A stretch of 64,000 bases of DNA from Sulfurospirillaceae bacterium (GTDB taxonomy: Bacteria; Campylobacterota; Campylobacteria; Campylobacterales; Sulfurospirillaceae), in NCBI GenBank assembly GCA_033723415.1, contig JAWVXD010000004.1:199028-263027 (forward strand). The letters run 5' to 3'. The notes under the pieces are model-generated. The model did no database searches, was not told the origin of the DNA, and saw only the letters and a program-made list of their open reading frames with translations. A program made the position numbers and the translations under genes. Each line of letters begins with the position of its first letter. The first letter of the stretch is position 1. Below are positions 1 through 64,000 of this stretch, piece after piece.

Positions 1-95
1 GGAATAAAAGCTCCGTAATTTTTGTCTTTTATCTGATTGTACCAGCGGGCTAGGATCTCTTCAACATCTAAAGATCCCTTATGTATCTCTAACAT
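1..95 (-). CDS. moaE: Molybdopterin synthase catalytic subunit, 5' part only (runs off the window edge)
   Basis: ATG at 95 reads MLEIHKGSLDVEEILARWYNQIKDKNYGAFI..., resembling the Campylobacterota MoaE N-terminus; directly downstream of moaD. Confidence 0.8.
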   Translation of the reverse strand, partial: MLEIHKGSLDVEEILARWYNQIKDKNYGAFI

Positions 96-100
96 TTATA

Positions 101-322
101 TCAACCTCCGCAAACAGGTGGTAAAAGAGATATTTTGTCACCTGTGCTTATTTTAATATCAAGCGAGTCAACGATCTGATCATTTACGGCAACTGCACAA
201 ATACTAAGCCATTCTTGCAATTCTTTATCCTCGGCAAATATTTCTTTCAATTTATCCAGTCTATCTATCTCTATTTCAAAACTATCTTTATTTATAGGTC
301 CTAAAAATTCTATCTTCGCCAT
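101..322 (-). CDS. moaD: Molybdopterin synthase sulfur carrier subunit (MoaD/ThiS family)
   Basis: 73 aa, AVAVND motif and C-terminal LLPPVCGG. Confidence 0.95.
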   Translation of the reverse strand: MAKIEFLGPINKDSFEIEIDRLDKLKEIFAEDKELQEWLSICAVAVNDQIVDSLDIKISTGDKISLLPPVCGG

Positions 323-498
323 TTTATATCTCCTAAGTTAATTGTTATCATGAAGCTGATTTGGAAGATTTTGTAACATTATATCAAAAAAAATATACCC
401 CAAAGTTAAATGAAAAATAAATCTGAAACTAGAAAAAATCTTAGAGTTTCGATTAAGTTTGATGTTGTTATAATTTCGGAAAATAACGGGGATGCCTT

Positions 499-1167
499 AT
501 GATTTTTGGAAAAATAGATTATATAAATCTGCTTCCTTTCCATATATTTCTTAAACAATCTTCCATGGGAAACTCTTTTAAAAAAGCTGTCTTGTTCAAC
601 CAAGGTGTTCCTTCTGTGATAAACTCAAAATTTCAAAAAAGACAAGTAAACGCTGCATTCATATCAAGTATCAAAAGTAATAAAAAAAATGCAAAAACAT
701 TGCCTGTCGGAATCGTTGCGAAGAAAAACGTAAAAAGCGTTATCGTCAAGAACGGTGATCAAAGAGATGATCCAGCATCTGCCACATCCAATGCGCTCTC
801 AAAGATCCTGGGGATCAAAGGAGAAGTCAGTATCGGAGATGATGCACTTAGAAAATACATAAAAGAGCCTGATCTATATATTGATCTCGCAAGCAAATGG
901 AATGAGAAGTTTCATCTTCCCTTTGTCTTTGCCGTCTTTTGTGTGAACAAACATTTTTCAACATATAAAAAATTAGCAAAAACTTTCAAAAACAAAAAAA
1001 TCAAAGTCCCTCAATACATATTAAATGATTATGCTAATAAAAGAGGTATTAGGGCTAAGGAGATAAAAGAGTACCTAAAACTAATAACTTACCCAATTAA
1101 TAAAAAAGAAGAGACAGGATTGAAGCTTTTCTTGAAGAAAAGTAGAAACCTAGGTTTTAAAAAATAA
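499..1167 (+). CDS. mqnA: Chorismate dehydratase, futalosine menaquinone pathway (MqnA/MqnD family)
   Basis: GKIDYINLLPF, SATSNAL, IGDDAL and LPFVFA motifs. Confidence 0.85.
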   Translation: MIFGKIDYINLLPFHIFLKQSSMGNSFKKAVLFNQGVPSVINSKFQKRQVNAAFISSIKSNKKNAKTLPVGIVAKKNVKSVIVKNGDQRDDPASATSNALSKILGIKGEVSIGDDALRKYIKEPDLYIDLASKWNEKFHLPFVFAVFCVNKHFSTYKKLAKTFKNKKIKVPQYILNDYANKRGIRAKEIKEYLKLITYPINKKEETGLKLFLKKSRNLGFKK

Positions 1168-1206
1168 AAACGCCTTTTGGCAAAAAACACAAAAGAGGAA
1201 AGACAT

Positions 1207-2568
1207 ATGTCAGTTAAGAGTAGAATAGATGATGTACTAGAAAGTACTATGTACAGCACCCCGGGTCAATCAGAATTTTATCAAGCAGTAGATGAAGTAT
1301 TACAATCACTAGAACCACTGCTTGCAAGAGAGAAAAAATACACAAAAAACAATATATTAAGCAGAATCGTTATCCCTGAGAGACAAATCATTTTCAGGGT
1401 TTGCTGGATAGATGATGCAGGTGTAGTTCAAACAAATATTGGTTATCGTGTACAATTTAACTCAGCGATTGGACCATACAAAGGCGGTCTTCGTCTACAC
1501 CCTACTGTCAATCTTGGTATTATAAAGTTCTTAGGCTTTGAACAAATCTTTAAAAACTCATTGACGGGCTTAAACATAGGCGGCGCTAAAGGTGGATCAA
1601 ACTTTGACCCTAAAGGTAAAAGCGATAATGAAGTGATGAGATTCTGCCAATCATTTATGACAGAGCTTTCAAAATATATCGGTGAAACAGTCGATGTCCC
1701 TGCCGGTGATATCGGAACAGGCGGTAGAGAAATAGGTTATATGTATGGACAGTACAAAAGATTAACTAACAAATTTGAAGGTGTATTAACAGGAAAAGGT
1801 CTAAATTGGGGTGGCTCACTTGCTAGAACAGAAGCAACAGGTTTTGGCTCTGTTTACTTTGCAGACAATTTCTTAAGAAAAGTCGGCAATGGTCTAGAAG
1901 GTAAAATTGCTACTGTGTCAGGTTCAGGTAATGTTGCAATTTATACAATTCAAAAGCTTCATGAATTAGGAGCAAAAGCAGTTACTTGTAGTGATTCTCG
2001 TGGTTTTATTTATGATAAAAACGGAATCAACGTAGAATCATTAAAACTTATTAAAGAAGTACAAAGGGCATCACTAACTGAGTATGTCAAGGCACATCCA
2101 GATGCTGTGTATACTCCTGTAGATAAGTATCCAGCAGATACAAATGCAGTATGGAGCGTTCCATGTGATCTTGCATTTCCAAGTGCAACACAAAATGAAC
2201 TTAACCTAAACGATGCAAAGATCCTTCATAAAAATGGATGTATCATGGTAAATGAAGGAGCAAATATGCCTTCAACACCTGATGCAATCGAATTTATGCT
2301 GGCAAATAAAATGCTATACTCTCCGGGCAAAGCATCAAATGCCGGCGGTGTTGCGACAAGTCAATTAGAAATGGAGCAAAATGCCAGCATGGGTAAATGG
2401 TCATTTGCTGAAGTTGACAGTAAACTACAAGGAATCATGAAAAATATTTTTGATCTGTCTTTTGAAACAGCAAAAGAATTTGGAGATCAACACAATATAA
2501 TGATGGGTGCAAATATAGCAGGTTTTAGAAAAGTAGCTGATTCTATGATCGACCAAGGTGCCGTGTAA
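1207..2568 (+). CDS. gdhA: NADP-specific glutamate dehydrogenase
   Basis: GPYKGGLR, GGAKGG, DVPAGDIG, SGSGNVA and EGANMP motifs; ATG at 1207 with SD AGAGGA preferred over the TTG at 1177. Confidence 0.97.
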   Translation: MSVKSRIDDVLESTMYSTPGQSEFYQAVDEVLQSLEPLLAREKKYTKNNILSRIVIPERQIIFRVCWIDDAGVVQTNIGYRVQFNSAIGPYKGGLRLHPTVNLGIIKFLGFEQIFKNSLTGLNIGGAKGGSNFDPKGKSDNEVMRFCQSFMTELSKYIGETVDVPAGDIGTGGREIGYMYGQYKRLTNKFEGVLTGKGLNWGGSLARTEATGFGSVYFADNFLRKVGNGLEGKIATVSGSGNVAIYTIQKLHELGAKAVTCSDSRGFIYDKNGINVESLKLIKEVQRASLTEYVKAHPDAVYTPVDKYPADTNAVWSVPCDLAFPSATQNELNLNDAKILHKNGCIMVNEGANMPSTPDAIEFMLANKMLYSPGKASNAGGVATSQLEMEQNASMGKWSFAEVDSKLQGIMKNIFDLSFETAKEFGDQHNIMMGANIAGFRKVADSMIDQGAV

Positions 2569-2592
2569 TATTATAAGAGTATAAAATAAACA

Positions 2593-2614
2593 GAGGGAGT
2601 AATAAAACTCCCTC
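2593..2614. terminator. Stem-loop after gdhA
   Basis: GAGGGAGT-aataaa-ACTCCCTC inverted repeat; weak U-tract on the + strand. Confidence 0.55.
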
Positions 2615-2695
2615 AAATCCCTATAAAAGCATGTTTTTATATAATTACTGCTAGACTTGTTGTAGCTTCATAAACACAACAAGGAACACAATATA

Positions 2696-3544
2696 ATGCG
2701 CAATATATTTTTAGTTTTATTACTGTTAAACTCTATTGCTTTTGCTAAAGTCTTTTCATTTACTACAGTCCCTGATCATAATGTCGAAGTTCTAAAAAAA
2801 CATTTTTCAAAACTTGCTGTATATTTAGAAAAGAAACTTCATGTAAAAGTTCAATTCGTACCAACTACATCTTATAATGACTCCGTATCTGCATTTGCCA
2901 GTAATAAAGTGCAATTGGCTTGGTTTGGGGCATTGGCGGGGATCAAAGCCCGACAAGCAGTAAAAGGCTCTCAGGCGATCGTACAGGGATTTGAAGATAC
3001 CCGGTTTTATTCATATTTTATCGCAAATACAAGTACAGGCATACAAAGAGCACGTAAACTCTCCAAAGAGATCGAAGGGAAAAGTTTTACATTCGGCTCA
3101 AAAGAATCAACTTCAGGCAGATTGATGCCCGAATACTATATCAGATGGATGCTAAAGAAAACTCCCCAAGAAGCATTTTCAAAAATCGGCTTTTCCGGAA
3201 GCCATTCAAAAACTATTTCATTGGTACAAAATGGCGAATATCAAGTCGGTGTAGTTAATTATGCCGTATGGGATAAAGAATTGAAAGATGGGAAAATAGA
3301 CACATCCAAAGTAAGAATAATATGGAAAACGCTAAAATATCCTGATTATCAATTTTCAATCAGAGGTGATGTCGATCAACAATTTGGAAAAGGATTTATG
3401 CAAAAGGTAAAAAATGCTCTTTTAGAAATAAAAGATCCAGAGATATTGTCAGCATTTCCTAGAAGTAAATTTATCAAAGCAAATAATTCAGAATATGCGA
3501 TAGTCAATGATGTAGCAACAGCCGTAGGACTGATAAATAAATAG
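2696..3544 (+). CDS. PhnD-like periplasmic substrate-binding protein (phosphonate/selenate-type ABC family)
   Basis: Signal peptide; FTFGSKESTSGRLMP, FSGSHSKT and YPDYQF motifs of the PhnD/putative selenate-binding family. Confidence 0.8.
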   Translation: MRNIFLVLLLLNSIAFAKVFSFTTVPDHNVEVLKKHFSKLAVYLEKKLHVKVQFVPTTSYNDSVSAFASNKVQLAWFGALAGIKARQAVKGSQAIVQGFEDTRFYSYFIANTSTGIQRARKLSKEIEGKSFTFGSKESTSGRLMPEYYIRWMLKKTPQEAFSKIGFSGSHSKTISLVQNGEYQVGVVNYAVWDKELKDGKIDTSKVRIIWKTLKYPDYQFSIRGDVDQQFGKGFMQKVKNALLEIKDPEILSAFPRSKFIKANNSEYAIVNDVATAVGLINK

Positions 3545-3546
3545 AT

Positions 3547-3579
3547 TTTTTCAAAGAGATAAAAAATCTCTTTGAAAAA
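3547..3579. terminator. Bidirectional intrinsic terminator between convergent genes
   Basis: TTTTTCAAAGAGAT-aaaaa-ATCTCTTTGAAAAA perfect inverted repeat. Confidence 0.8.
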
Positions 3580-3589
3580 TGTAAGTCAA

Positions 3590-4219
3590 TTAGTCAATCG
3601 TATTAAAAACTCTATCGCCTGCATCTCCAAGACCCGGAACGATATAACCGTTTTCATTTAATCCATCATCTACATGAGCCGTAAAGACTTTAACATCTGG
3701 ATGAACTTTTGAAAATTTTTCCAATCCTTCAGGAGCTGATACTAAAGCAATAAATCTTATATCTTTGATGCCTTTGCCTTTTAAGAAATTAACTGCATCT
3801 ATCGCGGTACCGCCTGTTGCAAACATAGGATCTATGATGATTGCCGTTCTTTCTTTATGATCTTTAGGAAGCTTAGCATAGTAAAATTCAGCCTCAAGGG
3901 TTTTTTCATTTCGCTGAAAACCAAGAAAACCAACACTTGCATCAGGTATCAATTTAAATATGCCATCCAACATACCGAGTGCTGCTCGTAGAATCGGGCA
4001 GATCATGATCTTTGTGTCTAGTCTTTGAGCATTTGCGACTGCTACAGGAGTTTGTACTTTTACATCACGAAGAGGCAGATCTCTCGTAGCTTCAAAAAGC
4101 ATCAAATAAGAGATCTCATCTACTAACAACCTAAAGTGAAAAGGGTCAGTCTTTATGTCTCTCAATATTGAAAGTTTATGTTCTATCAGCGGGTGTTGAA
4201 TTACGGTTACATTTTTCAT
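3590..4219 (-). CDS. upp: Uracil phosphoribosyltransferase
   Basis: PILRAALGM, DPMFATGGT and GYIVPGLGDAGDR motifs; alternative start at 4225. Confidence 0.97.
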   Translation of the reverse strand: MKNVTVIQHPLIEHKLSILRDIKTDPFHFRLLVDEISYLMLFEATRDLPLRDVKVQTPVAVANAQRLDTKIMICPILRAALGMLDGIFKLIPDASVGFLGFQRNEKTLEAEFYYAKLPKDHKERTAIIIDPMFATGGTAIDAVNFLKGKGIKDIRFIALVSAPEGLEKFSKVHPDVKVFTAHVDDGLNENGYIVPGLGDAGDRVFNTID

Positions 4220-4291
4220 TTTCATCCTAACATTTTAAATATATTTGAATTCACTTCTTTCTTGATTCTAGACTATGATGGTAGGATCAAG

Positions 4292-4332
4292 AAAAAAGAT
4301 AGCGAGGGGCTGTTTTTGCTACCTCACTATCT
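4292..4332 (-). terminator. Intrinsic terminator after the malic enzyme gene
   Basis: Minus strand AGATAGTGAGG...CCTCGCTATCT followed by a U-tract. Confidence 0.7.
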
Positions 4333-4341
4333 ATGTATCAA

Positions 4342-5625
4342 TTACTTGTTTCTTTCTTCTTCTATTTTCCATTCTAATTTTGAACGATAAGCATCTATGT
4401 TGAAGCTCTCATCAACTCTAGCTACTCCATCTTCGATTGCTGCTTGTGCAACTGCCGTACTTACTCTAGGAAGAACACGTCTGTCAAATGGTTTTGGGAT
4501 AATATAATCGTATCCAAATTTTAAATCAACCCCGCTGTAAGCTTCTTTTACATACGTAGGCACATCTTCTTTTGCAAGAGCGGCCAATGCACGAGCTGCT
4601 GCCATTTTCATACCTTCTGTTACCTTAGTCGCCCTCACGTCAAGTGCTCCTCTGAAGATAAAAGGAAAACCTAGAACGTTATTGACCTGATTTGGATAAT
4701 CACTTCTTCCTGTTCCCATCATAACATCATCTCTGACTGCTTTTACCTCTTCAGGAGTTATCTCCGGAGTAGGATTTGCAAGAGCAAATATGATTGGATG
4801 TGGATTCATAGAAAGTACCATTTCTTGTGAAAGGATCCCAGGAGCAGAAAGACCTAAGAACATATCAGCACCCCTCATAGCATCCGCTAGTGTGCGATCT
4901 TCCGTATCCAAGGCAAACTCTTTTTTGTACTCGTTTAAATCATCTCTTTTATTGTGTATCACGCCTTTTGAATCTATCATCACAACATGTTCTGCACCCA
5001 ATAATTTGTACATTTTGGCACAAGCGATACCTGCTGCTCCGGCACCTGAGACTACAATCTTCATCTCTTCTATCTTTTTACCGCTGATCTCCAAAGCATT
5101 GATAAGTCCTGCACTCGTGATCATAGCTGTACCGTGCTGGTCATCATGCATAACCGGGATATCCACCAATGCTTGAAGCTTTTGTTCAATTTCAAAACAT
5201 TTTGGCGCTTTAATATCTTCTAGATTAATACCTCCGAAAGTCGGTGCCAAAGCTCTACAAATATCAATGATTTTGTCAGGATCATGTTCATCAAGTTCGA
5301 TATCAAAAGCATCAACATCCGCAAATGTTTTGAAAAGTACCGATTTCCCTTCCATCACAGGTTTACTTGCATGTGCACCAATATCTCCCAAACCTAAAAC
5401 GGCAGTGCCGTCACTAATAACAGCTACTAAATTTCCTTTATTTGTATACTTATATACTAATTCATCATCTTCTGCGATATCTCTACAAGGATAAGCAACC
5501 CCGGGAGTATACGCCATAGAAAGGTCTCTTGCCGTAGCACAAGGTTTCGTTATTGCGATTCCAATTTTACCACCTATGTGGTACTCTAAAGATTCTTCTT
5601 TAGTAACTTTAATACTCTTACTCAC
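4342..5625 (-). CDS. NAD(P)-dependent malic enzyme (no PTA domain)
   Basis: [37 protein letters not shown] and [11 protein letters not shown] motifs. Confidence 0.93.
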
Positions 5626-7015
5626 TTATAACCCCTTTTCCTATTAAATTGTTAATTCGCTTAACAACATCTTCTAATCCAACAATACTTAAGACTTCAA
5701 ATACAGAAGGACTTACCGCACTCCCCACCATAGCAATTCTTATAGGTTGAGCCAAATCTTTCAACTTGAGTCCCTTCTCTTCTAAGAATTGTTTTACTAA
5801 ATCTTCGAACTCTGCAGCACTAGAACACCCCTCATGTGCTTCCAAAGTCTGTTTAAACGCCTCTAAATTCTTAAGGGCATCACCTGTTATAAATTTTCTA
5901 TACGCTTTCTCATCGTAATCAATCGGATCATTTATGATATCTTTGACCATCTGAGCCAATTCTTTTATCGTTTTAGCCCTATCTCTAAGTAAATCTATCA
6001 GAGCTTCTTTATTAGGATTTTCTCCGATAAAAAGATCAAAAAATTCCAACTCTTTTATCAATCTTTCACTGTCAAATTTTTTAATATACTGCGAATTGAT
6101 CCATATAAGTTTCTCGTCATTGAAGGCTGACGCTGATTTATTAATGTGAGATGGATCAAAAAATTCGATCATCTCATCCATACTAAATATCTCTTGATCA
6201 CCATGACTCCAGCCAAGTCTCACTAAAAAGTTCAACAATGCTTCAGGGAGATATCCCTCTTTTTTGTATTCCATAACATCAAGAGCACCGTCTCTTTTTG
6301 AGAGTTTTTTGCCCTCTTTGTTCAAGATCATAGGAACATGATAGAACTTTGGTATTTCAAAATTTAATGCATTATATATTACTATCTGCTTTGGTGTATT
6401 TGAGAGATGATCATCTCCGCGTATGACATCTGTTATATTCATCAAAGCATCATCAATAGTCACGACAAAATTGTAAGTAGGCGTCCCATCACTTCTTGCT
6501 ATGATAAAATCATCAAGCATATCTGCTACTTTGAAACTAACCTCTCCTTTGATACCGTCAACAAAGGATATCTCTCCGCTTGTAGGTGCTTTTATTCTGA
6601 TAACAGGCTCTACTCCGATGGGCGGTTGACCTTCAAAATCTCTATATCTACCGTCATAGCGAGGTCTTTGCTTATTTGCCATTTGTGAAGCTCTTAATTC
6701 TTCAAGCTCATCTTTGGTCATGTAACATTTATAAGCTTTGCCTTCTTCCAAAAGTCTTTTGACATATGATTTATAAATATCAAATCTGCTAGATTGATAT
6801 ATAATATCACCGTCATATGAGAGTCCTGTCCATTTAAAAGCTTCTTCTATAGCCAATGCTGCTTCTTTTGAGTTACGTGCAAGATCAGTATCTTCTATAC
6901 GCAGTAAGAACTTACCATTATTTTTTTTAGACATTAGATAGCAATAAAGAGCAGTTCTAAGTCCTCCGATATGTAAATATCCTGTCGGACTCGGGGCAAA
7001 ACGGGTGATTACCAT
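5618..7015 (-). CDS. gltX: Glutamate--tRNA ligase
   Basis: [14 protein letters not shown] and KLSKR class I synthetase motifs. Confidence 0.97.
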
Positions 7016-7197
7016 ATATTAACCTTATTTATGTAAAATGATGAATTAAAAGTTACCAATAGAGATATAGCATTATTTATAGACAAATTCTAATCACTTT
7101 TAAATTGAAATTACTAAAAATAATGTTATCATTCTAAGCTATTTTGTAAAAAATTATATAAGCTTTTTACTTAACATTACTTAACAAAGGACAATTA

Positions 7198-8055
7198 GTG
7201 AAAATATCTATGAAATATTTATCTAAAATCTTCATATCAGCAGCTTTTATCTCAACTTTTTCATATGCAGGAATGGTTGATGCAATATCTGTTATAATCA
7301 ACAATCAGCCAATAACTTTATATGAAGTTTACAAATATGCACATGAGTTTAAAGTTTCTACTTCGGATTCTTTAGATTTGCTTATAAGAAAAAAACTGGA
7401 AGAAGCAGAGATAAAAAAGTTAAATATAACTGCCAGTGATTTTGAAGTAGATGACTATATCAGAAAACTAGCAACAAAGAACGGTATCTCTGAATTTCAG
7501 TTTTATGAAATGCTGAAAGCCAAGAATATAGATGAAACAAACTACAAGAAAGATCTAAGAAAAAAACTGGAACAAGACAAACTTTACAAAAAGATAATCC
7601 AGATGAAGGGTGTAAAAGTCACTTTGGCGGAGCTTCAAGATTTTTATCAAAAGAATAAGGCACAGTTTGTTTCAGCAGATGGCTTTAGTATCACTACATA
7701 TAACAGTAAAAACAGAGCTTCTCTTGAGAGTATAAGAAAAAATCCTATGCTAAATCCTCAAGATGTACAAATGGCAGACAGCAACCTAAAATCTGGTTCA
7801 ATGGATCAAAAACTTGAAGCTTTGCTGAATGAGACAAAATCTGGTGAATTTACCCCTATTTATAATGCGGGGGATCACTTTACGATGATCTACCTAAAGG
7901 AAAAATCCGGAGTAAAGACTATTCCTTTTGCAAAGGTTAAGAACTATATATACTCGGTTGTATCTTCAAAAGATGATAAAGCAGCTATCAATGATTATTT
8001 TGATAAGTTGAAATCTGTTGCAGATATAAAAATACTAAGAAGACCTAATTCTTAA
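7198..8055 (+). CDS. SurA-like periplasmic chaperone / peptidyl-prolyl isomerase
   Basis: Signal peptide, SurA-type N-terminus (AISVIINNQPITLYEV), degenerate parvulin region; position between gltX and accC as in C. jejuni. Confidence 0.75.
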   Translation: MKISMKYLSKIFISAAFISTFSYAGMVDAISVIINNQPITLYEVYKYAHEFKVSTSDSLDLLIRKKLEEAEIKKLNITASDFEVDDYIRKLATKNGISEFQFYEMLKAKNIDETNYKKDLRKKLEQDKLYKKIIQMKGVKVTLAELQDFYQKNKAQFVSADGFSITTYNSKNRASLESIRKNPMLNPQDVQMADSNLKSGSMDQKLEALLNETKSGEFTPIYNAGDHFTMIYLKEKSGVKTIPFAKVKNYIYSVVSSKDDKAAINDYFDKLKSVADIKILRRPNS

Positions 8056-8076
8056 AAATATATAAGGAGAACATAA

Positions 8077-8259
8077 ATGAACAAATATGATAAAATCAGA
8101 AAATTTTGCAGAGTATTTAGAATAATTTTGGGAATTGTTCTTATAGGAGTCGGCATTTATTTGAGCAATCCTTGGTTTTACCTAGGGATCATCCCTCTTA
8201 TAGCTGGCCTTGCTAACTTTTGCCCGCTTTGTATCATAAGTAAAAAATGCACAATCTAA
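8077..8259 (+). CDS. Small membrane protein, DUF2892/YgaP family
   Basis: Two hydrophobic helices, FCPLC motif, SD AAGGAG. Confidence 0.75.
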   Translation: MNKYDKIRKFCRVFRIILGIVLIGVGIYLSNPWFYLGIIPLIAGLANFCPLCIISKKCTI

Positions 8260-8287
8260 AGTTTGCCTCTATTTGAGGCAAACTTTA
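8257..8287. terminator. Bidirectional terminator
   Basis: TAAAGTTTGCCTC-tattt-GAGGCAAACTTTA perfect inverted repeat between convergent genes. Confidence 0.8.
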
Positions 8288-9619
8288 ATATTTTGATAAA
8301 TAGTTCGTATCAAACCTATTTTCTATAAAGTCTTTATTATCCATCATATTTAAATGAAAATCTCTCACCGTTGCGACACCTTCAATCTGAAGTTCTACTA
8401 AAGCCTCTCTCATCTTTGCGATCGCTCTAGTCCTATCCTCTCCCCAGACTACCAGTTTCCCTATCATGGAGTCATAATGAGGAGGAATCACATAATTTTG
8501 ATATATGTGAGAATCTATCCTTACATTTCGTCCGCCAGGTGCGATAAACTTGGTAACTTTGCCCGGACTTGGGATAAATTTTACAGAATCTTCAGCAGTG
8601 ATCCTACACTCTATCGAATGACCACTGAGCTTGATTTCCTTTTGACTTGGAAGTTTTTCACCCTCAGCAACTCTTATCATCAACTCTATGATATCAATAC
8701 CGCTTACCATCTCACTGACACAATGTTCAACTTGAAGTCTGGTATTCATTTCCATAAAATAAAAATTCTTTTCACTGTCTAACAAAAATTCAAAAGTTCC
8801 GGCATTTTCATAGCCTATAAATTTAACAGCTTTTATAGCTACGTCATGTAAATTTTTTCTCGTCTTTTCATCTAGTGCGATAGCGGGCGATTCTTCTATA
8901 AGCTTTTGATGACGACGTTGCATAGAACAGTCTCTCTCACCGATATGTATAGCATTGCCATGAGAATCACCTATGATTTGGACTTCTATGTGTCTTGGAT
9001 TTTTGATGAACTTTTCCATATAAAGTGTTCCATCTCCAAAAGCACTCAAAGCTTCACTTTCAGCAGAAAGATATGATACTTCCAAATCTTGCTCTTTTTC
9101 AACAACTCTCATGCCGCGTCCGCCGCCGCCTGCACTTGCTTTGACGATAACGGGATAACCTATCTTTTTAGCAAGTTCTTTTGCTTCTGTTATACCATGA
9201 AGCGCACCTTCACTACCTTCTATGACAGGAACTCCTGCTTTCTTCATAACCTCTTTTGCTTTTGATTTATCACTCATCAAAACCATAGAATCAACAGACG
9301 GTCCTATGAATTTTATGCCGTGAAGACCACAAATCTCTACGAAATCTTGATTTTCACTCAAAAAACCATAACCAGGGAAGATCGCATCACATCCGCTTAT
9401 TTCAGCTGCGCTGATTATAGCAGGAACATTTAGATAACTTTCGCTTGATTTTGCTCCACCGATACAAATACTTGCATCTGCATATTGCAAATAAAGTGCA
9501 TCCTTATCTGCGGTAGAATACACGGCTATCGCCTGTTTTCCCATCTCTTTTATCGTTCTAATTGCTCGAAGTGCTATCTCTCCTCGATTTGCAACAAGAA
9601 TTTTTTGTATTTCTGCCAT
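8285..9619 (-). CDS. accC: Acetyl-CoA carboxylase biotin carboxylase subunit
   Basis: KILVANRGEIA, GGGGRGM, FMEMNTRLQVEH motifs; start at 9619 overlaps the accB stop (TGATG). Confidence 0.96.
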   Translation of the reverse strand: MAEIQKILVANRGEIALRAIRTIKEMGKQAIAVYSTADKDALYLQYADASICIGGAKSSESYLNVPAIISAAEISGCDAIFPGYGFLSENQDFVEICGLHGIKFIGPSVDSMVLMSDKSKAKEVMKKAGVPVIEGSEGALHGITEAKELAKKIGYPVIVKASAGGGGRGMRVVEKEQDLEVSYLSAESEALSAFGDGTLYMEKFIKNPRHIEVQIIGDSHGNAIHIGERDCSMQRRHQKLIEESPAIALDEKTRKNLHDVAIKAVKFIGYENAGTFEFLLDSEKNFYFMEMNTRLQVEHCVSEMVSGIDIIELMIRVAEGEKLPSQKEIKLSGHSIECRITAEDSVKFIPSPGKVTKFIAPGGRNVRIDSHIYQNYVIPPHYDSMIGKLVVWGEDRTRAIAKMREALVELQIEGVATVRDFHLNMMDNKDFIENRFDTNYLSKY

Positions 9620-10083
9620 CAAACTTTCTCCACTACAAACAACGGCATGCCAAACTCTACTGGAGTTCCATCTTCTACAAGAACTTCTGTTATCTTGCAA
9701 GTATATTCAGCTTCTATTTCATTCATAATCTTCATAGCTTCTATAACTGCTACAGGCTGTCCTTTTTGAACAATTGCGCCTACTTTTACAAAAGGTTCAC
9801 TTCCAGGACTTGGAGCTACATAGAAAGTTCCTACCATTGGTGATTTTATAGAATTTGCAGCATTGGAAGAATCTTTTTTTGGAGCTTGTACAGCCACTGG
9901 TTCTTTATCTTCTGAAACAGAAGCTACAGGTGCCTGATATGTTGCAGCAGTAGGTACGGTAAATGAATTATTTTCAAATCCTTTTTGAAGTTCTATAGAA
10001 AATTCACCGTCCTTGATCTTTACTTTTGTGATATTACTTTTATCAAAAAAACGCATCAATTCTCTGATTTCTGTTTTGTTCAT
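9619..10083 (-). CDS. accB: Biotin carboxyl carrier protein
   Basis: SPMVGTFY and EAMKIMNEI biotinylation motif. Confidence 0.97.
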
Positions 10084-10182
10084 CAATTTCTCCTGAGTTT
10101 AGTAGTTGTGTGCCTGAGAGCACTTATATAAATTTTGCTATAATAACATATATTTAATTATAAGCACTTAAGGAATGAATTT

Positions 10183-10743
10183 ATGGGATTGAAATCAGAT
10201 AACTGGATAAGAGAAAAGTCACTAAAAGAAAATATGATAAGCCCGTTTTGCGATGAGCAGGTAGGAACAGATGTTGTAAGCTATGGTGTGAGTAGCTATG
10301 GGTATGACATAAGGGTAGGAGATGAATTTAAAATTTTTACTAATGTAAGTTCAACAGTAGTCGATCCAAAAGACTTTAACCAAAAGAATATTGTTGATTT
10401 TAAAGGCGATGTATGTATCGTTCCTCCAAATTCTTTCGCATTGGCAAGAACGGTAGAATACTTTAAAATTCCAAGAAATGTCTTGGCTATCTGTCTTGGT
10501 AAGAGTACATATGCGAGATGCGGAATTATCGTCAACGTTACTCCATTCGAACCGGAATTTGAGGGTCACATAACTATAGAGATCTCAAATACGACACCGC
10601 TTCCTGCCAAGATCTATGCCAATGAAGGTATCGCACAAGTGCTTTTTTTAGAAGGTGATGATCAGTGTCAAACGACCTATAAAGATAAAAAAGGCAAATA
10701 CCAAGGTCAAGAGGGGATCACTCTTCCTAGAATATTAAAATAA
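10183..10743 (+). CDS. dcd: dCTP deaminase
   Basis: [19 protein letters not shown] and PFEPEFEG motifs. Confidence 0.97.
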
Positions 10744-10749
10744 GATGCC

Positions 10750-11529
10750 TTAGAGCATCTTATCCACTGCCTCTTTTAAAGTTTTTTCAAAATCTTTTTG
10801 ACTTAAAACATCTGCATGGGTTGTTCCATGCAGTAACACAGATGAAACAAGATGCGGCACACTTTCTTTGAGCTTTTCAAAATGCTTATGCGTAACGGTC
10901 GTATCACCTTCTACTTCGATAAGAGCTACTGGATTTTGAACCTTAGCCATATATTTTGTAGATTCAAATTTATTTTTAAGCAGTAGATCAATCGGGAATA
11001 TAGGATAATCATCTTTGGCAATTGAGACAATAGAATCATATGGAGTGATCAGTACCAAACCGTCTACTTTTCTTTGACTGGACAAATAAGTTGCCACTGC
11101 CGTACCCAGACTTCTTCCTATGATTATAACTTTTTTATTTTTTCCGTAAGTATCGTAAATCTTCAAAGCATCATTGAAAAGATTTTTTTCACTAGGTTTC
11201 CCGCTGCTTTTCAAATAACCCCGATAATTAAAAGCCACAATATTAAAATCAGTTAGGTCTTTAGTATATAGCAAAATTCTCGTAGCATCATCTGCATTGC
11301 CGCCAAAATAAATGAGCAATGGAGCATTCTTACTTTCAGAATGCTTATAAACCCCATCCAACACGGCAGAATCATGAACTTTTAGCGAAATATGCTCCAT
11401 GTTCGGTACTTCAAACGCGGCTTCTTGTTTAATAGCACCTGCATTAAATAGTATCGAATTTTGGAAGAAGTACAGGTATGCCATAGCACTTAGGTATAAA
11501 AAAATAATAACAAACAATATAATTTTCAT
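10750..11529 (-). CDS. Alpha/beta hydrolase with N-terminal membrane anchor
   Basis: YFGGNA, NYRGY, GRSLG nucleophile elbow, catalytic His near the C-terminus. Confidence 0.88.
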   Translation of the reverse strand: MKIILFVIIFLYLSAMAYLYFFQNSILFNAGAIKQEAAFEVPNMEHISLKVHDSAVLDGVYKHSESKNAPLLIYFGGNADDATRILLYTKDLTDFNIVAFNYRGYLKSSGKPSEKNLFNDALKIYDTYGKNKKVIIIGRSLGTAVATYLSSQRKVDGLVLITPYDSIVSIAKDDYPIFPIDLLLKNKFESTKYMAKVQNPVALIEVEGDTTVTHKHFEKLKESVPHLVSSVLLHGTTHADVLSQKDFEKTLKEAVDKML

Positions 11530-11639
11530 TTTGTAACCCTAAAAATCAAATCATTTTACGCTTTTGTACTATTTGTAGTTGCATAAGGAGGCGTACAATG
11601 TTTACTGAAAGCATTTATATCAAATAATTATAACCAAAA

Positions 11640-11657
11640 AAGGAATAAGATTTGCTT
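11640..11657 (+). promoter_or_regulatory. sigma54 (RpoN) -24/-12 promoter for the pseB remnant-pseC-pseF unit
   Basis: GG(11642-43)-aataagattt-GC(11654-55)TT: exact GG-N10-GC spacing, Campylobacter-type GGAA...TTGCTT. Confidence 0.7.
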
Positions 11658-11692
11658 ATTGCTGTTTTAAACATGCTGTATAAGGATTACAA

Positions 11693-11797
11693 TTGTTTAA
11701 CGGTAAAAAAATGGAATTTGGTTTTGAGTACGTTTCAAACACAAACAAAGATTGGCTTGATCAAGAGTCTTTGATAAATTTAATAGATTCAATATGA
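11693..11797 (+). pseudogene. pseB: pseB remnant (UDP-GlcNAc 4,6-dehydratase), in-frame internal deletion leaving 34 codons
   Basis: SD AAGGA, TTG start, reads MFNGK/KMEFGFEYVSNTNKDWLDQESLINLIDSI*, i.e. a PseB-like N-terminus joined to a PseB-like C-terminus; ATGA overlap with pseC; expected position between dcd and pseC. Confidence 0.8.
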
Positions 11798-12918
11798 TAC
11801 CTTATAGCAAACAAAGTATCGACAAAGATGATATTGAAGCCGTTGTCAATGCATTGCAAAGTGATTTTTTAACAGGCGGTGACAGAGTAGGAGCATTTGA
11901 AAATGCACTGAGTCACTACTTGGGAGTAAAATACGTTTGTGTGTTTAATTCCGCTACTTCTGCTTTACACATAGCATATCAATGCGTAGGACTACAAAGC
12001 GGTGATGAGATCATAACAACACCTTTAACATTTGCCGCAACTTCAAATGCAGCTTTAATGACCGGGGCAACTCCTGTTTTTTGTGATATAAAATTTGACG
12101 GAAATATAGATGAAAACAGGATAGAAAAACTAATAACTAAAAAAACAAAAGCCGTCGTTCCAGTTGATTTTGGCGGTAATCCTGCAAATTTGACGTCTAT
12201 CAGAGAGATATGCAAAAAATATAACCTTCACATGATAGAAGATGCAGCTCATGCTCTGGGAAGTGAATTAAATGCTAAAAAAGTTGGCTCAATATCCGAT
12301 ATCACGATTTTTAGTTTTCATGCAATAAAGCCGATAACAACATGCGGGGAAGGCGGAGCCATAGCGACAAATGACAAAGAGGTCTATGAAAAAGCAAAAC
12401 TTTTAAGAAGCCATGGGATAACAAAGAAAAAATTGTGGAATTCTGATATGACCGAATTGGGCTACAATTATCGGCTCAATGATGTTTCCTGTGCTCTTGG
12501 ACTGTCCCAGTTGAAAAGATTAGATAGTTTTATAGACAAACGCAACAAGATAGCTTCATATTATAATGAACGCTTTAAAGACAACCCTTACTTTTTTACG
12601 ATTAAAATCCCTTCGTTTGTAAAAAGTTCCTATCATCTATACCCAATACTCTTAGATCGATCCTTTTGGTGCCAGAAGGAGGAGATTTTTGAAAGTCTTC
12701 ACAAAAAAGGAATCGGCGTTCAAGTACACTACAAACCGACATATCAATTTTCATACTATAAAAAAAGATTTAAAGAGATCAGGCTTCAAAATACGGAAGA
12801 TTTTTATAAAGCTGAACTTTCTCTTCCTCTGCATCAAGAGATGAAAGAAGATGATGTAAAATACGTGGCTGATACATTATTTGAAATTTTGGATAAGTAT
12901 AAAGGATGCAAGATATGA
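11794..12918 (+). CDS. pseC: UDP-4-amino-4,6-dideoxy-N-acetyl-beta-L-altrosamine transaminase
   Basis: MIPYSKQSI, NSATSALH, EDAAHALG, FSFHAIKPIT, GYNYRL and QVHYKP motifs. Confidence 0.92.
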   Translation: MIPYSKQSIDKDDIEAVVNALQSDFLTGGDRVGAFENALSHYLGVKYVCVFNSATSALHIAYQCVGLQSGDEIITTPLTFAATSNAALMTGATPVFCDIKFDGNIDENRIEKLITKKTKAVVPVDFGGNPANLTSIREICKKYNLHMIEDAAHALGSELNAKKVGSISDITIFSFHAIKPITTCGEGGAIATNDKEVYEKAKLLRSHGITKKKLWNSDMTELGYNYRLNDVSCALGLSQLKRLDSFIDKRNKIASYYNERFKDNPYFFTIKIPSFVKSSYHLYPILLDRSFWCQKEEIFESLHKKGIGVQVHYKPTYQFSYYKKRFKEIRLQNTEDFYKAELSLPLHQEMKEDDVKYVADTLFEILDKYKGCKI

Positions 12919-13607
12919 ATATAGCCATAATCCCGGCACGTGGAGGAAGCAAAAGGATACCCAGAAAAAATATCAAAGATTTTTGCGGCAAACCACTCAT
13001 AGCATATAGTATACAAGCAGCATTAGATTCAAAGCTTTTTGACAAGGTGATCGTTTCAACTGACGACGAAGAGATCGCGGATATTGCTGAAAGCTATGGC
13101 GCTGAAATCCCATTTGTGAGACCAAAAGAGTTGAGTGATGATTTTACCGGGACAGGAGAAGTTATAGAACACGCACTAGAATTTTTTGAACAACAGAACA
13201 TCTTTTACGATTTTCTCTGTGCTATTTATGCAACTGCCCCGTTAATTCAAACACAATATTTGATCAAAGGTTTTGAAAAACTCAAAAATAGCGATGCCAT
13301 AAATGCATTCTCATGTACATCCATGCCTTTTCCTATACAGAGGACATTTAAGATCACTAAAGAAGAGAGATGCGAGATGTTTTGGCCTGAGAATTTTTAC
13401 AAGCGCAGTCAAGATCTAGAAACGGCATATCAAGATGCGGGACAGTTTTATTGGACCAATCTAAAACGAAAGACAGATGAAATCATGTTTGGCAAAGACA
13501 GCCTTCCCATAATCCTTCCTAGACATCTGGTGCAAGATATTGATACTCCTGAAGATTGGGAAAGAGCTCAATATATGTATAAATCACTCAAAAGCCAAGC
13601 CTCATAA
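12915..13607 (+). CDS. pseF: Pseudaminic acid (nonulosonate) cytidylyltransferase
   Basis: IIPARGGSKRIPRKN, RSQDLE.AYQDAGQFYW and QDIDT.EDW motifs; ATG overlaps the pseC stop. Confidence 0.92.
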   Translation: MNIAIIPARGGSKRIPRKNIKDFCGKPLIAYSIQAALDSKLFDKVIVSTDDEEIADIAESYGAEIPFVRPKELSDDFTGTGEVIEHALEFFEQQNIFYDFLCAIYATAPLIQTQYLIKGFEKLKNSDAINAFSCTSMPFPIQRTFKITKEERCEMFWPENFYKRSQDLETAYQDAGQFYWTNLKRKTDEIMFGKDSLPIILPRHLVQDIDTPEDWERAQYMYKSLKSQAS

Positions 13608-13620
13608 AAGAGGTTCAAAT

Positions 13621-13647
13621 TACACTATAATCAGAATATGCCGATAA
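13621..13647 (+). promoter_or_regulatory. Putative sigma28 (FliA) promoter for the neuB-like cassette
   Basis: TACA-N15-GCCGATAA, one mismatch to TAAA-N15-GCCGATAA, in the only intergenic gap before the cassette. Confidence 0.65.
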
Positions 13648-13673
13648 TATGAAATAAATTTATGGATTACCTT

Positions 13674-14543
13674 ATGATACAAAATATAGACAATTTGCCA
13701 TTTTTTATTGCGGAAGTCTCAAGCAATCATAGTCAGAATTTACAAAGAGCTAAAGAATTTATCAAAACCTCATCCAAGATCGGGTGCCATGGAGTAAAGT
13801 TTCAACTCTTTAAAATAGATGAACTCTTCGCGCCTGAAATTTTGGCGAAAAGTGAACTACACAGAAAAAGAAAAGAGTGGGAACTTCCATTGAATTTTTT
13901 GCCTGAGCTCTCACAATATACTCATGAACTAGGTATGCTTTTTTCCTGTACGCCTTTTTATCTCGATGCCGTACAAGAGCTTGAGCCTTTTGTTGATTTT
14001 TACAAGATAGCATCTTATGAGCTTTTATGGGATGATCTTATCATAGCTTGTGCTAAAACCGGCAAAGACTTAGTGCTCTCTACCGGTATGGCAACACTCG
14101 ATGAAATTGCTCATGCTGTAGAAACTTTTAGACAAAACTCTGATGCTAAGCTCACTCTTTTGCACACGATCTCAGGCTATCCGACACCTGTAATTGAAGC
14201 AAACGTCAAAGCTATCGAAACACTCAGAAAAAACTTTCAATGTGACGTTGGATTGTCTGATCATTCGGTCTCTCCTGCTGTGATCGCTAGAGCCATACAC
14301 AAATATGATGCCTCAATGATAGAGTTTCATTTAGATTTAGAGGGTGAAGGTGAAGAGTATGCTAGCGGACATTGCTGGCTTCCAAACCAAATGCAAGATA
14401 CAATAGAACTCATCAAAAATGGTTTTCTTGCAGACGGAGACGGGATCAAAGAGCCGGCATTAAGCGAGATATCTGACCGTGATTGGAGAACAGACCCGAG
14501 TGATGGGCTTAGACCATTTAAACGAGTGAGAGAAACATTTTGA
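13674..14543 (+). CDS. Nonulosonic acid synthase (NeuB/PseI/SpsE family), short form without an obvious SAF domain
   Basis: FIAEVSSNH, VKFQ, KIASYE, LSTGMAT, YPTP and GLSDHS motifs; about 290 aa; alternative start at 13662. Confidence 0.9.
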   Translation: MIQNIDNLPFFIAEVSSNHSQNLQRAKEFIKTSSKIGCHGVKFQLFKIDELFAPEILAKSELHRKRKEWELPLNFLPELSQYTHELGMLFSCTPFYLDAVQELEPFVDFYKIASYELLWDDLIIACAKTGKDLVLSTGMATLDEIAHAVETFRQNSDAKLTLLHTISGYPTPVIEANVKAIETLRKNFQCDVGLSDHSVSPAVIARAIHKYDASMIEFHLDLEGEGEEYASGHCWLPNQMQDTIELIKNGFLADGDGIKEPALSEISDRDWRTDPSDGLRPFKRVRETF

Positions 14544-15481
14544 AACAGCATAATGTTCTCATTCGCTGTGATGCTTCATCGGCAATAGGTTTGGGACATA
14601 TCACTCGTTGTTTGGCTATCGCAAATGATTTTAGACACAATGGCCATCAAGTTTATTTTGCGACAAAAAACTTTGATTTAGGAATCAAGAAAATACAAGA
14701 TAACAATTTTGAAATATTTTTTGCAGATGATGCAAGTTGTGATTATCATAATTGGATCATAAATACCGCAAAAGACAAAGATATCACAATCTTTATAGGT
14801 GATGTTAGAGATGAATTGCCTATAAAGACTATCCAGGAACTCAAAACACTGAATGTTTTAACTGTTGCTATTGATCAGTGTGGTCAATATGCAAAAGAGT
14901 GTGATTTATGCTTTTATCCTCCTCATGCAAAAATAAATAGTAAAGAATATAAAGGCAAAGTATATCAAGGCTTCGAATATGTTTTACTTAGAAATGAGTT
15001 TTATGAGCCATTTAAAAAAATTCAAAATGAAATACCGAATGTTCTAGTTATGATGGGAGGGACAGATCCTTATAGCCTTACTTTACCGGTCATAGAACAA
15101 CTTTTATCTCTTCCTTTAAACATCAATATATCAGTAATACTATCAAAAGGACACGTTGATTATCACAAAATAAGTATTCTTGATAAAAAGATCCGTACTT
15201 ATTCCGATATAAAAGATATGTCAGCTTTTTTAGGCAAAATCGACTTTGCGATTGTCTCATTTGGTATAAGCGCTTATGAAGTCTTGACTAAGAGTATACC
15301 GGCTATACACATCTGCCTAAATGATGATCATTTTCAAGCAAGTGAAATATTTGAAAAAAATAAATTTGCAAAAAGGTTTATGCGACATGATGTGCAAGAT
15401 ATAAAAGCCCTTCAGTTGAATCGTGCCTTTATATCTCCGATAAAAAAGAATAAAATATATGAGGAAATTATATGCGGTTAA
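14540..15481 (+). CDS. PseG/SpsG-like UDP-sugar hydrolase (GT-B fold)
   Basis: IRCDASSAIGLGHITRC, YVLLRNEF and VMMGGTDP motifs. Confidence 0.85.
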   Translation: MKQHNVLIRCDASSAIGLGHITRCLAIANDFRHNGHQVYFATKNFDLGIKKIQDNNFEIFFADDASCDYHNWIINTAKDKDITIFIGDVRDELPIKTIQELKTLNVLTVAIDQCGQYAKECDLCFYPPHAKINSKEYKGKVYQGFEYVLLRNEFYEPFKKIQNEIPNVLVMMGGTDPYSLTLPVIEQLLSLPLNINISVILSKGHVDYHKISILDKKIRTYSDIKDMSAFLGKIDFAIVSFGISAYEVLTKSIPAIHICLNDDHFQASEIFEKNKFAKRFMRHDVQDIKALQLNRAFISPIKKNKIYEEIICG

Positions 15482-16677
15482 TTTGGAATACAATAGCAGA
15501 TAAGTACCATTGCCATAACGAAGAGTATCTCATATATAGAGCTTGTCCCATTTGCAAAGCAGACAACAGCAAAACAATATTAACTATAGACAATTTTCAA
15601 TTTTTTTCTGATGATGTAACATCAAAACAAGTTAATATTCATCAAAAACAATGTAAAAAATGTGGCACGATATATATGAATCCTTGTTATTCAAACAAAG
15701 GTTTTGAAATTCTTTTTGCTGAAGCAGGACAATCTTATGGATCTACCAGTGCAAGACCTACAGAACAAGTAGATTGGCTCAATCAACATAATTTATTGCA
15801 AGACAACAGTAGATTACTGGATATTGGATGCGGCACAGGTAATTTTCTAGCCAGTCTTCCAAAATCTATTAGAAAAGTCGGAGTTGATATAGATGCGCCC
15901 TCTATACAAATAGGAAAAGAGAATCATCAAGAAATTGAATTTATATGTTCTAGTTTTGAAGACTTAGAGTATAAAGAGGAAATAGATACTATCACTATGT
16001 TTCATGTTTTAGAACATCTACCCAAACCCTTAGAAACTCTTCAGAGGTTATACAAACTTTCAAATACAAACACTCAACTTGTTATAGAAGTACCCATCAT
16101 TGAAAATGGATTGACAAACGATATAAATGGTTTTTTTAGTGCTCAACATCTAACTCACTTCAGCAGGATGAGTTTTAAAAATGTTTTGGCTCTCAGCGGA
16201 TGGGGAGTTATTGATTGGTTGGAACAAAAAGACTATAATGGATGTAGGGTATTAGCGAAAAAACAATCAAAAACACAAGATATTGAAATAGGTAGCGAAG
16301 AATTCTTGAATACGTACAACTATTTAAGTTATTGGTATCATTCAGTCGCTAATATCGAAAAGAAAATTTTGGATATAACTTCAAAAAGATGTATTATTTG
16401 GGGTGGTGGTATGCATTTGGAATTTTTATATCAAATGACATCGCTCTTTAACAAAGGAATTGAGTTTATTGTTGTAGATAGCGACAAAAATAAACAGCAT
16501 AAATCTTGGAGAGGGATAAATATCTATCCTCCGAGTATTCTTGAGGATTTTACAGAAAATATACCATTGATAATTTCAAGTTACGGCGGACAAAATTCTA
16601 TATCCGTTGCAGCTACCTCTTTAGGCATAAAAGCAAACAACATTATCAAACTCTATGATAATTTAAGAGTGTATTAA
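15472..16677 (+). CDS. Class I SAM-dependent methyltransferase with N-terminal Zn-binding and C-terminal Rossmann-like region
   Basis: CPIC and CKKC pairs, LDIGCGTG, FHVLEH, IEVP and IIWGGG motifs. Confidence 0.85.
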   Translation: MRLIWNTIADKYHCHNEEYLIYRACPICKADNSKTILTIDNFQFFSDDVTSKQVNIHQKQCKKCGTIYMNPCYSNKGFEILFAEAGQSYGSTSARPTEQVDWLNQHNLLQDNSRLLDIGCGTGNFLASLPKSIRKVGVDIDAPSIQIGKENHQEIEFICSSFEDLEYKEEIDTITMFHVLEHLPKPLETLQRLYKLSNTNTQLVIEVPIIENGLTNDINGFFSAQHLTHFSRMSFKNVLALSGWGVIDWLEQKDYNGCRVLAKKQSKTQDIEIGSEEFLNTYNYLSYWYHSVANIEKKILDITSKRCIIWGGGMHLEFLYQMTSLFNKGIEFIVVDSDKNKQHKSWRGINIYPPSILEDFTENIPLIISSYGGQNSISVAATSLGIKANNIIKLYDNLRVY

Positions 16678-16737
16678 CAAAGGAATAAACTATGAATCAA
16701 TTTATAAAATCAGCTATAAAGACAAGGATCAAATAAG

Positions 16738-18432
16738 ATGTTATATACTACCGCTATTATCGCAAATATGATTAAGCAATTCACTGATAATCTTTATACG
16801 TATCCTGGCGGGACTATTGCGCCATTGTATTGTGAAGCAAAAAAACTTGGCTTAAATATTGTTGTTGCTAGGCAAGAACAAGGAGCTGGATACATGGCAT
16901 TGGCAGAAGCTGCTTTACATAATCGTCCATCATTTGTTGCTGTCACCAGCGGTCCGGGTGCGACTAATATCATAACTCCTATAGCAGATGCTTTTTACGA
17001 TAGTGTTCCTCTTGTTGTTATTTGCGGTCAAGTCTCGACTAATGATTTAAATCGTAGCCAGACAATAAGACAAAGAGGATTTCAAGAAGTACCTATTACA
17101 AAACTGGTTGAACATATTACAAAAAAAACTTTTCAGCCTAAAACTTTCAAAGATTTGGTTTCTATGCTACAAGTTGCTGTAGAAATTGCCAACACTGGAA
17201 GGAAAGGTCCTGTTGTCATAGATCTTCCGATGGATGTTCAACTTCAACAAATTCAAGATGACGATCTGGATAAATTCAACCCTAGAGTATCTTTTCCACA
17301 ATCTGACAAAAGTATTTCTTCAGGCATAGATTTTAACTTCATTGCACGAACTATCAATAATTCACAAAAACCGCTTATTTTAGTAGGTGGAGGTGCACAA
17401 GAGGATTGGGCACAAATCAGAAGATTGCTTGAAAAGACTCATATCCCGGCAATCTCAAGTTTAAGAGGAATAGGTATATTAAATAATTCTCTTGACTATG
17501 GATGGATCGGGCACACGGGAACACCATATGCCAATACTCTTTTATATGAAGCCGATACCGTTATTGTACTTGGAAGTAGGCTTGACGTAAGACAAACAGG
17601 TACGAAAACAGATATCTTTAAAACTAAAAATATTATTCATGTTGATATTGATGAAGAAGAATTAAAATACTGCCGAATTGATAACAATATTAAAATAAAT
17701 ATACCGATTAAAACCTTTTTAGACACAATACAAGACCTTATACATCTACAAAACATAGACAAATGGATACAGTATGCCCAAGAACTAAAACTAAGACTAA
17801 AACTTGACGATATTGCAAAAGAAAAATCAAATAAACCGACTCCAAAGCAAATCTTGTCATTTATAAATGAAATGCTTCAAGATAAAAAATACTATATTGC
17901 CACAGGAGTAGGTCTTCATCAACATTGGGTTGCTAGATATGTAGATTTTGACAACGCCAAATCTAGATTTTTTACATCAGCAGGACATGGAACTATGGGA
18001 TATGGTTTACCAAGTGCTCTTGGTCTGAGTTATATTGAAAAAGACAATACTTTAACAATCTGCATTGACGGGGATGGATCGTTTCAGATGAATTTACAAG
18101 AATTAGCCTTAGTCAAAACAATGAATTTAAAAATAAAAATTTTAATTATAGACAATAACCGTCTTGGACTCGTATCGCAATTTCAAAATATCACGTTTGA
18201 TGATGATCCTACAACAGGACATATAATCAATCCTGATTTTGTAAAAATAGCCCAATCATACGGTATTAAAGCATATAGCATCAATACTTTTGATAAAGGT
18301 ATTATTGAAGATTGGATTACAAGTGAAGAAGCAAGCTTATTACACGTAAAAATAGAACACGATACACCACTTTCACCTATGTTGCTTGGTGGTCAAGAAT
18401 TGAATCAGATGTGGTATGAAAATGAACAATAA
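16738..18432 (+). CDS. Thiamine diphosphate-dependent enzyme (acetolactate synthase / carboligase-like)
   Basis: YPGG, RQEQGA, VTSGPGATN, GFQE, GHGTMGYGLP and GDGS...NN ThDP motif. Confidence 0.9.
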   Translation: MLYTTAIIANMIKQFTDNLYTYPGGTIAPLYCEAKKLGLNIVVARQEQGAGYMALAEAALHNRPSFVAVTSGPGATNIITPIADAFYDSVPLVVICGQVSTNDLNRSQTIRQRGFQEVPITKLVEHITKKTFQPKTFKDLVSMLQVAVEIANTGRKGPVVIDLPMDVQLQQIQDDDLDKFNPRVSFPQSDKSISSGIDFNFIARTINNSQKPLILVGGGAQEDWAQIRRLLEKTHIPAISSLRGIGILNNSLDYGWIGHTGTPYANTLLYEADTVIVLGSRLDVRQTGTKTDIFKTKNIIHVDIDEEELKYCRIDNNIKINIPIKTFLDTIQDLIHLQNIDKWIQYAQELKLRLKLDDIAKEKSNKPTPKQILSFINEMLQDKKYYIATGVGLHQHWVARYVDFDNAKSRFFTSAGHGTMGYGLPSALGLSYIEKDNTLTICIDGDGSFQMNLQELALVKTMNLKIKILIIDNNRLGLVSQFQNITFDDDPTTGHIINPDFVKIAQSYGIKAYSINTFDKGIIEDWITSEEASLLHVKIEHDTPLSPMLLGGQELNQMWYENEQ

Positions 18433-19132
18433 ACTCGTATTTGTAACAGGTGCATCAAAAGGCATTGGGGAAAGCATAGCAAATCATTTTTCTGCTAAAG
18501 GTTATCATGTTGCATACGGGTACAATAAAACACATCCTAAAAATAAAAATTTTTATGTTCATGTAGATATATCAGATAGGGACTCTATTCAAAATGCTGT
18601 TGCACTAACTGAAAAAAAATTTGGAAAATCTATAGATATTCTAGTAAATAATGCAGCCATCTCTCAAGAAAAACCTTTTATGACGATTACTGATGATGAC
18701 TGGAGTAAAATGCTAGATATTAATCTTCAAGGTGCTTTCAGATTTACCCAGGAAGTACTCACGAATATGATCAAAAACAACTGGGGAAGAATCATCAATA
18801 TCACCTCTATCGGCGGTCAATGGGGAGGATTTAACCAGGTTCACTATGCAGCATCAAAAGCAGCACTCATAAATTTCACTCAATCCATAGCAAAAATATA
18901 CTCAAACAAAGGAATTACATCTAATGCTATTGCTATAGGTCTTGTAGCAACGGATATGTCTGCAAATGAACTCCACACTGAAGGCGGAAAAGAAAAAGTG
19001 AAAAACATACCGATAGGAAGGGTCGGCACCAAAGATGAAATAGCAACTATATCTCTTTTTTTGGCATCATGCGAATCTTCTTACATAACAGGGCAAACGA
19101 TCAATGCAAACGGAGGAATGTACTTTGGATAA
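18416..19132 (+). CDS. Short-chain dehydrogenase/reductase (FabG-like)
   Basis: TGASKGIG, NNAA, YAASK and ITGQTINANGG motifs. Confidence 0.92.
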   Translation: MKMNNKLVFVTGASKGIGESIANHFSAKGYHVAYGYNKTHPKNKNFYVHVDISDRDSIQNAVALTEKKFGKSIDILVNNAAISQEKPFMTITDDDWSKMLDINLQGAFRFTQEVLTNMIKNNWGRIINITSIGGQWGGFNQVHYAASKAALINFTQSIAKIYSNKGITSNAIAIGLVATDMSANELHTEGGKEKVKNIPIGRVGTKDEIATISLFLASCESSYITGQTINANGGMYFG

Positions 19133-20345
19133 GACATTACTTGTTTTAGGTGCAGGTCCTGATCAAATTCCGGGGATTGTTAAAGCTAAAGAAATGGGAA
19201 TTTATACCATAGTCCTAGATGGAAATCCTGATGCAGCAGGGAAAGAGTTTGCAGACGAGTTTCACATCGTTAGCATTAAGCACATGCAACAAATTGAAGA
19301 CTTTATCAAAACACGCCTAAAAAGAAGAGTAGATGGAGTTATCGCCTTTGGCGTCGATATACCCTCAATCATTGCTCAAACTGCAGATATGCTCAATGTT
19401 AATTTCACGATACCTCTTGCAAGCGCACAGCTCAGCGAAGACAAATTTAGCTCAAAAGAGTTTATGAAAAAACACAAGATTGCTATTCCTAAATACCATC
19501 TTGTCAATAATGTTGAAGATATCCGCACCTTTATCGAAAATAATGATTTACCGGTTGTTATAAAACCGGTTGACAACTCTGCTTCAAGAGGTATCAGCTA
19601 TACAAACGATATAGAAAATATTGAGTCTTTTTACAACTATGCACTTGAGTTCAGTAATCAAAAAAAGGTACAGGTGGAAAAATATTTGCCGGGTCCACAA
19701 ATAAGCACCGAATCTTTTGTAATCAATGGGGAAATACACAACATTGGATTTGCAGACAGAAACTATACTCAAATGCAAAGATTCTTGCCAAATATTATAG
19801 AAGACGGCGGTGATCTGCCTTCGCTTCATATGCAAGAAAAGCATAAAAATCAACTCAAGCACTACCTTGAGATAATAGCAAAAGAATTAAACATCCACAA
19901 TGGCGTCATCAAAGGCGACATTGTTCTGTATAACGATGATTTATATATTATCGAGTTTGCACTCAGACTCTCGGGAGGAAATTTTTCTACCGTAGAGATA
20001 CCTTATAGCACTGGTGTCGATTTTTTGAAGATAGCTATTAAACTGCACCTAAATCTAGAAGTATTTGAAGACGAACTCAAACAAACTAAAAATGCTTTTA
20101 TCTCTTTACGATACAAGTTTCTTGAAGAAGAGAGTGGTGGGCTTATCACAGAAATCGAGTTACCAAGAGGCGATCAAAACATCATTTTGTCAAATTTTCA
20201 TGCACGTGTAGGAGAGAGAGTTGGAGAAAAAACGACAGATCACGCAAAACGGCTTGGATTTGTAATCGCAAAAGGAAATGATAGAGACGATGCTATCAGC
20301 AATGCACAAAAATTTTTAGATAAAGTGAAGATATCTTTTGAGTAA
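19125..20345 (+). CDS. ATP-grasp domain ligase
   Basis: LGAGPDQ, DKFSSK, PVVIKPVDNSASRG, EKYLPGPQISTE and IEFALRLSGG motifs; TTG start with SD GGAGGA. Confidence 0.88.
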   Translation: MDKTLLVLGAGPDQIPGIVKAKEMGIYTIVLDGNPDAAGKEFADEFHIVSIKHMQQIEDFIKTRLKRRVDGVIAFGVDIPSIIAQTADMLNVNFTIPLASAQLSEDKFSSKEFMKKHKIAIPKYHLVNNVEDIRTFIENNDLPVVIKPVDNSASRGISYTNDIENIESFYNYALEFSNQKKVQVEKYLPGPQISTESFVINGEIHNIGFADRNYTQMQRFLPNIIEDGGDLPSLHMQEKHKNQLKHYLEIIAKELNIHNGVIKGDIVLYNDDLYIIEFALRLSGGNFSTVEIPYSTGVDFLKIAIKLHLNLEVFEDELKQTKNAFISLRYKFLEEESGGLITEIELPRGDQNIILSNFHARVGERVGEKTTDHAKRLGFVIAKGNDRDDAISNAQKFLDKVKISFE

Positions 20346-22242
20346 AGTATTTTATAAGATATATCATGGAAATTTAGCATTTTCGGCCATTGAGGAAGAA
20401 GCTCTTTGTGAAGTGATCGATAAGACGTATTTTGCTCTTCTTGTCCTTATTGAGACAGAAGGTATAAAAGTAGGCTTAGAACTCAGCGGTTACACACTGG
20501 AGAAAATCCAAGAACTGAGACCTTTGTGGATCAAACAATTTCAAAAACTACACAAAAAAGGACTTATTGAACTCATAGGTAGCGGTTATATGCAGATGAT
20601 TGCTCCTTTAGTCCCTTATGATGTCAATAAACAAAATCAACTGCTTGGATTAAAAGTATATAAAAATATTTTGGGCATAACTCCCTCTATAGTCTATGTT
20701 AATGAACAAACATTTTCTTTATCTCTAGTTGATTTGTATCATGAGACAGGATATAAAGCAATTGCTATGGAGTGGAATAATGCGTATGCACTGCACCAAG
20801 AGTGGCCAAAGCATTATGCTAATCAACCGGTATTAATCAAAGGATTAAAAAAGTCTATGCCTGTTTTGTGGACAGATTCTATCCTTTTTCAACAATTTCA
20901 AAGAACTGTGCATAATCAGCAAACCATAGATGACTATGAAGTTTTTTTTCAAGATTACTTACACAATGAATATAAATATGCACCGATCTATAGCTCAGAT
21001 ATTGAAATATTTAACTACCGTCCTGGAAGATTTGAAACTGAAGCGGTTATCGAACACGACGAATGGAAAAATATATCCGCATTATGCAAATTCATACAAC
21101 AACACGGCTCATTCGAGCTTCCCTCTCATGTCCTAGAAACAGGATTAAAATCTGATATCGTACTATCTTTAACAGATGCGTCAAAACCTATTTTGGTAAA
21201 GAAACAAGACAAATACTCTCTTAGCAGATGGGCGGCTTGCGGACATGATGCCAATTATATAAACACATTGGCTTTAAATTATTATCATACAATCGACAAA
21301 TCAAATCTAGAAGAATGGAAATTATGTTTGAAATATTGGGGGAGTGATTATCGAACACACACCACTCAAAAAAAATGGAAAGATGCAATAGCATTTCTGA
21401 CATCAAAGATACCAAACACTGACAAAGAAGTCGAAATAGGCAAAGATTGTCTCTATATAAATAAAATAAAAGATAAGCTTGTATTTGAAAAAGATGAGTA
21501 CAAACTTGTGTTCTTATCCAACAAAGGGCTTGCCTTAGATAGCATTGCTATAAAAAACAAAAAACTGCCTTTTGGAACCATGAAGCACGGAAGCCTGTCA
21601 AATATAGGTTACGTTGCCGATTTTTTCACCGGTTCAAGCGTCATAGAATCAGCCGCAACAAAAAAAATCACTGACTTGGTTTGCGTTGACAATTATCGAT
21701 TTGTAGCACTTGAGCAAGGAAGATTCAAGCTTAGTACGACTATTAATATGAAAGGTATCGCTACTGAATACAAGGCTTGGATCATTGATACAGAAAAAAA
21801 TTCACTCACCTTGCAGATAGAACTCCAACTTCATGAGTTAATACAAGGGAGCATACGCCTTGGGGCCTTCACATTAACCTCAGACAATACACAAGCTCCT
21901 CTTTGGTATAAGTGTAAAAATGGGGGAGAAGATTATGAACAATACAAACTAACTAATAAAAAAATAGACCAACATCTTTCTAAATCGCTGCTACAGAGTA
22001 GCACAAGCGGACTTGGGATAACAGACGGTACGATTATATTTGCAGAAGGCGAAAAAACAATCTTATCTTTAGATATCAATCAAAAATATTCATATCCTTT
22101 TGTGATGTTGCAAAACCATCCTGATTTTGATAAGAATCTCACAAGATTATTTTTTAGTCTCCAAGAAATTGATGATACACTCAAACATAATGAACAAAAA
22201 CTAAAAAGAAAACTCTGCTTGGAATACTCCATCAATTTTTAA
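20338..22242 (+). CDS. Glycoside hydrolase family 57 / deacetylase-like barrel protein of unknown specificity
   Basis: YHGNL.FSAI, ELSGYTLE, ELIGSGY.Q.I.PL, NEQ and SSDIE motifs resemble GH57-type conserved blocks. Confidence 0.6.
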   Translation: MSKVFYKIYHGNLAFSAIEEEALCEVIDKTYFALLVLIETEGIKVGLELSGYTLEKIQELRPLWIKQFQKLHKKGLIELIGSGYMQMIAPLVPYDVNKQNQLLGLKVYKNILGITPSIVYVNEQTFSLSLVDLYHETGYKAIAMEWNNAYALHQEWPKHYANQPVLIKGLKKSMPVLWTDSILFQQFQRTVHNQQTIDDYEVFFQDYLHNEYKYAPIYSSDIEIFNYRPGRFETEAVIEHDEWKNISALCKFIQQHGSFELPSHVLETGLKSDIVLSLTDASKPILVKKQDKYSLSRWAACGHDANYINTLALNYYHTIDKSNLEEWKLCLKYWGSDYRTHTTQKKWKDAIAFLTSKIPNTDKEVEIGKDCLYINKIKDKLVFEKDEYKLVFLSNKGLALDSIAIKNKKLPFGTMKHGSLSNIGYVADFFTGSSVIESAATKKITDLVCVDNYRFVALEQGRFKLSTTINMKGIATEYKAWIIDTEKNSLTLQIELQLHELIQGSIRLGAFTLTSDNTQAPLWYKCKNGGEDYEQYKLTNKKIDQHLSKSLLQSSTSGLGITDGTIIFAEGEKTILSLDINQKYSYPFVMLQNHPDFDKNLTRLFFSLQEIDDTLKHNEQKLKRKLCLEYSINF

Positions 22243-22339
22243 AGATAAAATATATGAAGGACTTAGATGATTTTAGATATCATTTTCGCATTTATCTTGC
22301 TATATAAAGCGCATTGCATAAATTTTAAAGGATGAGAAT

Positions 22340-23398
22340 ATGAAAATATTAGTTACGGGAGCAGCTGGTTTTATCGGTTACCATCTTTCTAAAAAACTTT
22401 TAGAAAGAGGAGATGAAGTCATAGGCATAGATAATCTCAATAATTATTATGATATAACTTTAAAATACGCAAGATTAAATGAACTTGGCATTAAAAAAGA
22501 AGAGATAAAAGACAATATCTTAGCTCCTTCAAAAACTTATTTAAAACATAAGTTCATCAAAATGGATTTAGTCGATCAAACAGCGCTGCTGAACCTTTTC
22601 AATACAGAAAACTTTGATGCAGTATGCAATTTGGCAGCACAAGCAGGAGTCCGCTACTCCTTAGAAAATCCTCATGCTTATATAGATTCAAATATAGTAG
22701 GATTTTTAAATCTTTTAGAAGCTTGTAGACACAATAGTATGAAAAATCTATGCTTTGCATCAAGTTCTTCTGTTTACGGGTTAAATGAATCTCAGCCTTT
22801 TAACACAAAAGATCATACGGACCATCCGGTCAGTTTATACGCTGCAACAAAAAAATCAAATGAGATGATGGCACATGCTTATTCTCATCTTTACAATATT
22901 TCAACTACCGGTTTAAGATTTTTTACCGTTTACGGACCATGGGGCAGACCGGATATGGCGCCTATGCTTTTTGCGGATGCAATACTACATGACAAGAGTA
23001 TTAAAGTATTCAATAACGGAGACATGAGTAGAGATTTTACATATATAGATGATATTATTGACGGCGTTGTTAAAGTGATTGACAATCCGGCGCAGGCAAA
23101 TAAAAATTTTAATCCAAAAGACTCAAATCCGGCTATTTCCTCTGCTCCTTACCGACTCTATAATATAGGCAATAACTCTCCGGTTAAATTGATGGATTTT
23201 ATTAGTATATTGGAAGATTCAATAGGCATCAAAGCCAAAAAAAAATATTTACCGATGCAAGATGGTGATGTTGTTTCCACATATGCCGACACTAATGATT
23301 TAATTCATGATTTCAGTTATAAACCTGAAACTGATTTATCCGAAGGGATTAGAAAATTTGTGGCATGGTATAAATCGTTTTATGGAGTAGAGATATGA
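22340..23398 (+). CDS. NAD-dependent epimerase, UDP-glucuronate 4-epimerase type
   Basis: [23 protein letters not shown] and [15 protein letters not shown] motifs. Confidence 0.93.
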
Positions 23399-24564
23399 AG
23401 ATAGCAATAGTCGGAACAGGTTATGTTGGATTATCAAATGGTATTTTACTTTCTTTACACAATGAAGTGGTGGCGTTAGATATTATTCCCGAAAAAGTGG
23501 AAATGCTAAATAAAAAAATTTCTCCCATAGAAGACAAAGATATAGAAACATTCTTGCAAAGAGATGATTTAAACTTCAGAGCCACCCTCAATAAGGAAGA
23601 AGCATATATCGGTGCACAATATATCATAATAGCAACTCCAACCGATTATGATGAAAAGAACAACTGTTTTAATACAAAATCAATAGAATACGTTATCTCT
23701 GATATTTTAAATATAAATCCAAATACAACTATCGTTATCAAATCTACTATTCCTGTTGGATATGTCAAGAGTTTAAAAGAGAAGTTTAACATCGACAATA
23801 TAATGTTTTCACCGGAGTTCCTAAGGGAAGGTTCCGCTCTTCATGACAATTTATACCCAAACAGAATAATAGTAGGAGAGAAAAGTGAACGTGCTGAAAT
23901 ATTTGCACATCTTCTTGCTAAAAGTGCTATTAAAAAAGACATTCCCATCCTTTTCACTGATTCAGATGAGGCTGAAGCGATAAAACTGTTCGCGAATACA
24001 TATCTTGCTATGAGGATTGCGTATTTTAATGAGCTTGATTCTTACGCTCAGTTACGCGGTCTCGACACACAACAAATCATAGAAGGCATTGGATTAGACC
24101 CAAGAATAGGGATGTATTATAACAACCCAAGCTTTGGATATGGAGGATATTGTTTACCAAAAGATACAAAGCAGTTATTGGCAAACTACTCTGATGTGCC
24201 AAATAATATTATAGAAGCAATTGTAAAATCAAATAGTACGAGAAAAGATTTCATAGCAGATAGTATATTGGCTATGAATCCAAAAACCGTTGGTATTTAT
24301 CGTCTCGTTATGAAATCCGGTTCGGATAATTTTAGGAGTAGTGCCATCCAGGGGATCATGAAAAGGATCAAAGCAAAAGGCATAGAAGTTGTCATCTATG
24401 AACCGACTTTTCAGGAAAATTTATTTTTTAATTCAAAAATTATAAAAGATTTGGAAGAATTTAAAATCATATCTGATGTCATCGTAGCAAATAGAATCTC
24501 TGATGATATTAGAGATGTATCAGATAAAATATATAGTCGAGACATATTCAATAGTGATAGTTGA
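23395..24564 (+). CDS. ugd: UDP-glucose 6-dehydrogenase
   Basis: [25 protein letters not shown] and KSGSDNFR motifs. Confidence 0.95.
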
Positions 24565-24599
24565 GTGCAATAAATAGAAGTAATTTTAGGGAGTACTAA

Positions 24600-26603
24600 A
24601 TGAATCAAATAGAACAAAAAGCTATAGAAACTTTTCAAAACAATTTATCGCTTTTATCGGAAAAACATCCGGAAGTTTTTAGAAAAGTAGATATTTTAAA
24701 TCAAGCTATTGAAAATGGCTCTTACAAAGAACGATATGCGCTAGAATACAAAGATGGGTATTTTGATATTTTAGATACTGTTACAAATGATTGGCTATAT
24801 GGAAGTTCAAGCATAGATCAAGCTAAAAAAGCTGCAAAAGATATAAATTATAAAAAAAGTACCGGAGTAATTGAAACATTTTATAACTACAATTTTACAG
24901 AAGAGGCAATACAAGCAGCAAATAAAGAAGATCCTACCGCTTCACCGTTTGTTCTAACAGCCCCTGTGATCGGATTTGTTGGTAAACTTATTGACAAAAA
25001 TACGATCATGAAGCATATCTTCAAATTCATATTTTTTGGAGCGGGATTAGGAGTTCATCTTCAAACCATACATGAAAAGATAGAAGCGCCTATGTATCTT
25101 ATCATAGAAGATAATCTTGAAATTTTCAGATTATCCTTGTTTGTGACAGATTATTCAAAGATAGCAGATAACAGTGAACTTTATTTTAGTATTATGTCTC
25201 AGGATGATGAATTCAAACAGGTGTTCGACACATTTTATCACAATAGCTTTATAAGAAACAATTACATAAAATACTCGGTTTTTTATCAGCACTACAGAGA
25301 GAAGATAAGTAAAATCCAAAATTTCATAGTGACTCAATCAAGCAATACTTACCTTCACGATAAACTACTGATGAAAAATATACGTACCATCCAAACTATC
25401 CACGACAAATATAATTTTTTGGATGTCTCAAAACATCATAACGAGAATGCGACTTTTTCAAAAAGACCAATCATCCTCGTAGCTGCAGGGCCTTCACTGA
25501 CGAAGGAAATCAAGTGGCTCAAACAAAATGCTCCTTTTGCAATCATTGTTGCTCTTTTTATGATCGTTCCCACACTTGAAAAGCATGGTATAAAACCTGA
25601 TATAGTCATACATATTGATGAAGGATCGTTTGCTGTACAACAAACTTTAGAAAACGTCAACAATAGTTTCTTTGCTGACAACATACTTTTGTTGGCTCCA
25701 AGTGTGGATATGACAATATTTTCAAACCTCACCTCAGAAAAAAATATTTTCGTATTTGAAGATAGAACACGATATAGGTTCAATAAAGGATATCTAGAAT
25801 CTTTTAGTGTCGGTGAAATAGCCTATGCATTATCTCTTATATTTGGAGTAAAAGATCTGTATCTTTTAGGTTTGGATCTCGCACTGGATGCACAAACCAA
25901 AAAAACTCACGCAGGCGGACACTTAAATGAAAACTCTCAAGCTAATACAAAAGATGCCGCTTCTTCAGAAGTTGTTTCATTGAGAGATAGTGAATTTATC
26001 ATCAAAGGAAATTTTCAAGATCTTGTTCCTACCACTCCTTTATTTGAGATGTCGATACATGTCTTAAATGATTTTACAAAAAGATTTAAACAAGCATATC
26101 AAAATATTTACAACCTCAGCGACGGGGCATATTTCACAGATACTATTCCGACAAAATCCGATACGGTTGATCTATCGTCATATGGCAATAAAAACAGTGT
26201 TGTCCTAAAAGAAGAACTTCACGATTTTTTTATGAAAAATGCTTCAAAAGAGATGGATGAAGATGAAAGAAATGCTTTCGAAGAAAGAATCAAAGAGACA
26301 AAAGACAAAAGAGAAATGGTTCTCAAATTTGCAGGGCAAAGATATCCTTCTATGGATCAATTTAGAGAAGCATTTGTTGAAACCGCAGGGCATTTAATCT
26401 CAACTCAGGATGAAAAAACCAGTGAGCTTGCCGGAATATTTATAATATATCTTGAGAATATCGGCGGATATATTGGAGACTTTTTTAACACCGAAAATAT
26501 TGAAAATCCAAAAAGGAACATCAAGCACTTTCAGAAAATTATCGTTTCTCAGTTATTAAAAATCATAGATAAATATTTAAGGATTTTAGAAGAGAAAAGT
26601 TAG
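24600..26603 (+). CDS. Motility-associated factor (Maf) flagellin glycosyltransferase
   Basis: AAGPSL, GIKPD and LLGLDLA...THA motifs of the Maf/DUF115 family; adjacent to flagellin. Confidence 0.85.
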   Translation: MNQIEQKAIETFQNNLSLLSEKHPEVFRKVDILNQAIENGSYKERYALEYKDGYFDILDTVTNDWLYGSSSIDQAKKAAKDINYKKSTGVIETFYNYNFTEEAIQAANKEDPTASPFVLTAPVIGFVGKLIDKNTIMKHIFKFIFFGAGLGVHLQTIHEKIEAPMYLIIEDNLEIFRLSLFVTDYSKIADNSELYFSIMSQDDEFKQVFDTFYHNSFIRNNYIKYSVFYQHYREKISKIQNFIVTQSSNTYLHDKLLMKNIRTIQTIHDKYNFLDVSKHHNENATFSKRPIILVAAGPSLTKEIKWLKQNAPFAIIVALFMIVPTLEKHGIKPDIVIHIDEGSFAVQQTLENVNNSFFADNILLLAPSVDMTIFSNLTSEKNIFVFEDRTRYRFNKGYLESFSVGEIAYALSLIFGVKDLYLLGLDLALDAQTKKTHAGGHLNENSQANTKDAASSEVVSLRDSEFIIKGNFQDLVPTTPLFEMSIHVLNDFTKRFKQAYQNIYNLSDGAYFTDTIPTKSDTVDLSSYGNKNSVVLKEELHDFFMKNASKEMDEDERNAFEERIKETKDKREMVLKFAGQRYPSMDQFREAFVETAGHLISTQDEKTSELAGIFIIYLENIGGYIGDFFNTENIENPKRNIKHFQKIIVSQLLKIIDKYLRILEEKS

Positions 26604-26685
26604 TCAGCTAGACAAAGCCTCAACTAACTAACTTCCAATCAGATCATTGCCGTGTAGTAATGATCTGATTTCTACTAACGTAGAA
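26597..26685. terminator. Cluster of three hairpins between the convergent maf and flagellin genes
   Basis: 26597-26634 (pairs via G-U on the minus strand), 26637-26670 AATCAGATCATT...AATGATCTGATT, 26670-26685 TTCTAC-taac-GTAGAA. Confidence 0.65.
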
Positions 26686-26723
26686 GTTTAAGCACGTTTT
26701 CAAAAAAACTTATTTAAACCTTC

Positions 26724-27872
26724 TTATTGAAGAAGTTTTAAAACGTTTTGTTGAACAGAATTTGCTTGACTCATCGCATAACTTCCTGATTGTGCTAGGA
26801 TGTTATGTTTTGAAAAGTTTGCCGATTCTGCTGCGAAATCCACGTCACGGATACTAGATGCCGCTGCCGTTACATTAACTTGAGTTACGGAAATATTATT
26901 GATCGTTGACTGAAGTTGATTTTGAACAGAACCAAGACTAGATCTGATGGCATTAACATCGCTTAATGCATAACTAGCAGTAAGGATAGCTTTTTGAGCA
27001 TTAGCTTGTGTTGTAACATCAACTTTACCTAGGTTATTTTTTAAACCTGCAGTTACAGTTGCTGCTAGTCCTGTACCACCAGTAGAACTAACTTTAAAAG
27101 TAGATGTAGCATCCAATCTTACAGTATAGTGTCCTGTGCCGGCTGTAGTTTCTATTGCACTAGCATGTACACCACCGCCTACATTTTGAGACTTTGCATT
27201 GAAAGCATCAACAAGAGCTTGAGTATTTTGCAATGAAGTATTACCTGTTGTGTTTGAAACAGTAACACTAATTGCTACTCCGGCAGCATTTGTAACAGTA
27301 AGCGTATGAGATGTTCCACCTGTTGTACCGATCGCAGTTGTTCCATCACCTAAAGCAAACTTACCTACTGCAGCTACTTGTGCATCGCTAACACTAATTC
27401 CTACAGTCTCACCGCTTGATGCTCCTACCTGAAAACTTTTATCATGGAAAGCACCATTAAGTAGTGTTTGACCGTTGAAAGATGTAGTTGAAGCTATGTT
27501 TTGTGCTTCTTGTAACAACTTTGAAATGTCACTTTGGATCGCAGCTCTTGATGCTGCAGATTGACCGTCAGAGGCAGCTTGGATCGCTTTGGTGCTTATT
27601 GTATTGACGATATTAGTATATTCATTCAATGCACCATCTGCTGTTTGCGCCATGTTGATACCGTCATTTGCATTTTTTATCGCCTGTCCCAAACCATTGG
27701 CTTGTGATTGAAGATTGTTTGCAATTGACAAACCTGATGCGTCATCTGCCGCTTTTGTGATTCTCAAACCTGAGCTTAGTCTTGAAAGTGACTGATTCAA
27801 GCCTGTGTTGTTCTGTACAGCATACATGTGAGCGGTCATAGCCGCAACGTTTGTGTTAATTCTGAATCCCAT
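26724..27872 (-). CDS. flaA: Flagellin (epsilon-type, sigma28 class), short Thr/Ser-rich variable region
   Basis: MGFRINTN, RLSSGLRI, IRDVDFAAESANF and QQNVLKLLQ motifs; flaA label rests on the sigma28 promoter. Confidence 0.9.
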   Translation of the reverse strand: MGFRINTNVAAMTAHMYAVQNNTGLNQSLSRLSSGLRITKAADDASGLSIANNLQSQANGLGQAIKNANDGINMAQTADGALNEYTNIVNTISTKAIQAASDGQSAASRAAIQSDISKLLQEAQNIASTTSFNGQTLLNGAFHDKSFQVGASSGETVGISVSDAQVAAVGKFALGDGTTAIGTTGGTSHTLTVTNAAGVAISVTVSNTTGNTSLQNTQALVDAFNAKSQNVGGGVHASAIETTAGTGHYTVRLDATSTFKVSSTGGTGLAATVTAGLKNNLGKVDVTTQANAQKAILTASYALSDVNAIRSSLGSVQNQLQSTINNISVTQVNVTAAASSIRDVDFAAESANFSKHNILAQSGSYAMSQANSVQQNVLKLLQ

Positions 27873-27917
27873 GATAAATCCTTTTATCTAAAATTTTCAG
27901 TGGCTTCCTTGCCATTG
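27873..27917 (-). promoter_or_regulatory. Two GGA-loop hairpins in the flagellin 5' UTR (CsrA-type sites)
   Basis: Minus strand TGGC-AAGGAA-GCCA and GATAAA-AGGA-TTTATC, the second containing the SD. Confidence 0.75.
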
Positions 27918-27926
27918 ATGAAAATA

Positions 27927-27953
27927 AAATCGACAGTGTCAAGAAAAAGTTTA
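27927..27953 (-). promoter_or_regulatory. sigma28 (FliA) promoter of flagellin
   Basis: Minus strand TAAA-ctttttcttgacact(15)-GTCGATTT. Confidence 0.85.
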
Positions 27954-27984
27954 TAGTTTGAATTATCTAAAATTTCTTTTTTTC

Positions 27985-27993
27985 TGGTACAAT
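27985..27993 (+). promoter_or_regulatory. Extended -10 promoter element for topA
   Basis: TGgTACAAT preceded by a T-rich tract, about 40 nt before the ATG. Confidence 0.5.
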
Positions 27994-28034
27994 CACAGAA
28001 AAGTTTTATACATAATCACATATATAGGTAGAAG

Positions 28035-30104
28035 ATGAAAAATTTAATCATAGTGGAATCACCGACAAAAGCTAGAACTATTAAAAATTTCTTAGGTAAA
28101 AACTATTCAGTAATAGCTTCTAAAGGACATGTAAGAGATTTGCCAAAGAGTAGTTTCGGCATCAAAATAGAAGACGACAAGTTTACACCGGAGTATCGAA
28201 CACCAAAAGATCATTCTGCCATAGTAAAAGAGATAAAAGAGTTGGCAAAAAACGCAGATACTATATATATAGCAACGGATGAGGATAGAGAGGGAGAAGC
28301 GATAGGATTTCACATAGCAACGGCTATAGGAAAAAATCCTGAAGAATTACCTCGTATAGTATTTCATGAAATAACACAAACTGCTATCAAACATGCACTT
28401 GAAAATCCAAAAAAACTTGATTTTTCAAGCATAAACGCACAACAAACAAGAAGATTGCTAGATAGGATAGTCGGTTATAAATTGTCTCCATTGCTCGCTT
28501 CCAAGATACAAAAAGGATTAAGTGCAGGGAGAGTTCAATCCTCTAGCCTTAAAATAATAGTAGATAGAGAAAAAGAGATAAGAGCTTTCAAACCTGTAGA
28601 ATTTTGGAGTATAGATGCACTTTTCAATAAAAATATAGAATCTTCTCTTGTAGAATTTGACGGTGCTAAGATAGACAAGATGACAATCAGTATGGGAGAT
28701 CGAGCCAATGAGATAGTATCTAGGCTCAAAGATGAGAATTTTCATGTCTCAAAGATTGAGAGAAAAGAGAGAAAAAGCCAAACCAATCCTCCTTTCATGA
28801 CCTCGACACTACAACAAAATGCCTCCAGTGTTCTGGGATTTTCACCTAAAAAAACTATGATGCTGGCACAGACTTTGTATGAAGGTGTTAAAACGCATCA
28901 AGGGACTATGGGTGTTATCACTTATATGAGAACCGACTCTTTAAATATAGCAGAAGTTGCTATAGATGAAGCTAGAAAACAGATATTAGAACAATTCGGA
29001 GACAAATATCTGCCAAAAAAACCAAAATACTATAAATCTTCTAGCAAAGGTGCACAAGAAGCCCATGAAGCAATTCGACCAACCGTACTTGATTTTACGC
29101 CTGAGATTGCCAAAACATACTTGAGTGCAGATGAATTGAAACTATATACCCTGATCTACAATAGATTTTTAGCTTCGCAAATGAATGATGCTTTATTTGA
29201 ATCTCAAACACTTATATTTGAAAGTAAAAGCGGAAAGTTCAAAGCAAGCGGAAGAAAGCTTTTATTCGATGGATTTTATAGAGTTTACGGTGCCAGCGAC
29301 AAAGATAAACTGCTACCTGATCTAAAACAAGGTCAAGAAGTAAATTTAAGTAAAATAGATGCAAATCAACATTTTACAGAACCTCCTGCCAGATTTTCTG
29401 AAGCAAGTTTGATCAAAAAACTAGAATCTCTAGGTATAGGAAGACCATCTACTTATGCACCGACAATATCTACTTTGGTCGCTAGAAGCTACATAAGCGT
29501 AGAAAAAAAACAGATAATCCCAAGCGAGGTCGCATTTAGCGTGACAGATATGTTAGAGAAAAATTTTCCAAATATAGTAGATTCCTCTTTTACTTCCGAA
29601 ATGGAAGAGAAACTTGATCTTATAGCTGAAGACAAAGCAGACTGGCAAAAGACCTTAAGTGACTTTTATGGTCCGTTTATATTGAAGGTAGAAGAAGGAA
29701 AGAAAAATATAAAAAGTCAAAAGGTCGTAATCCCTACAGGTGAGATTTGTCCGGACTGTGGCGCAGAATTAGTAAAAAGAAAAGGACGTTTTGGAGAATT
29801 CATATCATGCAGCACTTTCCCAAAATGCAAATATACAAAAAATTTAGGTAAAACAGAAAAAAAAGCAGTAGTTACTTTGGATGTCAAATGTCCTGAATGC
29901 GGTGGCGATATAGTAGAAAGATTCTCAAGAAGAGGAAAATTCTTTGGTTGTGCAAATTATCCAAAATGCAAATTTATATCAAATTACGAGCCAACAAATA
30001 GAAAATGTTCAGAATGCGGTGAGATGATGGTCACAAGAGAGCTTCGAAAAAAACAGATTTTTGAATGCATCAAATGCAAACACAAAGAAGACGCAGATGC
30101 CTAG
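28035..30104 (+). CDS. topA: DNA topoisomerase I
   Basis: IVESPTK, ATDEDREGE, SAGRVQS, ITYMRTDS, GIGRPSTY motifs; three C-terminal C4 zinc ribbons. Confidence 0.98.
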   Translation: MKNLIIVESPTKARTIKNFLGKNYSVIASKGHVRDLPKSSFGIKIEDDKFTPEYRTPKDHSAIVKEIKELAKNADTIYIATDEDREGEAIGFHIATAIGKNPEELPRIVFHEITQTAIKHALENPKKLDFSSINAQQTRRLLDRIVGYKLSPLLASKIQKGLSAGRVQSSSLKIIVDREKEIRAFKPVEFWSIDALFNKNIESSLVEFDGAKIDKMTISMGDRANEIVSRLKDENFHVSKIERKERKSQTNPPFMTSTLQQNASSVLGFSPKKTMMLAQTLYEGVKTHQGTMGVITYMRTDSLNIAEVAIDEARKQILEQFGDKYLPKKPKYYKSSSKGAQEAHEAIRPTVLDFTPEIAKTYLSADELKLYTLIYNRFLASQMNDALFESQTLIFESKSGKFKASGRKLLFDGFYRVYGASDKDKLLPDLKQGQEVNLSKIDANQHFTEPPARFSEASLIKKLESLGIGRPSTYAPTISTLVARSYISVEKKQIIPSEVAFSVTDMLEKNFPNIVDSSFTSEMEEKLDLIAEDKADWQKTLSDFYGPFILKVEEGKKNIKSQKVVIPTGEICPDCGAELVKRKGRFGEFISCSTFPKCKYTKNLGKTEKKAVVTLDVKCPECGGDIVERFSRRGKFFGCANYPKCKFISNYEPTNRKCSECGEMMVTRELRKKQIFECIKCKHKEDADA

Positions 30105-30178
30105 TCTTCTTCTCAAAAAGAAAGCTTTAGTGAAAGGAATTTTTAAAGATTTTACATCTTTAAAAAGGAAAAATTCAT

Positions 30179-30346
30179 ATGAAGGATAAAGAGATCAATA
30201 AAATAATCGAAGATACCGAAAATGCAAATGCTAACGGTGCTATATTCATAGAAAATTATCTAACAACTGCCGGCAATGAACCGCATATGAATATAGACAT
30301 GATACAAAAAGCCGGATATAAGATAGCCAAATACCGTCATGAATGA
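30179..30346 (+). pseudogene. bioB: Biotin synthase remnant (internally deleted)
   Basis: 55-codon ORF MKDKEINKIIEDTENANANGAI/FIENYLTTAGNEPHMNIDMIQKAGYKIAKYRHE*; NYLTTxG...GYKIA resembles the BioB C-terminus; sits at the topA-bioB-antiporter position known from C. jejuni. Confidence 0.72.
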
Positions 30347-31508
30347 AATAGCAATAATCGTCACTATCTCGGTGATCTTATCTATTTCTCCTTTTTTCTC
30401 AAAATTACTTCGTATACCAACTCCTGCCATAGAGATAATACTCGGCACGATAACAGCATATTTTGGTCTATTAAGTGATCATTATCTCTTTAAGTTGATA
30501 GCTGAAGTCGGCTTCTTTTATCTTATGTTGATGGCAGGCATGGAAGTCGATCTACGACTTTTCACAAGCAAAAAAGCACCTATCATAAAAGAAGGTTTTA
30601 TATATCTTATACTCCTTTATACCGTCTCTTTTTTAGGGATCTTATACTTTGATTTAAACAAAATCTTGATTATATTGCTACCTATGATATCCGTCGGTCT
30701 TATATTGGCTCTGCACAAAGATTACGACAAAGACTCACGCTGGTTGAGCCTTTCTATGATTGTAGGCACAATGGGAGAACTCACCAGTATCACTTTACTG
30801 ACCTTTGCCGGAGCAACACTGGAATTTGGCATAGGTATAGAACTGTATAAAACTATCGCTTATTTGATATTGTTTTTAGCCGGGATCTTTGTTTTATTTA
30901 AATTATTACGAATAGTTTTTTGGTGGTATCCTGAGTTAAAAACATTTTTGATGCCGCATTTTGACAAAGAAGAAAAAGATGTAAGACTATCTATGGCTAT
31001 TTTCTTTTTACTCATCGCTATCATGGTGTTTTTACACCTAGAAGTTGCCTTTGGTGCCTTTATAGCAGGTATCTTTATCAACACATTTTTTGAGCATAAA
31101 AAAGAATTACCTGAAAAACTCTCATCATTTGGGTTTGGATTCTTAGTACCGGTGTTTTTCATATATATAGGTTCAACTTTTAAACTACAGGCAATCCTCT
31201 CAGAAGGACTTGTGATAAATTCCCTTCTTATAACATTTCTGATGATAGGCGCACGTGTGATTTCATCTTTTGTTTTTATAAAGATGTTACGCATCAAAGA
31301 GGTCATACTTTTTGGATTGTCCCACTCTATGCCACTTACTCTTTTGATAGCAGTTGCTACTATTGCGTACAATTCACATAGTATCACTTATTTTATCTAT
31401 TTATCTTTTGTTCTTGCCAGCATATTTCAAGTAATTCTTGTAATGCTTGGCATAAAGTTAATAATGGCTTTTTATCCCGATCCAAAGACACAAAATAAAG
31501 AGACTTGA
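30339..31508 (+). CDS. Cation:proton antiporter (CPA2 family)
   Basis: Polytopic membrane protein with AGMEVD, GAFIAG and FLVPVFFI motifs. Confidence 0.88.
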   Translation: MNEIAIIVTISVILSISPFFSKLLRIPTPAIEIILGTITAYFGLLSDHYLFKLIAEVGFFYLMLMAGMEVDLRLFTSKKAPIIKEGFIYLILLYTVSFLGILYFDLNKILIILLPMISVGLILALHKDYDKDSRWLSLSMIVGTMGELTSITLLTFAGATLEFGIGIELYKTIAYLILFLAGIFVLFKLLRIVFWWYPELKTFLMPHFDKEEKDVRLSMAIFFLLIAIMVFLHLEVAFGAFIAGIFINTFFEHKKELPEKLSSFGFGFLVPVFFIYIGSTFKLQAILSEGLVINSLLITFLMIGARVISSFVFIKMLRIKEVILFGLSHSMPLTLLIAVATIAYNSHSITYFIYLSFVLASIFQVILVMLGIKLIMAFYPDPKTQNKET

Positions 31509-32149
31509 AACCCTTGAAAAAGATACTCCTTTTAGAAGATGATGAAATTTTGTCTCAGACGATTGCACAACTTTTAGTTGAAGACGGTTATGATGTCAGT
31601 ATCGTAGGTGATGGAGAAGATGCTCTTGAAGCGACTTATACCAATAATTTTGATTTGTATTTACTTGATATCAATGTCCCATTATTAAACGGAGTAGATT
31701 TTTTGAAATTATCAAGAGATGCAGGAGATCAGACACCTGCCTTTTTTATAACTGCCCTTAGAGATATTGATTCGCTGACAAAGGCCTTTGACAGTGGATG
31801 CGATGATTATATAAAAAAACCTTTTGACCTTGATGAACTTTTACTCAGAATAAACGCTAAATTGAAAAAAGCAAATCCAAGTATAGAATACGGAAATATA
31901 AAATTCGATCTGTTTGAAAATAGAGTTTATCAAAATGGACAAGAGGTGAATCTTGGAAGCGTAGAAAAAGCTATATTTTCGCTTTTGATACAAAACCCTA
32001 TGACTACCGTGCATAAATCAGTATTTTTCGATGAAATGATAAAGCCAAGTGATTCTGGACTACGAGTTTTGATAAATAAACTCAGAAAGACATTTGAGAT
32101 AAATATTATCAACATAAAAGGCATAGGATATAAACTTGAAAAGTTATGA
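31505..32149 (+). CDS. OmpR/PhoB-family response regulator
   Basis: LLEDD, LLDINVP phosphoacceptor, KPF, winged-helix end LRK...GIGYKL. Confidence 0.92.
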   Translation: MKPLKKILLLEDDEILSQTIAQLLVEDGYDVSIVGDGEDALEATYTNNFDLYLLDINVPLLNGVDFLKLSRDAGDQTPAFFITALRDIDSLTKAFDSGCDDYIKKPFDLDELLLRINAKLKKANPSIEYGNIKFDLFENRVYQNGQEVNLGSVEKAIFSLLIQNPMTTVHKSVFFDEMIKPSDSGLRVLINKLRKTFEINIINIKGIGYKLEKL

Positions 32150-33170
32150 AAGAGAATCTTTTCTCAAAGTTTTTATTATATTTCTTCTTGTCTTATCCGT
32201 GCTATGGAGTATAATTTTTTATTTGTACTACAAAGAAAATGAAGATTATATGAATGAAGATCTCTACTATCAGATGAAAAATTATGCATTTGATTTTAAG
32301 GGAGACAAGTTTTCTCTTGATATCATCAAAATAAATAAAAATATTGAATTTTCAAAACTTTACAACCAAAAAGAAGGTCTGTTGGTATATTTTCCGATGC
32401 CGAAGAACGATAAGTATATGCTAAAAATTTTATATGACAAGAACAAATATCAAGCAAATTTAAATGCTTTAAAGATAAAAACTTTAAAACTAGCATTGAT
32501 AATCTTGTTTATTTCGCTTATATTTTCGTTTTATTTTGCTATATATTCTCTAAAACCTATGAAAAATGCACTGCAATTGTTAGATATGTTCTTGAAAGAT
32601 CTAATCCATGACTTACATACTCCTATAACATCTATACTGCTAAACGCTAAATTGCTCTCAAGGAAAGAGAAATCCGAAGAGCTAGAAAGAATAGAATTAA
32701 GCGCCAAAAATATTTTATCTTTATATAAAAATCTGGAGATTTTAAAGAATAAAACAATAGAGAAAACAAATACTATAGACGTCAAAGAGATTATCGAAGA
32801 AAAAGTAAAAGTACTAGAGAAGATATACCCAAAGATAAAGATCACGAAACGATTGAATCCCTTATATATAAATAGCAATGAAGATGCAATCTCCAGAATA
32901 CTAGAGAACATTTTAACAAATGCCTGCAAATATAATAAGAAAAACGGCGAAGTCACGATAACAGCACATGATAAAAAAATCATAATTGAAGATACAGGGA
33001 TCGGAATCAAAAATACAAAAAAGATATTTGACAGCTACTATAAAGAAAATGAAAGAGGACTTGGCCTTGGTATGAATATAGTAAAAAGACTTTGTGACGA
33101 ATTAAATATCAAAATAAAAATCGAAAGTGAAATAAACAAAGGCACGATCGTAGAACTAACACTTAACTAA
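32136..33170 (+). CDS. Sensor histidine kinase
   Basis: Two TM helices around a small periplasmic domain; HDLHTP H-box, NACKY, DTGIG and GLGLG motifs. Confidence 0.92.
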   Translation: MKSYERESFLKVFIIFLLVLSVLWSIIFYLYYKENEDYMNEDLYYQMKNYAFDFKGDKFSLDIIKINKNIEFSKLYNQKEGLLVYFPMPKNDKYMLKILYDKNKYQANLNALKIKTLKLALIILFISLIFSFYFAIYSLKPMKNALQLLDMFLKDLIHDLHTPITSILLNAKLLSRKEKSEELERIELSAKNILSLYKNLEILKNKTIEKTNTIDVKEIIEEKVKVLEKIYPKIKITKRLNPLYINSNEDAISRILENILTNACKYNKKNGEVTITAHDKKIIIEDTGIGIKNTKKIFDSYYKENERGLGLGMNIVKRLCDELNIKIKIESEINKGTIVELTLN

Positions 33171-33187
33171 TACTTCTCCTTTATAAT
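33154..33187 (+). promoter_or_regulatory. 11-bp tandem direct repeat (candidate OmpR/PhoB-type operator) plus -10 box
   Basis: AACTAACACTT (33154-64) then AACTAATACTT (33165-75), followed by TATAAT at 33182-87. Confidence 0.6.
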
Positions 33188-33216
33188 TCTATATAAATTC
33201 AAAAAGGAGACTCTAT

Positions 33217-33666
33217 ATGAAACTAACAAATAGCATGGCAATCATATCAATAATCGCTGCTTCTGCATTGTTTGGTGCGACAACTGCTGATTCATTGGCT
33301 GCTCAACTAAACGAGACAACTAATCCTCAGGTTAGAGCTAGGATCATGAATCAGGTCAAGGAACAAATGCAACACATGAATGAAGTACAAAGAGAAGCAA
33401 CACTATCTCATATGCACAGTGAAGTGGAAAATGCACATGCCGAAGCACAGCACGGTATGGAATCAGAGCAAGGTAGTTCTCAAGACAACGAAGGTGTAAA
33501 CAGCGAAACCGAAGGCCATAGTAATGACAGTGGTGTCGGTGAAGATGGTGGAAATGATGCCGGTGGCGTCGGCGGAGATGGCGGAGATGGCGGTGACGGC
33601 GGCGGTGATGGTGGCGGCGGTGATGGTGGCGGCGGCGGCGGAGGCGGTGACGGCGGTGGTGACTAA
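33217..33666 (+). CDS. Secreted hypothetical protein with helical N-terminus and acidic Gly/Asp low-complexity tail
   Basis: SD AAGGAG, Sec-type signal peptide, (GGD)n tail ending at the stop codon. Confidence 0.75.
   Translation: MKLTNSMAIISIIAASALFGATTADSLAAQLNETTNPQVRARIMNQVKEQMQHMNEVQREATLSHMHSEVENAHAEAQHGMESEQGSSQDNEGVNSETEGHSNDSGVGEDGGNDAGGVGGDGGDGGDGGGDGGGGDGGGGGGGGDGGGD
33531..33663 (+). repeat. GC-rich GGC/GGT/GAY low-complexity tandem repeat encoding poly-Gly/Asp
   Basis: ggcggagatggcggagatggcggtgacggcggcggtgatggtggcggcggtgat... contrasts with the AT-rich background. Confidence 0.9.
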
Positions 33667-33676
33667 GGAGGCGCAA

Positions 33677-33958
33677 ATGATGATATTTACAAAGATCAAA
33701 TACCTCTTGTTTTTTGCCATTATGCTTTCATTTTTCAGTGGATGCACAACAAAAACAATAGCCATAGACAAAGATAGAGACCACGTACCTGACTATAAAG
33801 ATGTATGTAAGTCTACCCCAATAGGTGCAAAAGTGGATAAGTACGGTTGCGCCATAGATTCAGATTTTGACGGCGTTATAGATTTATATGACAAATGCCC
33901 TAATACTACTGCATCTCAACTCGTTAACAAGTACGGTTGCCCTGTCAGAGAACTATAA
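33677..33958 (+). CDS. Small lipoprotein with two thrombospondin type 3-like (Ca-binding) repeats
   Basis: SD AAGGAGG, lipobox FSGC, repeats DKDRDHVPDYKDVC...GC and DSDFDGVIDLYDKC...GC. Confidence 0.8.
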   Translation: MMIFTKIKYLLFFAIMLSFFSGCTTKTIAIDKDRDHVPDYKDVCKSTPIGAKVDKYGCAIDSDFDGVIDLYDKCPNTTASQLVNKYGCPVREL

Positions 33959-33969
33959 GTTCTCTGACA
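33943..33969 (+). terminator. Stem-loop ending the islet operon
   Basis: TGTCAGAGAACT-ata-AGTTCTCTGACA perfect inverted repeat over the stop codon. Confidence 0.7.
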
Positions 33970-34072
33970 ATTATTAAATTTTTTATAAAATTTATTTTTG
34001 TTATAATTTTTGGTATAATCCTTCTCAGACAAGAAAATAATATACTACAAAAATTACACACAAAGGATACTT

Positions 34073-35350
34073 ATGGCAAACAATACGGTTACTATTTTAG
34101 ACAATAGAACTGGCGAAAAATATGATTTTCCGATTTTGGAGCCGACCATAGGTCAAAGTGTTGTAGACATTTCCAATTTTTACAAAGAAACCGGCATGTT
34201 TACATTTGACCGAGGCTTTACCTCAACTGCTAGCTGCAGATCTAAGATTACTTACATAGACGGTGCCAAAGGCAAGCTGATGTATAGGGGATATGATATA
34301 TCATATTTGGCAAGTAAGAAATCATTTTTAGAGACGGCTTTTTTACTCTTACATAAAGAACTACCGACAAAAAAAGAGTTTGATGCCTTTAGTTATGAAT
34401 TGAAAAAAAGATCATTTATACATGAGGGCATGAAGAAGCTTTTTGATGCTTTTCCAGACAATGCACACCCTATGGCAATACTCTCTTCGGCAGTAGCAGC
34501 ATTATCTACTTTTTATTTTGATTCTCTTGATATGGATACTCCCGAAGAGGTTATTGAGATGGCACACAGAATTATAGCCAAGATACCTACTATCGCCGCT
34601 CTTTCATATAGATATTCAAACGGCTTACCTGTCATTTATCCTGATCTTGATAAAGGATTTACTGAAAACTTCTTGTACATGTTGCGTGGCTATCCTCATC
34701 ATCATGTAGATTTACGTCCGATCGAAGTTGAAGCACTTGATACGATATTTACTCTACACGCAGATCATGAACAAAATGCCTCTACAACTGCTGTGCGTGT
34801 CGTGGCTTCAACTCATGCACATCCATACGCTGCGATAAGTGCAGGTATAGGTGCACTTTGGGGAAGAGCTCACGGTGGAGCAAATGAGTCTGTCATACGA
34901 CAGCTTGAGATGATAGGAACAGTCGATAATGTAGATAAGTTCATCGCAAAAGCAAAAGATAAAAATGATCCATTTAGACTTATGGGATTTGGTCATAGAG
35001 TTTATAAAAACTTTGATCCAAGAGCAAGAATATTGAAAACGCTTAGAGATCAACTTGTAAGTGAGTTAGATATCAGCTCAGAACTCATCAAAGTTGCAAA
35101 TAAAATAGAACAAATAGCATTGAGCGATGAGTATTTTATATCAAGAAATCTATATCCAAATATCGACTTTTATTCTGGATTGATTCTTCAAGCATTGAAA
35201 ATACCAAAAGAGATGTTCGCCGTAATCTTTGTTATAGGAAGGACGCCTGGTTGGATCGCTCAGTGGATAGAACTGAAAGAACAGCCTGATATGAAAATCG
35301 CAAGACCAAGACAATTGTATTTGGGACCTCTAGAGAGAACACCTGAATAA
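34073..35350 (+). CDS. gltA: Citrate synthase
   Basis: HADHEQNAST, HGGANE, GFGHRVYK and YPNIDFYSG motifs. Confidence 0.97.
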   Translation: MANNTVTILDNRTGEKYDFPILEPTIGQSVVDISNFYKETGMFTFDRGFTSTASCRSKITYIDGAKGKLMYRGYDISYLASKKSFLETAFLLLHKELPTKKEFDAFSYELKKRSFIHEGMKKLFDAFPDNAHPMAILSSAVAALSTFYFDSLDMDTPEEVIEMAHRIIAKIPTIAALSYRYSNGLPVIYPDLDKGFTENFLYMLRGYPHHHVDLRPIEVEALDTIFTLHADHEQNASTTAVRVVASTHAHPYAAISAGIGALWGRAHGGANESVIRQLEMIGTVDNVDKFIAKAKDKNDPFRLMGFGHRVYKNFDPRARILKTLRDQLVSELDISSELIKVANKIEQIALSDEYFISRNLYPNIDFYSGLILQALKIPKEMFAVIFVIGRTPGWIAQWIELKEQPDMKIARPRQLYLGPLERTPE

Positions 35351-35352
35351 AG

Positions 35353-35982
35353 CTATCTAAGGGTGATTATAAAATCGCCCTTTTCTCTTTTCATTTTATA
35401 ATCATATTGACCATCAAGTTCTATTGCAACCCTATAGTAGTCATTGTGATTTCCTAATACGATAGAGACAAATGGGATAGAATTTGTCTTGAAAGTTTTG
35501 GTTAAAAAGTTTGTATCTCTTCTAAAGTCAAGCACTACTTTATATGGTTTGCTAACTAAAAAATCTCTAATCAATTTATCTTTCGTGATCACTTTTAGAC
35601 TTTTGCCTTTTACTTCAAAACTGACAAAATTTTTAAATTTGTATGTTGAAACTTTAGTAGGCATCTCTTTGGCAGGAGTGATGTTTTGTTGTGTTATCTG
35701 CATTTCATTTGATTTTATTCCTAATTCAAACGAATTATGCCAATCGATCTTTTTATCGATCTTTATAGATTTTTTTTCAATTGAACCGTCAATATTTTGA
35801 TAAGACACTTCTATATTTTTTAAAATTCTTGCACTATCAGGAAGCTTAAAACTAGCATTTTTAAAATTGTCTTCTTTAACCTTTGTACTAGTAGCTTCTT
35901 GTATATTTTCTATTGGTTGAAAAGGATTGTCTCTGGCAATACAAACTATACTAAGAAATAAAAAAAGTGCTAATTTCTTCAC
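35353..35982 (-). CDS. Exported AMIN-domain protein
   Basis: Signal peptide, ARDNPF, PYKVVLDF, GNH..YYRVAIELDG; position downstream of eno. Confidence 0.75.
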   Translation of the reverse strand: MKKLALFLFLSIVCIARDNPFQPIENIQEATSTKVKEDNFKNASFKLPDSARILKNIEVSYQNIDGSIEKKSIKIDKKIDWHNSFELGIKSNEMQITQQNITPAKEMPTKVSTYKFKNFVSFEVKGKSLKVITKDKLIRDFLVSKPYKVVLDFRRDTNFLTKTFKTNSIPFVSIVLGNHNDYYRVAIELDGQYDYKMKREKGDFIITLR

Positions 35983-36022
35983 ATATTTTCCTTATGAGCA
36001 AGTTGAATTGTATTTTACAATT

Positions 36023-36292
36023 TCAATTTGACGGCTCCAATTGTTTTAATTCAAAATATTCTTTTTGTAAAAGAGCATTTTGTTTTTTAATCAATTTTAC
36101 ATTTTGAACAAGACTGTCTCTACTGTCTTGAAGATCCAAAAGAACCTCAAGAGAGCTTTTCCCAAATAGTACATTTCCTACATATATGCCAAAAAAGACA
36201 ACGACGACAATAAGCAGTAACACTTTACCATAAAAAAGTTTACCATACCTTTTTCTGCCGCCTTGCCCTAGCTCATGTAAAATCTTGTTCAT
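36023..36292 (-). CDS. FtsB/septum formation initiator-like protein
   Basis: One TM helix, FG..S, coiled coil NALLQKEYFELK; directly downstream of eno. Confidence 0.7.
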   Translation of the reverse strand: MNKILHELGQGGRKRYGKLFYGKVLLLIVVVVFFGIYVGNVLFGKSSLEVLLDLQDSRDSLVQNVKLIKKQNALLQKEYFELKQLEPSN

Positions 36293-38589
<2,297 letters not shown>

Positions 38590-38753
38590 TAATTTCCTTT
38601 AGTAAACTTTTTACAAAATCAAACAAATTTAAATTTTACAAAAAGCTCGTGCACAATTTGTTTATATTTTATCACGTTGTGCTTAAAAAAGCCCTTTTAA
38701 AATAGAAGTTTTAATAAAAAAGTGATAGAATTACCGAAGGAAAAAGGAGTTAT

Positions 38754-39617
38754 ATGAAAAAGATTATGGTTGCACACTCACCTGATGCCGATGATATTTT
38801 TATGTATTATGCGATCAAATTCGGCTGGGTAGGCTTAAGAGGTGTTAGTTTTCAGAATATTGCCTTAGACATAGAAACTCTTAACCAAAAAGCTCTACAA
38901 AATATATATGATGTTTGTGCTATCAGTTTTGCCCTATATCCAAAGATCAGAGACGAATACGCACTTTTAAGAACTGCTGTTAGTTTTGGAGAAGGATACG
39001 GACCAAAATTGATAAAACTCAAGAACAAAAAACTCAAAAAAAATTTTAAAGTGGCGCTTAGCGGTGAGCATACGACCAATGCTCTTCTTTTTAAGATCGC
39101 TTATCCTGATGCAAAAATTGTCTACAAAAATTTTCTGGACATTGAGACTGCCGTCACAAGCGGAGAAGTTGACGCAGGAGTTTTGATTCATGAGAGTATA
39201 CTGAATTTTGATGAGAACCTGGAAGTAGAACGAGAGGTCTGGGATATTTGGAGAGATCTTTGCAAAGATGATCTTCCTCTTCCGCTCGGTGGTATGGCTA
39301 TTCGAAGATCGATCCCGTTAAATCAAGCTATAGATTATGAAGAGCTTCTCACAAAAGCCGTAGAAGTAGCTCATAAAAACAGAAAAATGCTTTCTCAAAT
39401 GCTATTGCAACGGAACTTGATACGAGTTGATGCACAGACACTAGAAACGTATCTTGGACTTTATGCAAATGCAAAATCAATAAGTATGAGTGAGACACAA
39501 TTAACTGCTGTAGATAAACTTTTTGAGATAGGCTATGACCATGGCTTTTATGATGCAAAAATAAAAGTGAGAGATCTACTTATACCCACCGAATATAAAG
39601 AAAAGAGGAATTCATAA
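38754..39617 (+). CDS. mqnD: 1,4-dihydroxy-6-naphthoate synthase (futalosine pathway)
   Basis: HSPDADDIFM, GYGP, GVLIHE and PLPLGG motifs. Confidence 0.85.
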   Translation: MKKIMVAHSPDADDIFMYYAIKFGWVGLRGVSFQNIALDIETLNQKALQNIYDVCAISFALYPKIRDEYALLRTAVSFGEGYGPKLIKLKNKKLKKNFKVALSGEHTTNALLFKIAYPDAKIVYKNFLDIETAVTSGEVDAGVLIHESILNFDENLEVEREVWDIWRDLCKDDLPLPLGGMAIRRSIPLNQAIDYEELLTKAVEVAHKNRKMLSQMLLQRNLIRVDAQTLETYLGLYANAKSISMSETQLTAVDKLFEIGYDHGFYDAKIKVRDLLIPTEYKEKRNS

Positions 39618-39618
39618 A

Positions 39619-39885
39619 ATGGAGGCAAAACTTATAGGTTTAGGAGTGGAGACATTTAAAATCACTCTCTATTTATCTATGCCTATGCTTCTTGCCGGTT
39701 TATTTGCCGGTCTTGCTATCAGTATATTTCAAGCTACTACGCAAATCAATGAAATGACCCTTAGTTTTGTTCCAAAGATCATAATAGTCATAATTGTAGC
39801 GATCTTTACTATGCCATGGATGATGAATTTGATGACAGAATTTACAACGCACATCATAACGATGATACCTACATTTATTTTTTGA
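39619..39885 (+). CDS. fliQ: Flagellar export apparatus protein FliQ
   Basis: SIFQATTQINEMTLSFVPK motif. Confidence 0.97.
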   Translation: MEAKLIGLGVETFKITLYLSMPMLLAGLFAGLAISIFQATTQINEMTLSFVPKIIIVIIVAIFTMPWMMNLMTEFTTHIITMIPTFIF

Positions 39886-40667
39886 TGCAAAGAACCATAG
39901 ATTTTTCAACATTTTCCAGTATAAAAATAGGTCCTTCTATCCAAGTGGAAGTTATAGACGAGATTAGAGACTATCGTGATTTTATAATCATAGGAGGTGC
40001 CAACAATCTACTAGTTTCCCCAAATCCTCCAAGACTTGCTATTTTGGATAAAAAATTTGATTTTATTTATGAAAAAGACGGTTTATTGCATATAGGTGGC
40101 GCCACGACAAGCGGAAAGATCCTCTCTTATGCAAAAAAACACGATATAGCAAATTTTGAATTGATGCAAAAACTGCCGGGAACCCTGGGCGGGATAGTAA
40201 AGATGAATGCAGGACTCAAAGAATGGGAAATATTTAATCATCTTGTCGCCGTAAAAACAGAATTTGGCTGGATTAATAGATCTGATATAGAATATGGATA
40301 TAGATATACAAAATTTAACGGAATTGTTTTTGAAGCAAAATTTGAACGAATACAAGGCTTCAATAAAGAACTTCTACATATGTTTAAACAATTCAGAGAT
40401 AATCAACCAAATCTTCCGAGTGCAGGGAGTTGTTTCAAAAACCCTAAAGAAAACTTTGCAGGAAAGCTCTTAGATGAATCAGGATTAAAAGGATACAGAA
40501 TCGGGAATATGGCATTTAGTAATACACATGCAAATTTTTTAGTAAATATGGGTGGTGGAACTTTTGAAGAGGCTATAACACTAATAGAAAAAGCAAAAAA
40601 AACGGTTTTAGAGAAAACAGATGTAGAATTAGAATTAGAGATAAAGATATTAGGGCACAAAATCTAA
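39885..40667 (+). CDS. murB: UDP-N-acetylenolpyruvoylglucosamine reductase
   Basis: IGGANNLL, PGTLGG..KMNAG, PSAGSCFKNP and HANF motifs; start overlaps the fliQ stop (TGATG). Confidence 0.95.
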   Translation: MQRTIDFSTFSSIKIGPSIQVEVIDEIRDYRDFIIIGGANNLLVSPNPPRLAILDKKFDFIYEKDGLLHIGGATTSGKILSYAKKHDIANFELMQKLPGTLGGIVKMNAGLKEWEIFNHLVAVKTEFGWINRSDIEYGYRYTKFNGIVFEAKFERIQGFNKELLHMFKQFRDNQPNLPSAGSCFKNPKENFAGKLLDESGLKGYRIGNMAFSNTHANFLVNMGGGTFEEAITLIEKAKKTVLEKTDVELELEIKILGHKI

Positions 40668-40817
40668 AAGACTCCCCGATGTGCCCTTCATTCCCTATAT
40701 AGCTATATAAGTCATTATAAACTTAACAAGAATTATAGTGAATATCATGTATTAAAGCTCTTATGGAGACAAGTTAGGTAAAAAAAATATGTTTTTTTAA
40801 AGAAAACTTAACATAAT

Positions 40818-41819
40818 TTATACATCTTTTTCAAACTCTGTAGATCTGGGATGTATATCTATTTTGTTTATATCCACAAATTTATTTAGTCTATACGCAT
40901 CTATTGCACATCTACCTATCATAGCTGCATTGTCGGAACAGTATTTTAACTCTGCCACATGCAAAGATGCTTTTTTCTCTGCACAAAAATCATCTATCTT
41001 TTCTCTTAGGCTCAAATTTGCACTTGCTCCGCCTACGATACCAAAATCTGTAATTTTCCTATTTTTATATATTTTTTTTAATTTCTGCATCAAATGCTCA
41101 ATTGCTACTTTTTGAAATGAAGCACATATATCGGCTTTTATTTTATCATTTAGAGTATCTTGTTCTTCTATCGACAATCTAACCTGATTTTTTAAACCTG
41201 AAAAACTAAAAGCAAGTTTAGGTGAATTTGACAAAGGAACAGTATATGAAAAAGCTTTGCTGTCACCTTTCTTTGCAAATTCCTCTACGATAGGACCTCC
41301 AGGGTACCCCAAACCAAGCATCTTGGATACTTTGTCGAAACTTTCACCAAAGCTGTCATCAAGCGTAGTTGCAAGTATCTTAATGTTTTCATAGTCTTGC
41401 ACATGAAGTATCTGAGTGTGCCCTCCCGAAACCAATAAAATATCTATAGGGAATTGTGCCTCTTTTTCAATAAATAGAGAATAAATATGTCCTCTTAAGT
41501 GATTTATGGGCAAAAGCGGCAACTTCAATGAGATACATAAAGCTTTTGCCATAACAATACCTTCGATCAATGACACACTGAGTCCCGGCTCATTTGTAAC
41601 GGCGATTGCTTTGAGTTCTTTAAAGTATTCTTTGGTTTCCTCCAGTATCTTCGGCAAAGTCACGGCATGTAGTCTGGCTGCAAGTTCCGGAACTACTCCG
41701 CCATAAATGGAATGATCTAATTCTTGAGATATCTTTTTATGATAAATCAGTTTTGCATCTTCTATGCCGGTAATCGCTATAGAACTATCATCACAGCTGC
41801 TTTCAATGCTTAAAATCAA
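40818..41819 (-). CDS. tsaD: tRNA N6-adenosine threonylcarbamoyltransferase
   Basis: IESSCDD, GGVVPE, VSGGHT, GESFDK, YPGGP and DNAAMI motifs. Confidence 0.96.
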
Positions 41820-42099
41820 TATTTTCTCCTGATCATGTTGGAAATAAGTTTGAATTATATCATCTTTTAGATATATAAGTTTTTGACTACTTTAGGACTT
41901 AGTAAATTATTTTTTACATTTTAATATAAATTTAAATTAAATTTTATCTTTCTTTAGATATTATTTCAAAAGATAGTTATAAATAATCATTCACTTCTAA
42001 TTCGCTGAGTGAATATTATGAAAAAGATGAGTCTTTTGGTTAAAAATATAATCAATTCAATATAAGGTATACCCCTTATAAATTATTCGGAGGTTTAGA

Positions 42100-43626
42100 A
42101 TGAAAAAATTGGTAGCTCCATTACTAATTGGAGCGTTATTTGGGTCTTACGCATTCGCTGCGCAAGATATGGATTTGAAAGCTGAAGTCGAGGCTTTAAA
42201 AGCCCAGATGAAAGAACTTCAAGATGCGCAGAAAAAGTTTAACGTAGAAGCACTGAGAAAACAACTGCTAGAAGTCAAAGCACATGATGCTATGGATAAT
42301 ATAAAATTCAGTGCTGATTTCAGAACTGCTTATGATGCTATCAAATATGGCCGCAATGGTGCACCTGATGCAAAAAATGGAGTTTGGACAAATAGATTAC
42401 TCTTAAATATGGCTGCACAACCTAGAGATGATTTAGTTTTTAGGGGTGCTATAGGTGTATATAAAACTTTTGGTTACAATTCACTTCAGCCTTATAACTC
42501 ATTTCAAAATATGGATTGGTTTGCAAATGAAACACCGAGCGGTGATGCAAATCTAAGACTTCAAGAAGCATATTTCTTATATCTTGGGAACAATAACGGC
42601 AAGGTACCTTATACTATTAGTTTCGGAAGAAGACCTGCTGTCGCTGGATTCTTGACAAATCTTAGAGAAGATAATCAACGTCCTGAATCTCCTATAGGAC
42701 ATAATATAAATATGGAATTTGACGGTGCAAGCTTTATGGTCAATGTAGAAAAATTGACTAATGTATCAGGAATGTACTTCAAACTCTGCTTAGGTAGAGG
42801 TAATTCAAACGCAGACACAAAATATCCAACATTTAACAATTATATGGGTCAATTGTTGTCTTCAGCTTTTGCAACACCTTTAACTCCATATGCTCAAAAT
42901 AGCTTAAATTCTGCAAATATGGATTTAGCCGGTGTTTTAGCACAACTCTATAATGACGGACAATATAAAGTTATGTTCAACTACTTCCAAGGTTGGAATA
43001 TGATGGGTGCAAACTTTAGTTACTATAATGGTGCCGATCCATCCAATGGATATCATGTGCAGTTGGTTGATGTCGGTGATTTGAGCGGTGGTGCTTTATC
43101 TATGCAAGTTGACGGTATCGGTGATGGTATCAGCGACTTTCTAGATAATACAACAGCATTTGCTTCTTTTGCTTGGAGTAAAACAAGTCCAAAAGGAACA
43201 CATGGCGTAGTAACTAACCCAACTACTGGTGCAATTAGTCAAATAACAGAAATGTTAGGTTCAAATAAATCACAAACTGGTTCATCAATCTATGTTGGTA
43301 TCAATATGCCGGGATTTATGGATAATGATAGAATCGGTTTAGAGTATAACCATGGGACTAAGTACTGGAGAAGTTTCACATACGGTGAAGATACTTTGAT
43401 AGGATCAAAACTATCAGCTAGAGGTAGTGCATATGAAGCATACTATAACTTCCCTATTCTCAACAGATTCCTGACTGGTCAAATCAGATATACTTATATC
43501 AAATACGACTATACAGGAAGCGATATGTTCTTTGGATCAACAGGTACTCCAATGGATGTCGATACAACACCGGGTGCTGTTAAAAATTCATCAGACCTTC
43601 GTCTGTCTTTAAGATACAGATACTAA
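42100..43626 (+). CDS. Outer-membrane beta-barrel protein, DUF3373-like
   Basis: Signal peptide, N-terminal coiled coil, beta-rich body (GRRP, EFDG, EYNHG.KYW), C-terminal LRYRY. Confidence 0.72.
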   Translation: MKKLVAPLLIGALFGSYAFAAQDMDLKAEVEALKAQMKELQDAQKKFNVEALRKQLLEVKAHDAMDNIKFSADFRTAYDAIKYGRNGAPDAKNGVWTNRLLLNMAAQPRDDLVFRGAIGVYKTFGYNSLQPYNSFQNMDWFANETPSGDANLRLQEAYFLYLGNNNGKVPYTISFGRRPAVAGFLTNLREDNQRPESPIGHNINMEFDGASFMVNVEKLTNVSGMYFKLCLGRGNSNADTKYPTFNNYMGQLLSSAFATPLTPYAQNSLNSANMDLAGVLAQLYNDGQYKVMFNYFQGWNMMGANFSYYNGADPSNGYHVQLVDVGDLSGGALSMQVDGIGDGISDFLDNTTAFASFAWSKTSPKGTHGVVTNPTTGAISQITEMLGSNKSQTGSSIYVGINMPGFMDNDRIGLEYNHGTKYWRSFTYGEDTLIGSKLSARGSAYEAYYNFPILNRFLTGQIRYTYIKYDYTGSDMFFGSTGTPMDVDTTPGAVKNSSDLRLSLRYRY

Positions 43627-43632
43627 AAAACA

Positions 43633-43662
43633 TTTAGAAGAGACTTTGCGGTCTCTTCTAAA
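43633..43662 (+). terminator. Stem-loop after the DUF3373-like gene
   Basis: TTTAGAAGAGAC-tttgcg-GTCTCTTCTAAA perfect inverted repeat. Confidence 0.75.
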
Positions 43663-43718
43663 ACTCTTTGAAATTTATTGTATAATATCCCTATCAAAAA
43701 TGATGGGGATTTCTCTCA

Positions 43719-44849
43719 ATGCTTGAAAATCTAAATTTTTTATCAAAATTAAAAACAATCTTCATATCTATTGTCTTTATGTCTACCGTATTGTCTGCGC
43801 AAAATCTTATAAAAGCACAAAATGTACTAGGTGATGTTTTTGGGATAACCTATGCTTCTAAGGCTTGGATCAGCACGAACTATACAAAGATACAAACATA
43901 TCCTCTGCCTCCTGTTTTATCAGAGGAGGACAATGCAACAAATGAGATTCCGACAAAAAAGAATATTTTGGTAAAAGCTTTATATGATGGTAAGAACATA
44001 GCATTTCTACTCAAATGGAAAAGCAACACTCCTATAGACAACAATGAATCAAATACTTCCAGCGAAAGTTTATCTGTGCAATTTTCTACAGGTGAGAATA
44101 ATCTCTCTTATGTAGATATGGGAGATAAAAACTCTTCTGTTCTGATATATAATCTTAAAACAATAAAACATATGAGTGAGACTTTGGATGATTCAAATAT
44201 AACAGTAAAAAGTGTTGAAACTCAAAAAGTCAAAAAAGTATTTGCTGCCTTTGGTCAAAACAATATAAAAAAGATCTTACCAGGCAGTGATGACTATACT
44301 TTCGATATGTCTCTTGTCAACGGCTACTGGTTGGCAACTTTTACAAGAACGCTCAATGATAATCTTAAGAACCTCAACGGTGGTGTTTTTGCAATCTCAT
44401 TTTCAATTCGACATGACTTATCTGCTCAAACAAATAGATCAAGAAATCTATCTCCTTGGATCGCTGTGCAACTATCAGGAGAACATGGCAATAAAACATT
44501 GCAAGACAGACTGACACAACAAGTAACAGGTGATATAGCAAATGGAGAGAGTATTGCATACAAAAACTGCTCTATTTGTCATAGATACAAAAATGTCAAA
44601 AGAGCACCTCAAAATATGGCTCCAAATTTGACTTATGCAGGCGGTTTATTTGATAGCACCTATCTAGTAAATTCAATCATACATCCAAGCTCCGTTATAG
44701 CACAGAATTACTATGATTCAAATACTACTAATTTTCTTTGGCAAAGCAGTGATGATAATGGGAAAAGCATCTCTACGATGCCTTCCTTTGAATGGTTGAG
44801 CCAAAAAGACATGAATGATCTAATTGCCTTTTTGCAAACCTTAAAATAG
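43719..44849 (+). CDS. Periplasmic c-type cytochrome with N-terminal ethylbenzene dehydrogenase-gamma (DOMON-like) domain
   Basis: VKALYDGKNIAFLLKW and YVDMGD; CSICH heme motif, APNL, distal STMP, DLIAFLQTLK. Confidence 0.78.
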   Translation: MLENLNFLSKLKTIFISIVFMSTVLSAQNLIKAQNVLGDVFGITYASKAWISTNYTKIQTYPLPPVLSEEDNATNEIPTKKNILVKALYDGKNIAFLLKWKSNTPIDNNESNTSSESLSVQFSTGENNLSYVDMGDKNSSVLIYNLKTIKHMSETLDDSNITVKSVETQKVKKVFAAFGQNNIKKILPGSDDYTFDMSLVNGYWLATFTRTLNDNLKNLNGGVFAISFSIRHDLSAQTNRSRNLSPWIAVQLSGEHGNKTLQDRLTQQVTGDIANGESIAYKNCSICHRYKNVKRAPQNMAPNLTYAGGLFDSTYLVNSIIHPSSVIAQNYYDSNTTNFLWQSSDDNGKSISTMPSFEWLSQKDMNDLIAFLQTLK

Positions 44850-44864
44850 AAGAGATACCCAAGT

Positions 44865-46097
44865 CTATTTTTCGTCTTTTTTCATACTCTCTTTTGCATT
44901 CTTGACTGCACTATCGAGCATTGTTTTTGCAACTTCCCAAGCTCTAAGTCCTAACTTTTTTGCTTCTAGAGTTGCTTTTTTTGTTGTTTCGTTTTTCTTA
45001 AATGATTCAAATTTTTCACTAGCCATCTCTTCAAACGAATTTACATCTTTCTTCAATGATTCAAACTTTTCACTAGCTAACTCTTTTAACTCTTCTATAG
45101 AGACTTCTTCTTTTAGTTCTTCTATTCGATTTGCTATGGCTTCACTTGCTTCATGTGTAGCTCTTTTTAAGCGCTCCACTGTACTATTGTATTTTTCTAC
45201 CTTCTCATAAAGAATTTTTTGGGTTTGTTCATCATACTGAACAGATAGATTTTTAAGTAACCGGATATATTCGTCTTCGACTTCTAAAAGCTCTTTTTTT
45301 GTCTCTGCCAAGCTTTTACCTAAGATATCTTCCACTTCGTCTGGAGCAAATTTTATATCATTTTTAAACTTATCTATAGACTTTGCAATTCCCTCTTTTA
45401 CTCCATCAACCGCACCGTAGATCAACTCTTTTGAATGATTGATATTTTCTTGCGCTATCTCTAACGTCACATCGATTATAGTATTGGCTATGTCCAAAAA
45501 TCTTCTTTTGTCAAAATCACCGTCACTGATACCTTGAAAAGCTAAATTTTTGCTTATTTCAAAAGTAGTCTCTTGTATGTAACTCCCCTTCTCTAAAGTA
45601 GTCAATAGTGCTTCTTCGGTCGTTTCTCTTAAGATTCCAAGCATCTCTAATGCATTGAGTTTTGTATCATGTAAAGCTCTGAATGCAACTTCTTTGGTAT
45701 CTTCAGGCAATGATTCTATATGTTTTTCAAGCACTTGATAAGTACCGGTGATCTCTTCTTTTATGATACTCTTTTGTTGATTAATAGATTTTTCCAACTG
45801 CTCTTTTTCATAAATAGTTTTATATAAAAACTCTTCTTTATCATGACTTGCCGCTCGTAACAATCCACATATAACGGCTGCAATGTTTTTGGCACTTTTG
45901 GCATGCTCTTGCTCCAAAGTTATGCAGTATAGATCGAAAAGTTCACCGACCCTGTCTCTGATTTTTTTATCATCTTTTAATCTCTGTATCTTCTGCTTAG
46001 TCAAATCAAAGCTGACATCTTGTAGAATTTTTAAAAATTGATGATTGTCTGCATTTTCTTTGATGGTATTTGCAAAAATTGTCTGTATTGATTCCAC
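44865..46097 (-). CDS. Helical coiled-coil hypothetical protein
   Basis: 410 aa E/K-rich ORF with SD GGAGG and GTG start; 18-aa internal repeat near the C-terminus. Confidence 0.7.
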   Translation of the reverse strand: MESIQTIFANTIKENADNHQFLKILQDVSFDLTKQKIQRLKDDKKIRDRVGELFDLYCITLEQEHAKSAKNIAAVICGLLRAASHDKEEFLYKTIYEKEQLEKSINQQKSIIKEEITGTYQVLEKHIESLPEDTKEVAFRALHDTKLNALEMLGILRETTEEALLTTLEKGSYIQETTFEISKNLAFQGISDGDFDKRRFLDIANTIIDVTLEIAQENINHSKELIYGAVDGVKEGIAKSIDKFKNDIKFAPDEVEDILGKSLAETKKELLEVEDEYIRLLKNLSVQYDEQTQKILYEKVEKYNSTVERLKRATHEASEAIANRIEELKEEVSIEELKELASEKFESLKKDVNSFEEMASEKFESFKKNETTKKATLEAKKLGLRAWEVAKTMLDSAVKNAKESMKKDEK

Positions 46098-46108
46098 GTT
46101 TTGCCTCC

Positions 46109-46366
46109 CTAAAGTACAAATTTTATTTTTAGATGCTCTTTTAAAGCTTGAAAAATCGCTTTTCGATCTTCATCGCTGTGTACGGTAACTTTTAGCGTGT
46201 GACTTATATACTTGCCTTTTTTACTATCTTGGGATTTCTTTATGCTGTGCTCTCTATCCTCAAGAACTTCTTTTCCCACAAGTTTTGCGTCATGTTCTTT
46301 TTCAAGAATTATTTTATATTCCCAAACAAGAGGATAATCTAACTTAAGCTCTTTTGAATTCTCCAC
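46109..46366 (-). CDS. DUF493 / HP0495-family protein
   Basis: [26 protein letters not shown] start at 46366 overlaps the moaC end. Confidence 0.8.
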
Positions 46367-46817
46367 TCTTTCCTCCGCTTTTTTCTTCAAGCAATATATC
46401 ACTTATGATCATAGATTTGTCGATTGCCTTTGCCATGTCATATATAGTCAAAAGCCCTACGCTTACGCCTGTCAATGCTTCCATCTCAACTCCGGTCTGA
46501 CCCTTTAGCTTTGCTGTAACTCTAAGCCTAAACCCGGGTAATTCATCAAGCTCGTCTACCTCACAGTTTACTGATGTCAACATCAAAGGATGACACATAG
46601 GTATCAAAGAACTTGTTTGCTTCGCTCCTAAGATAGCAGCTATGATCGCAGTTTGAAGTACAGGTCCTTTTTTGGTTTTTTGCGTGATTATCATATCGTA
46701 TGCTTCTTGACTCATTTTTATGATACCGCTAGCTACCGCTATCCTCGTAGTGTCGTCTTTGTCTGATACATCTACCATTTTCGGTCTGTCTTTTTCATCC
46801 AAGTGTGTTAATTTCAT
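46344..46817 (-). CDS. moaC: Cyclic pyranopterin monophosphate synthase
   Basis: [32 protein letters not shown] and KSGGKSG motifs. Confidence 0.97.
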
Positions 46818-46889
46818 ATAAGATTCTTCCTCATGACTATCTAAAAACATTATATCTTGTTTTGGCTTATCGTAAGCAACAAGATACTA

Positions 46890-47495
46890 TTAATATCCCA
46901 ACTCTTCATCTACTAGTATGATATTGGTTCTACCTGGTTCATCGCCGTTTATATATGCAAATTTATTGGCTATATTGTTCAGGTTATATCTTGGTTCTTT
47001 TCCCATCTCCAGTGCTTTTGAATTCATTCTGTCTATATTTTTCTTGGCAGCTACATTTTTAATCCTCTCAAATCCTTCTTCTACTGTTGAGACGATCTTA
47101 TTTACACCTGCTACGATCAAAACTTTTTTTGGACCAAATATCTGTGCAGCGACTCTGTTTCCACTGCCGTCTGCATTGATTAATTCACCTGTCTTGGCGA
47201 TAGCATTGCAACCTGTTACATAAAGATCGCTCAGCATGCCTTCTCTTCTTCTTTTAATATTTTCTTCCATGCTGATACCGCTTTCATATTGGTTAAATAC
47301 CGTGATATCTTTTTGATTTACCAAAAAATCCAGCAACCCTATTTGTGCAACGGTAGTTGAACCTCCAAGTCCTACGGATTTCACCCCGTCTAAAAATGTT
47401 TTCGCCAAATTCAGGGCTTCTTCTTTGTTTTTTACAAAATACACAACAAAACCATTACTTTCTAAATTTTCTTTCAATTTGTCTATGTTTTCCAT
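46890..47495 (-). CDS. LUD-domain (lactate utilization-like) protein
   Basis: GLGGSTT, NA...GELIN.DG.GNRVAA..FGP, G.NKIV and EELGY motifs. Confidence 0.8.
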   Translation of the reverse strand: MENIDKLKENLESNGFVVYFVKNKEEALNLAKTFLDGVKSVGLGGSTTVAQIGLLDFLVNQKDITVFNQYESGISMEENIKRRREGMLSDLYVTGCNAIAKTGELINADGSGNRVAAQIFGPKKVLIVAGVNKIVSTVEEGFERIKNVAAKKNIDRMNSKALEMGKEPRYNLNNIANKFAYINGDEPGRTNIILVDEELGY

Positions 47496-47572
47496 ACTTT
47501 GTTATCCTTTTTTTCGATATTCTATCAAATATTTTATAAAACATTTGTTATTATTTCGCAAAAGGATTTTAT

Positions 47573-48691
47573 ATGAGATGTTCTAAATTGAGTTCATTTA
47601 TCGTGATGGATATAGTAAGAGATGCATTGAAGTATGACGATGCTATTCATTTTGAAGTCGGGCAACCGGATATTCCTCCTTCCCCCAAAGTCAAAGAGGC
47701 GCTTCATGATGCAATCGACAAAGATAGATTTTCATACACTGAGAGTTTGGGACTGTATGAACTCAGAGAAAAGATAGCAGATCACTATAAAAGAACTTAC
47801 AAAGTAGAGGTAGATCCTAGACAGATATTTTTAACTCCGGGAACAAGCGGAGCATTTTTGATAGCATATTCTTTGAGTTTAAAAACGCACTCAAAACTTG
47901 GTTTCTCCGACCCCTCATATCCTTGCTATAAGAATTTTGCTCATGTCTTAGATATAGAACCTGTATTTATGCCTATCGGCAAAAAAGATGATTTTCAACT
48001 TCATGTCGAGGATTTGAAAAAACACGAACTCGATGCACTTCAGATCTCTTCTCCTGGAAATCCGACAGGAAATCTATATAAAGGTGAAAATTTAAGAGAG
48101 ATTATAGATTATTGTGAAGAGAAAAATATATCTTTTATCTCTGATGAACTCTATCACGGGCTTACATACGAAGAAGATGCACACAGCGCTTTGGAATTCA
48201 GCGAGAATGTCTATGTCATCAATGGATTTTCAAAGTTTTATTGTGTTCCGGGCAATCGTCTTGGCTGGATCATCGTTCCAAAGCACAAACTAGAAGCCGC
48301 TGAGAAACTGTGCCAAAATCTATTTATATCGGCTCCAACACTGAGTCAATACGGAGCATTGGCAGCATTTGACGATGAATATCAAAAGGAAGTTAAAAAA
48401 GAATTTAAGAGAAGAAGAGACTATCTTTTTGGTGAATTGTCACAAATTTTTGAGATAGATGCAAGTCCTGAAGGAGCGTTTTATCTCTGGGCAAACGTCT
48501 CAAAATACAGTGATGACAGCTTTGAGTTTGCAAATAAACTGCTTCATGATATACATATAGCCTCCACGCCCGGTATAGACTTTGGAACAAACGGAACCAA
48601 TAAATACATAAGATTTGCATACACAAGAAGTATTGAACATATGAGTGAAGGAGTGATGAGGCTAAAAAAATACCTAAACATCAAGGCATAA
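47573..48691 (+). CDS. PLP-dependent class I/II aminotransferase
   Basis: EVGQPD, SPGNPTG, SDELY, NGFSK...G.RLGW and GAFY motifs. Confidence 0.92.
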   Translation: MRCSKLSSFIVMDIVRDALKYDDAIHFEVGQPDIPPSPKVKEALHDAIDKDRFSYTESLGLYELREKIADHYKRTYKVEVDPRQIFLTPGTSGAFLIAYSLSLKTHSKLGFSDPSYPCYKNFAHVLDIEPVFMPIGKKDDFQLHVEDLKKHELDALQISSPGNPTGNLYKGENLREIIDYCEEKNISFISDELYHGLTYEEDAHSALEFSENVYVINGFSKFYCVPGNRLGWIIVPKHKLEAAEKLCQNLFISAPTLSQYGALAAFDDEYQKEVKKEFKRRRDYLFGELSQIFEIDASPEGAFYLWANVSKYSDDSFEFANKLLHDIHIASTPGIDFGTNGTNKYIRFAYTRSIEHMSEGVMRLKKYLNIKA

Positions 48692-49604
48692 ACAAAGCTA
48701 TCATGACGGGGATCGTAACTATTGAGATAACCGTACTTAAGATAACGGCCAAAGATGCTTTTTCAGGATGAACATTTAGTAAAGCTGCAACGGCAACCGT
48801 ATTTCCTGCCATAGGTGGAATTGAGAAAATAAACATGACCTTATAAAGATCGTTGTTTAAAAAGTGAAAAAATGAAGAATCGAGCCAGATGATAAGAAGT
48901 ACCGCAAAAGGATAGACAAGAAATTTCATAAAAAATGCAAATCCCATAAATAGTTTATCTATACCGACATTTGCCAGCCCTTTTAATCCCATACCTATCA
49001 TCATCATACCAAGAATCGCATATGCTCCTTTAAAATATTCCAAATAAGAGGTCAAATCCGCGCTCAGACTAATATGTGATACATTAAAGACAAGCCCCAA
49101 TATCAAAGCGTATATAGAGGGTAGCTTACCTACCTTCACTAAACTTTGTTTGATAGTATAATGTCCTTTTGCGACCACAAAAAATCCGACTGTACTTTCA
49201 TAAAGCAATGAAGCCAAAACGGTAAAAATATATATATTGGCAAGATTTTCATCTAATATCATGATAGCAAGAGGAATACCAAAATAGCCGGTATTTCCGG
49301 TACCTGCTGAGAATGCCAAGATATTTCTCGTATTGTCTTTAAAGAAAAATTTGCCGATTTTTAAAGAGCTGAGAGCAAGAGCGCTGCTTAATATATATAA
49401 AAGTATCGGCAAAGAAATAACACCTAAATTTAGCTTGACCTTATATGAAGCCAGAAAGATAACAACCGGTCCTATTATATAGATCAACAAAGAAGCCATA
49501 TTTTCTCTTCTTACACCAAAAAATTGCACCACGATATAGCCTAAGACTATCGTTATATAAAGAGGTAATATCTTGAATCCTAAAGACGCAGCTATCTCAA
49601 ACAC
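48681..49604 (-). CDS. AEC (auxin efflux carrier / malate permease) family transporter
   Basis: About 10 TM helices; GNTGYFGIP motif. Confidence 0.85.
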   Translation of the reverse strand: MFEIAASLGFKILPLYITIVLGYIVVQFFGVRRENMASLLIYIIGPVVIFLASYKVKLNLGVISLPILLYILSSALALSSLKIGKFFFKDNTRNILAFSAGTGNTGYFGIPLAIMILDENLANIYIFTVLASLLYESTVGFFVVAKGHYTIKQSLVKVGKLPSIYALILGLVFNVSHISLSADLTSYLEYFKGAYAILGMMMIGMGLKGLANVGIDKLFMGFAFFMKFLVYPFAVLLIIWLDSSFFHFLNNDLYKVMFIFSIPPMAGNTVAVAALLNVHPEKASLAVILSTVISIVTIPVMIALFMP

Positions 49605-49620
49605 TGTTTTCCTTGTTTTT

Positions 49621-50646
49621 TTATCTTGTTATCGCAAAACCGATTCCGATACGGTTGTTTCTCTTGTTATAATCGATCAAACTTTCGCCATAACCGCTAA
49701 AAATTTGGATATAACCAAACATATCTTTGACAGCTTTGAGCGGAAAAGTCCAGTCAAACTGAACGGCCCCATGGTTATTCCCGTGAAACCTAAGATTATT
49801 TCTCAACAATAAAGTGAAAAAGTTCTGTTTATAAGGATAAGCGATCGTCAGATCTCCATATCCTAGATAATTGTAAATGTCTGGATTATCATCTCCGTTC
49901 GTGTCATATATATCGGTTTTCTTTTTCTCCGGGATCCTATACCAGGCTCTAGGGATGATAAAAGCCCCGTCCATTTGGAATATACCGCTCAAATAGACTC
50001 TGTTCCATGACCTAGACAATAAACCTCCCTGTCCGTTAGATTGGTGTAACAAGCCTATCTTGTAAGCTTTCAATACACTTTGCTCATCTGCATTTGGGAT
50101 CATCATAAAGAATTCAGGTGCATAATTAGTCTCTCTAAAAGGAGCGGACTTTGCACTTGTCTGCCACCAAGATGTTTGAGTATAACCTAAAAAAAGTTCG
50201 TCATGTAAGCCAAGCAAATTCTTTGCGAGAACCTTTTTGAAACTGATCTGAAATTTCGTTTCAAAATCTCTTCTTCCTTGATGACTTACAAAGTCATGCG
50301 TAAAAGGCAAAAGATAGTTCATCTTATATGCTTTGACATCAAACGTAGATAGAATGATCTGTTTCACGGTATTGTTCGTATATCCGTTTGTATACCCTGA
50401 TATACTATTGTGTCCGAATTGTAGTATAGGTTTATCAGTTTTTGAGACTTTGCTTGCATTTATATCTTTAATCTCTTGTTTTTTGATACTTAAAGACAAA
50501 GTAGCAGCTTCTTTATATAAAGACATGGCTTTTGCGATATCACCGTTTTTTTCATACTCTTGAGCCTTTTTATAGGCATCAGTGGCTACATCACTAACAC
50601 CATAAACACTTAACAACAGTAAAATAACAATTGTGTTTTTTATCAT
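49621..50646 (-). CDS. pldA: Outer-membrane phospholipase A
   Basis: KFQISFK, PFRETNY, HQSNG...SRSWNR and GYGESLIDYN motifs. Confidence 0.93.
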   Translation of the reverse strand: MIKNTIVILLLLSVYGVSDVATDAYKKAQEYEKNGDIAKAMSLYKEAATLSLSIKKQEIKDINASKVSKTDKPILQFGHNSISGYTNGYTNNTVKQIILSTFDVKAYKMNYLLPFTHDFVSHQGRRDFETKFQISFKKVLAKNLLGLHDELFLGYTQTSWWQTSAKSAPFRETNYAPEFFMMIPNADEQSVLKAYKIGLLHQSNGQGGLLSRSWNRVYLSGIFQMDGAFIIPRAWYRIPEKKKTDIYDTNGDDNPDIYNYLGYGDLTIAYPYKQNFFTLLLRNNLRFHGNNHGAVQFDWTFPLKAVKDMFGYIQIFSGYGESLIDYNKRNNRIGIGFAITR

Positions 50647-50930
50647 TTTTCGTAATCTACCACTTTAGACTCAAAAACAAAAGTTTTTATATATTTTATT
50701 ACTTCAAGATGCAAAGGATGCGAAGCATACGTATTTAAATCTTCTTTACTGTCAAAATCTGCGATTAGCGCCACGTCATATGCTCTCTCTTCCTGACTGA
50801 AATTAAGACCGACTTCTATATGAGCCAAGATATCTATCTTCCCATCCATCGACATTATCTTGTCTGCTACAAGTTTTTTATTTGCCTGAGTATTCTCTTT
50901 TAACTTTAAAAATACTATATGTCTTATCAT
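50643..50930 (-). CDS. Dabb-family stress-responsive A/B barrel protein
   Basis: MIRHIVFLK, Y..HP.H and VVDYE motifs. Confidence 0.88.
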   Translation of the reverse strand: MIRHIVFLKLKENTQANKKLVADKIMSMDGKIDILAHIEVGLNFSQEERAYDVALIADFDSKEDLNTYASHPLHLEVIKYIKTFVFESKVVDYEK

Positions 50931-50931
50931 A

Positions 50932-51513
50932 TCATTTCCTTTTCAGTATATGCTGTGCTTGAGCATATTCGTCTTTATGATTTAGGTTCAAGAAAGTCAT
51001 CTCATCACTGAAATCTACATATTTTATATTTGAGTCAATAAATAAGTCTTGGATCTTATGTTGGTTTTTTCGCAAATTTTCTTTCATCTTATCCAGCAAT
51101 GTCCGAGAATAAATAGCACACAATTGGTGAGTCTTCTGATTTACCCTTGCGACTACGGCATCAGTCTCATAATCTAACATCTTGTACATTTCTAAAAAGA
51201 TCTCTCTTGTAACAAAAGGCGTATCCACGCTTAAAACACAAACTGGAGTATGTAATTTTTTCAAAACACTATAAAGAGCGACCAATGGAGAATACTCCTT
51301 GAATTCAGGAATATCCTCTATAAACAAAGCATCAAAATCAAATTTTTCTTTACTTTTACAACTGATATATATAGTCTGAAACCAACCAGAGATCCTGTTC
51401 ATCTGGTATTCAGTAAGAGTCTCATACCCATCAAAAGGAAGCAATGATTTATCACTGCCCATTCTTGAACTTTTTCCGCCTGCCATGATGATACACGGCA
51501 AAGGTATTATCAT
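50932..51513 (-). CDS. mobA: Molybdenum cofactor guanylyltransferase
   Basis: MAGGKSSRMGSDK, VDTPF and FLNLN motifs. Confidence 0.9.
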   Translation of the reverse strand: MIIPLPCIIMAGGKSSRMGSDKSLLPFDGYETLTEYQMNRISGWFQTIYISCKSKEKFDFDALFIEDIPEFKEYSPLVALYSVLKKLHTPVCVLSVDTPFVTREIFLEMYKMLDYETDAVVARVNQKTHQLCAIYSRTLLDKMKENLRKNQHKIQDLFIDSNIKYVDFSDEMTFLNLNHKDEYAQAQHILKRK

Positions 51514-52775
51514 AAATTTCTTGGATCAGTGATTTTACCGGCAACTGCACTTGCTGCTGCTACGGCTGAGTTTGCAAGATAAATTTTGCTGCTTCTGTCC
51601 CCCATTCTTCCGATAAAATTCCTATTAGTTGTGGAGATACAAACTTCATCTTTGCCTAAAATCCCCATATATCCTCCAAGACAAGCCCCGCAAGTCGGGT
51701 TTGAGAATACGGCACCTGCTTCGATAAATATATCAACAAGTCCTTCTTTTTGGGCCTGCATAGAGATTTTTTGAGTAGCAGGAGTGATGATAAGTCTTGT
51801 TTTTCTTGATACTTTTTTATCTTTTAAGATTTTTGCTGCGATCCTTAAATCTTCCAATCTTCCGTTGGTACAACTTCCTATGAAAACTTGATCTACGGCA
51901 ATATCATCGCTTACCGCTTGGCTTAGAGGTTTGCCGTTTGATGGAAGATGAGGATATGCAATAACAGGCTCTAGCTTTGTAACATCAATATGTATGGTCT
52001 GAACATAGGTTGCATCATCATCAGAGTAAAATTCTTTTGGCTCTCTTGCTAGATTTTTGTCGCTCAAAAATTCTCTTGTAATATCATCAACTGCGATTAT
52101 TCCGTTTTTTGCACCGGCTTCTATGGCCATATTACAAAGTGAAAATCTATCGTCCATACCAAGATGTTTTAGCGTGTCCCCTGTAAATTCCAAGGTTTTA
52201 TATAATGCGCCGTCGACTCCGATTTGACGAATAACTTCTAAAATCAAATCTTTTCCATAAATAAGCTCTGCCGGTTTTCCGCTAAATACTACTTTTATAG
52301 CTTCCGGAACTTTAAACCAATTTCCTCCGGTTATCAAACCAAATGAGATATCGGTTGAGCCCATACCTGTGGAGAATGCGCCAAGTGCGCCGTGAGTACA
52401 AGTGTGAGAATCCGCTCCTATGATAACATCACCCGGAACGATCAATCCTTTCTCAGGCAAAAGCGCATGCTCAATACCCATATCTTTTTCATCAAAGAAA
52501 TATTTCAAATTGTGTTTATATGCGAAATCCCGGCTGATCTTGGCTTGATTTGCACTTGCTATATCTTTTGCAGGGATAAAGTGATCCATTACGATACTAA
52601 AACCATCAGGATTTGCCAGCTCTTCAACGCCGCTCTCTTCAAATGCTCGTATAGATATAGGTGTTGTTATGTCATTGCCTATGATCATATCAATGTTCGA
52701 TCTTATAATCTCTCCGGCTTTGACAGGACGTCCGACATGTTCGCTAAATATTTTTTCCGTAATAGTTTGACCCAT
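51510..52775 (-). CDS. leuC: 3-isopropylmalate dehydratase large subunit (short, homoaconitase-like type)
   Basis: DH, GIEH, ADSHTCT.GA, IGSCTNGR, CGACLG and STTNRNF.GRMG motifs. Confidence 0.88.
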   Translation of the reverse strand: MGQTITEKIFSEHVGRPVKAGEIIRSNIDMIIGNDITTPISIRAFEESGVEELANPDGFSIVMDHFIPAKDIASANQAKISRDFAYKHNLKYFFDEKDMGIEHALLPEKGLIVPGDVIIGADSHTCTHGALGAFSTGMGSTDISFGLITGGNWFKVPEAIKVVFSGKPAELIYGKDLILEVIRQIGVDGALYKTLEFTGDTLKHLGMDDRFSLCNMAIEAGAKNGIIAVDDITREFLSDKNLAREPKEFYSDDDATYVQTIHIDVTKLEPVIAYPHLPSNGKPLSQAVSDDIAVDQVFIGSCTNGRLEDLRIAAKILKDKKVSRKTRLIITPATQKISMQAQKEGLVDIFIEAGAVFSNPTCGACLGGYMGILGKDEVCISTTNRNFIGRMGDRSSKIYLANSAVAAASAVAGKITDPRNL

Positions 52776-52856
52776 TATTTTCCCTTTGTATTAACTGACT
52801 TGCCTTTGCGCTAAGTCTATTGTATTGATTTTATCAAAAAAATCTTTAAAATATCA

Positions 52857-53441
52857 TCACGGGATCAAGGGAGCTTTGATCTTTTCACCTAAAAAACTAT
52901 AATCTCCTCCGATCCTGGCGATTGCAGGATATTCAAAGTACATTTTCTCTTTGTTTGTGATGCAGGTATCGTCTATATACATGTGTTTTATCTCTACGAT
53001 TATAGGCTTGTGCCCGCTACCTTTGATATCTAATTCTTGGTAAAGTTCACAAAAAAATGCGATAGGAGCCCCTTTTATCATGCTAGGGAAGTCTTCAAAT
53101 TTCTTCTCCACTTCTATATCAAACACTTCTGCTTCGCTTGTCTGTTCATCCAGCTCTTTTGAACTGAAATGCATCTTCTCCAGCTGAGTGTCTCGAGGTA
53201 GGCAAATCGTACATTTTTTGGTATTTCTTATGTTTTTCAAAGTATCTTTTGGTTCTCCGCTACTTTTGTTCCCGATGGAAACGATCATAGTGGCAGGAGT
53301 TGACGTTAGAGCCATAAAATAGCTAAAAGGTGCAATATTCACAACCTTACCCTCCGTGACTATCCACGCTATAGGTCTTGGGATTATGGCTTGACGCATA
53401 AGTCTGTAAGCATCTGTTTTCTCATCAAAATCTAACAACAT
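52857..53441 (-). CDS. Flavin reductase-like FMN-binding protein
   Basis: PRPIAW, NIAPFSYF, KDTLKN and ARIGG.Y motifs. Confidence 0.88.
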   Translation of the reverse strand: MLLDFDEKTDAYRLMRQAIIPRPIAWIVTEGKVVNIAPFSYFMALTSTPATMIVSIGNKSSGEPKDTLKNIRNTKKCTICLPRDTQLEKMHFSSKELDEQTSEAEVFDIEVEKKFEDFPSMIKGAPIAFFCELYQELDIKGSGHKPIIVEIKHMYIDDTCITNKEKMYFEYPAIARIGGDYSFLGEKIKAPLIP

Positions 53442-53502
53442 GACATATCCTTTTTAGGACAATTATAATATAATTTGCTTACAAGAGGATAAGGTAAGTT
53501 AC

Positions 53503-54831
53503 ATGAAACAAAGCACATTAATACTAATATCACAATATTTACAAAGCTTTAAGACAATCACCTCGATCACAAGAGTCGAGGACACTATTATAAAGATAGT
53601 TTTTGACGGAAGAGAAGTACTCTTTTTCGATATGAGAAAAGGTGATGCTTATATCTTTAAAAAAGAAAAATTTGACAGGGCAAAAGTCTATAATGCTCCG
53701 TTTGATGTGGTTCTAGCCAAAAGATTCAGCAGAGCAAAAATCGAAAAAATAGAAGTCCTAAAAAATAATAGAATTATGAGAATAACCTCAACTTCAAGTT
53801 CTAGCTATAAAGTTCAAAAGAGCGTATTACAGCTTGAATTTACAGGTAAACATACTAACTGCATAATTTTAGATGAGAAGCATATAGTATTAGAGGCATT
53901 GCGTCATGTAGATTTGAGTGTCTCCACAAGAAGTATTAAAGTGGGTGAGATATTAAAAGATTTATCGGCCTTTGACATCAAGGAAAAACCTGAAATCATA
54001 GAAGATTTGGAAGAATTTTTGAAAGCTGAATATAACAAAAGAGCTCTTATCAAGCTTCAGTCTATAAAAAATCAAAAAATCAAAAATATACAAAAAAAGA
54101 TAGATAAATTCCAAAGCATTTTAGATAAACTACAAAGCGAAGAATCTCTTTTGGAAACAGCAAAAACTTACAATTTTTGGGGAACATTGATCTTAAGCAA
54201 TCTAGATAAAGTCAAAACATATCAAACAAATATCAAACTCCCTGACTATGATGGGGAAGAGGTAAGTATTTCTTTGCCAAAAGAAGCTAGAGATGCTGCC
54301 GAAGCTGCAAATATTCTTTTTTCAAATTCAAAGAGATTTAAGAAAAAGGCAAAATCCTTATATATTGAAAGACAAAATCTACAAGAAAAAATTGAATTTT
54401 TGATCAAAATGCAAAATGCAATTAATCTGGCACAGGATGAAATAAATATAAATATACTGTACCCAAAACAAAAGCAGCAAAAAAAGGCAAAAGACAAGAT
54501 AGTTTCATATGAAAGTTTTTATATGGAAGGTTTTAAAATAATGCTTGGGAAAAACGAAAAAGGTAACATTGAGCTTCTAAAAGAGTCAAAAAAGAGAGAT
54601 ATTTGGATGCACCTTAAGGATATTCCCTCTTCTCATGTTATAATAAGAACAGATAAGCAAAGTATTCCACAAAGTGTTTTAGAATTTGGGGCAAAGCTTT
54701 GCGTTGATTTCAGTGTGGATAAACAAGGAGTATATTTGGTCGATTATACTCAAAGAAGGAATGTAAAGATAAATGAAGGCTCTCATGTAAATTATGTAGA
54801 CTACCAGACAATGAGCATTTCCAAAGATTAG
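53503..54831 (+). CDS. NFACT family protein (FbpA/RqcH-like)
   Basis: EFTG, coiled coil, C-terminal NFACT-R domain GKN...N, DIWMH..IPSSHV, VDYT. Confidence 0.85.
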   Translation: MKQSTLILISQYLQSFKTITSITRVEDTIIKIVFDGREVLFFDMRKGDAYIFKKEKFDRAKVYNAPFDVVLAKRFSRAKIEKIEVLKNNRIMRITSTSSSSYKVQKSVLQLEFTGKHTNCIILDEKHIVLEALRHVDLSVSTRSIKVGEILKDLSAFDIKEKPEIIEDLEEFLKAEYNKRALIKLQSIKNQKIKNIQKKIDKFQSILDKLQSEESLLETAKTYNFWGTLILSNLDKVKTYQTNIKLPDYDGEEVSISLPKEARDAAEAANILFSNSKRFKKKAKSLYIERQNLQEKIEFLIKMQNAINLAQDEININILYPKQKQQKKAKDKIVSYESFYMEGFKIMLGKNEKGNIELLKESKKRDIWMHLKDIPSSHVIIRTDKQSIPQSVLEFGAKLCVDFSVDKQGVYLVDYTQRRNVKINEGSHVNYVDYQTMSISKD

Positions 54832-54859
54832 CATAAGGGCTTTTGAAAAGGAGCACACC

Positions 54860-55180
54860 ATGGCTATAGGTCCTATCGGCGCGACAACATATGCAAATCA
54901 AGCATTACCGGCGCTTGCATCTAAACAAACAAACTTTCAAAACAGGCTAGATATGCAACTTACCATAGCGGCCACTGCTCTAAACAACAAAGAAATAGAA
55001 GTAGCAGAAGTCAGACCTGCTGAAGAAACACACAAGATAGATCCCGAGAATCAACACCAACAAGCAAAAAGCAACCAGGAAGAAAAAGAAAATCAAGAAG
55101 AAAACGGTCCAAAACAATTTATAGAAGAGGAGGCAGAAGAACAAACACCCCTATCTTCACATCTTGACATAAAAGCATAA
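54860..55180 (+). CDS. Small acidic hypothetical protein
   Basis: SD AAGGAG; 106 aa; Q/E-rich; ends HLDIKA. Confidence 0.7.
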   Translation: MAIGPIGATTYANQALPALASKQTNFQNRLDMQLTIAATALNNKEIEVAEVRPAEETHKIDPENQHQQAKSNQEEKENQEENGPKQFIEEEAEEQTPLSSHLDIKA

Positions 55181-55233
55181 GCGAAAACTCACCATACATT
55201 TGATAGAATAATAAAAAACAAACGGAAACAAAT

Positions 55234-55998
55234 ATGAATTTTACTGAAATATACAACTCGAGCAAAAGGAGAACCCTGACATCTCTGGTTTTATTATTTG
55301 TCATTTTAGGTATTTTCCTCGCAGACAACGTATTATTGACTTGGGTATTTTTCGGTATCGTATATTTGGTAGCTTTTTATGAATCAATGTCTTTGTTTGA
55401 ACTAAAAAACAATAGCTATTATGTATATGCTATAGCGATCTGGCTTAGTGCATACATTTACCCTAATCCTGATGATATGTCTTTTGCTATCATTATAATT
55501 GCCCTATCCTTTATGGCACACAAAAAAGATGTAAACTTTAAACTCTTATTTCCTTTTGTATACCCGACCATATCTATGCTATTTCTATTTACCCTTTACA
55601 AAGATTTCGGGATATATTCTCTTGTCTGGCTTGTATCTATAGTAGCGGGTTCTGATGTTGGCGCTTATGTTATAGGGAAATGGATCGGCAAGACTCCGTT
55701 TTCTAAAACTTCTCCAAATAAGACTTGGGAAGGTACTATCGGAGGAATATGTGTTGCGACTATACTTGGAACTCTAGTAGGTCTTGGCAGCGTGAACATA
55801 GTACTATCTTTACTGATCTCTCTTTTAACCGCACTATCCTCAGTATGGGGAGATCTATTTGAAAGCTACTTAAAGAGAGAAGCCGGAGTAAAAGACAGCG
55901 GTAATATCTTTCCGGGTCATGGCGGTATGTTGGACCGCATAGATGGTTATATGTTTGCTTCTATAGTAATGCTGATCCTACTAAGAGGCTTACTCTAG
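55234..55998 (+). CDS. cdsA: Phosphatidate cytidylyltransferase
   Basis: SPNKTWEG, GDLFESYLKR..GVKDSG.IFPGHGGMLDRID. Confidence 0.95.
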   Translation: MNFTEIYNSSKRRTLTSLVLLFVILGIFLADNVLLTWVFFGIVYLVAFYESMSLFELKNNSYYVYAIAIWLSAYIYPNPDDMSFAIIIIALSFMAHKKDVNFKLLFPFVYPTISMLFLFTLYKDFGIYSLVWLVSIVAGSDVGAYVIGKWIGKTPFSKTSPNKTWEGTIGGICVATILGTLVGLGSVNIVLSLLISLLTALSSVWGDLFESYLKREAGVKDSGNIFPGHGGMLDRIDGYMFASIVMLILLRGLL

Positions 55999-57093
55999 GT
56001 GATCGTTCTAGGCTCAACCGGCTCAATAGGAGTCAATACCTTAAATATAGCCAAGAGGTTCTCACTTCCTGTAGAAACATTGACAGCAGGGAAAAATGTC
56101 GATTTGCTAAATAAACAGATCGAAGAGTTTAACCCAAAATTTGTTTGTATCAATGATGAAAAACTACGTAAAGAAGTTAAACATGACAGGGTGTTTTCCA
56201 CAAAAGAAGGTATTTTAGAAGCTATCTCACAAAGTGAAAGTGATCTTGTTATAAATGCTCTTGTCGGATTTAGCGGACTTGCTCCCTCAATACTTACACA
56301 AAAGCTTGGTAAACGTCTTGCGCTAGCAAACAAAGAATCTTTAGTAGTGGCAGGAAACTTACTAGATACTTCAAAGATCATTCCGATCGACAGTGAACAT
56401 TTTGGTCTTTGGTATCTTTTGCAAAATAAAATTCCTCACTCCATGACGATAACGGCAAGCGGTGGAGCTTTTAGAGATACCCCTCTTGAAAGATTAGCGA
56501 CGATGACTCCAAAAGAGGCATTACAACACCCAAATTGGATGATGGGAAAGAAAATAACTATAGACAGTGCGACAATGACAAATAAAATGTTTGAACTGTT
56601 AGAAGCAAGATGGCTGTATGGGTGTGAAAAATTAGACGCAATTATTGAAACAAAATCCATCATTCATGCTATGATAAACTTCATAGATGGTAGCACGACT
56701 GCACATATCGCAAATGCCGATATGAAACTACCTATCTCTTTTGCATTACTTGGCGATGTCAAAGAGCAAATACTGCCTCATGTCGATTTATCAGATATAG
56801 GTTCACTAGAATTTAGAAAAATCGAAGAAAATAGATTTCCTATCTGGGAGATTAAAGATGACATTTTGAAAAATCCTCAAAGAGGAGTAGTTTTAAATGC
56901 ATCCAATGAGATCGCAGTAGCAGCATTCTTAAACGGAGAGATCAATATATTAGATATAGCAAAAATAAATAAAGAAACATATTTTCATTTTCAAGATGCA
57001 GATGCTAAAACATTGGATGAAGTTTTTGAAATAGATAAAGAAGTTAGAATATACTTAAAAAAAATTAAAAAGGATACGCGTGAGCAGTACTGA
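55999..57093 (+). CDS. dxr: 1-deoxy-D-xylulose 5-phosphate reductoisomerase
   Basis: LGSTGSIG, LANKE, PIDSEH, TASGG and HPNW.MG.KITIDSA motifs. Confidence 0.97.
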   Translation: MIVLGSTGSIGVNTLNIAKRFSLPVETLTAGKNVDLLNKQIEEFNPKFVCINDEKLRKEVKHDRVFSTKEGILEAISQSESDLVINALVGFSGLAPSILTQKLGKRLALANKESLVVAGNLLDTSKIIPIDSEHFGLWYLLQNKIPHSMTITASGGAFRDTPLERLATMTPKEALQHPNWMMGKKITIDSATMTNKMFELLEARWLYGCEKLDAIIETKSIIHAMINFIDGSTTAHIANADMKLPISFALLGDVKEQILPHVDLSDIGSLEFRKIEENRFPIWEIKDDILKNPQRGVVLNASNEIAVAAFLNGEINILDIAKINKETYFHFQDADAKTLDEVFEIDKEVRIYLKKIKKDTREQY

Positions 57094-58327
57094 CTATAAC
57101 TTTCGTTTGAAAGACAGCATTGTGGGTTTACAGTTTTTGTTTGTGGCATTTGGTGCCTTAGTTCTTGTTCCAATATTGACAGGGCTAAATTCAAATGTCG
57201 CACTTTTTACGGCAGGTCTTGGAACACTTTTGTTTCAAGTTATAAATAGGAAAAGAGTTCCCCCTATATTTTTGGCATCTTCTTTTGCATTTATAGCTCC
57301 GATCATATACGGTGTTAAAACTTGGGGGATAGCAGGGACTATGTCCGGGCTTATCGCATCAGGTATCGTTTATGTCGTATTGAGTTTTGTTATCAGATTC
57401 AAAGGTTCAGGATTTATCCACAAACTTTTGCCTGCAGTTGTAGTCGGACCCGTAATTATGACTATTGGTCTCATACTTTCTCCAGTAGCAGTTCATATGG
57501 CAATGGGCAAAACAGGAGATGGTGCCGTTGTATTGGTACCGTTTGACAAAGCTATCGTCATATCACTGGCTTCTCTAACAACCACTCTTCTTATCTCTCT
57601 GCTGGGAAAAGGTATCTTTAGATTGTTACCGATTTTGTGTGGTATCGCTATGGGATATATTGTATCATTGTTTTATGGAATAGTCAGTTTTGACAGCGTT
57701 ATAAATGCGCCTTGGTTTGCTGTACCTGATTTCACTGCACCAAAACTAAATTGGCAGGCTGTTATATACATCGTACCTATTGCCATTGCACCGGCAGTTG
57801 AACATATTGGAGATATCTTAGCTATCAGTAGAGTTACAAAAAGCGATTATTTAAAAAATCCTGGGTTACAAAATACGCTTTTAGGAGATGGCTTGGCTAC
57901 AAGCTTGGCATCATGTTTTGGAGGACCGCCAAATACTACATATTCAGAAGTTACAGGCGCTGTTACAATTACGAAAGCTTACAATCCGGCGATCATGACA
58001 TGGGCTGCAATTTTTGCTATAATTTTGGCCTTTGTCGGAAAATTGGGTGGATTTCTTGCGACTATACCGGTACCTGTAATGGGTGGTATTATGTTACTTC
58101 TTTTTGGTATCATAGCATCTATAGGAATGGGAACGTTAATCAAGGAAAAAGCTGATTTAGAAGACCCTAGAAATATGATAATTGTCTCCATGATCTTAGT
58201 TTTTGCGATAGGCGGCATGACCTTTGACTTTGGAGGAGTTGACTTTAGCGGTATCGGTCTTGGTGCAGTTGTCGGAATATTTTTGAATTTAGTTTTACCG
58301 AAAACAAGACATTTAGACGGATATTGA
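57080..58327 (+). CDS. uraA: Uracil/xanthine permease (NCS2 family)
   Basis: SSFAF, EHIGD and GGPPNTTYSE motifs. Confidence 0.88.
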   Translation: MSSTDYNFRLKDSIVGLQFLFVAFGALVLVPILTGLNSNVALFTAGLGTLLFQVINRKRVPPIFLASSFAFIAPIIYGVKTWGIAGTMSGLIASGIVYVVLSFVIRFKGSGFIHKLLPAVVVGPVIMTIGLILSPVAVHMAMGKTGDGAVVLVPFDKAIVISLASLTTTLLISLLGKGIFRLLPILCGIAMGYIVSLFYGIVSFDSVINAPWFAVPDFTAPKLNWQAVIYIVPIAIAPAVEHIGDILAISRVTKSDYLKNPGLQNTLLGDGLATSLASCFGGPPNTTYSEVTGAVTITKAYNPAIMTWAAIFAIILAFVGKLGGFLATIPVPVMGGIMLLLFGIIASIGMGTLIKEKADLEDPRNMIIVSMILVFAIGGMTFDFGGVDFSGIGLGAVVGIFLNLVLPKTRHLDGY

Positions 58328-58350
58328 TAAATAACTAAAAAGGAGGCCAT

Positions 58351-61212
58351 TTGGAGAACCACAGTAGCAATAAATTATTAAAAATGATGATTGCTGTATT
58401 TATTGTGGGTTTTCTCATGGTCTCCGCTATGTTGATCTCTATATTTACAGGTAGTTTTTTACGCAATTACAACAATTCTTCAAAAGAGATAAGTATAGAA
58501 TACGATAGAAAAGCCCGAATAGCTGCTGAAGACAAGATACAAAAACTCGCAAACTTTATAAATATATATGAAAAAACACTAGAAAAAAATGAAAAACAAA
58601 AAGTAAAGAACAGTGTTAATTTTGGGTTAACCCTAGTTGAGGATATCTATAATCAATATAAATATTTTCCAAAATCAATAATCTATCAAAAGATAAAAGA
58701 CAAACTGGGTAAAAAAAGATTTTTTGATAACAAAACCGGATATTTTTTTATTTATGACCTAAATGGAACTTGCATATCTCTTCCCACTACTCCGAAATTA
58801 GAAGGGACAAACCAAATAAACTTCAAAGATGGGAAAAATGAATATACAATCCAAAAAGCCATAGAAATCGCCAAAACTAAAGGAGAAGGGTTTGCCCAAT
58901 GGTACTGGTATAAAATAGGCGAAACCAAAATGAAAAAAAAGATAGGCTTTGTCAAAATCTTCAAACCGTTAAATATTTTAATAGGTGCAGGAAGATATGA
59001 AGAAGATATTTTAAATAATATCAAAAACGATATCAAACCATATCTGAGATCTTTAGATTCAGATCAATATGGATATATCTTTGCCTATGATTCATCAGGC
59101 AATAAAATTGATAAAGAAAGTACACCTCAAAGTATAAATAGATGGAATGAGATTGTTAGAGGGGAACATATTGTCAGAAATGCCTTACGAGGGGCACAAA
59201 TCATACCTGAAGGATTTTTTATCAGATATGTATCGAAAGAGGGCAAAGAAAAAACCTCTTATGTAAAGCTCATACCAAAACTGAATTGGATAGTAGGAAC
59301 CAATACTGAAAATGCCAAGAAGATATATGCACAACAGGCTGAAATATTAAAAAGAAATTTACATAAAATGATATATAAGACCATTTTGCTATCTATCCTC
59401 GTACTGGCTGTCATGATTTTATTTTTCTTGATTCTGTTTTTAAAAATACAAAATCTATTTAAATCCGTACAAAAGAATTTGGCCATAAAAAACAGAGAAC
59501 TTATTGAACAAAGAAACATCTTTGAAACACTTTTTAGAAAATCCCATGACGGGATTATTATTACCAAAAATAGACAGATTGTTGATTGTAATGACACGGC
59601 AATAGAAATGTTTGAAGCAAAAAACAAAAATGAACTTTTATATATAGACAACGAAAAACTTCTGCCAATACTTCAAGACGATGGCAGCAAATCTATAAAG
59701 AAATTATTTGAAAATGTGGAAATTGCTGAAAAAAATGGTTATGTGGAGTTTGAGTTAAAAGCAAAAAAATTTTCTGGTTCTGAATTTTGGATCAATATCT
59801 CAGTAACAAAAATAGATCTTGCTGATGGGGCTATAGAACATTTTGCATTAAGAGATATTACAAAAAGAAAAAATACGGAAAATGATCTCAAAATTGAACA
59901 ACAAAAACTTCTATTTCAAGCAAAACACGATACTTTAACCTCTTTACCGAATCGAATCTTTCTTATGGATAGATTATCTCAAAATATCAAATATGCAACT
60001 AGAAAAAACAAAAAGATAGCAGTCGTTTTCTTAGATATAGACAATTTTAAAAATATTAACGATCTATATGGACATGATGTAGGAGATGATCTACTTAAAA
60101 AAGTGGCATCTGTTTTAAAAAGCTCGATCAGAAGTACAGACACCGCAGCAAGACTAAGCGGAGATGAATTTATAATAGTTTTGGATGATTTAGAAGATAT
60201 CTCTGCCTGTTCCATCGCAGTAAAAAAATTGATCAAAAATTTTCAACTACATTTAGACTTAAATAAAGACCCGTTAAAAATCACTTTCAGCGTAGGCGTC
60301 TCCGTATTTCCAAATGATGCCACAAATGAATTGTCATTGTTAAAATATGCGGACATGGCGATGTATAAGGCTAAAGGTAAAGGTAAAAACACTTATGTGT
60401 TTTACGATGAAAGCATGCATAAACAAATGTTGGAGCACTTAAAGATCGAAAAAGAGCTCAATGATGCTTTATCAAATGATGAATTTATATTATATTATCA
60501 ACCTCAAATAGATATAAATACCGGTAAGATGATTGGCCTTGAAGCCCTTATTAGATGGGATCATCCAAGTTTTGGTCTATTAGCTCCCGGATACTTTATC
60601 AACATAGCAGAAGAGAGTGATCTTATACTATCCATAGGAAATATCGTTATTGAAAAAGCGATGAGACAAATCAAAAGCTGGTATGACAAGGGATATAATC
60701 CGGGTATTGTATCTGTAAATCTTGCAACAAAACAATTAAACTCAGAAGATATCTCTACTATTTTTGAATCGCTTATTGAAAAGACGGGATGCCGTCCGAC
60801 TTGGTTAGAAATCGAGGTTTTAGAAAGATATGTTATGACCAATCCGGAAAAATCCATAAAAACACTAAAATATTTTCAATCACTTGGAATTCGCATTGCT
60901 ATAGACGACTTTGGTACAGGATATTCTTCTATGAATTACCTAAAACACCTGCCGATAACTAAACTAAAGATTGCAAAACCTTTTATTGATGATATCGTAA
61001 CAAATAAAAAAGACTTGGCAATTGCAAAAAGCATCATAGATCTATCAAAAGGATTGGATCTGGAAGTCTTGGCTGAAGGTGTGGAAACAAAAGAGCAGTA
61101 CGATATACTTCAAGAACTAGGTTGTGAGATCATCCAAGGATATTATTTTTCCAAACCTGTCCCTCCTGAAGATATAGACAAAATACTTCAGAAAAATGAA
61201 AGTTTTTTATAA
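58351..61212 (+). CDS. Membrane-bound Cache-PAS-GGDEF-EAL c-di-GMP signalling protein
   Basis: Two TM helices around Cache-like domains (GYFFIYD, WIVGT); PAS; D.LT.L.NR, DID.FK..ND..GH, SGDEF; EAL and DDFGTGYSS. Confidence 0.9.
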   Translation: MENHSSNKLLKMMIAVFIVGFLMVSAMLISIFTGSFLRNYNNSSKEISIEYDRKARIAAEDKIQKLANFINIYEKTLEKNEKQKVKNSVNFGLTLVEDIYNQYKYFPKSIIYQKIKDKLGKKRFFDNKTGYFFIYDLNGTCISLPTTPKLEGTNQINFKDGKNEYTIQKAIEIAKTKGEGFAQWYWYKIGETKMKKKIGFVKIFKPLNILIGAGRYEEDILNNIKNDIKPYLRSLDSDQYGYIFAYDSSGNKIDKESTPQSINRWNEIVRGEHIVRNALRGAQIIPEGFFIRYVSKEGKEKTSYVKLIPKLNWIVGTNTENAKKIYAQQAEILKRNLHKMIYKTILLSILVLAVMILFFLILFLKIQNLFKSVQKNLAIKNRELIEQRNIFETLFRKSHDGIIITKNRQIVDCNDTAIEMFEAKNKNELLYIDNEKLLPILQDDGSKSIKKLFENVEIAEKNGYVEFELKAKKFSGSEFWINISVTKIDLADGAIEHFALRDITKRKNTENDLKIEQQKLLFQAKHDTLTSLPNRIFLMDRLSQNIKYATRKNKKIAVVFLDIDNFKNINDLYGHDVGDDLLKKVASVLKSSIRSTDTAARLSGDEFIIVLDDLEDISACSIAVKKLIKNFQLHLDLNKDPLKITFSVGVSVFPNDATNELSLLKYADMAMYKAKGKGKNTYVFYDESMHKQMLEHLKIEKELNDALSNDEFILYYQPQIDINTGKMIGLEALIRWDHPSFGLLAPGYFINIAEESDLILSIGNIVIEKAMRQIKSWYDKGYNPGIVSVNLATKQLNSEDISTIFESLIEKTGCRPTWLEIEVLERYVMTNPEKSIKTLKYFQSLGIRIAIDDFGTGYSSMNYLKHLPITKLKIAKPFIDDIVTNKKDLAIAKSIIDLSKGLDLEVLAEGVETKEQYDILQELGCEIIQGYYFSKPVPPEDIDKILQKNESFL

Positions 61213-61219
61213 TATTTTT

Positions 61220-62035
61220 TTAATTTCTGGCAAATTTCAATAACTTCTCACCGATTATAAATATTCCTAAGCCCAATGCACTTACCAAGATTATACTTGC
61301 ACCTGATGTAAAATTAAAACTATATGAGAAGAGAAGTCCTATCAAAGTAAAAATAGTGGAAAGTACACTAGCCATTATCATCATCTGAAGCAATGAAGAG
61401 GAAAATTTCTCTGCTATATATACTGGTATTGTCAAAAGTGCTATAACTAAAATCAATCCGACAACTTTTATGGCAACAACCACTGTCAGTGAACAAAGCA
61501 ACAATATAATAGTATAAAATAATCTAACATTTATGCCTCTTAAGCTTGCATATTCACTGTCGTATGAAACTGCCAATAAATCTCTATGCCAAATCGCTAC
61601 GACTGCTATTATCACTATAAGAAGTAAGCTTATAAAATAAATATCTTCTTTGCTGACAGCTAAAATTGATCCAAACAGATAACTCATAAGATCAACATTA
61701 TATCCTGGTGTCAGATTAACAAATATAACACCTATAGCCATGCCTACAGCCCATATTAAACCAATAAAGGTATCTATCCTATTTCGTTGTTTAAAACTTA
61801 TATACGACAAAAGAAGCGCTGCGCCTACAGCAAATAATGAAGCCCCTAAAAATATAGGTATCCCAAAATATATTGCCATTCCTATTCCGCCGTATGACGT
61901 ATGTGCTATACCTCCGGCTAAAAAAACGATTCTATTTACAACTATTAAAGAGCCGATTATCCCTGCTGCAATGCTGACTAGAACTCCTGCGAATATGGCA
62001 TGTTGTATAAAGCTGTATTGAAGTGCTTCAATCAT
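61220..62035 (-). CDS. znuB: Zinc/manganese ABC transporter permease
   Basis: IAH...G, LMSYLFGSIL and VGLILV motifs. Confidence 0.85.
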   Translation of the reverse strand: MIEALQYSFIQHAIFAGVLVSIAAGIIGSLIVVNRIVFLAGGIAHTSYGGIGMAIYFGIPIFLGASLFAVGAALLLSYISFKQRNRIDTFIGLIWAVGMAIGVIFVNLTPGYNVDLMSYLFGSILAVSKEDIYFISLLLIVIIAVVAIWHRDLLAVSYDSEYASLRGINVRLFYTIILLLCSLTVVVAIKVVGLILVIALLTIPVYIAEKFSSSLLQMMIMASVLSTIFTLIGLLFSYSFNFTSGASIILVSALGLGIFIIGEKLLKFARN

Positions 62036-62766
62036 CTTCTCTCCTTCAGCAAATTTAGCAACTCCACTTCACAAAAGTGTTCATGATGATCTTCAAATTC
62101 ATTTTTATCAATAGCTATGTCATGCATTACTAAATTTTTATTTATATACGCCACTTTTTTTGCATAGCCCAAAATTACAGATATGTCATGACTTACAACA
62201 ACTATAGTGATCTTCTTATTTAGTTCTTTTAGAAGTGAATATATCTCTTTTTGGCCTTGGGTGTCTATGCTTGAAGTAGGTTCGTCTAAAAGTAATATTT
62301 TTGGATTGGCACAAAGCGCTCTTGCTATTAGAACTCTTTGTCGCTGCCCACCTGAGAGTTCCCCTATTTTAGTGTTTGCAAAATCTATCATACCTACTTG
62401 TTTTAGAGCATTTTTAGCTTCGCTCATTTCTTCTTCACCATATCCGAAAAATGGCCTTTTTTTACCTGTGTAGCCCATCAAAACTACTTCAATCACTTTT
62501 ATTGGAAAATCTATATTTATATTTGTATTCTGAGGGACATAACCTACAAGAGAGAGTTTTTCTGTTGCATTGAAATCAAAAATTTTTATTTCACCGCTTT
62601 GTATTTTATTTATTCCTAATATTAACTTCAAAAGTGTAGATTTCCCACCGCCATTTGGTCCGATAATAGCTAGGTAATCTTTTTCTTCTACATTTAAATT
62701 TATATTTTCTAGAATTTTTTGTCTGTCATACGAAAAAGAGACATCTTTAACTTTTAAAACTGACAT
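62032..62766 (-). CDS. znuC: Zinc/manganese ABC transporter ATPase
   Basis: GPNGGGKST, LSGGQRQR, LLDEP, SHD; His/Cys tail HHEHFC. Confidence 0.88.
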   Translation of the reverse strand: MSVLKVKDVSFSYDRQKILENINLNVEEKDYLAIIGPNGGGKSTLLKLILGINKIQSGEIKIFDFNATEKLSLVGYVPQNTNINIDFPIKVIEVVLMGYTGKKRPFFGYGEEEMSEAKNALKQVGMIDFANTKIGELSGGQRQRVLIARALCANPKILLLDEPTSSIDTQGQKEIYSLLKELNKKITIVVVSHDISVILGYAKKVAYINKNLVMHDIAIDKNEFEDHHEHFCEVELLNLLKERR

Positions 62767-62769
62767 ATG

Positions 62770-63618
62770 CTATCTGCCCCTTACGATAGATCTTGCAAAA
62801 TTCAATAGATTCTTAGACCAATTTTCATCCAAAGGAGTTGCTTTAACAACGTTTATACCCAATTCATTTGCTATAATTTGAGCAACCTTATCTGAAAATT
62901 CTGGTTGAGTAAATATAGCTCTTATTCTTTCATCTCTGGCTTTTTTTATAATATAAGTAAGCTCTCTTGGTTTTGGTGACTTACCTTCAATTTCAATTGG
63001 CAATTGCACAAGGTTATATTGCTTTGCAAAATATCCCCAGGCAGGATGGAAAACCATAAATTTTGTATTTTTTGGCGTATTCATTAAAATTTTCTTTATT
63101 TTAGCATCAATTTTATCGACTTTGGCAATAAATTGTTTGTAATTTACAAAATAATAATTTTTATTTTCTAAATCAATTTTACTTAGTGTTTCATAAATAT
63201 TCTTAGCCATGATTTTTACGTTAGCAGGGCTAGTCCAAACATGAGGATCTTTCTTCTTTATGTCATGATCTTTATTGTCGTTATAAAAAGAAGGCATAGC
63301 AATTTTTTTCACACCACTTGCTATGTTTACAATTTTCATACTTTTATTTTGATTAGTAAATTTTGATAACCAAACATCCTCAAATTCTACACCAATTGAA
63401 AAATACACTTGTGCATTTGCGATATCTTTCATTTGTGATGGTTTTGGTTCATAATTTTCAGGTTCGTCTCCTGGCAGCACCATAAGAGCAACATTGACTT
63501 TATCGCCTCCTATAGCTCTTACAAACGTTTTCTCTGGTAATATGCTCACCACGGCATTGATCTTTGCAAACAATAAACTACTAGTAATAAGAAGGAGCGA
63601 TATAAATACTTTTAACAT
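62770..63618 (-). CDS. znuA: Zinc/manganese ABC transporter substrate-binding protein
   Basis: YEPKP, DPHVW, FHPAWGYFA and IEIEGK motifs. Confidence 0.85.
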   Translation of the reverse strand: MLKVFISLLLITSSLLFAKINAVVSILPEKTFVRAIGGDKVNVALMVLPGDEPENYEPKPSQMKDIANAQVYFSIGVEFEDVWLSKFTNQNKSMKIVNIASGVKKIAMPSFYNDNKDHDIKKKDPHVWTSPANVKIMAKNIYETLSKIDLENKNYYFVNYKQFIAKVDKIDAKIKKILMNTPKNTKFMVFHPAWGYFAKQYNLVQLPIEIEGKSPKPRELTYIIKKARDERIRAIFTQPEFSDKVAQIIANELGINVVKATPLDENWSKNLLNFARSIVRGR

Positions 63619-63667
63619 GTTAATTCCTAATTATTTTGTGCAGAATTATATTGTATATCTACTTAAA

Positions 63668-63682
63668 TGCGACTTAGTCGCA
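63668..63682. promoter_or_regulatory. Perfect 7-1-7 palindrome upstream of znuA (candidate Zur/Fur-family operator)
   Basis: TGCGACT-T-AGTCGCA, 17 nt upstream of a minus-strand TATAAT (63645-50). Confidence 0.65.
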
Positions 63683-63874
63683 CTAATGCTCACTACTTCA
63701 AATTTCGACAAGAGGAATCAATACGTGACAGTATAAACAGATGCCCTGAGATAGGAGTACACAATGTGTAATAAATCAATTAATTGATGTATGAAGTATT
63801 TAATAATATAAAATGTGCTGTATAAAGGAAAAACTAGGATAATGATAAGAGGGATTTGAGAAAGAAGAACAAGA

Positions 63875-63991
63875 ATCCGGCAGCGACCTACATTCCCACA
63901 ACAGTAAGCTGCAGTATTATCGGCGATGGGTTGCTTAGCTTCCAGGTTCGAAATGGGACTGGGCGTTTCCAACTCTCTATAGCCACCGGAA
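63875..63991 (-). rRNA. rrf: 5S ribosomal RNA
   Basis: Minus strand TCCGGTGGCTATAGAGAG...CCCATTTCGAAC...CGCCGATAATACT...GGAATGTAGGTCGCTGCCGGA with paired terminal helix. Confidence 0.95.
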
Positions 63992-64000
63992 ATCTTGAAG

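What the first reader, a model, noticed from the sequence alone, without database searches (positions are those of the whole stretch)
13621..22242. Candidate undescribed flagellin nonulosonic-acid tailoring cassette (ThDP enzyme + SDR + methyltransferase + ATP-grasp + GH57-like; no PseH)
Seen: seven co-oriented, mostly overlapping genes follow a sigma28-like promoter, between pseC/pseF and ugd-maf-flagellin. Known: the canonical Pse pathway is PseB-C-H-G-I-F, with the GNAT PseH acetylating the amine made by PseC; ATP-grasp ligases form amides; ThDP carboligases make hydroxy-acyl or branched units (glyoxylate carboligase, YerE). No GNAT is present here. Inference: the ThDP enzyme and SDR build a small hydroxy acid (e.g. 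glycerate or 2,3-dihydroxy-2-methylbutyrate), the methyltransferase modifies it, and the ATP-grasp enzyme amidates the amino sugar in place of PseH. The GH57/deacetylase-fold protein may free a second amine. The product would be a new N-acyl nonulosonate placed on flagellin by Maf. A YerE/YerF-like branched sugar is an alternative.
Basis: partly seen in the sequence, partly recalled or inferred. Interest (0 to 1): 0.85.

Follow-up and report, generated by a model that had tools for sequence, protein, structure and literature searches.

The report
Shewanella-type flagellin sugar-tailoring operon
These seven genes match the gene types of a known but chemically unsolved flagellin-decoration locus of Shewanella oneidensis and likely hang a long sugar-derived acid chain, rather than the usual acetyl group, on a sialic-acid-like flagellar sugar; here the pathway's normal first gene is deleted, so a stand-in enzyme would be needed.

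Summary
The seven genes are real and intact: short NeuB, PseG-like hydrolase, methyltransferase, ThDP enzyme, SDR, ATP-grasp, GH57. No PseH is present. The set is not undescribed. It matches the published S. oneidensis sfmABCDE/SO_3268 flagellin locus by gene type and size, and for GH57 by sequence motifs. It recurs as a module in many environmental loci, and this scan met it before on other DNA.

Its small hydroxy acid and deacetylase ideas do not: the Shewanella add-on is C9H16O7, and the GH57 keeps both glycosidase residues in 26 of 26 sequences, placing it in an orphan 'alpha-galactosidase-related' group.

Best model (inferred): the ligase amidates the PseC amine with a sugar acid, probably a hexuronate; GH57 unmasks its aldehyde; the ThDP enzyme adds two carbons; the SDR reduces; the methyltransferase methylates. 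This gives exactly C9H16O7, but two other routes give the same formula.

New here: pseB is reduced to a 34-codon in-frame remnant, also seen in a second study's contig. An FnlA-type LPS dehydratase may stand in, or the pathway may be silent. New member of a known kind, with a directly testable mechanism.

The parts
11693..11797 (+). pseB remnant: 34-codon in-frame mini-ORF, start of pseB joined to its last ~30 codons, still ATGA-coupled to pseC
   Evidence: 43-50% identity to the C-terminus of relatives' PseB; first codons match a relative's pseB start; SD-like AAGGA and 4-nt overlap; junction spanned by contigs of two studies, one probably the source
11794..12918 (+). PseC aminotransferase
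   Evidence: TIGR03588 506 bits, over cut-off
12906..13607 (+). PseF cytidylyltransferase
   Evidence: TIGR03584 339 bits, over cut-off
13621..13647 (+). sigma28-like promoter candidate
   Evidence: 1 mismatch to consensus; same position as the FliA site reported before sfmA and in 2 of 75 loci; weak alone
13662..14543 (+). Short NeuB-family synthase without SAF domain (SfmA type); true start may be 13674
   Evidence: PF03102 only; only NeuB in the genome; 6198 relatives at E<=1e-60 among 7999 scored, the 120 listed being 283-313 aa
14540..15481 (+). PseG-like UDP-sugar hydrolase
   Evidence: TIGR03590 E 6e-40, just under cut-off
15472..16677 (+). SAM methyltransferase with the fold of nucleotide-sugar C-methyltransferases
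   Evidence: Model pLDDT 78; top Foldseek hits MtmC, KijD1, TcaB9, TM 0.62-0.68; four Cys invariant in 9 of 9
16738..18432 (+). Acetolactate-synthase-like ThDP carboligase (SfmB type)
   Evidence: TPP N/M/C domains; Glu47 and GDG motif kept; in the module clade, 100/99
18416..19132 (+). FabG-like SDR reductase (SfmC type)
   Evidence: PF13561, TIGR01830 under cut-off; TGxxxGIG and YxxxK motifs
19104..20345 (+). ATP-grasp carboxylate-amine ligase (SfmE type)
   Evidence: ATP-grasp_4 + LAL_C2; profile hits 4DIM (E 2.5e-55) and L-amino acid ligases 3VOT and BacD
20338..22242 (+). GH57 'alpha-galactosidase-related' glycosidase (SO_3268 type), Glu123/Asp221
   Evidence: Invariant residues; five conserved regions match the published group; fold Z 33 to GH57; 10 of 12 listed differences in a related contig are synonymous
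22340..23398 (+). UDP-glucuronate 4-epimerase-like extended SDR (label from my own knowledge); candidate supplier of the acid
   Evidence: PF01370; homologues of 55-75% identity next to or inside the module in L026, L049, L066, L067, L091
23395..24564 (+). UDP-glucose 6-dehydrogenase (ugd)
   Evidence: NF011631 E 1e-193, under cut-off; TIGR03026 over cut-off
24600..26603 (+). Maf flagellin glycosyltransferase
   Evidence: PF20157 + PF01973
26724..27872 (-). Flagellin, the only copy found
   Evidence: PF00669/PF00700; single tblastn hit in the genome; 38 Ser/Thr in residues 160-300

Best explanation
The cassette is a copy of the Shewanella sfm-type module and likely makes a pseudaminic acid whose N7 carries a long polyhydroxy acyl chain, attached by the ATP-grasp ligase in place of PseH acetylation and predicted to be put on flagellin by Maf. 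Shown: gene set, domains, catalytic motifs, co-occurrence, absence of PseH. Inferred steps: (1) a 4,6-dehydratase/5-epimerase (normally PseB; here possibly the FnlA-type LPS enzyme) and PseC make the UDP-4-amino sugar. (2) The ligase joins that amine to a sugar-acid carboxyl, most plausibly a UDP-hexuronate from the adjacent ugd and epimerase. (3) The GH57 glycosidase removes the aglycone and frees the aldehyde. (4) The ThDP enzyme adds a pyruvate-derived C2 unit. (5) The methyltransferase adds one methyl and the SDR reduces the ketone, order unknown. (6) PseG-like hydrolase, cap-less NeuB and PseF finish and activate the sugar. Odds: same kind of system as sfm about 0.9; ligase makes an N-acyl group from a sugar-derived acid about 0.6; hexuronate route in detail about 0.35.
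For: Sizes and types against S. oneidensis: NeuB 290/293, ThDP 581/564, SDR 255/238, MT 395/401, ATP-grasp 412/413; SO_3268 'alpha amylase domain', 1917 nt, against 634 aa. The S. oneidensis 638-aa GH57 shares all five conserved regions with the window protein. sfm deletions remove or shrink the flagellin mass shift. In 33 non-redundant short-NeuB loci of 12 kb or more: SDR 25, ATP-grasp 25, ThDP 24, GH57 23, all four 17 (lower bounds, flanks cut at 10 kb). PseH absent from 81 of 81 loci and 5 of 5 module genomes. The Shewanella add-on C9H16O7 gave no oxonium ion and is lost easily, which fits an acyclic N-acyl group lost as a lactone (my inference); hexuronate + C2H4O + H2 + CH2 - H2O = C9H16O7. 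The C-C step is exchangeable: ALS-type 10, transketolase-type 14, both 0 of 33; L071 has a transaldolase/FSA and L066 a KduI-like protein in that slot; all can act on aldehydes (own knowledge). The ligase mutant is milder than the ThDP and MT mutants, which fits ligation first and dead-end intermediates afterwards (inference). T. denticola carries a methoxy-trihydroxy-hexanoyl nonulosonate, a chemical precedent.
Against: No Shewanella protein sequence could be aligned; apart from the GH57 motifs, orthology rests on type, size and neighbourhood. The window MT is only 24-25% identical to the MTs in the sfmD position of sfm-ordered loci L073 and L079, so the product may differ from Shewanella's. 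Two other routes give the same formula. Epimerase or ugd lie beside only 6 of 33 loci; 0 of 8 relatives' maf-flagellin stretches is a small control, and the epimerase is unlinked in 4 of 5 module genomes and not found in the fifth. The MT fold is that of enzymes acting on NDP-keto sugars, which suits a branched-sugar route as well. No GH57 is known to me to hydrolyse a nucleotide sugar. pseB is deleted, and S. oneidensis delta-pseB is non-motile with unmodified flagellin. Some loci sit by wzx/wzy (L092, L098), so the sugar is not flagellum-specific.
Confidence: 0.6

Rival explanations
1. Branched-sugar route (YerE/YerF-like): the ThDP enzyme adds a C2 unit to a nucleotide 4-keto sugar, the C-methyltransferase and SDR finish it, and GH57 transfers it as a glycoside onto the nonulosonate.
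For: YerE-like and split transketolase enzymes branch keto sugars. The MT folds like NDP-sugar C3-methyltransferases. 4-ketohexose + glycolaldehyde + H2 + CH2 - H2O also gives C9H16O7. Two module ThDP enzymes (L067, L085) group with the genome's own LPS-locus enzyme.
Against: No oxonium ion of the outer unit in Shewanella. Leaves the ligase (25 of 33 loci) and the free amine unexplained. The pyruvate-type Yer product, C8H14O5, does not fit. The window enzyme lies in a separate clade (long branch, only two outgroups).
Confidence: 0.18
2. The acyl chain is built as a free acid from a 2-keto-3-deoxy acid (for example 3-deoxy-heptulosonate) by acetolactate-synthase-type addition and reduction, then ligated last.
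For: DAH + C2H4O + H2 - H2O = C9H16O7. Best PDB profile hits are acetohydroxyacid synthases. L064/L081 carry a DAHP-synthase-I family gene.
Against: Gives GH57 no substrate. Predicts equal phenotypes for ligase and ThDP/SDR/MT mutants, which is not what was reported. Transketolase-type and FSA substitutes suit aldehyde acceptors better (own knowledge).
Confidence: 0.1
3. One reading: ThDP enzyme and SDR make a small hydroxy acid (glycerate or dihydroxy-methylbutyrate), and the GH57-like protein deacetylates a second amine.
For: Polysaccharide deacetylases share the barrel (Z 22.4). Glyoxylate carboligase scores with the ThDP profile (E 1e-86). The window's own glycan has not been measured.
Against: Formula mismatch with the Shewanella add-on. 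Shewanella keeps one N-acetyl group. GH57 Glu/Asp invariant in 26 of 26, CE4-type motifs not found, GH57 folds score Z 26-33. Glu47 is kept, which glyoxylate carboligase lacks (lack recalled).
Confidence: 0.07
4. Whatever the module makes elsewhere, it is silent in this organism because pseB is deleted. This rival concerns activity here, not the chemistry.
For: 34-codon remnant; no PseB over cut-off in a 100%-complete genome, against 4 of 4 relatives and 5 of 5 module genomes with pseB beside pseC. pseB is essential in Shewanella.
Against: All downstream genes, maf, flagellin, fliA, flhA and hook/rod genes are intact. The deletion is in frame and keeps coupling to pseC. An FnlA-like 4,6-dehydratase/5-epimerase is present (TIGR04130 508 bits on a contig-edge fragment, cut-off 730; two N-termini at contig ends). 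GH57 differences in a related contig are 10 of 12 synonymous against 22% expected (one low-depth contig, 12 of its 15 differences listed, selection may predate the deletion).
Confidence: 0.25

Closest known systems
Shewanella oneidensis MR-1 flagellin modification locus: sfmABCDE (SO_3261-3265), SO_3266-3269, pseC, pseB, maf-1/maf-2 (PMC3765264; PMC3120886; bioRxiv 10.1101/2023.12.03.569772)
   Same: Short NeuB, ThDP enzyme, FabG-like SDR, ~400-aa MT, ~412-aa ATP-grasp, ~635-aa GH57, PseC, Maf, sigma28-like site before the synthase, no PseH.
   Different: Different gene order; separate canonical PseF and PseG-like genes instead of a 574-aa SpsF-type protein (SO_3269, fusion inferred from similar loci); one MT, probably of another subfamily than SfmD; one Maf; adjacent epimerase and ugd; pseB deleted.
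Canonical CMP-Pse5Ac7Ac pathway PseB-C-H-G-I-F
   Same: PseC and PseF pass the equivalog cut-offs; PseG-like and NeuB-family enzymes present; relatives carry this pathway in the same maf-flagellin slot.
   Different: No PseH, synthase lacks the SAF domain and is far below the PseI cut-off (160 against 340 bits), PseB lost, five extra enzymes.
GH57 'alpha-galactosidase-related enzymes' (PMC6037648)
   Same: All five conserved regions, catalytic Glu123/Asp221, length about 640 aa.
   Different: That paper leaves the specificity undefined and does not mention gene context. Here the group is tied to nonulosonate loci.
Acyl-branched sugar pathways YerE/YerF, ErwE/ErwF, MMAR_2332 (PMC9306805, PMC12247030)
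   Same: ThDP carboligase followed by a reductase in a surface-glycan cluster.
   Different: No CDP-3,6-dideoxy-4-keto-glucose genes in the cassette; ligase, GH57 and NeuB added; window enzyme in a separate clade from the genome's own LPS-locus enzyme.
Treponema denticola flagellin glycan, 2-methoxy-4,5,6-trihydroxy-hexanoyl nonulosonate (as named in PMC13439194)
   Same: Methylated polyhydroxy acyl group on a pseudaminic-type core.
   Different: Shorter chain; its biosynthetic genes were not compared here.

Membership tests
sfm-type module | NeuB-domain synthase of about 290 aa without SAF domain | tested here: met
   293 aa, PF03102 only; SfmA 290 aa
sfm-type module | Linked ThDP enzyme, FabG-like SDR, SAM MT and ATP-grasp genes | tested here: met
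sfm-type module | Linked ~640-aa GH57 (SO_3268 type) | tested here: met
   Conserved regions match S. oneidensis Q8EC76; equating Q8EC76 with SO_3268 rests on length and annotation
sfm-type module | No PseH; beside maf and flagellin | tested here: met
sfm-type module | Sequence orthology to SfmA-E | not testable with these tools
sfm-type module | A dehydratase supplying the PseC substrate (PseB) | tested here: inconclusive
   pseB is a remnant; FnlA-like candidate present but fragmented
sfm-type module | Flagellin carries 274 + 236/250/264 Da glycan | not testable with these tools
   Needs mass spectrometry
Canonical Pse5Ac7Ac pathway | PseH GNAT acetyltransferase | tested here: not met
Canonical Pse5Ac7Ac pathway | Full-length PseI with SAF domain | tested here: not met
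   TIGR03586 160 bits against 340; only NeuB in the genome
GH57 alpha-galactosidase-related group | CSR-1 to CSR-5 fingerprints with catalytic Glu (CSR-3) and Asp (CSR-4) | tested here: met
GH57 alpha-galactosidase-related group | GH57 barrel, helical bundle and C-terminal beta domain | tested here: met
   pLDDT 89.6; Z 33.2, rmsd 3.0 over 343 residues to 7E1Y; Foldseek top hit 1K1W
CE4/NodB deacetylase | TFDDG and HSxxH metal motifs (motifs recalled) | tested here: not met
   Exact-pattern search found neither; the best deacetylase fold scores Z 22.4, under GH57
YerE-like branching enzyme | Groups with YerE-like enzymes; linked CDP-4-keto-3,6-dideoxyglucose genes | tested here: inconclusive
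   Separate clade from the genome's LPS-locus enzyme, but few outgroups and a long branch; no such genes in the cassette
Nucleotide-sugar C-methyltransferase (TcaB9/KijD1/MtmC) | Three-domain Zn-containing fold; C- rather than O-methylation | tested here: inconclusive
   Fold and four Cys met; identity only 13-15%, regiochemistry untested

The most novel reading that the evidence does not exclude
The sfm-type module builds an N-acyl group on pseudaminic acid by amide-linking a nucleotide uronate, cutting off its nucleotide with a GH57 glycosidase and chain-extending the freed aldehyde with interchangeable ThDP, transketolase or aldolase enzymes. This would solve the Shewanella 236-Da moiety as a methyl-8-deoxyoctonoyl group and give the orphan GH57 group a biosynthetic function. 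In this genome the flagellar pathway would also have outsourced its first step to an LPS FnlA after a clean pseB deletion.
Probability: 0.3. Interest if true: 0.8.

Novelty: new member of a known kind. Interest (0 to 1): 0.5.

Why it matters
The Shewanella flagellin glycan has had a formula but, in the papers I could search, no structure or pathway since 2013. The module is widespread: about 1200 metagenome stretches match the synthase patterns, in both flagellar and O-antigen/capsule settings. Linking it to the orphan GH57 group and to exchangeable C-C-forming enzymes gives a formula-exact route that a few enzyme assays can test. An ATP-grasp route to N-acyl nonulosonates would be a CoA-independent way to diversify sialic-acid-like sugars. 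The natural pseB deletion tests whether LPS and flagellar sugar pathways share their first intermediate.

Tried and rejected
- The one genome-contig scan, run with the single ATP-grasp protein, returned only 8 distant loci.
- The S. oneidensis chromosome could not be reached through its plasmid record, so no Sfm sequences were aligned.
- Genome-wide fitness tables of PMC3219624 (s013-s015) were too large to read; whether ugd/epimerase mutants (SO_4686/4687) share the sfm motility defect stays unchecked. Sun et al. 2013 is not held; Kurniyati et al. 2017 was seen only as a reference.
- No paper held all of FnlA, PseB, arabino and dehydratase; that FnlA gives the PseB product is recalled and supported here only by the family name. 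The last search was swamped by unrelated 'SFMA' papers.
- No RNA holder listed.
- Composition shows no island signal: cassette genes 32-40% GC, contigs 31-38%.
- Sigma70 promoter and terminator scans were at chance level.
- The sigma28-like site is not a general feature of the module (2 of 75 loci).
- An assembly artefact for the pseB deletion is disfavoured, not excluded: one contig from the probable source and one 239-nt, depth-3.4 contig from another study span it.
- Shared contig lengths between NeuB and GH57 hit lists (19 shared) are only a rough hint and were not counted as evidence.
- No complex prediction was run; no binding is claimed.

Full report
OBSERVATION. The seven genes are present, intact and co-oriented at the stated coordinates; five of six junctions overlap. 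They encode a 293-aa NeuB-family synthase without SAF domain, a PseG-like hydrolase, a 401-aa methyltransferase (MT), an acetolactate-synthase-like ThDP enzyme, a FabG-like SDR, an ATP-grasp ligase and a 634-aa GH57-family protein. PseC and PseF lie upstream; an epimerase, ugd and maf follow, and the single flagellin is convergent on the minus strand. The genome (17 contigs, 100% complete by markers) has no PseH over cut-off and only this NeuB. The sigma28-like site exists but is statistically weak. Flagellin matches suggest a Campylobacterales-type host (inference).

IT IS A DESCRIBED KIND OF LOCUS. Bubendorfer et al. 2013 (PMC3765264; read: outline, passages, sections 5, 6, 8, 10 part 1, 12, 13) describe sfmABCDE of S. 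oneidensis: NeuB 290 aa, ThDP 581, 3-oxoacyl-ACP reductase 255, MT 395, ATP-grasp 412, with a FliA site, beside maf and without PseH. Supplement rows of PMC3219624 list SO_3268 as 'alpha amylase domain protein', 1917 nt, and SO_3269 as a 1725-nt cytidylyltransferase. The supplement of PMC6037648 lists a 638-aa S. oneidensis protein in the GH57 'alpha-galactosidase-related' group, whose five conserved regions match the window protein. I could not align Sfm sequences, so other orthology rests on type, size and context. The flagellin glycan there is C11H18N2O6 (mono-N-acetyl nonulosonate) plus C9H16O7 with up to two more methyls, structure unsolved. A 2023 preprint (passages, section 14) still calls these genes of unknown function. 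Searches found no paper with the chemistry; one search was uninformative; the library lacks most subscription papers. Earlier notes of this scan reached the same match on other genomes; I saw them after reaching it myself.

IT IS A CONSERVED, PATCHY MODULE. The best 80 of 556 metagenome stretches encoding a relative of the synthase plus one plasmid locus reduce to 69 non-redundant loci, 33 of them 12 kb or longer. In those 33: SDR 25, ATP-grasp 25, ThDP 24, GH57 23, PseC 21, PseG-like 21, PseB 18, and all of ThDP/SDR/ATP-grasp/GH57 17 (lower bounds, as flanks stop at 10 kb or contig ends). ALS-type (10) and transketolase-type (14) enzymes never co-occur. A PseH profile from four relatives found nothing in six frames of 81 loci and found 5 of 5 controls, four of them its own training set. 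Pfam scans of 158 of 287 unassigned neighbour ORFs plus 8 fusions found one GNAT, in L021, which is not a short-NeuB locus. Five whole genomes with the synthase carry the module with pseB-pseC and lack PseH; G570, same order, has nearly the window's gene order ending in maf and flagellin, with a transketolase pair in place of the ALS-type gene. The synthase was not found in 400 phylum genomes, in 1 of 400 order genomes (overlapping sample) and in 4 of 301 of another phylum; GH57 in 0 of 13 congeners. Relatives fill the maf-flagellin slot with canonical Pse or Leg genes, or leave it empty. This suggests lateral exchange (inference). Some loci lie by wzx/wzy.

ANATOMY. GH57: model pLDDT 89.6; nearest folds are GH57 enzymes (Z 33.2, rmsd 3.0, 343 residues), deacetylases lower (Z 22.4). 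Glu123 and Asp221 are invariant in 26 of 26 and sit in the regions named as nucleophile and proton donor. So it is most likely a glycosidase or transglycosylase, not a deacetylase. PMC6037648 (passages, supplement part 11) leaves this group's specificity undefined and does not mention gene context. ThDP: canonical Glu47 and GDG motif; groups with 11 of 13 module enzymes (100/99), apart from the genome's AHAS and its LPS-locus enzyme (long branch, two outgroups, midpoint root). Ligase: closest solved relatives are 4DIM and L-amino acid ligases. MT: folds like the nucleotide-sugar C3-methyltransferases MtmC, KijD1 and TcaB9 (TM 0.62-0.68); MTs are the most variable part, and the window's belongs to a 9-member group distinct from those in the sfmD position of L073/L079.

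MECHANISM (inferred). C9H16O7 as an N-acyl group means an acid C9H18O8 with one double-bond equivalent, so acyclic. The missing oxonium ion and easy loss of the outer unit fit this. Hexuronate plus a pyruvate-derived C2 unit, one reduction and one methyl gives the formula exactly and uses every enzyme: ligase on the uronate carboxyl, GH57 to free the aldehyde, ThDP enzyme, SDR, MT. Support is circumstantial: ugd and an epimerase follow the cassette here, with homologues beside 6 of 33 loci and inside the operon in L026, against 0 of 8 relatives' slots; a transaldolase/FSA (L071) or KduI-like gene (L066) can replace the ThDP gene; the ligase mutant is milder than the ThDP and MT mutants, with the SDR mutant in between. 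Against: a DAH-based acid and a branched-octose glycoside give the same formula; the MT fold points to NDP-keto-sugar substrates; the epimerase is unlinked in 4 of 5 module genomes and not found in the fifth. Branched-sugar chemistry is from PMC9306805 (parts 1-2 of 3) and PMC12247030 (passages). The T. denticola precedent is from passages of PMC13439194. PMC13317340 (passages) gave nothing on this module.

THE pseB DELETION. The gap before pseC holds a 34-codon ORF (11693-11797) made of the first codons of pseB joined in frame to its last ~30, with ribosome site and ATGA coupling kept. No PseB passes the cut-off in the genome, whereas 4 of 4 relatives with the closest Maf have one. The probable source run agrees at depth 88, and a 239-nt contig from another study spans the junction. 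An FnlA-like 4,6-dehydratase/5-epimerase is present in fragments at contig ends; from my own knowledge FnlA gives the same keto sugar as PseB. fliA, flhA and hook/rod genes are intact, and a related contig shows 10 of 12 listed GH57 differences synonymous. But PseB is essential in Shewanella (PMC3120886, passages), so a silent pathway has perhaps one chance in four.

VERDICT. Real; a new member of the genetically known sfm-type system, not an undescribed cassette. The added value is the link to the orphan GH57 group, a formula-exact and testable route for the unsolved side chain, and a natural pseB deletion. Unseen supplements that bear on the claim: the fitness tables of PMC3219624 and the preprint's supplements. 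Interest 0.5.

Noticed in passing
   Followed up: yes
G000 C16:1-939, ends of C5 and C6: FnlA-like dehydratase whose N-terminus appears at two contig ends, suggesting two copies or a collapsed repeat in LPS loci.
   Followed up: partly
G000 C6:9116-10864: Second non-AHAS ThDP enzyme beside CDP-glucose 4,6-dehydratase-like and RfbH-like genes: a probable YerE/ErwE-type branched-sugar cluster in the LPS locus.
   Followed up: partly
window 24600-26603; L108-L111, L119: The Maf is 60-65% identical to Mafs of four relatives in which the cassette was not found; in G408 no sugar genes lie beside maf. This Maf type is not tied to the cassette.
   Followed up: partly
L071:7366-8043; L066:8688-9937: A transaldolase/FSA gene, or a KduI-like gene plus SDR, stands where the ThDP gene usually is.
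   Followed up: partly
L064 and L081, about 1000-10000: Two transketolase-type pairs, two iron-containing alcohol dehydrogenases and a DAHP-synthase-I family gene in one module locus.
   Followed up: no
L031, L074, L090, L092 downstream of the short NeuB: Recurring SpsF-type cytidylyltransferase + class III aminotransferase + aldo-keto reductase trio, fused in part in L074.
   Followed up: no
L068:14031-16058; L141:8293-10254: LicD-like, NUDIX and IspD-like genes precede the transketolase pair (Pfam-checked in L068 only), hinting at a CDP-alditol branch.
   Followed up: no
L104 (NZ_CP026539.1): The full module lies on a Solidesulfovibrio plasmid, the only plasmid hit among 72,556.
   Followed up: partly
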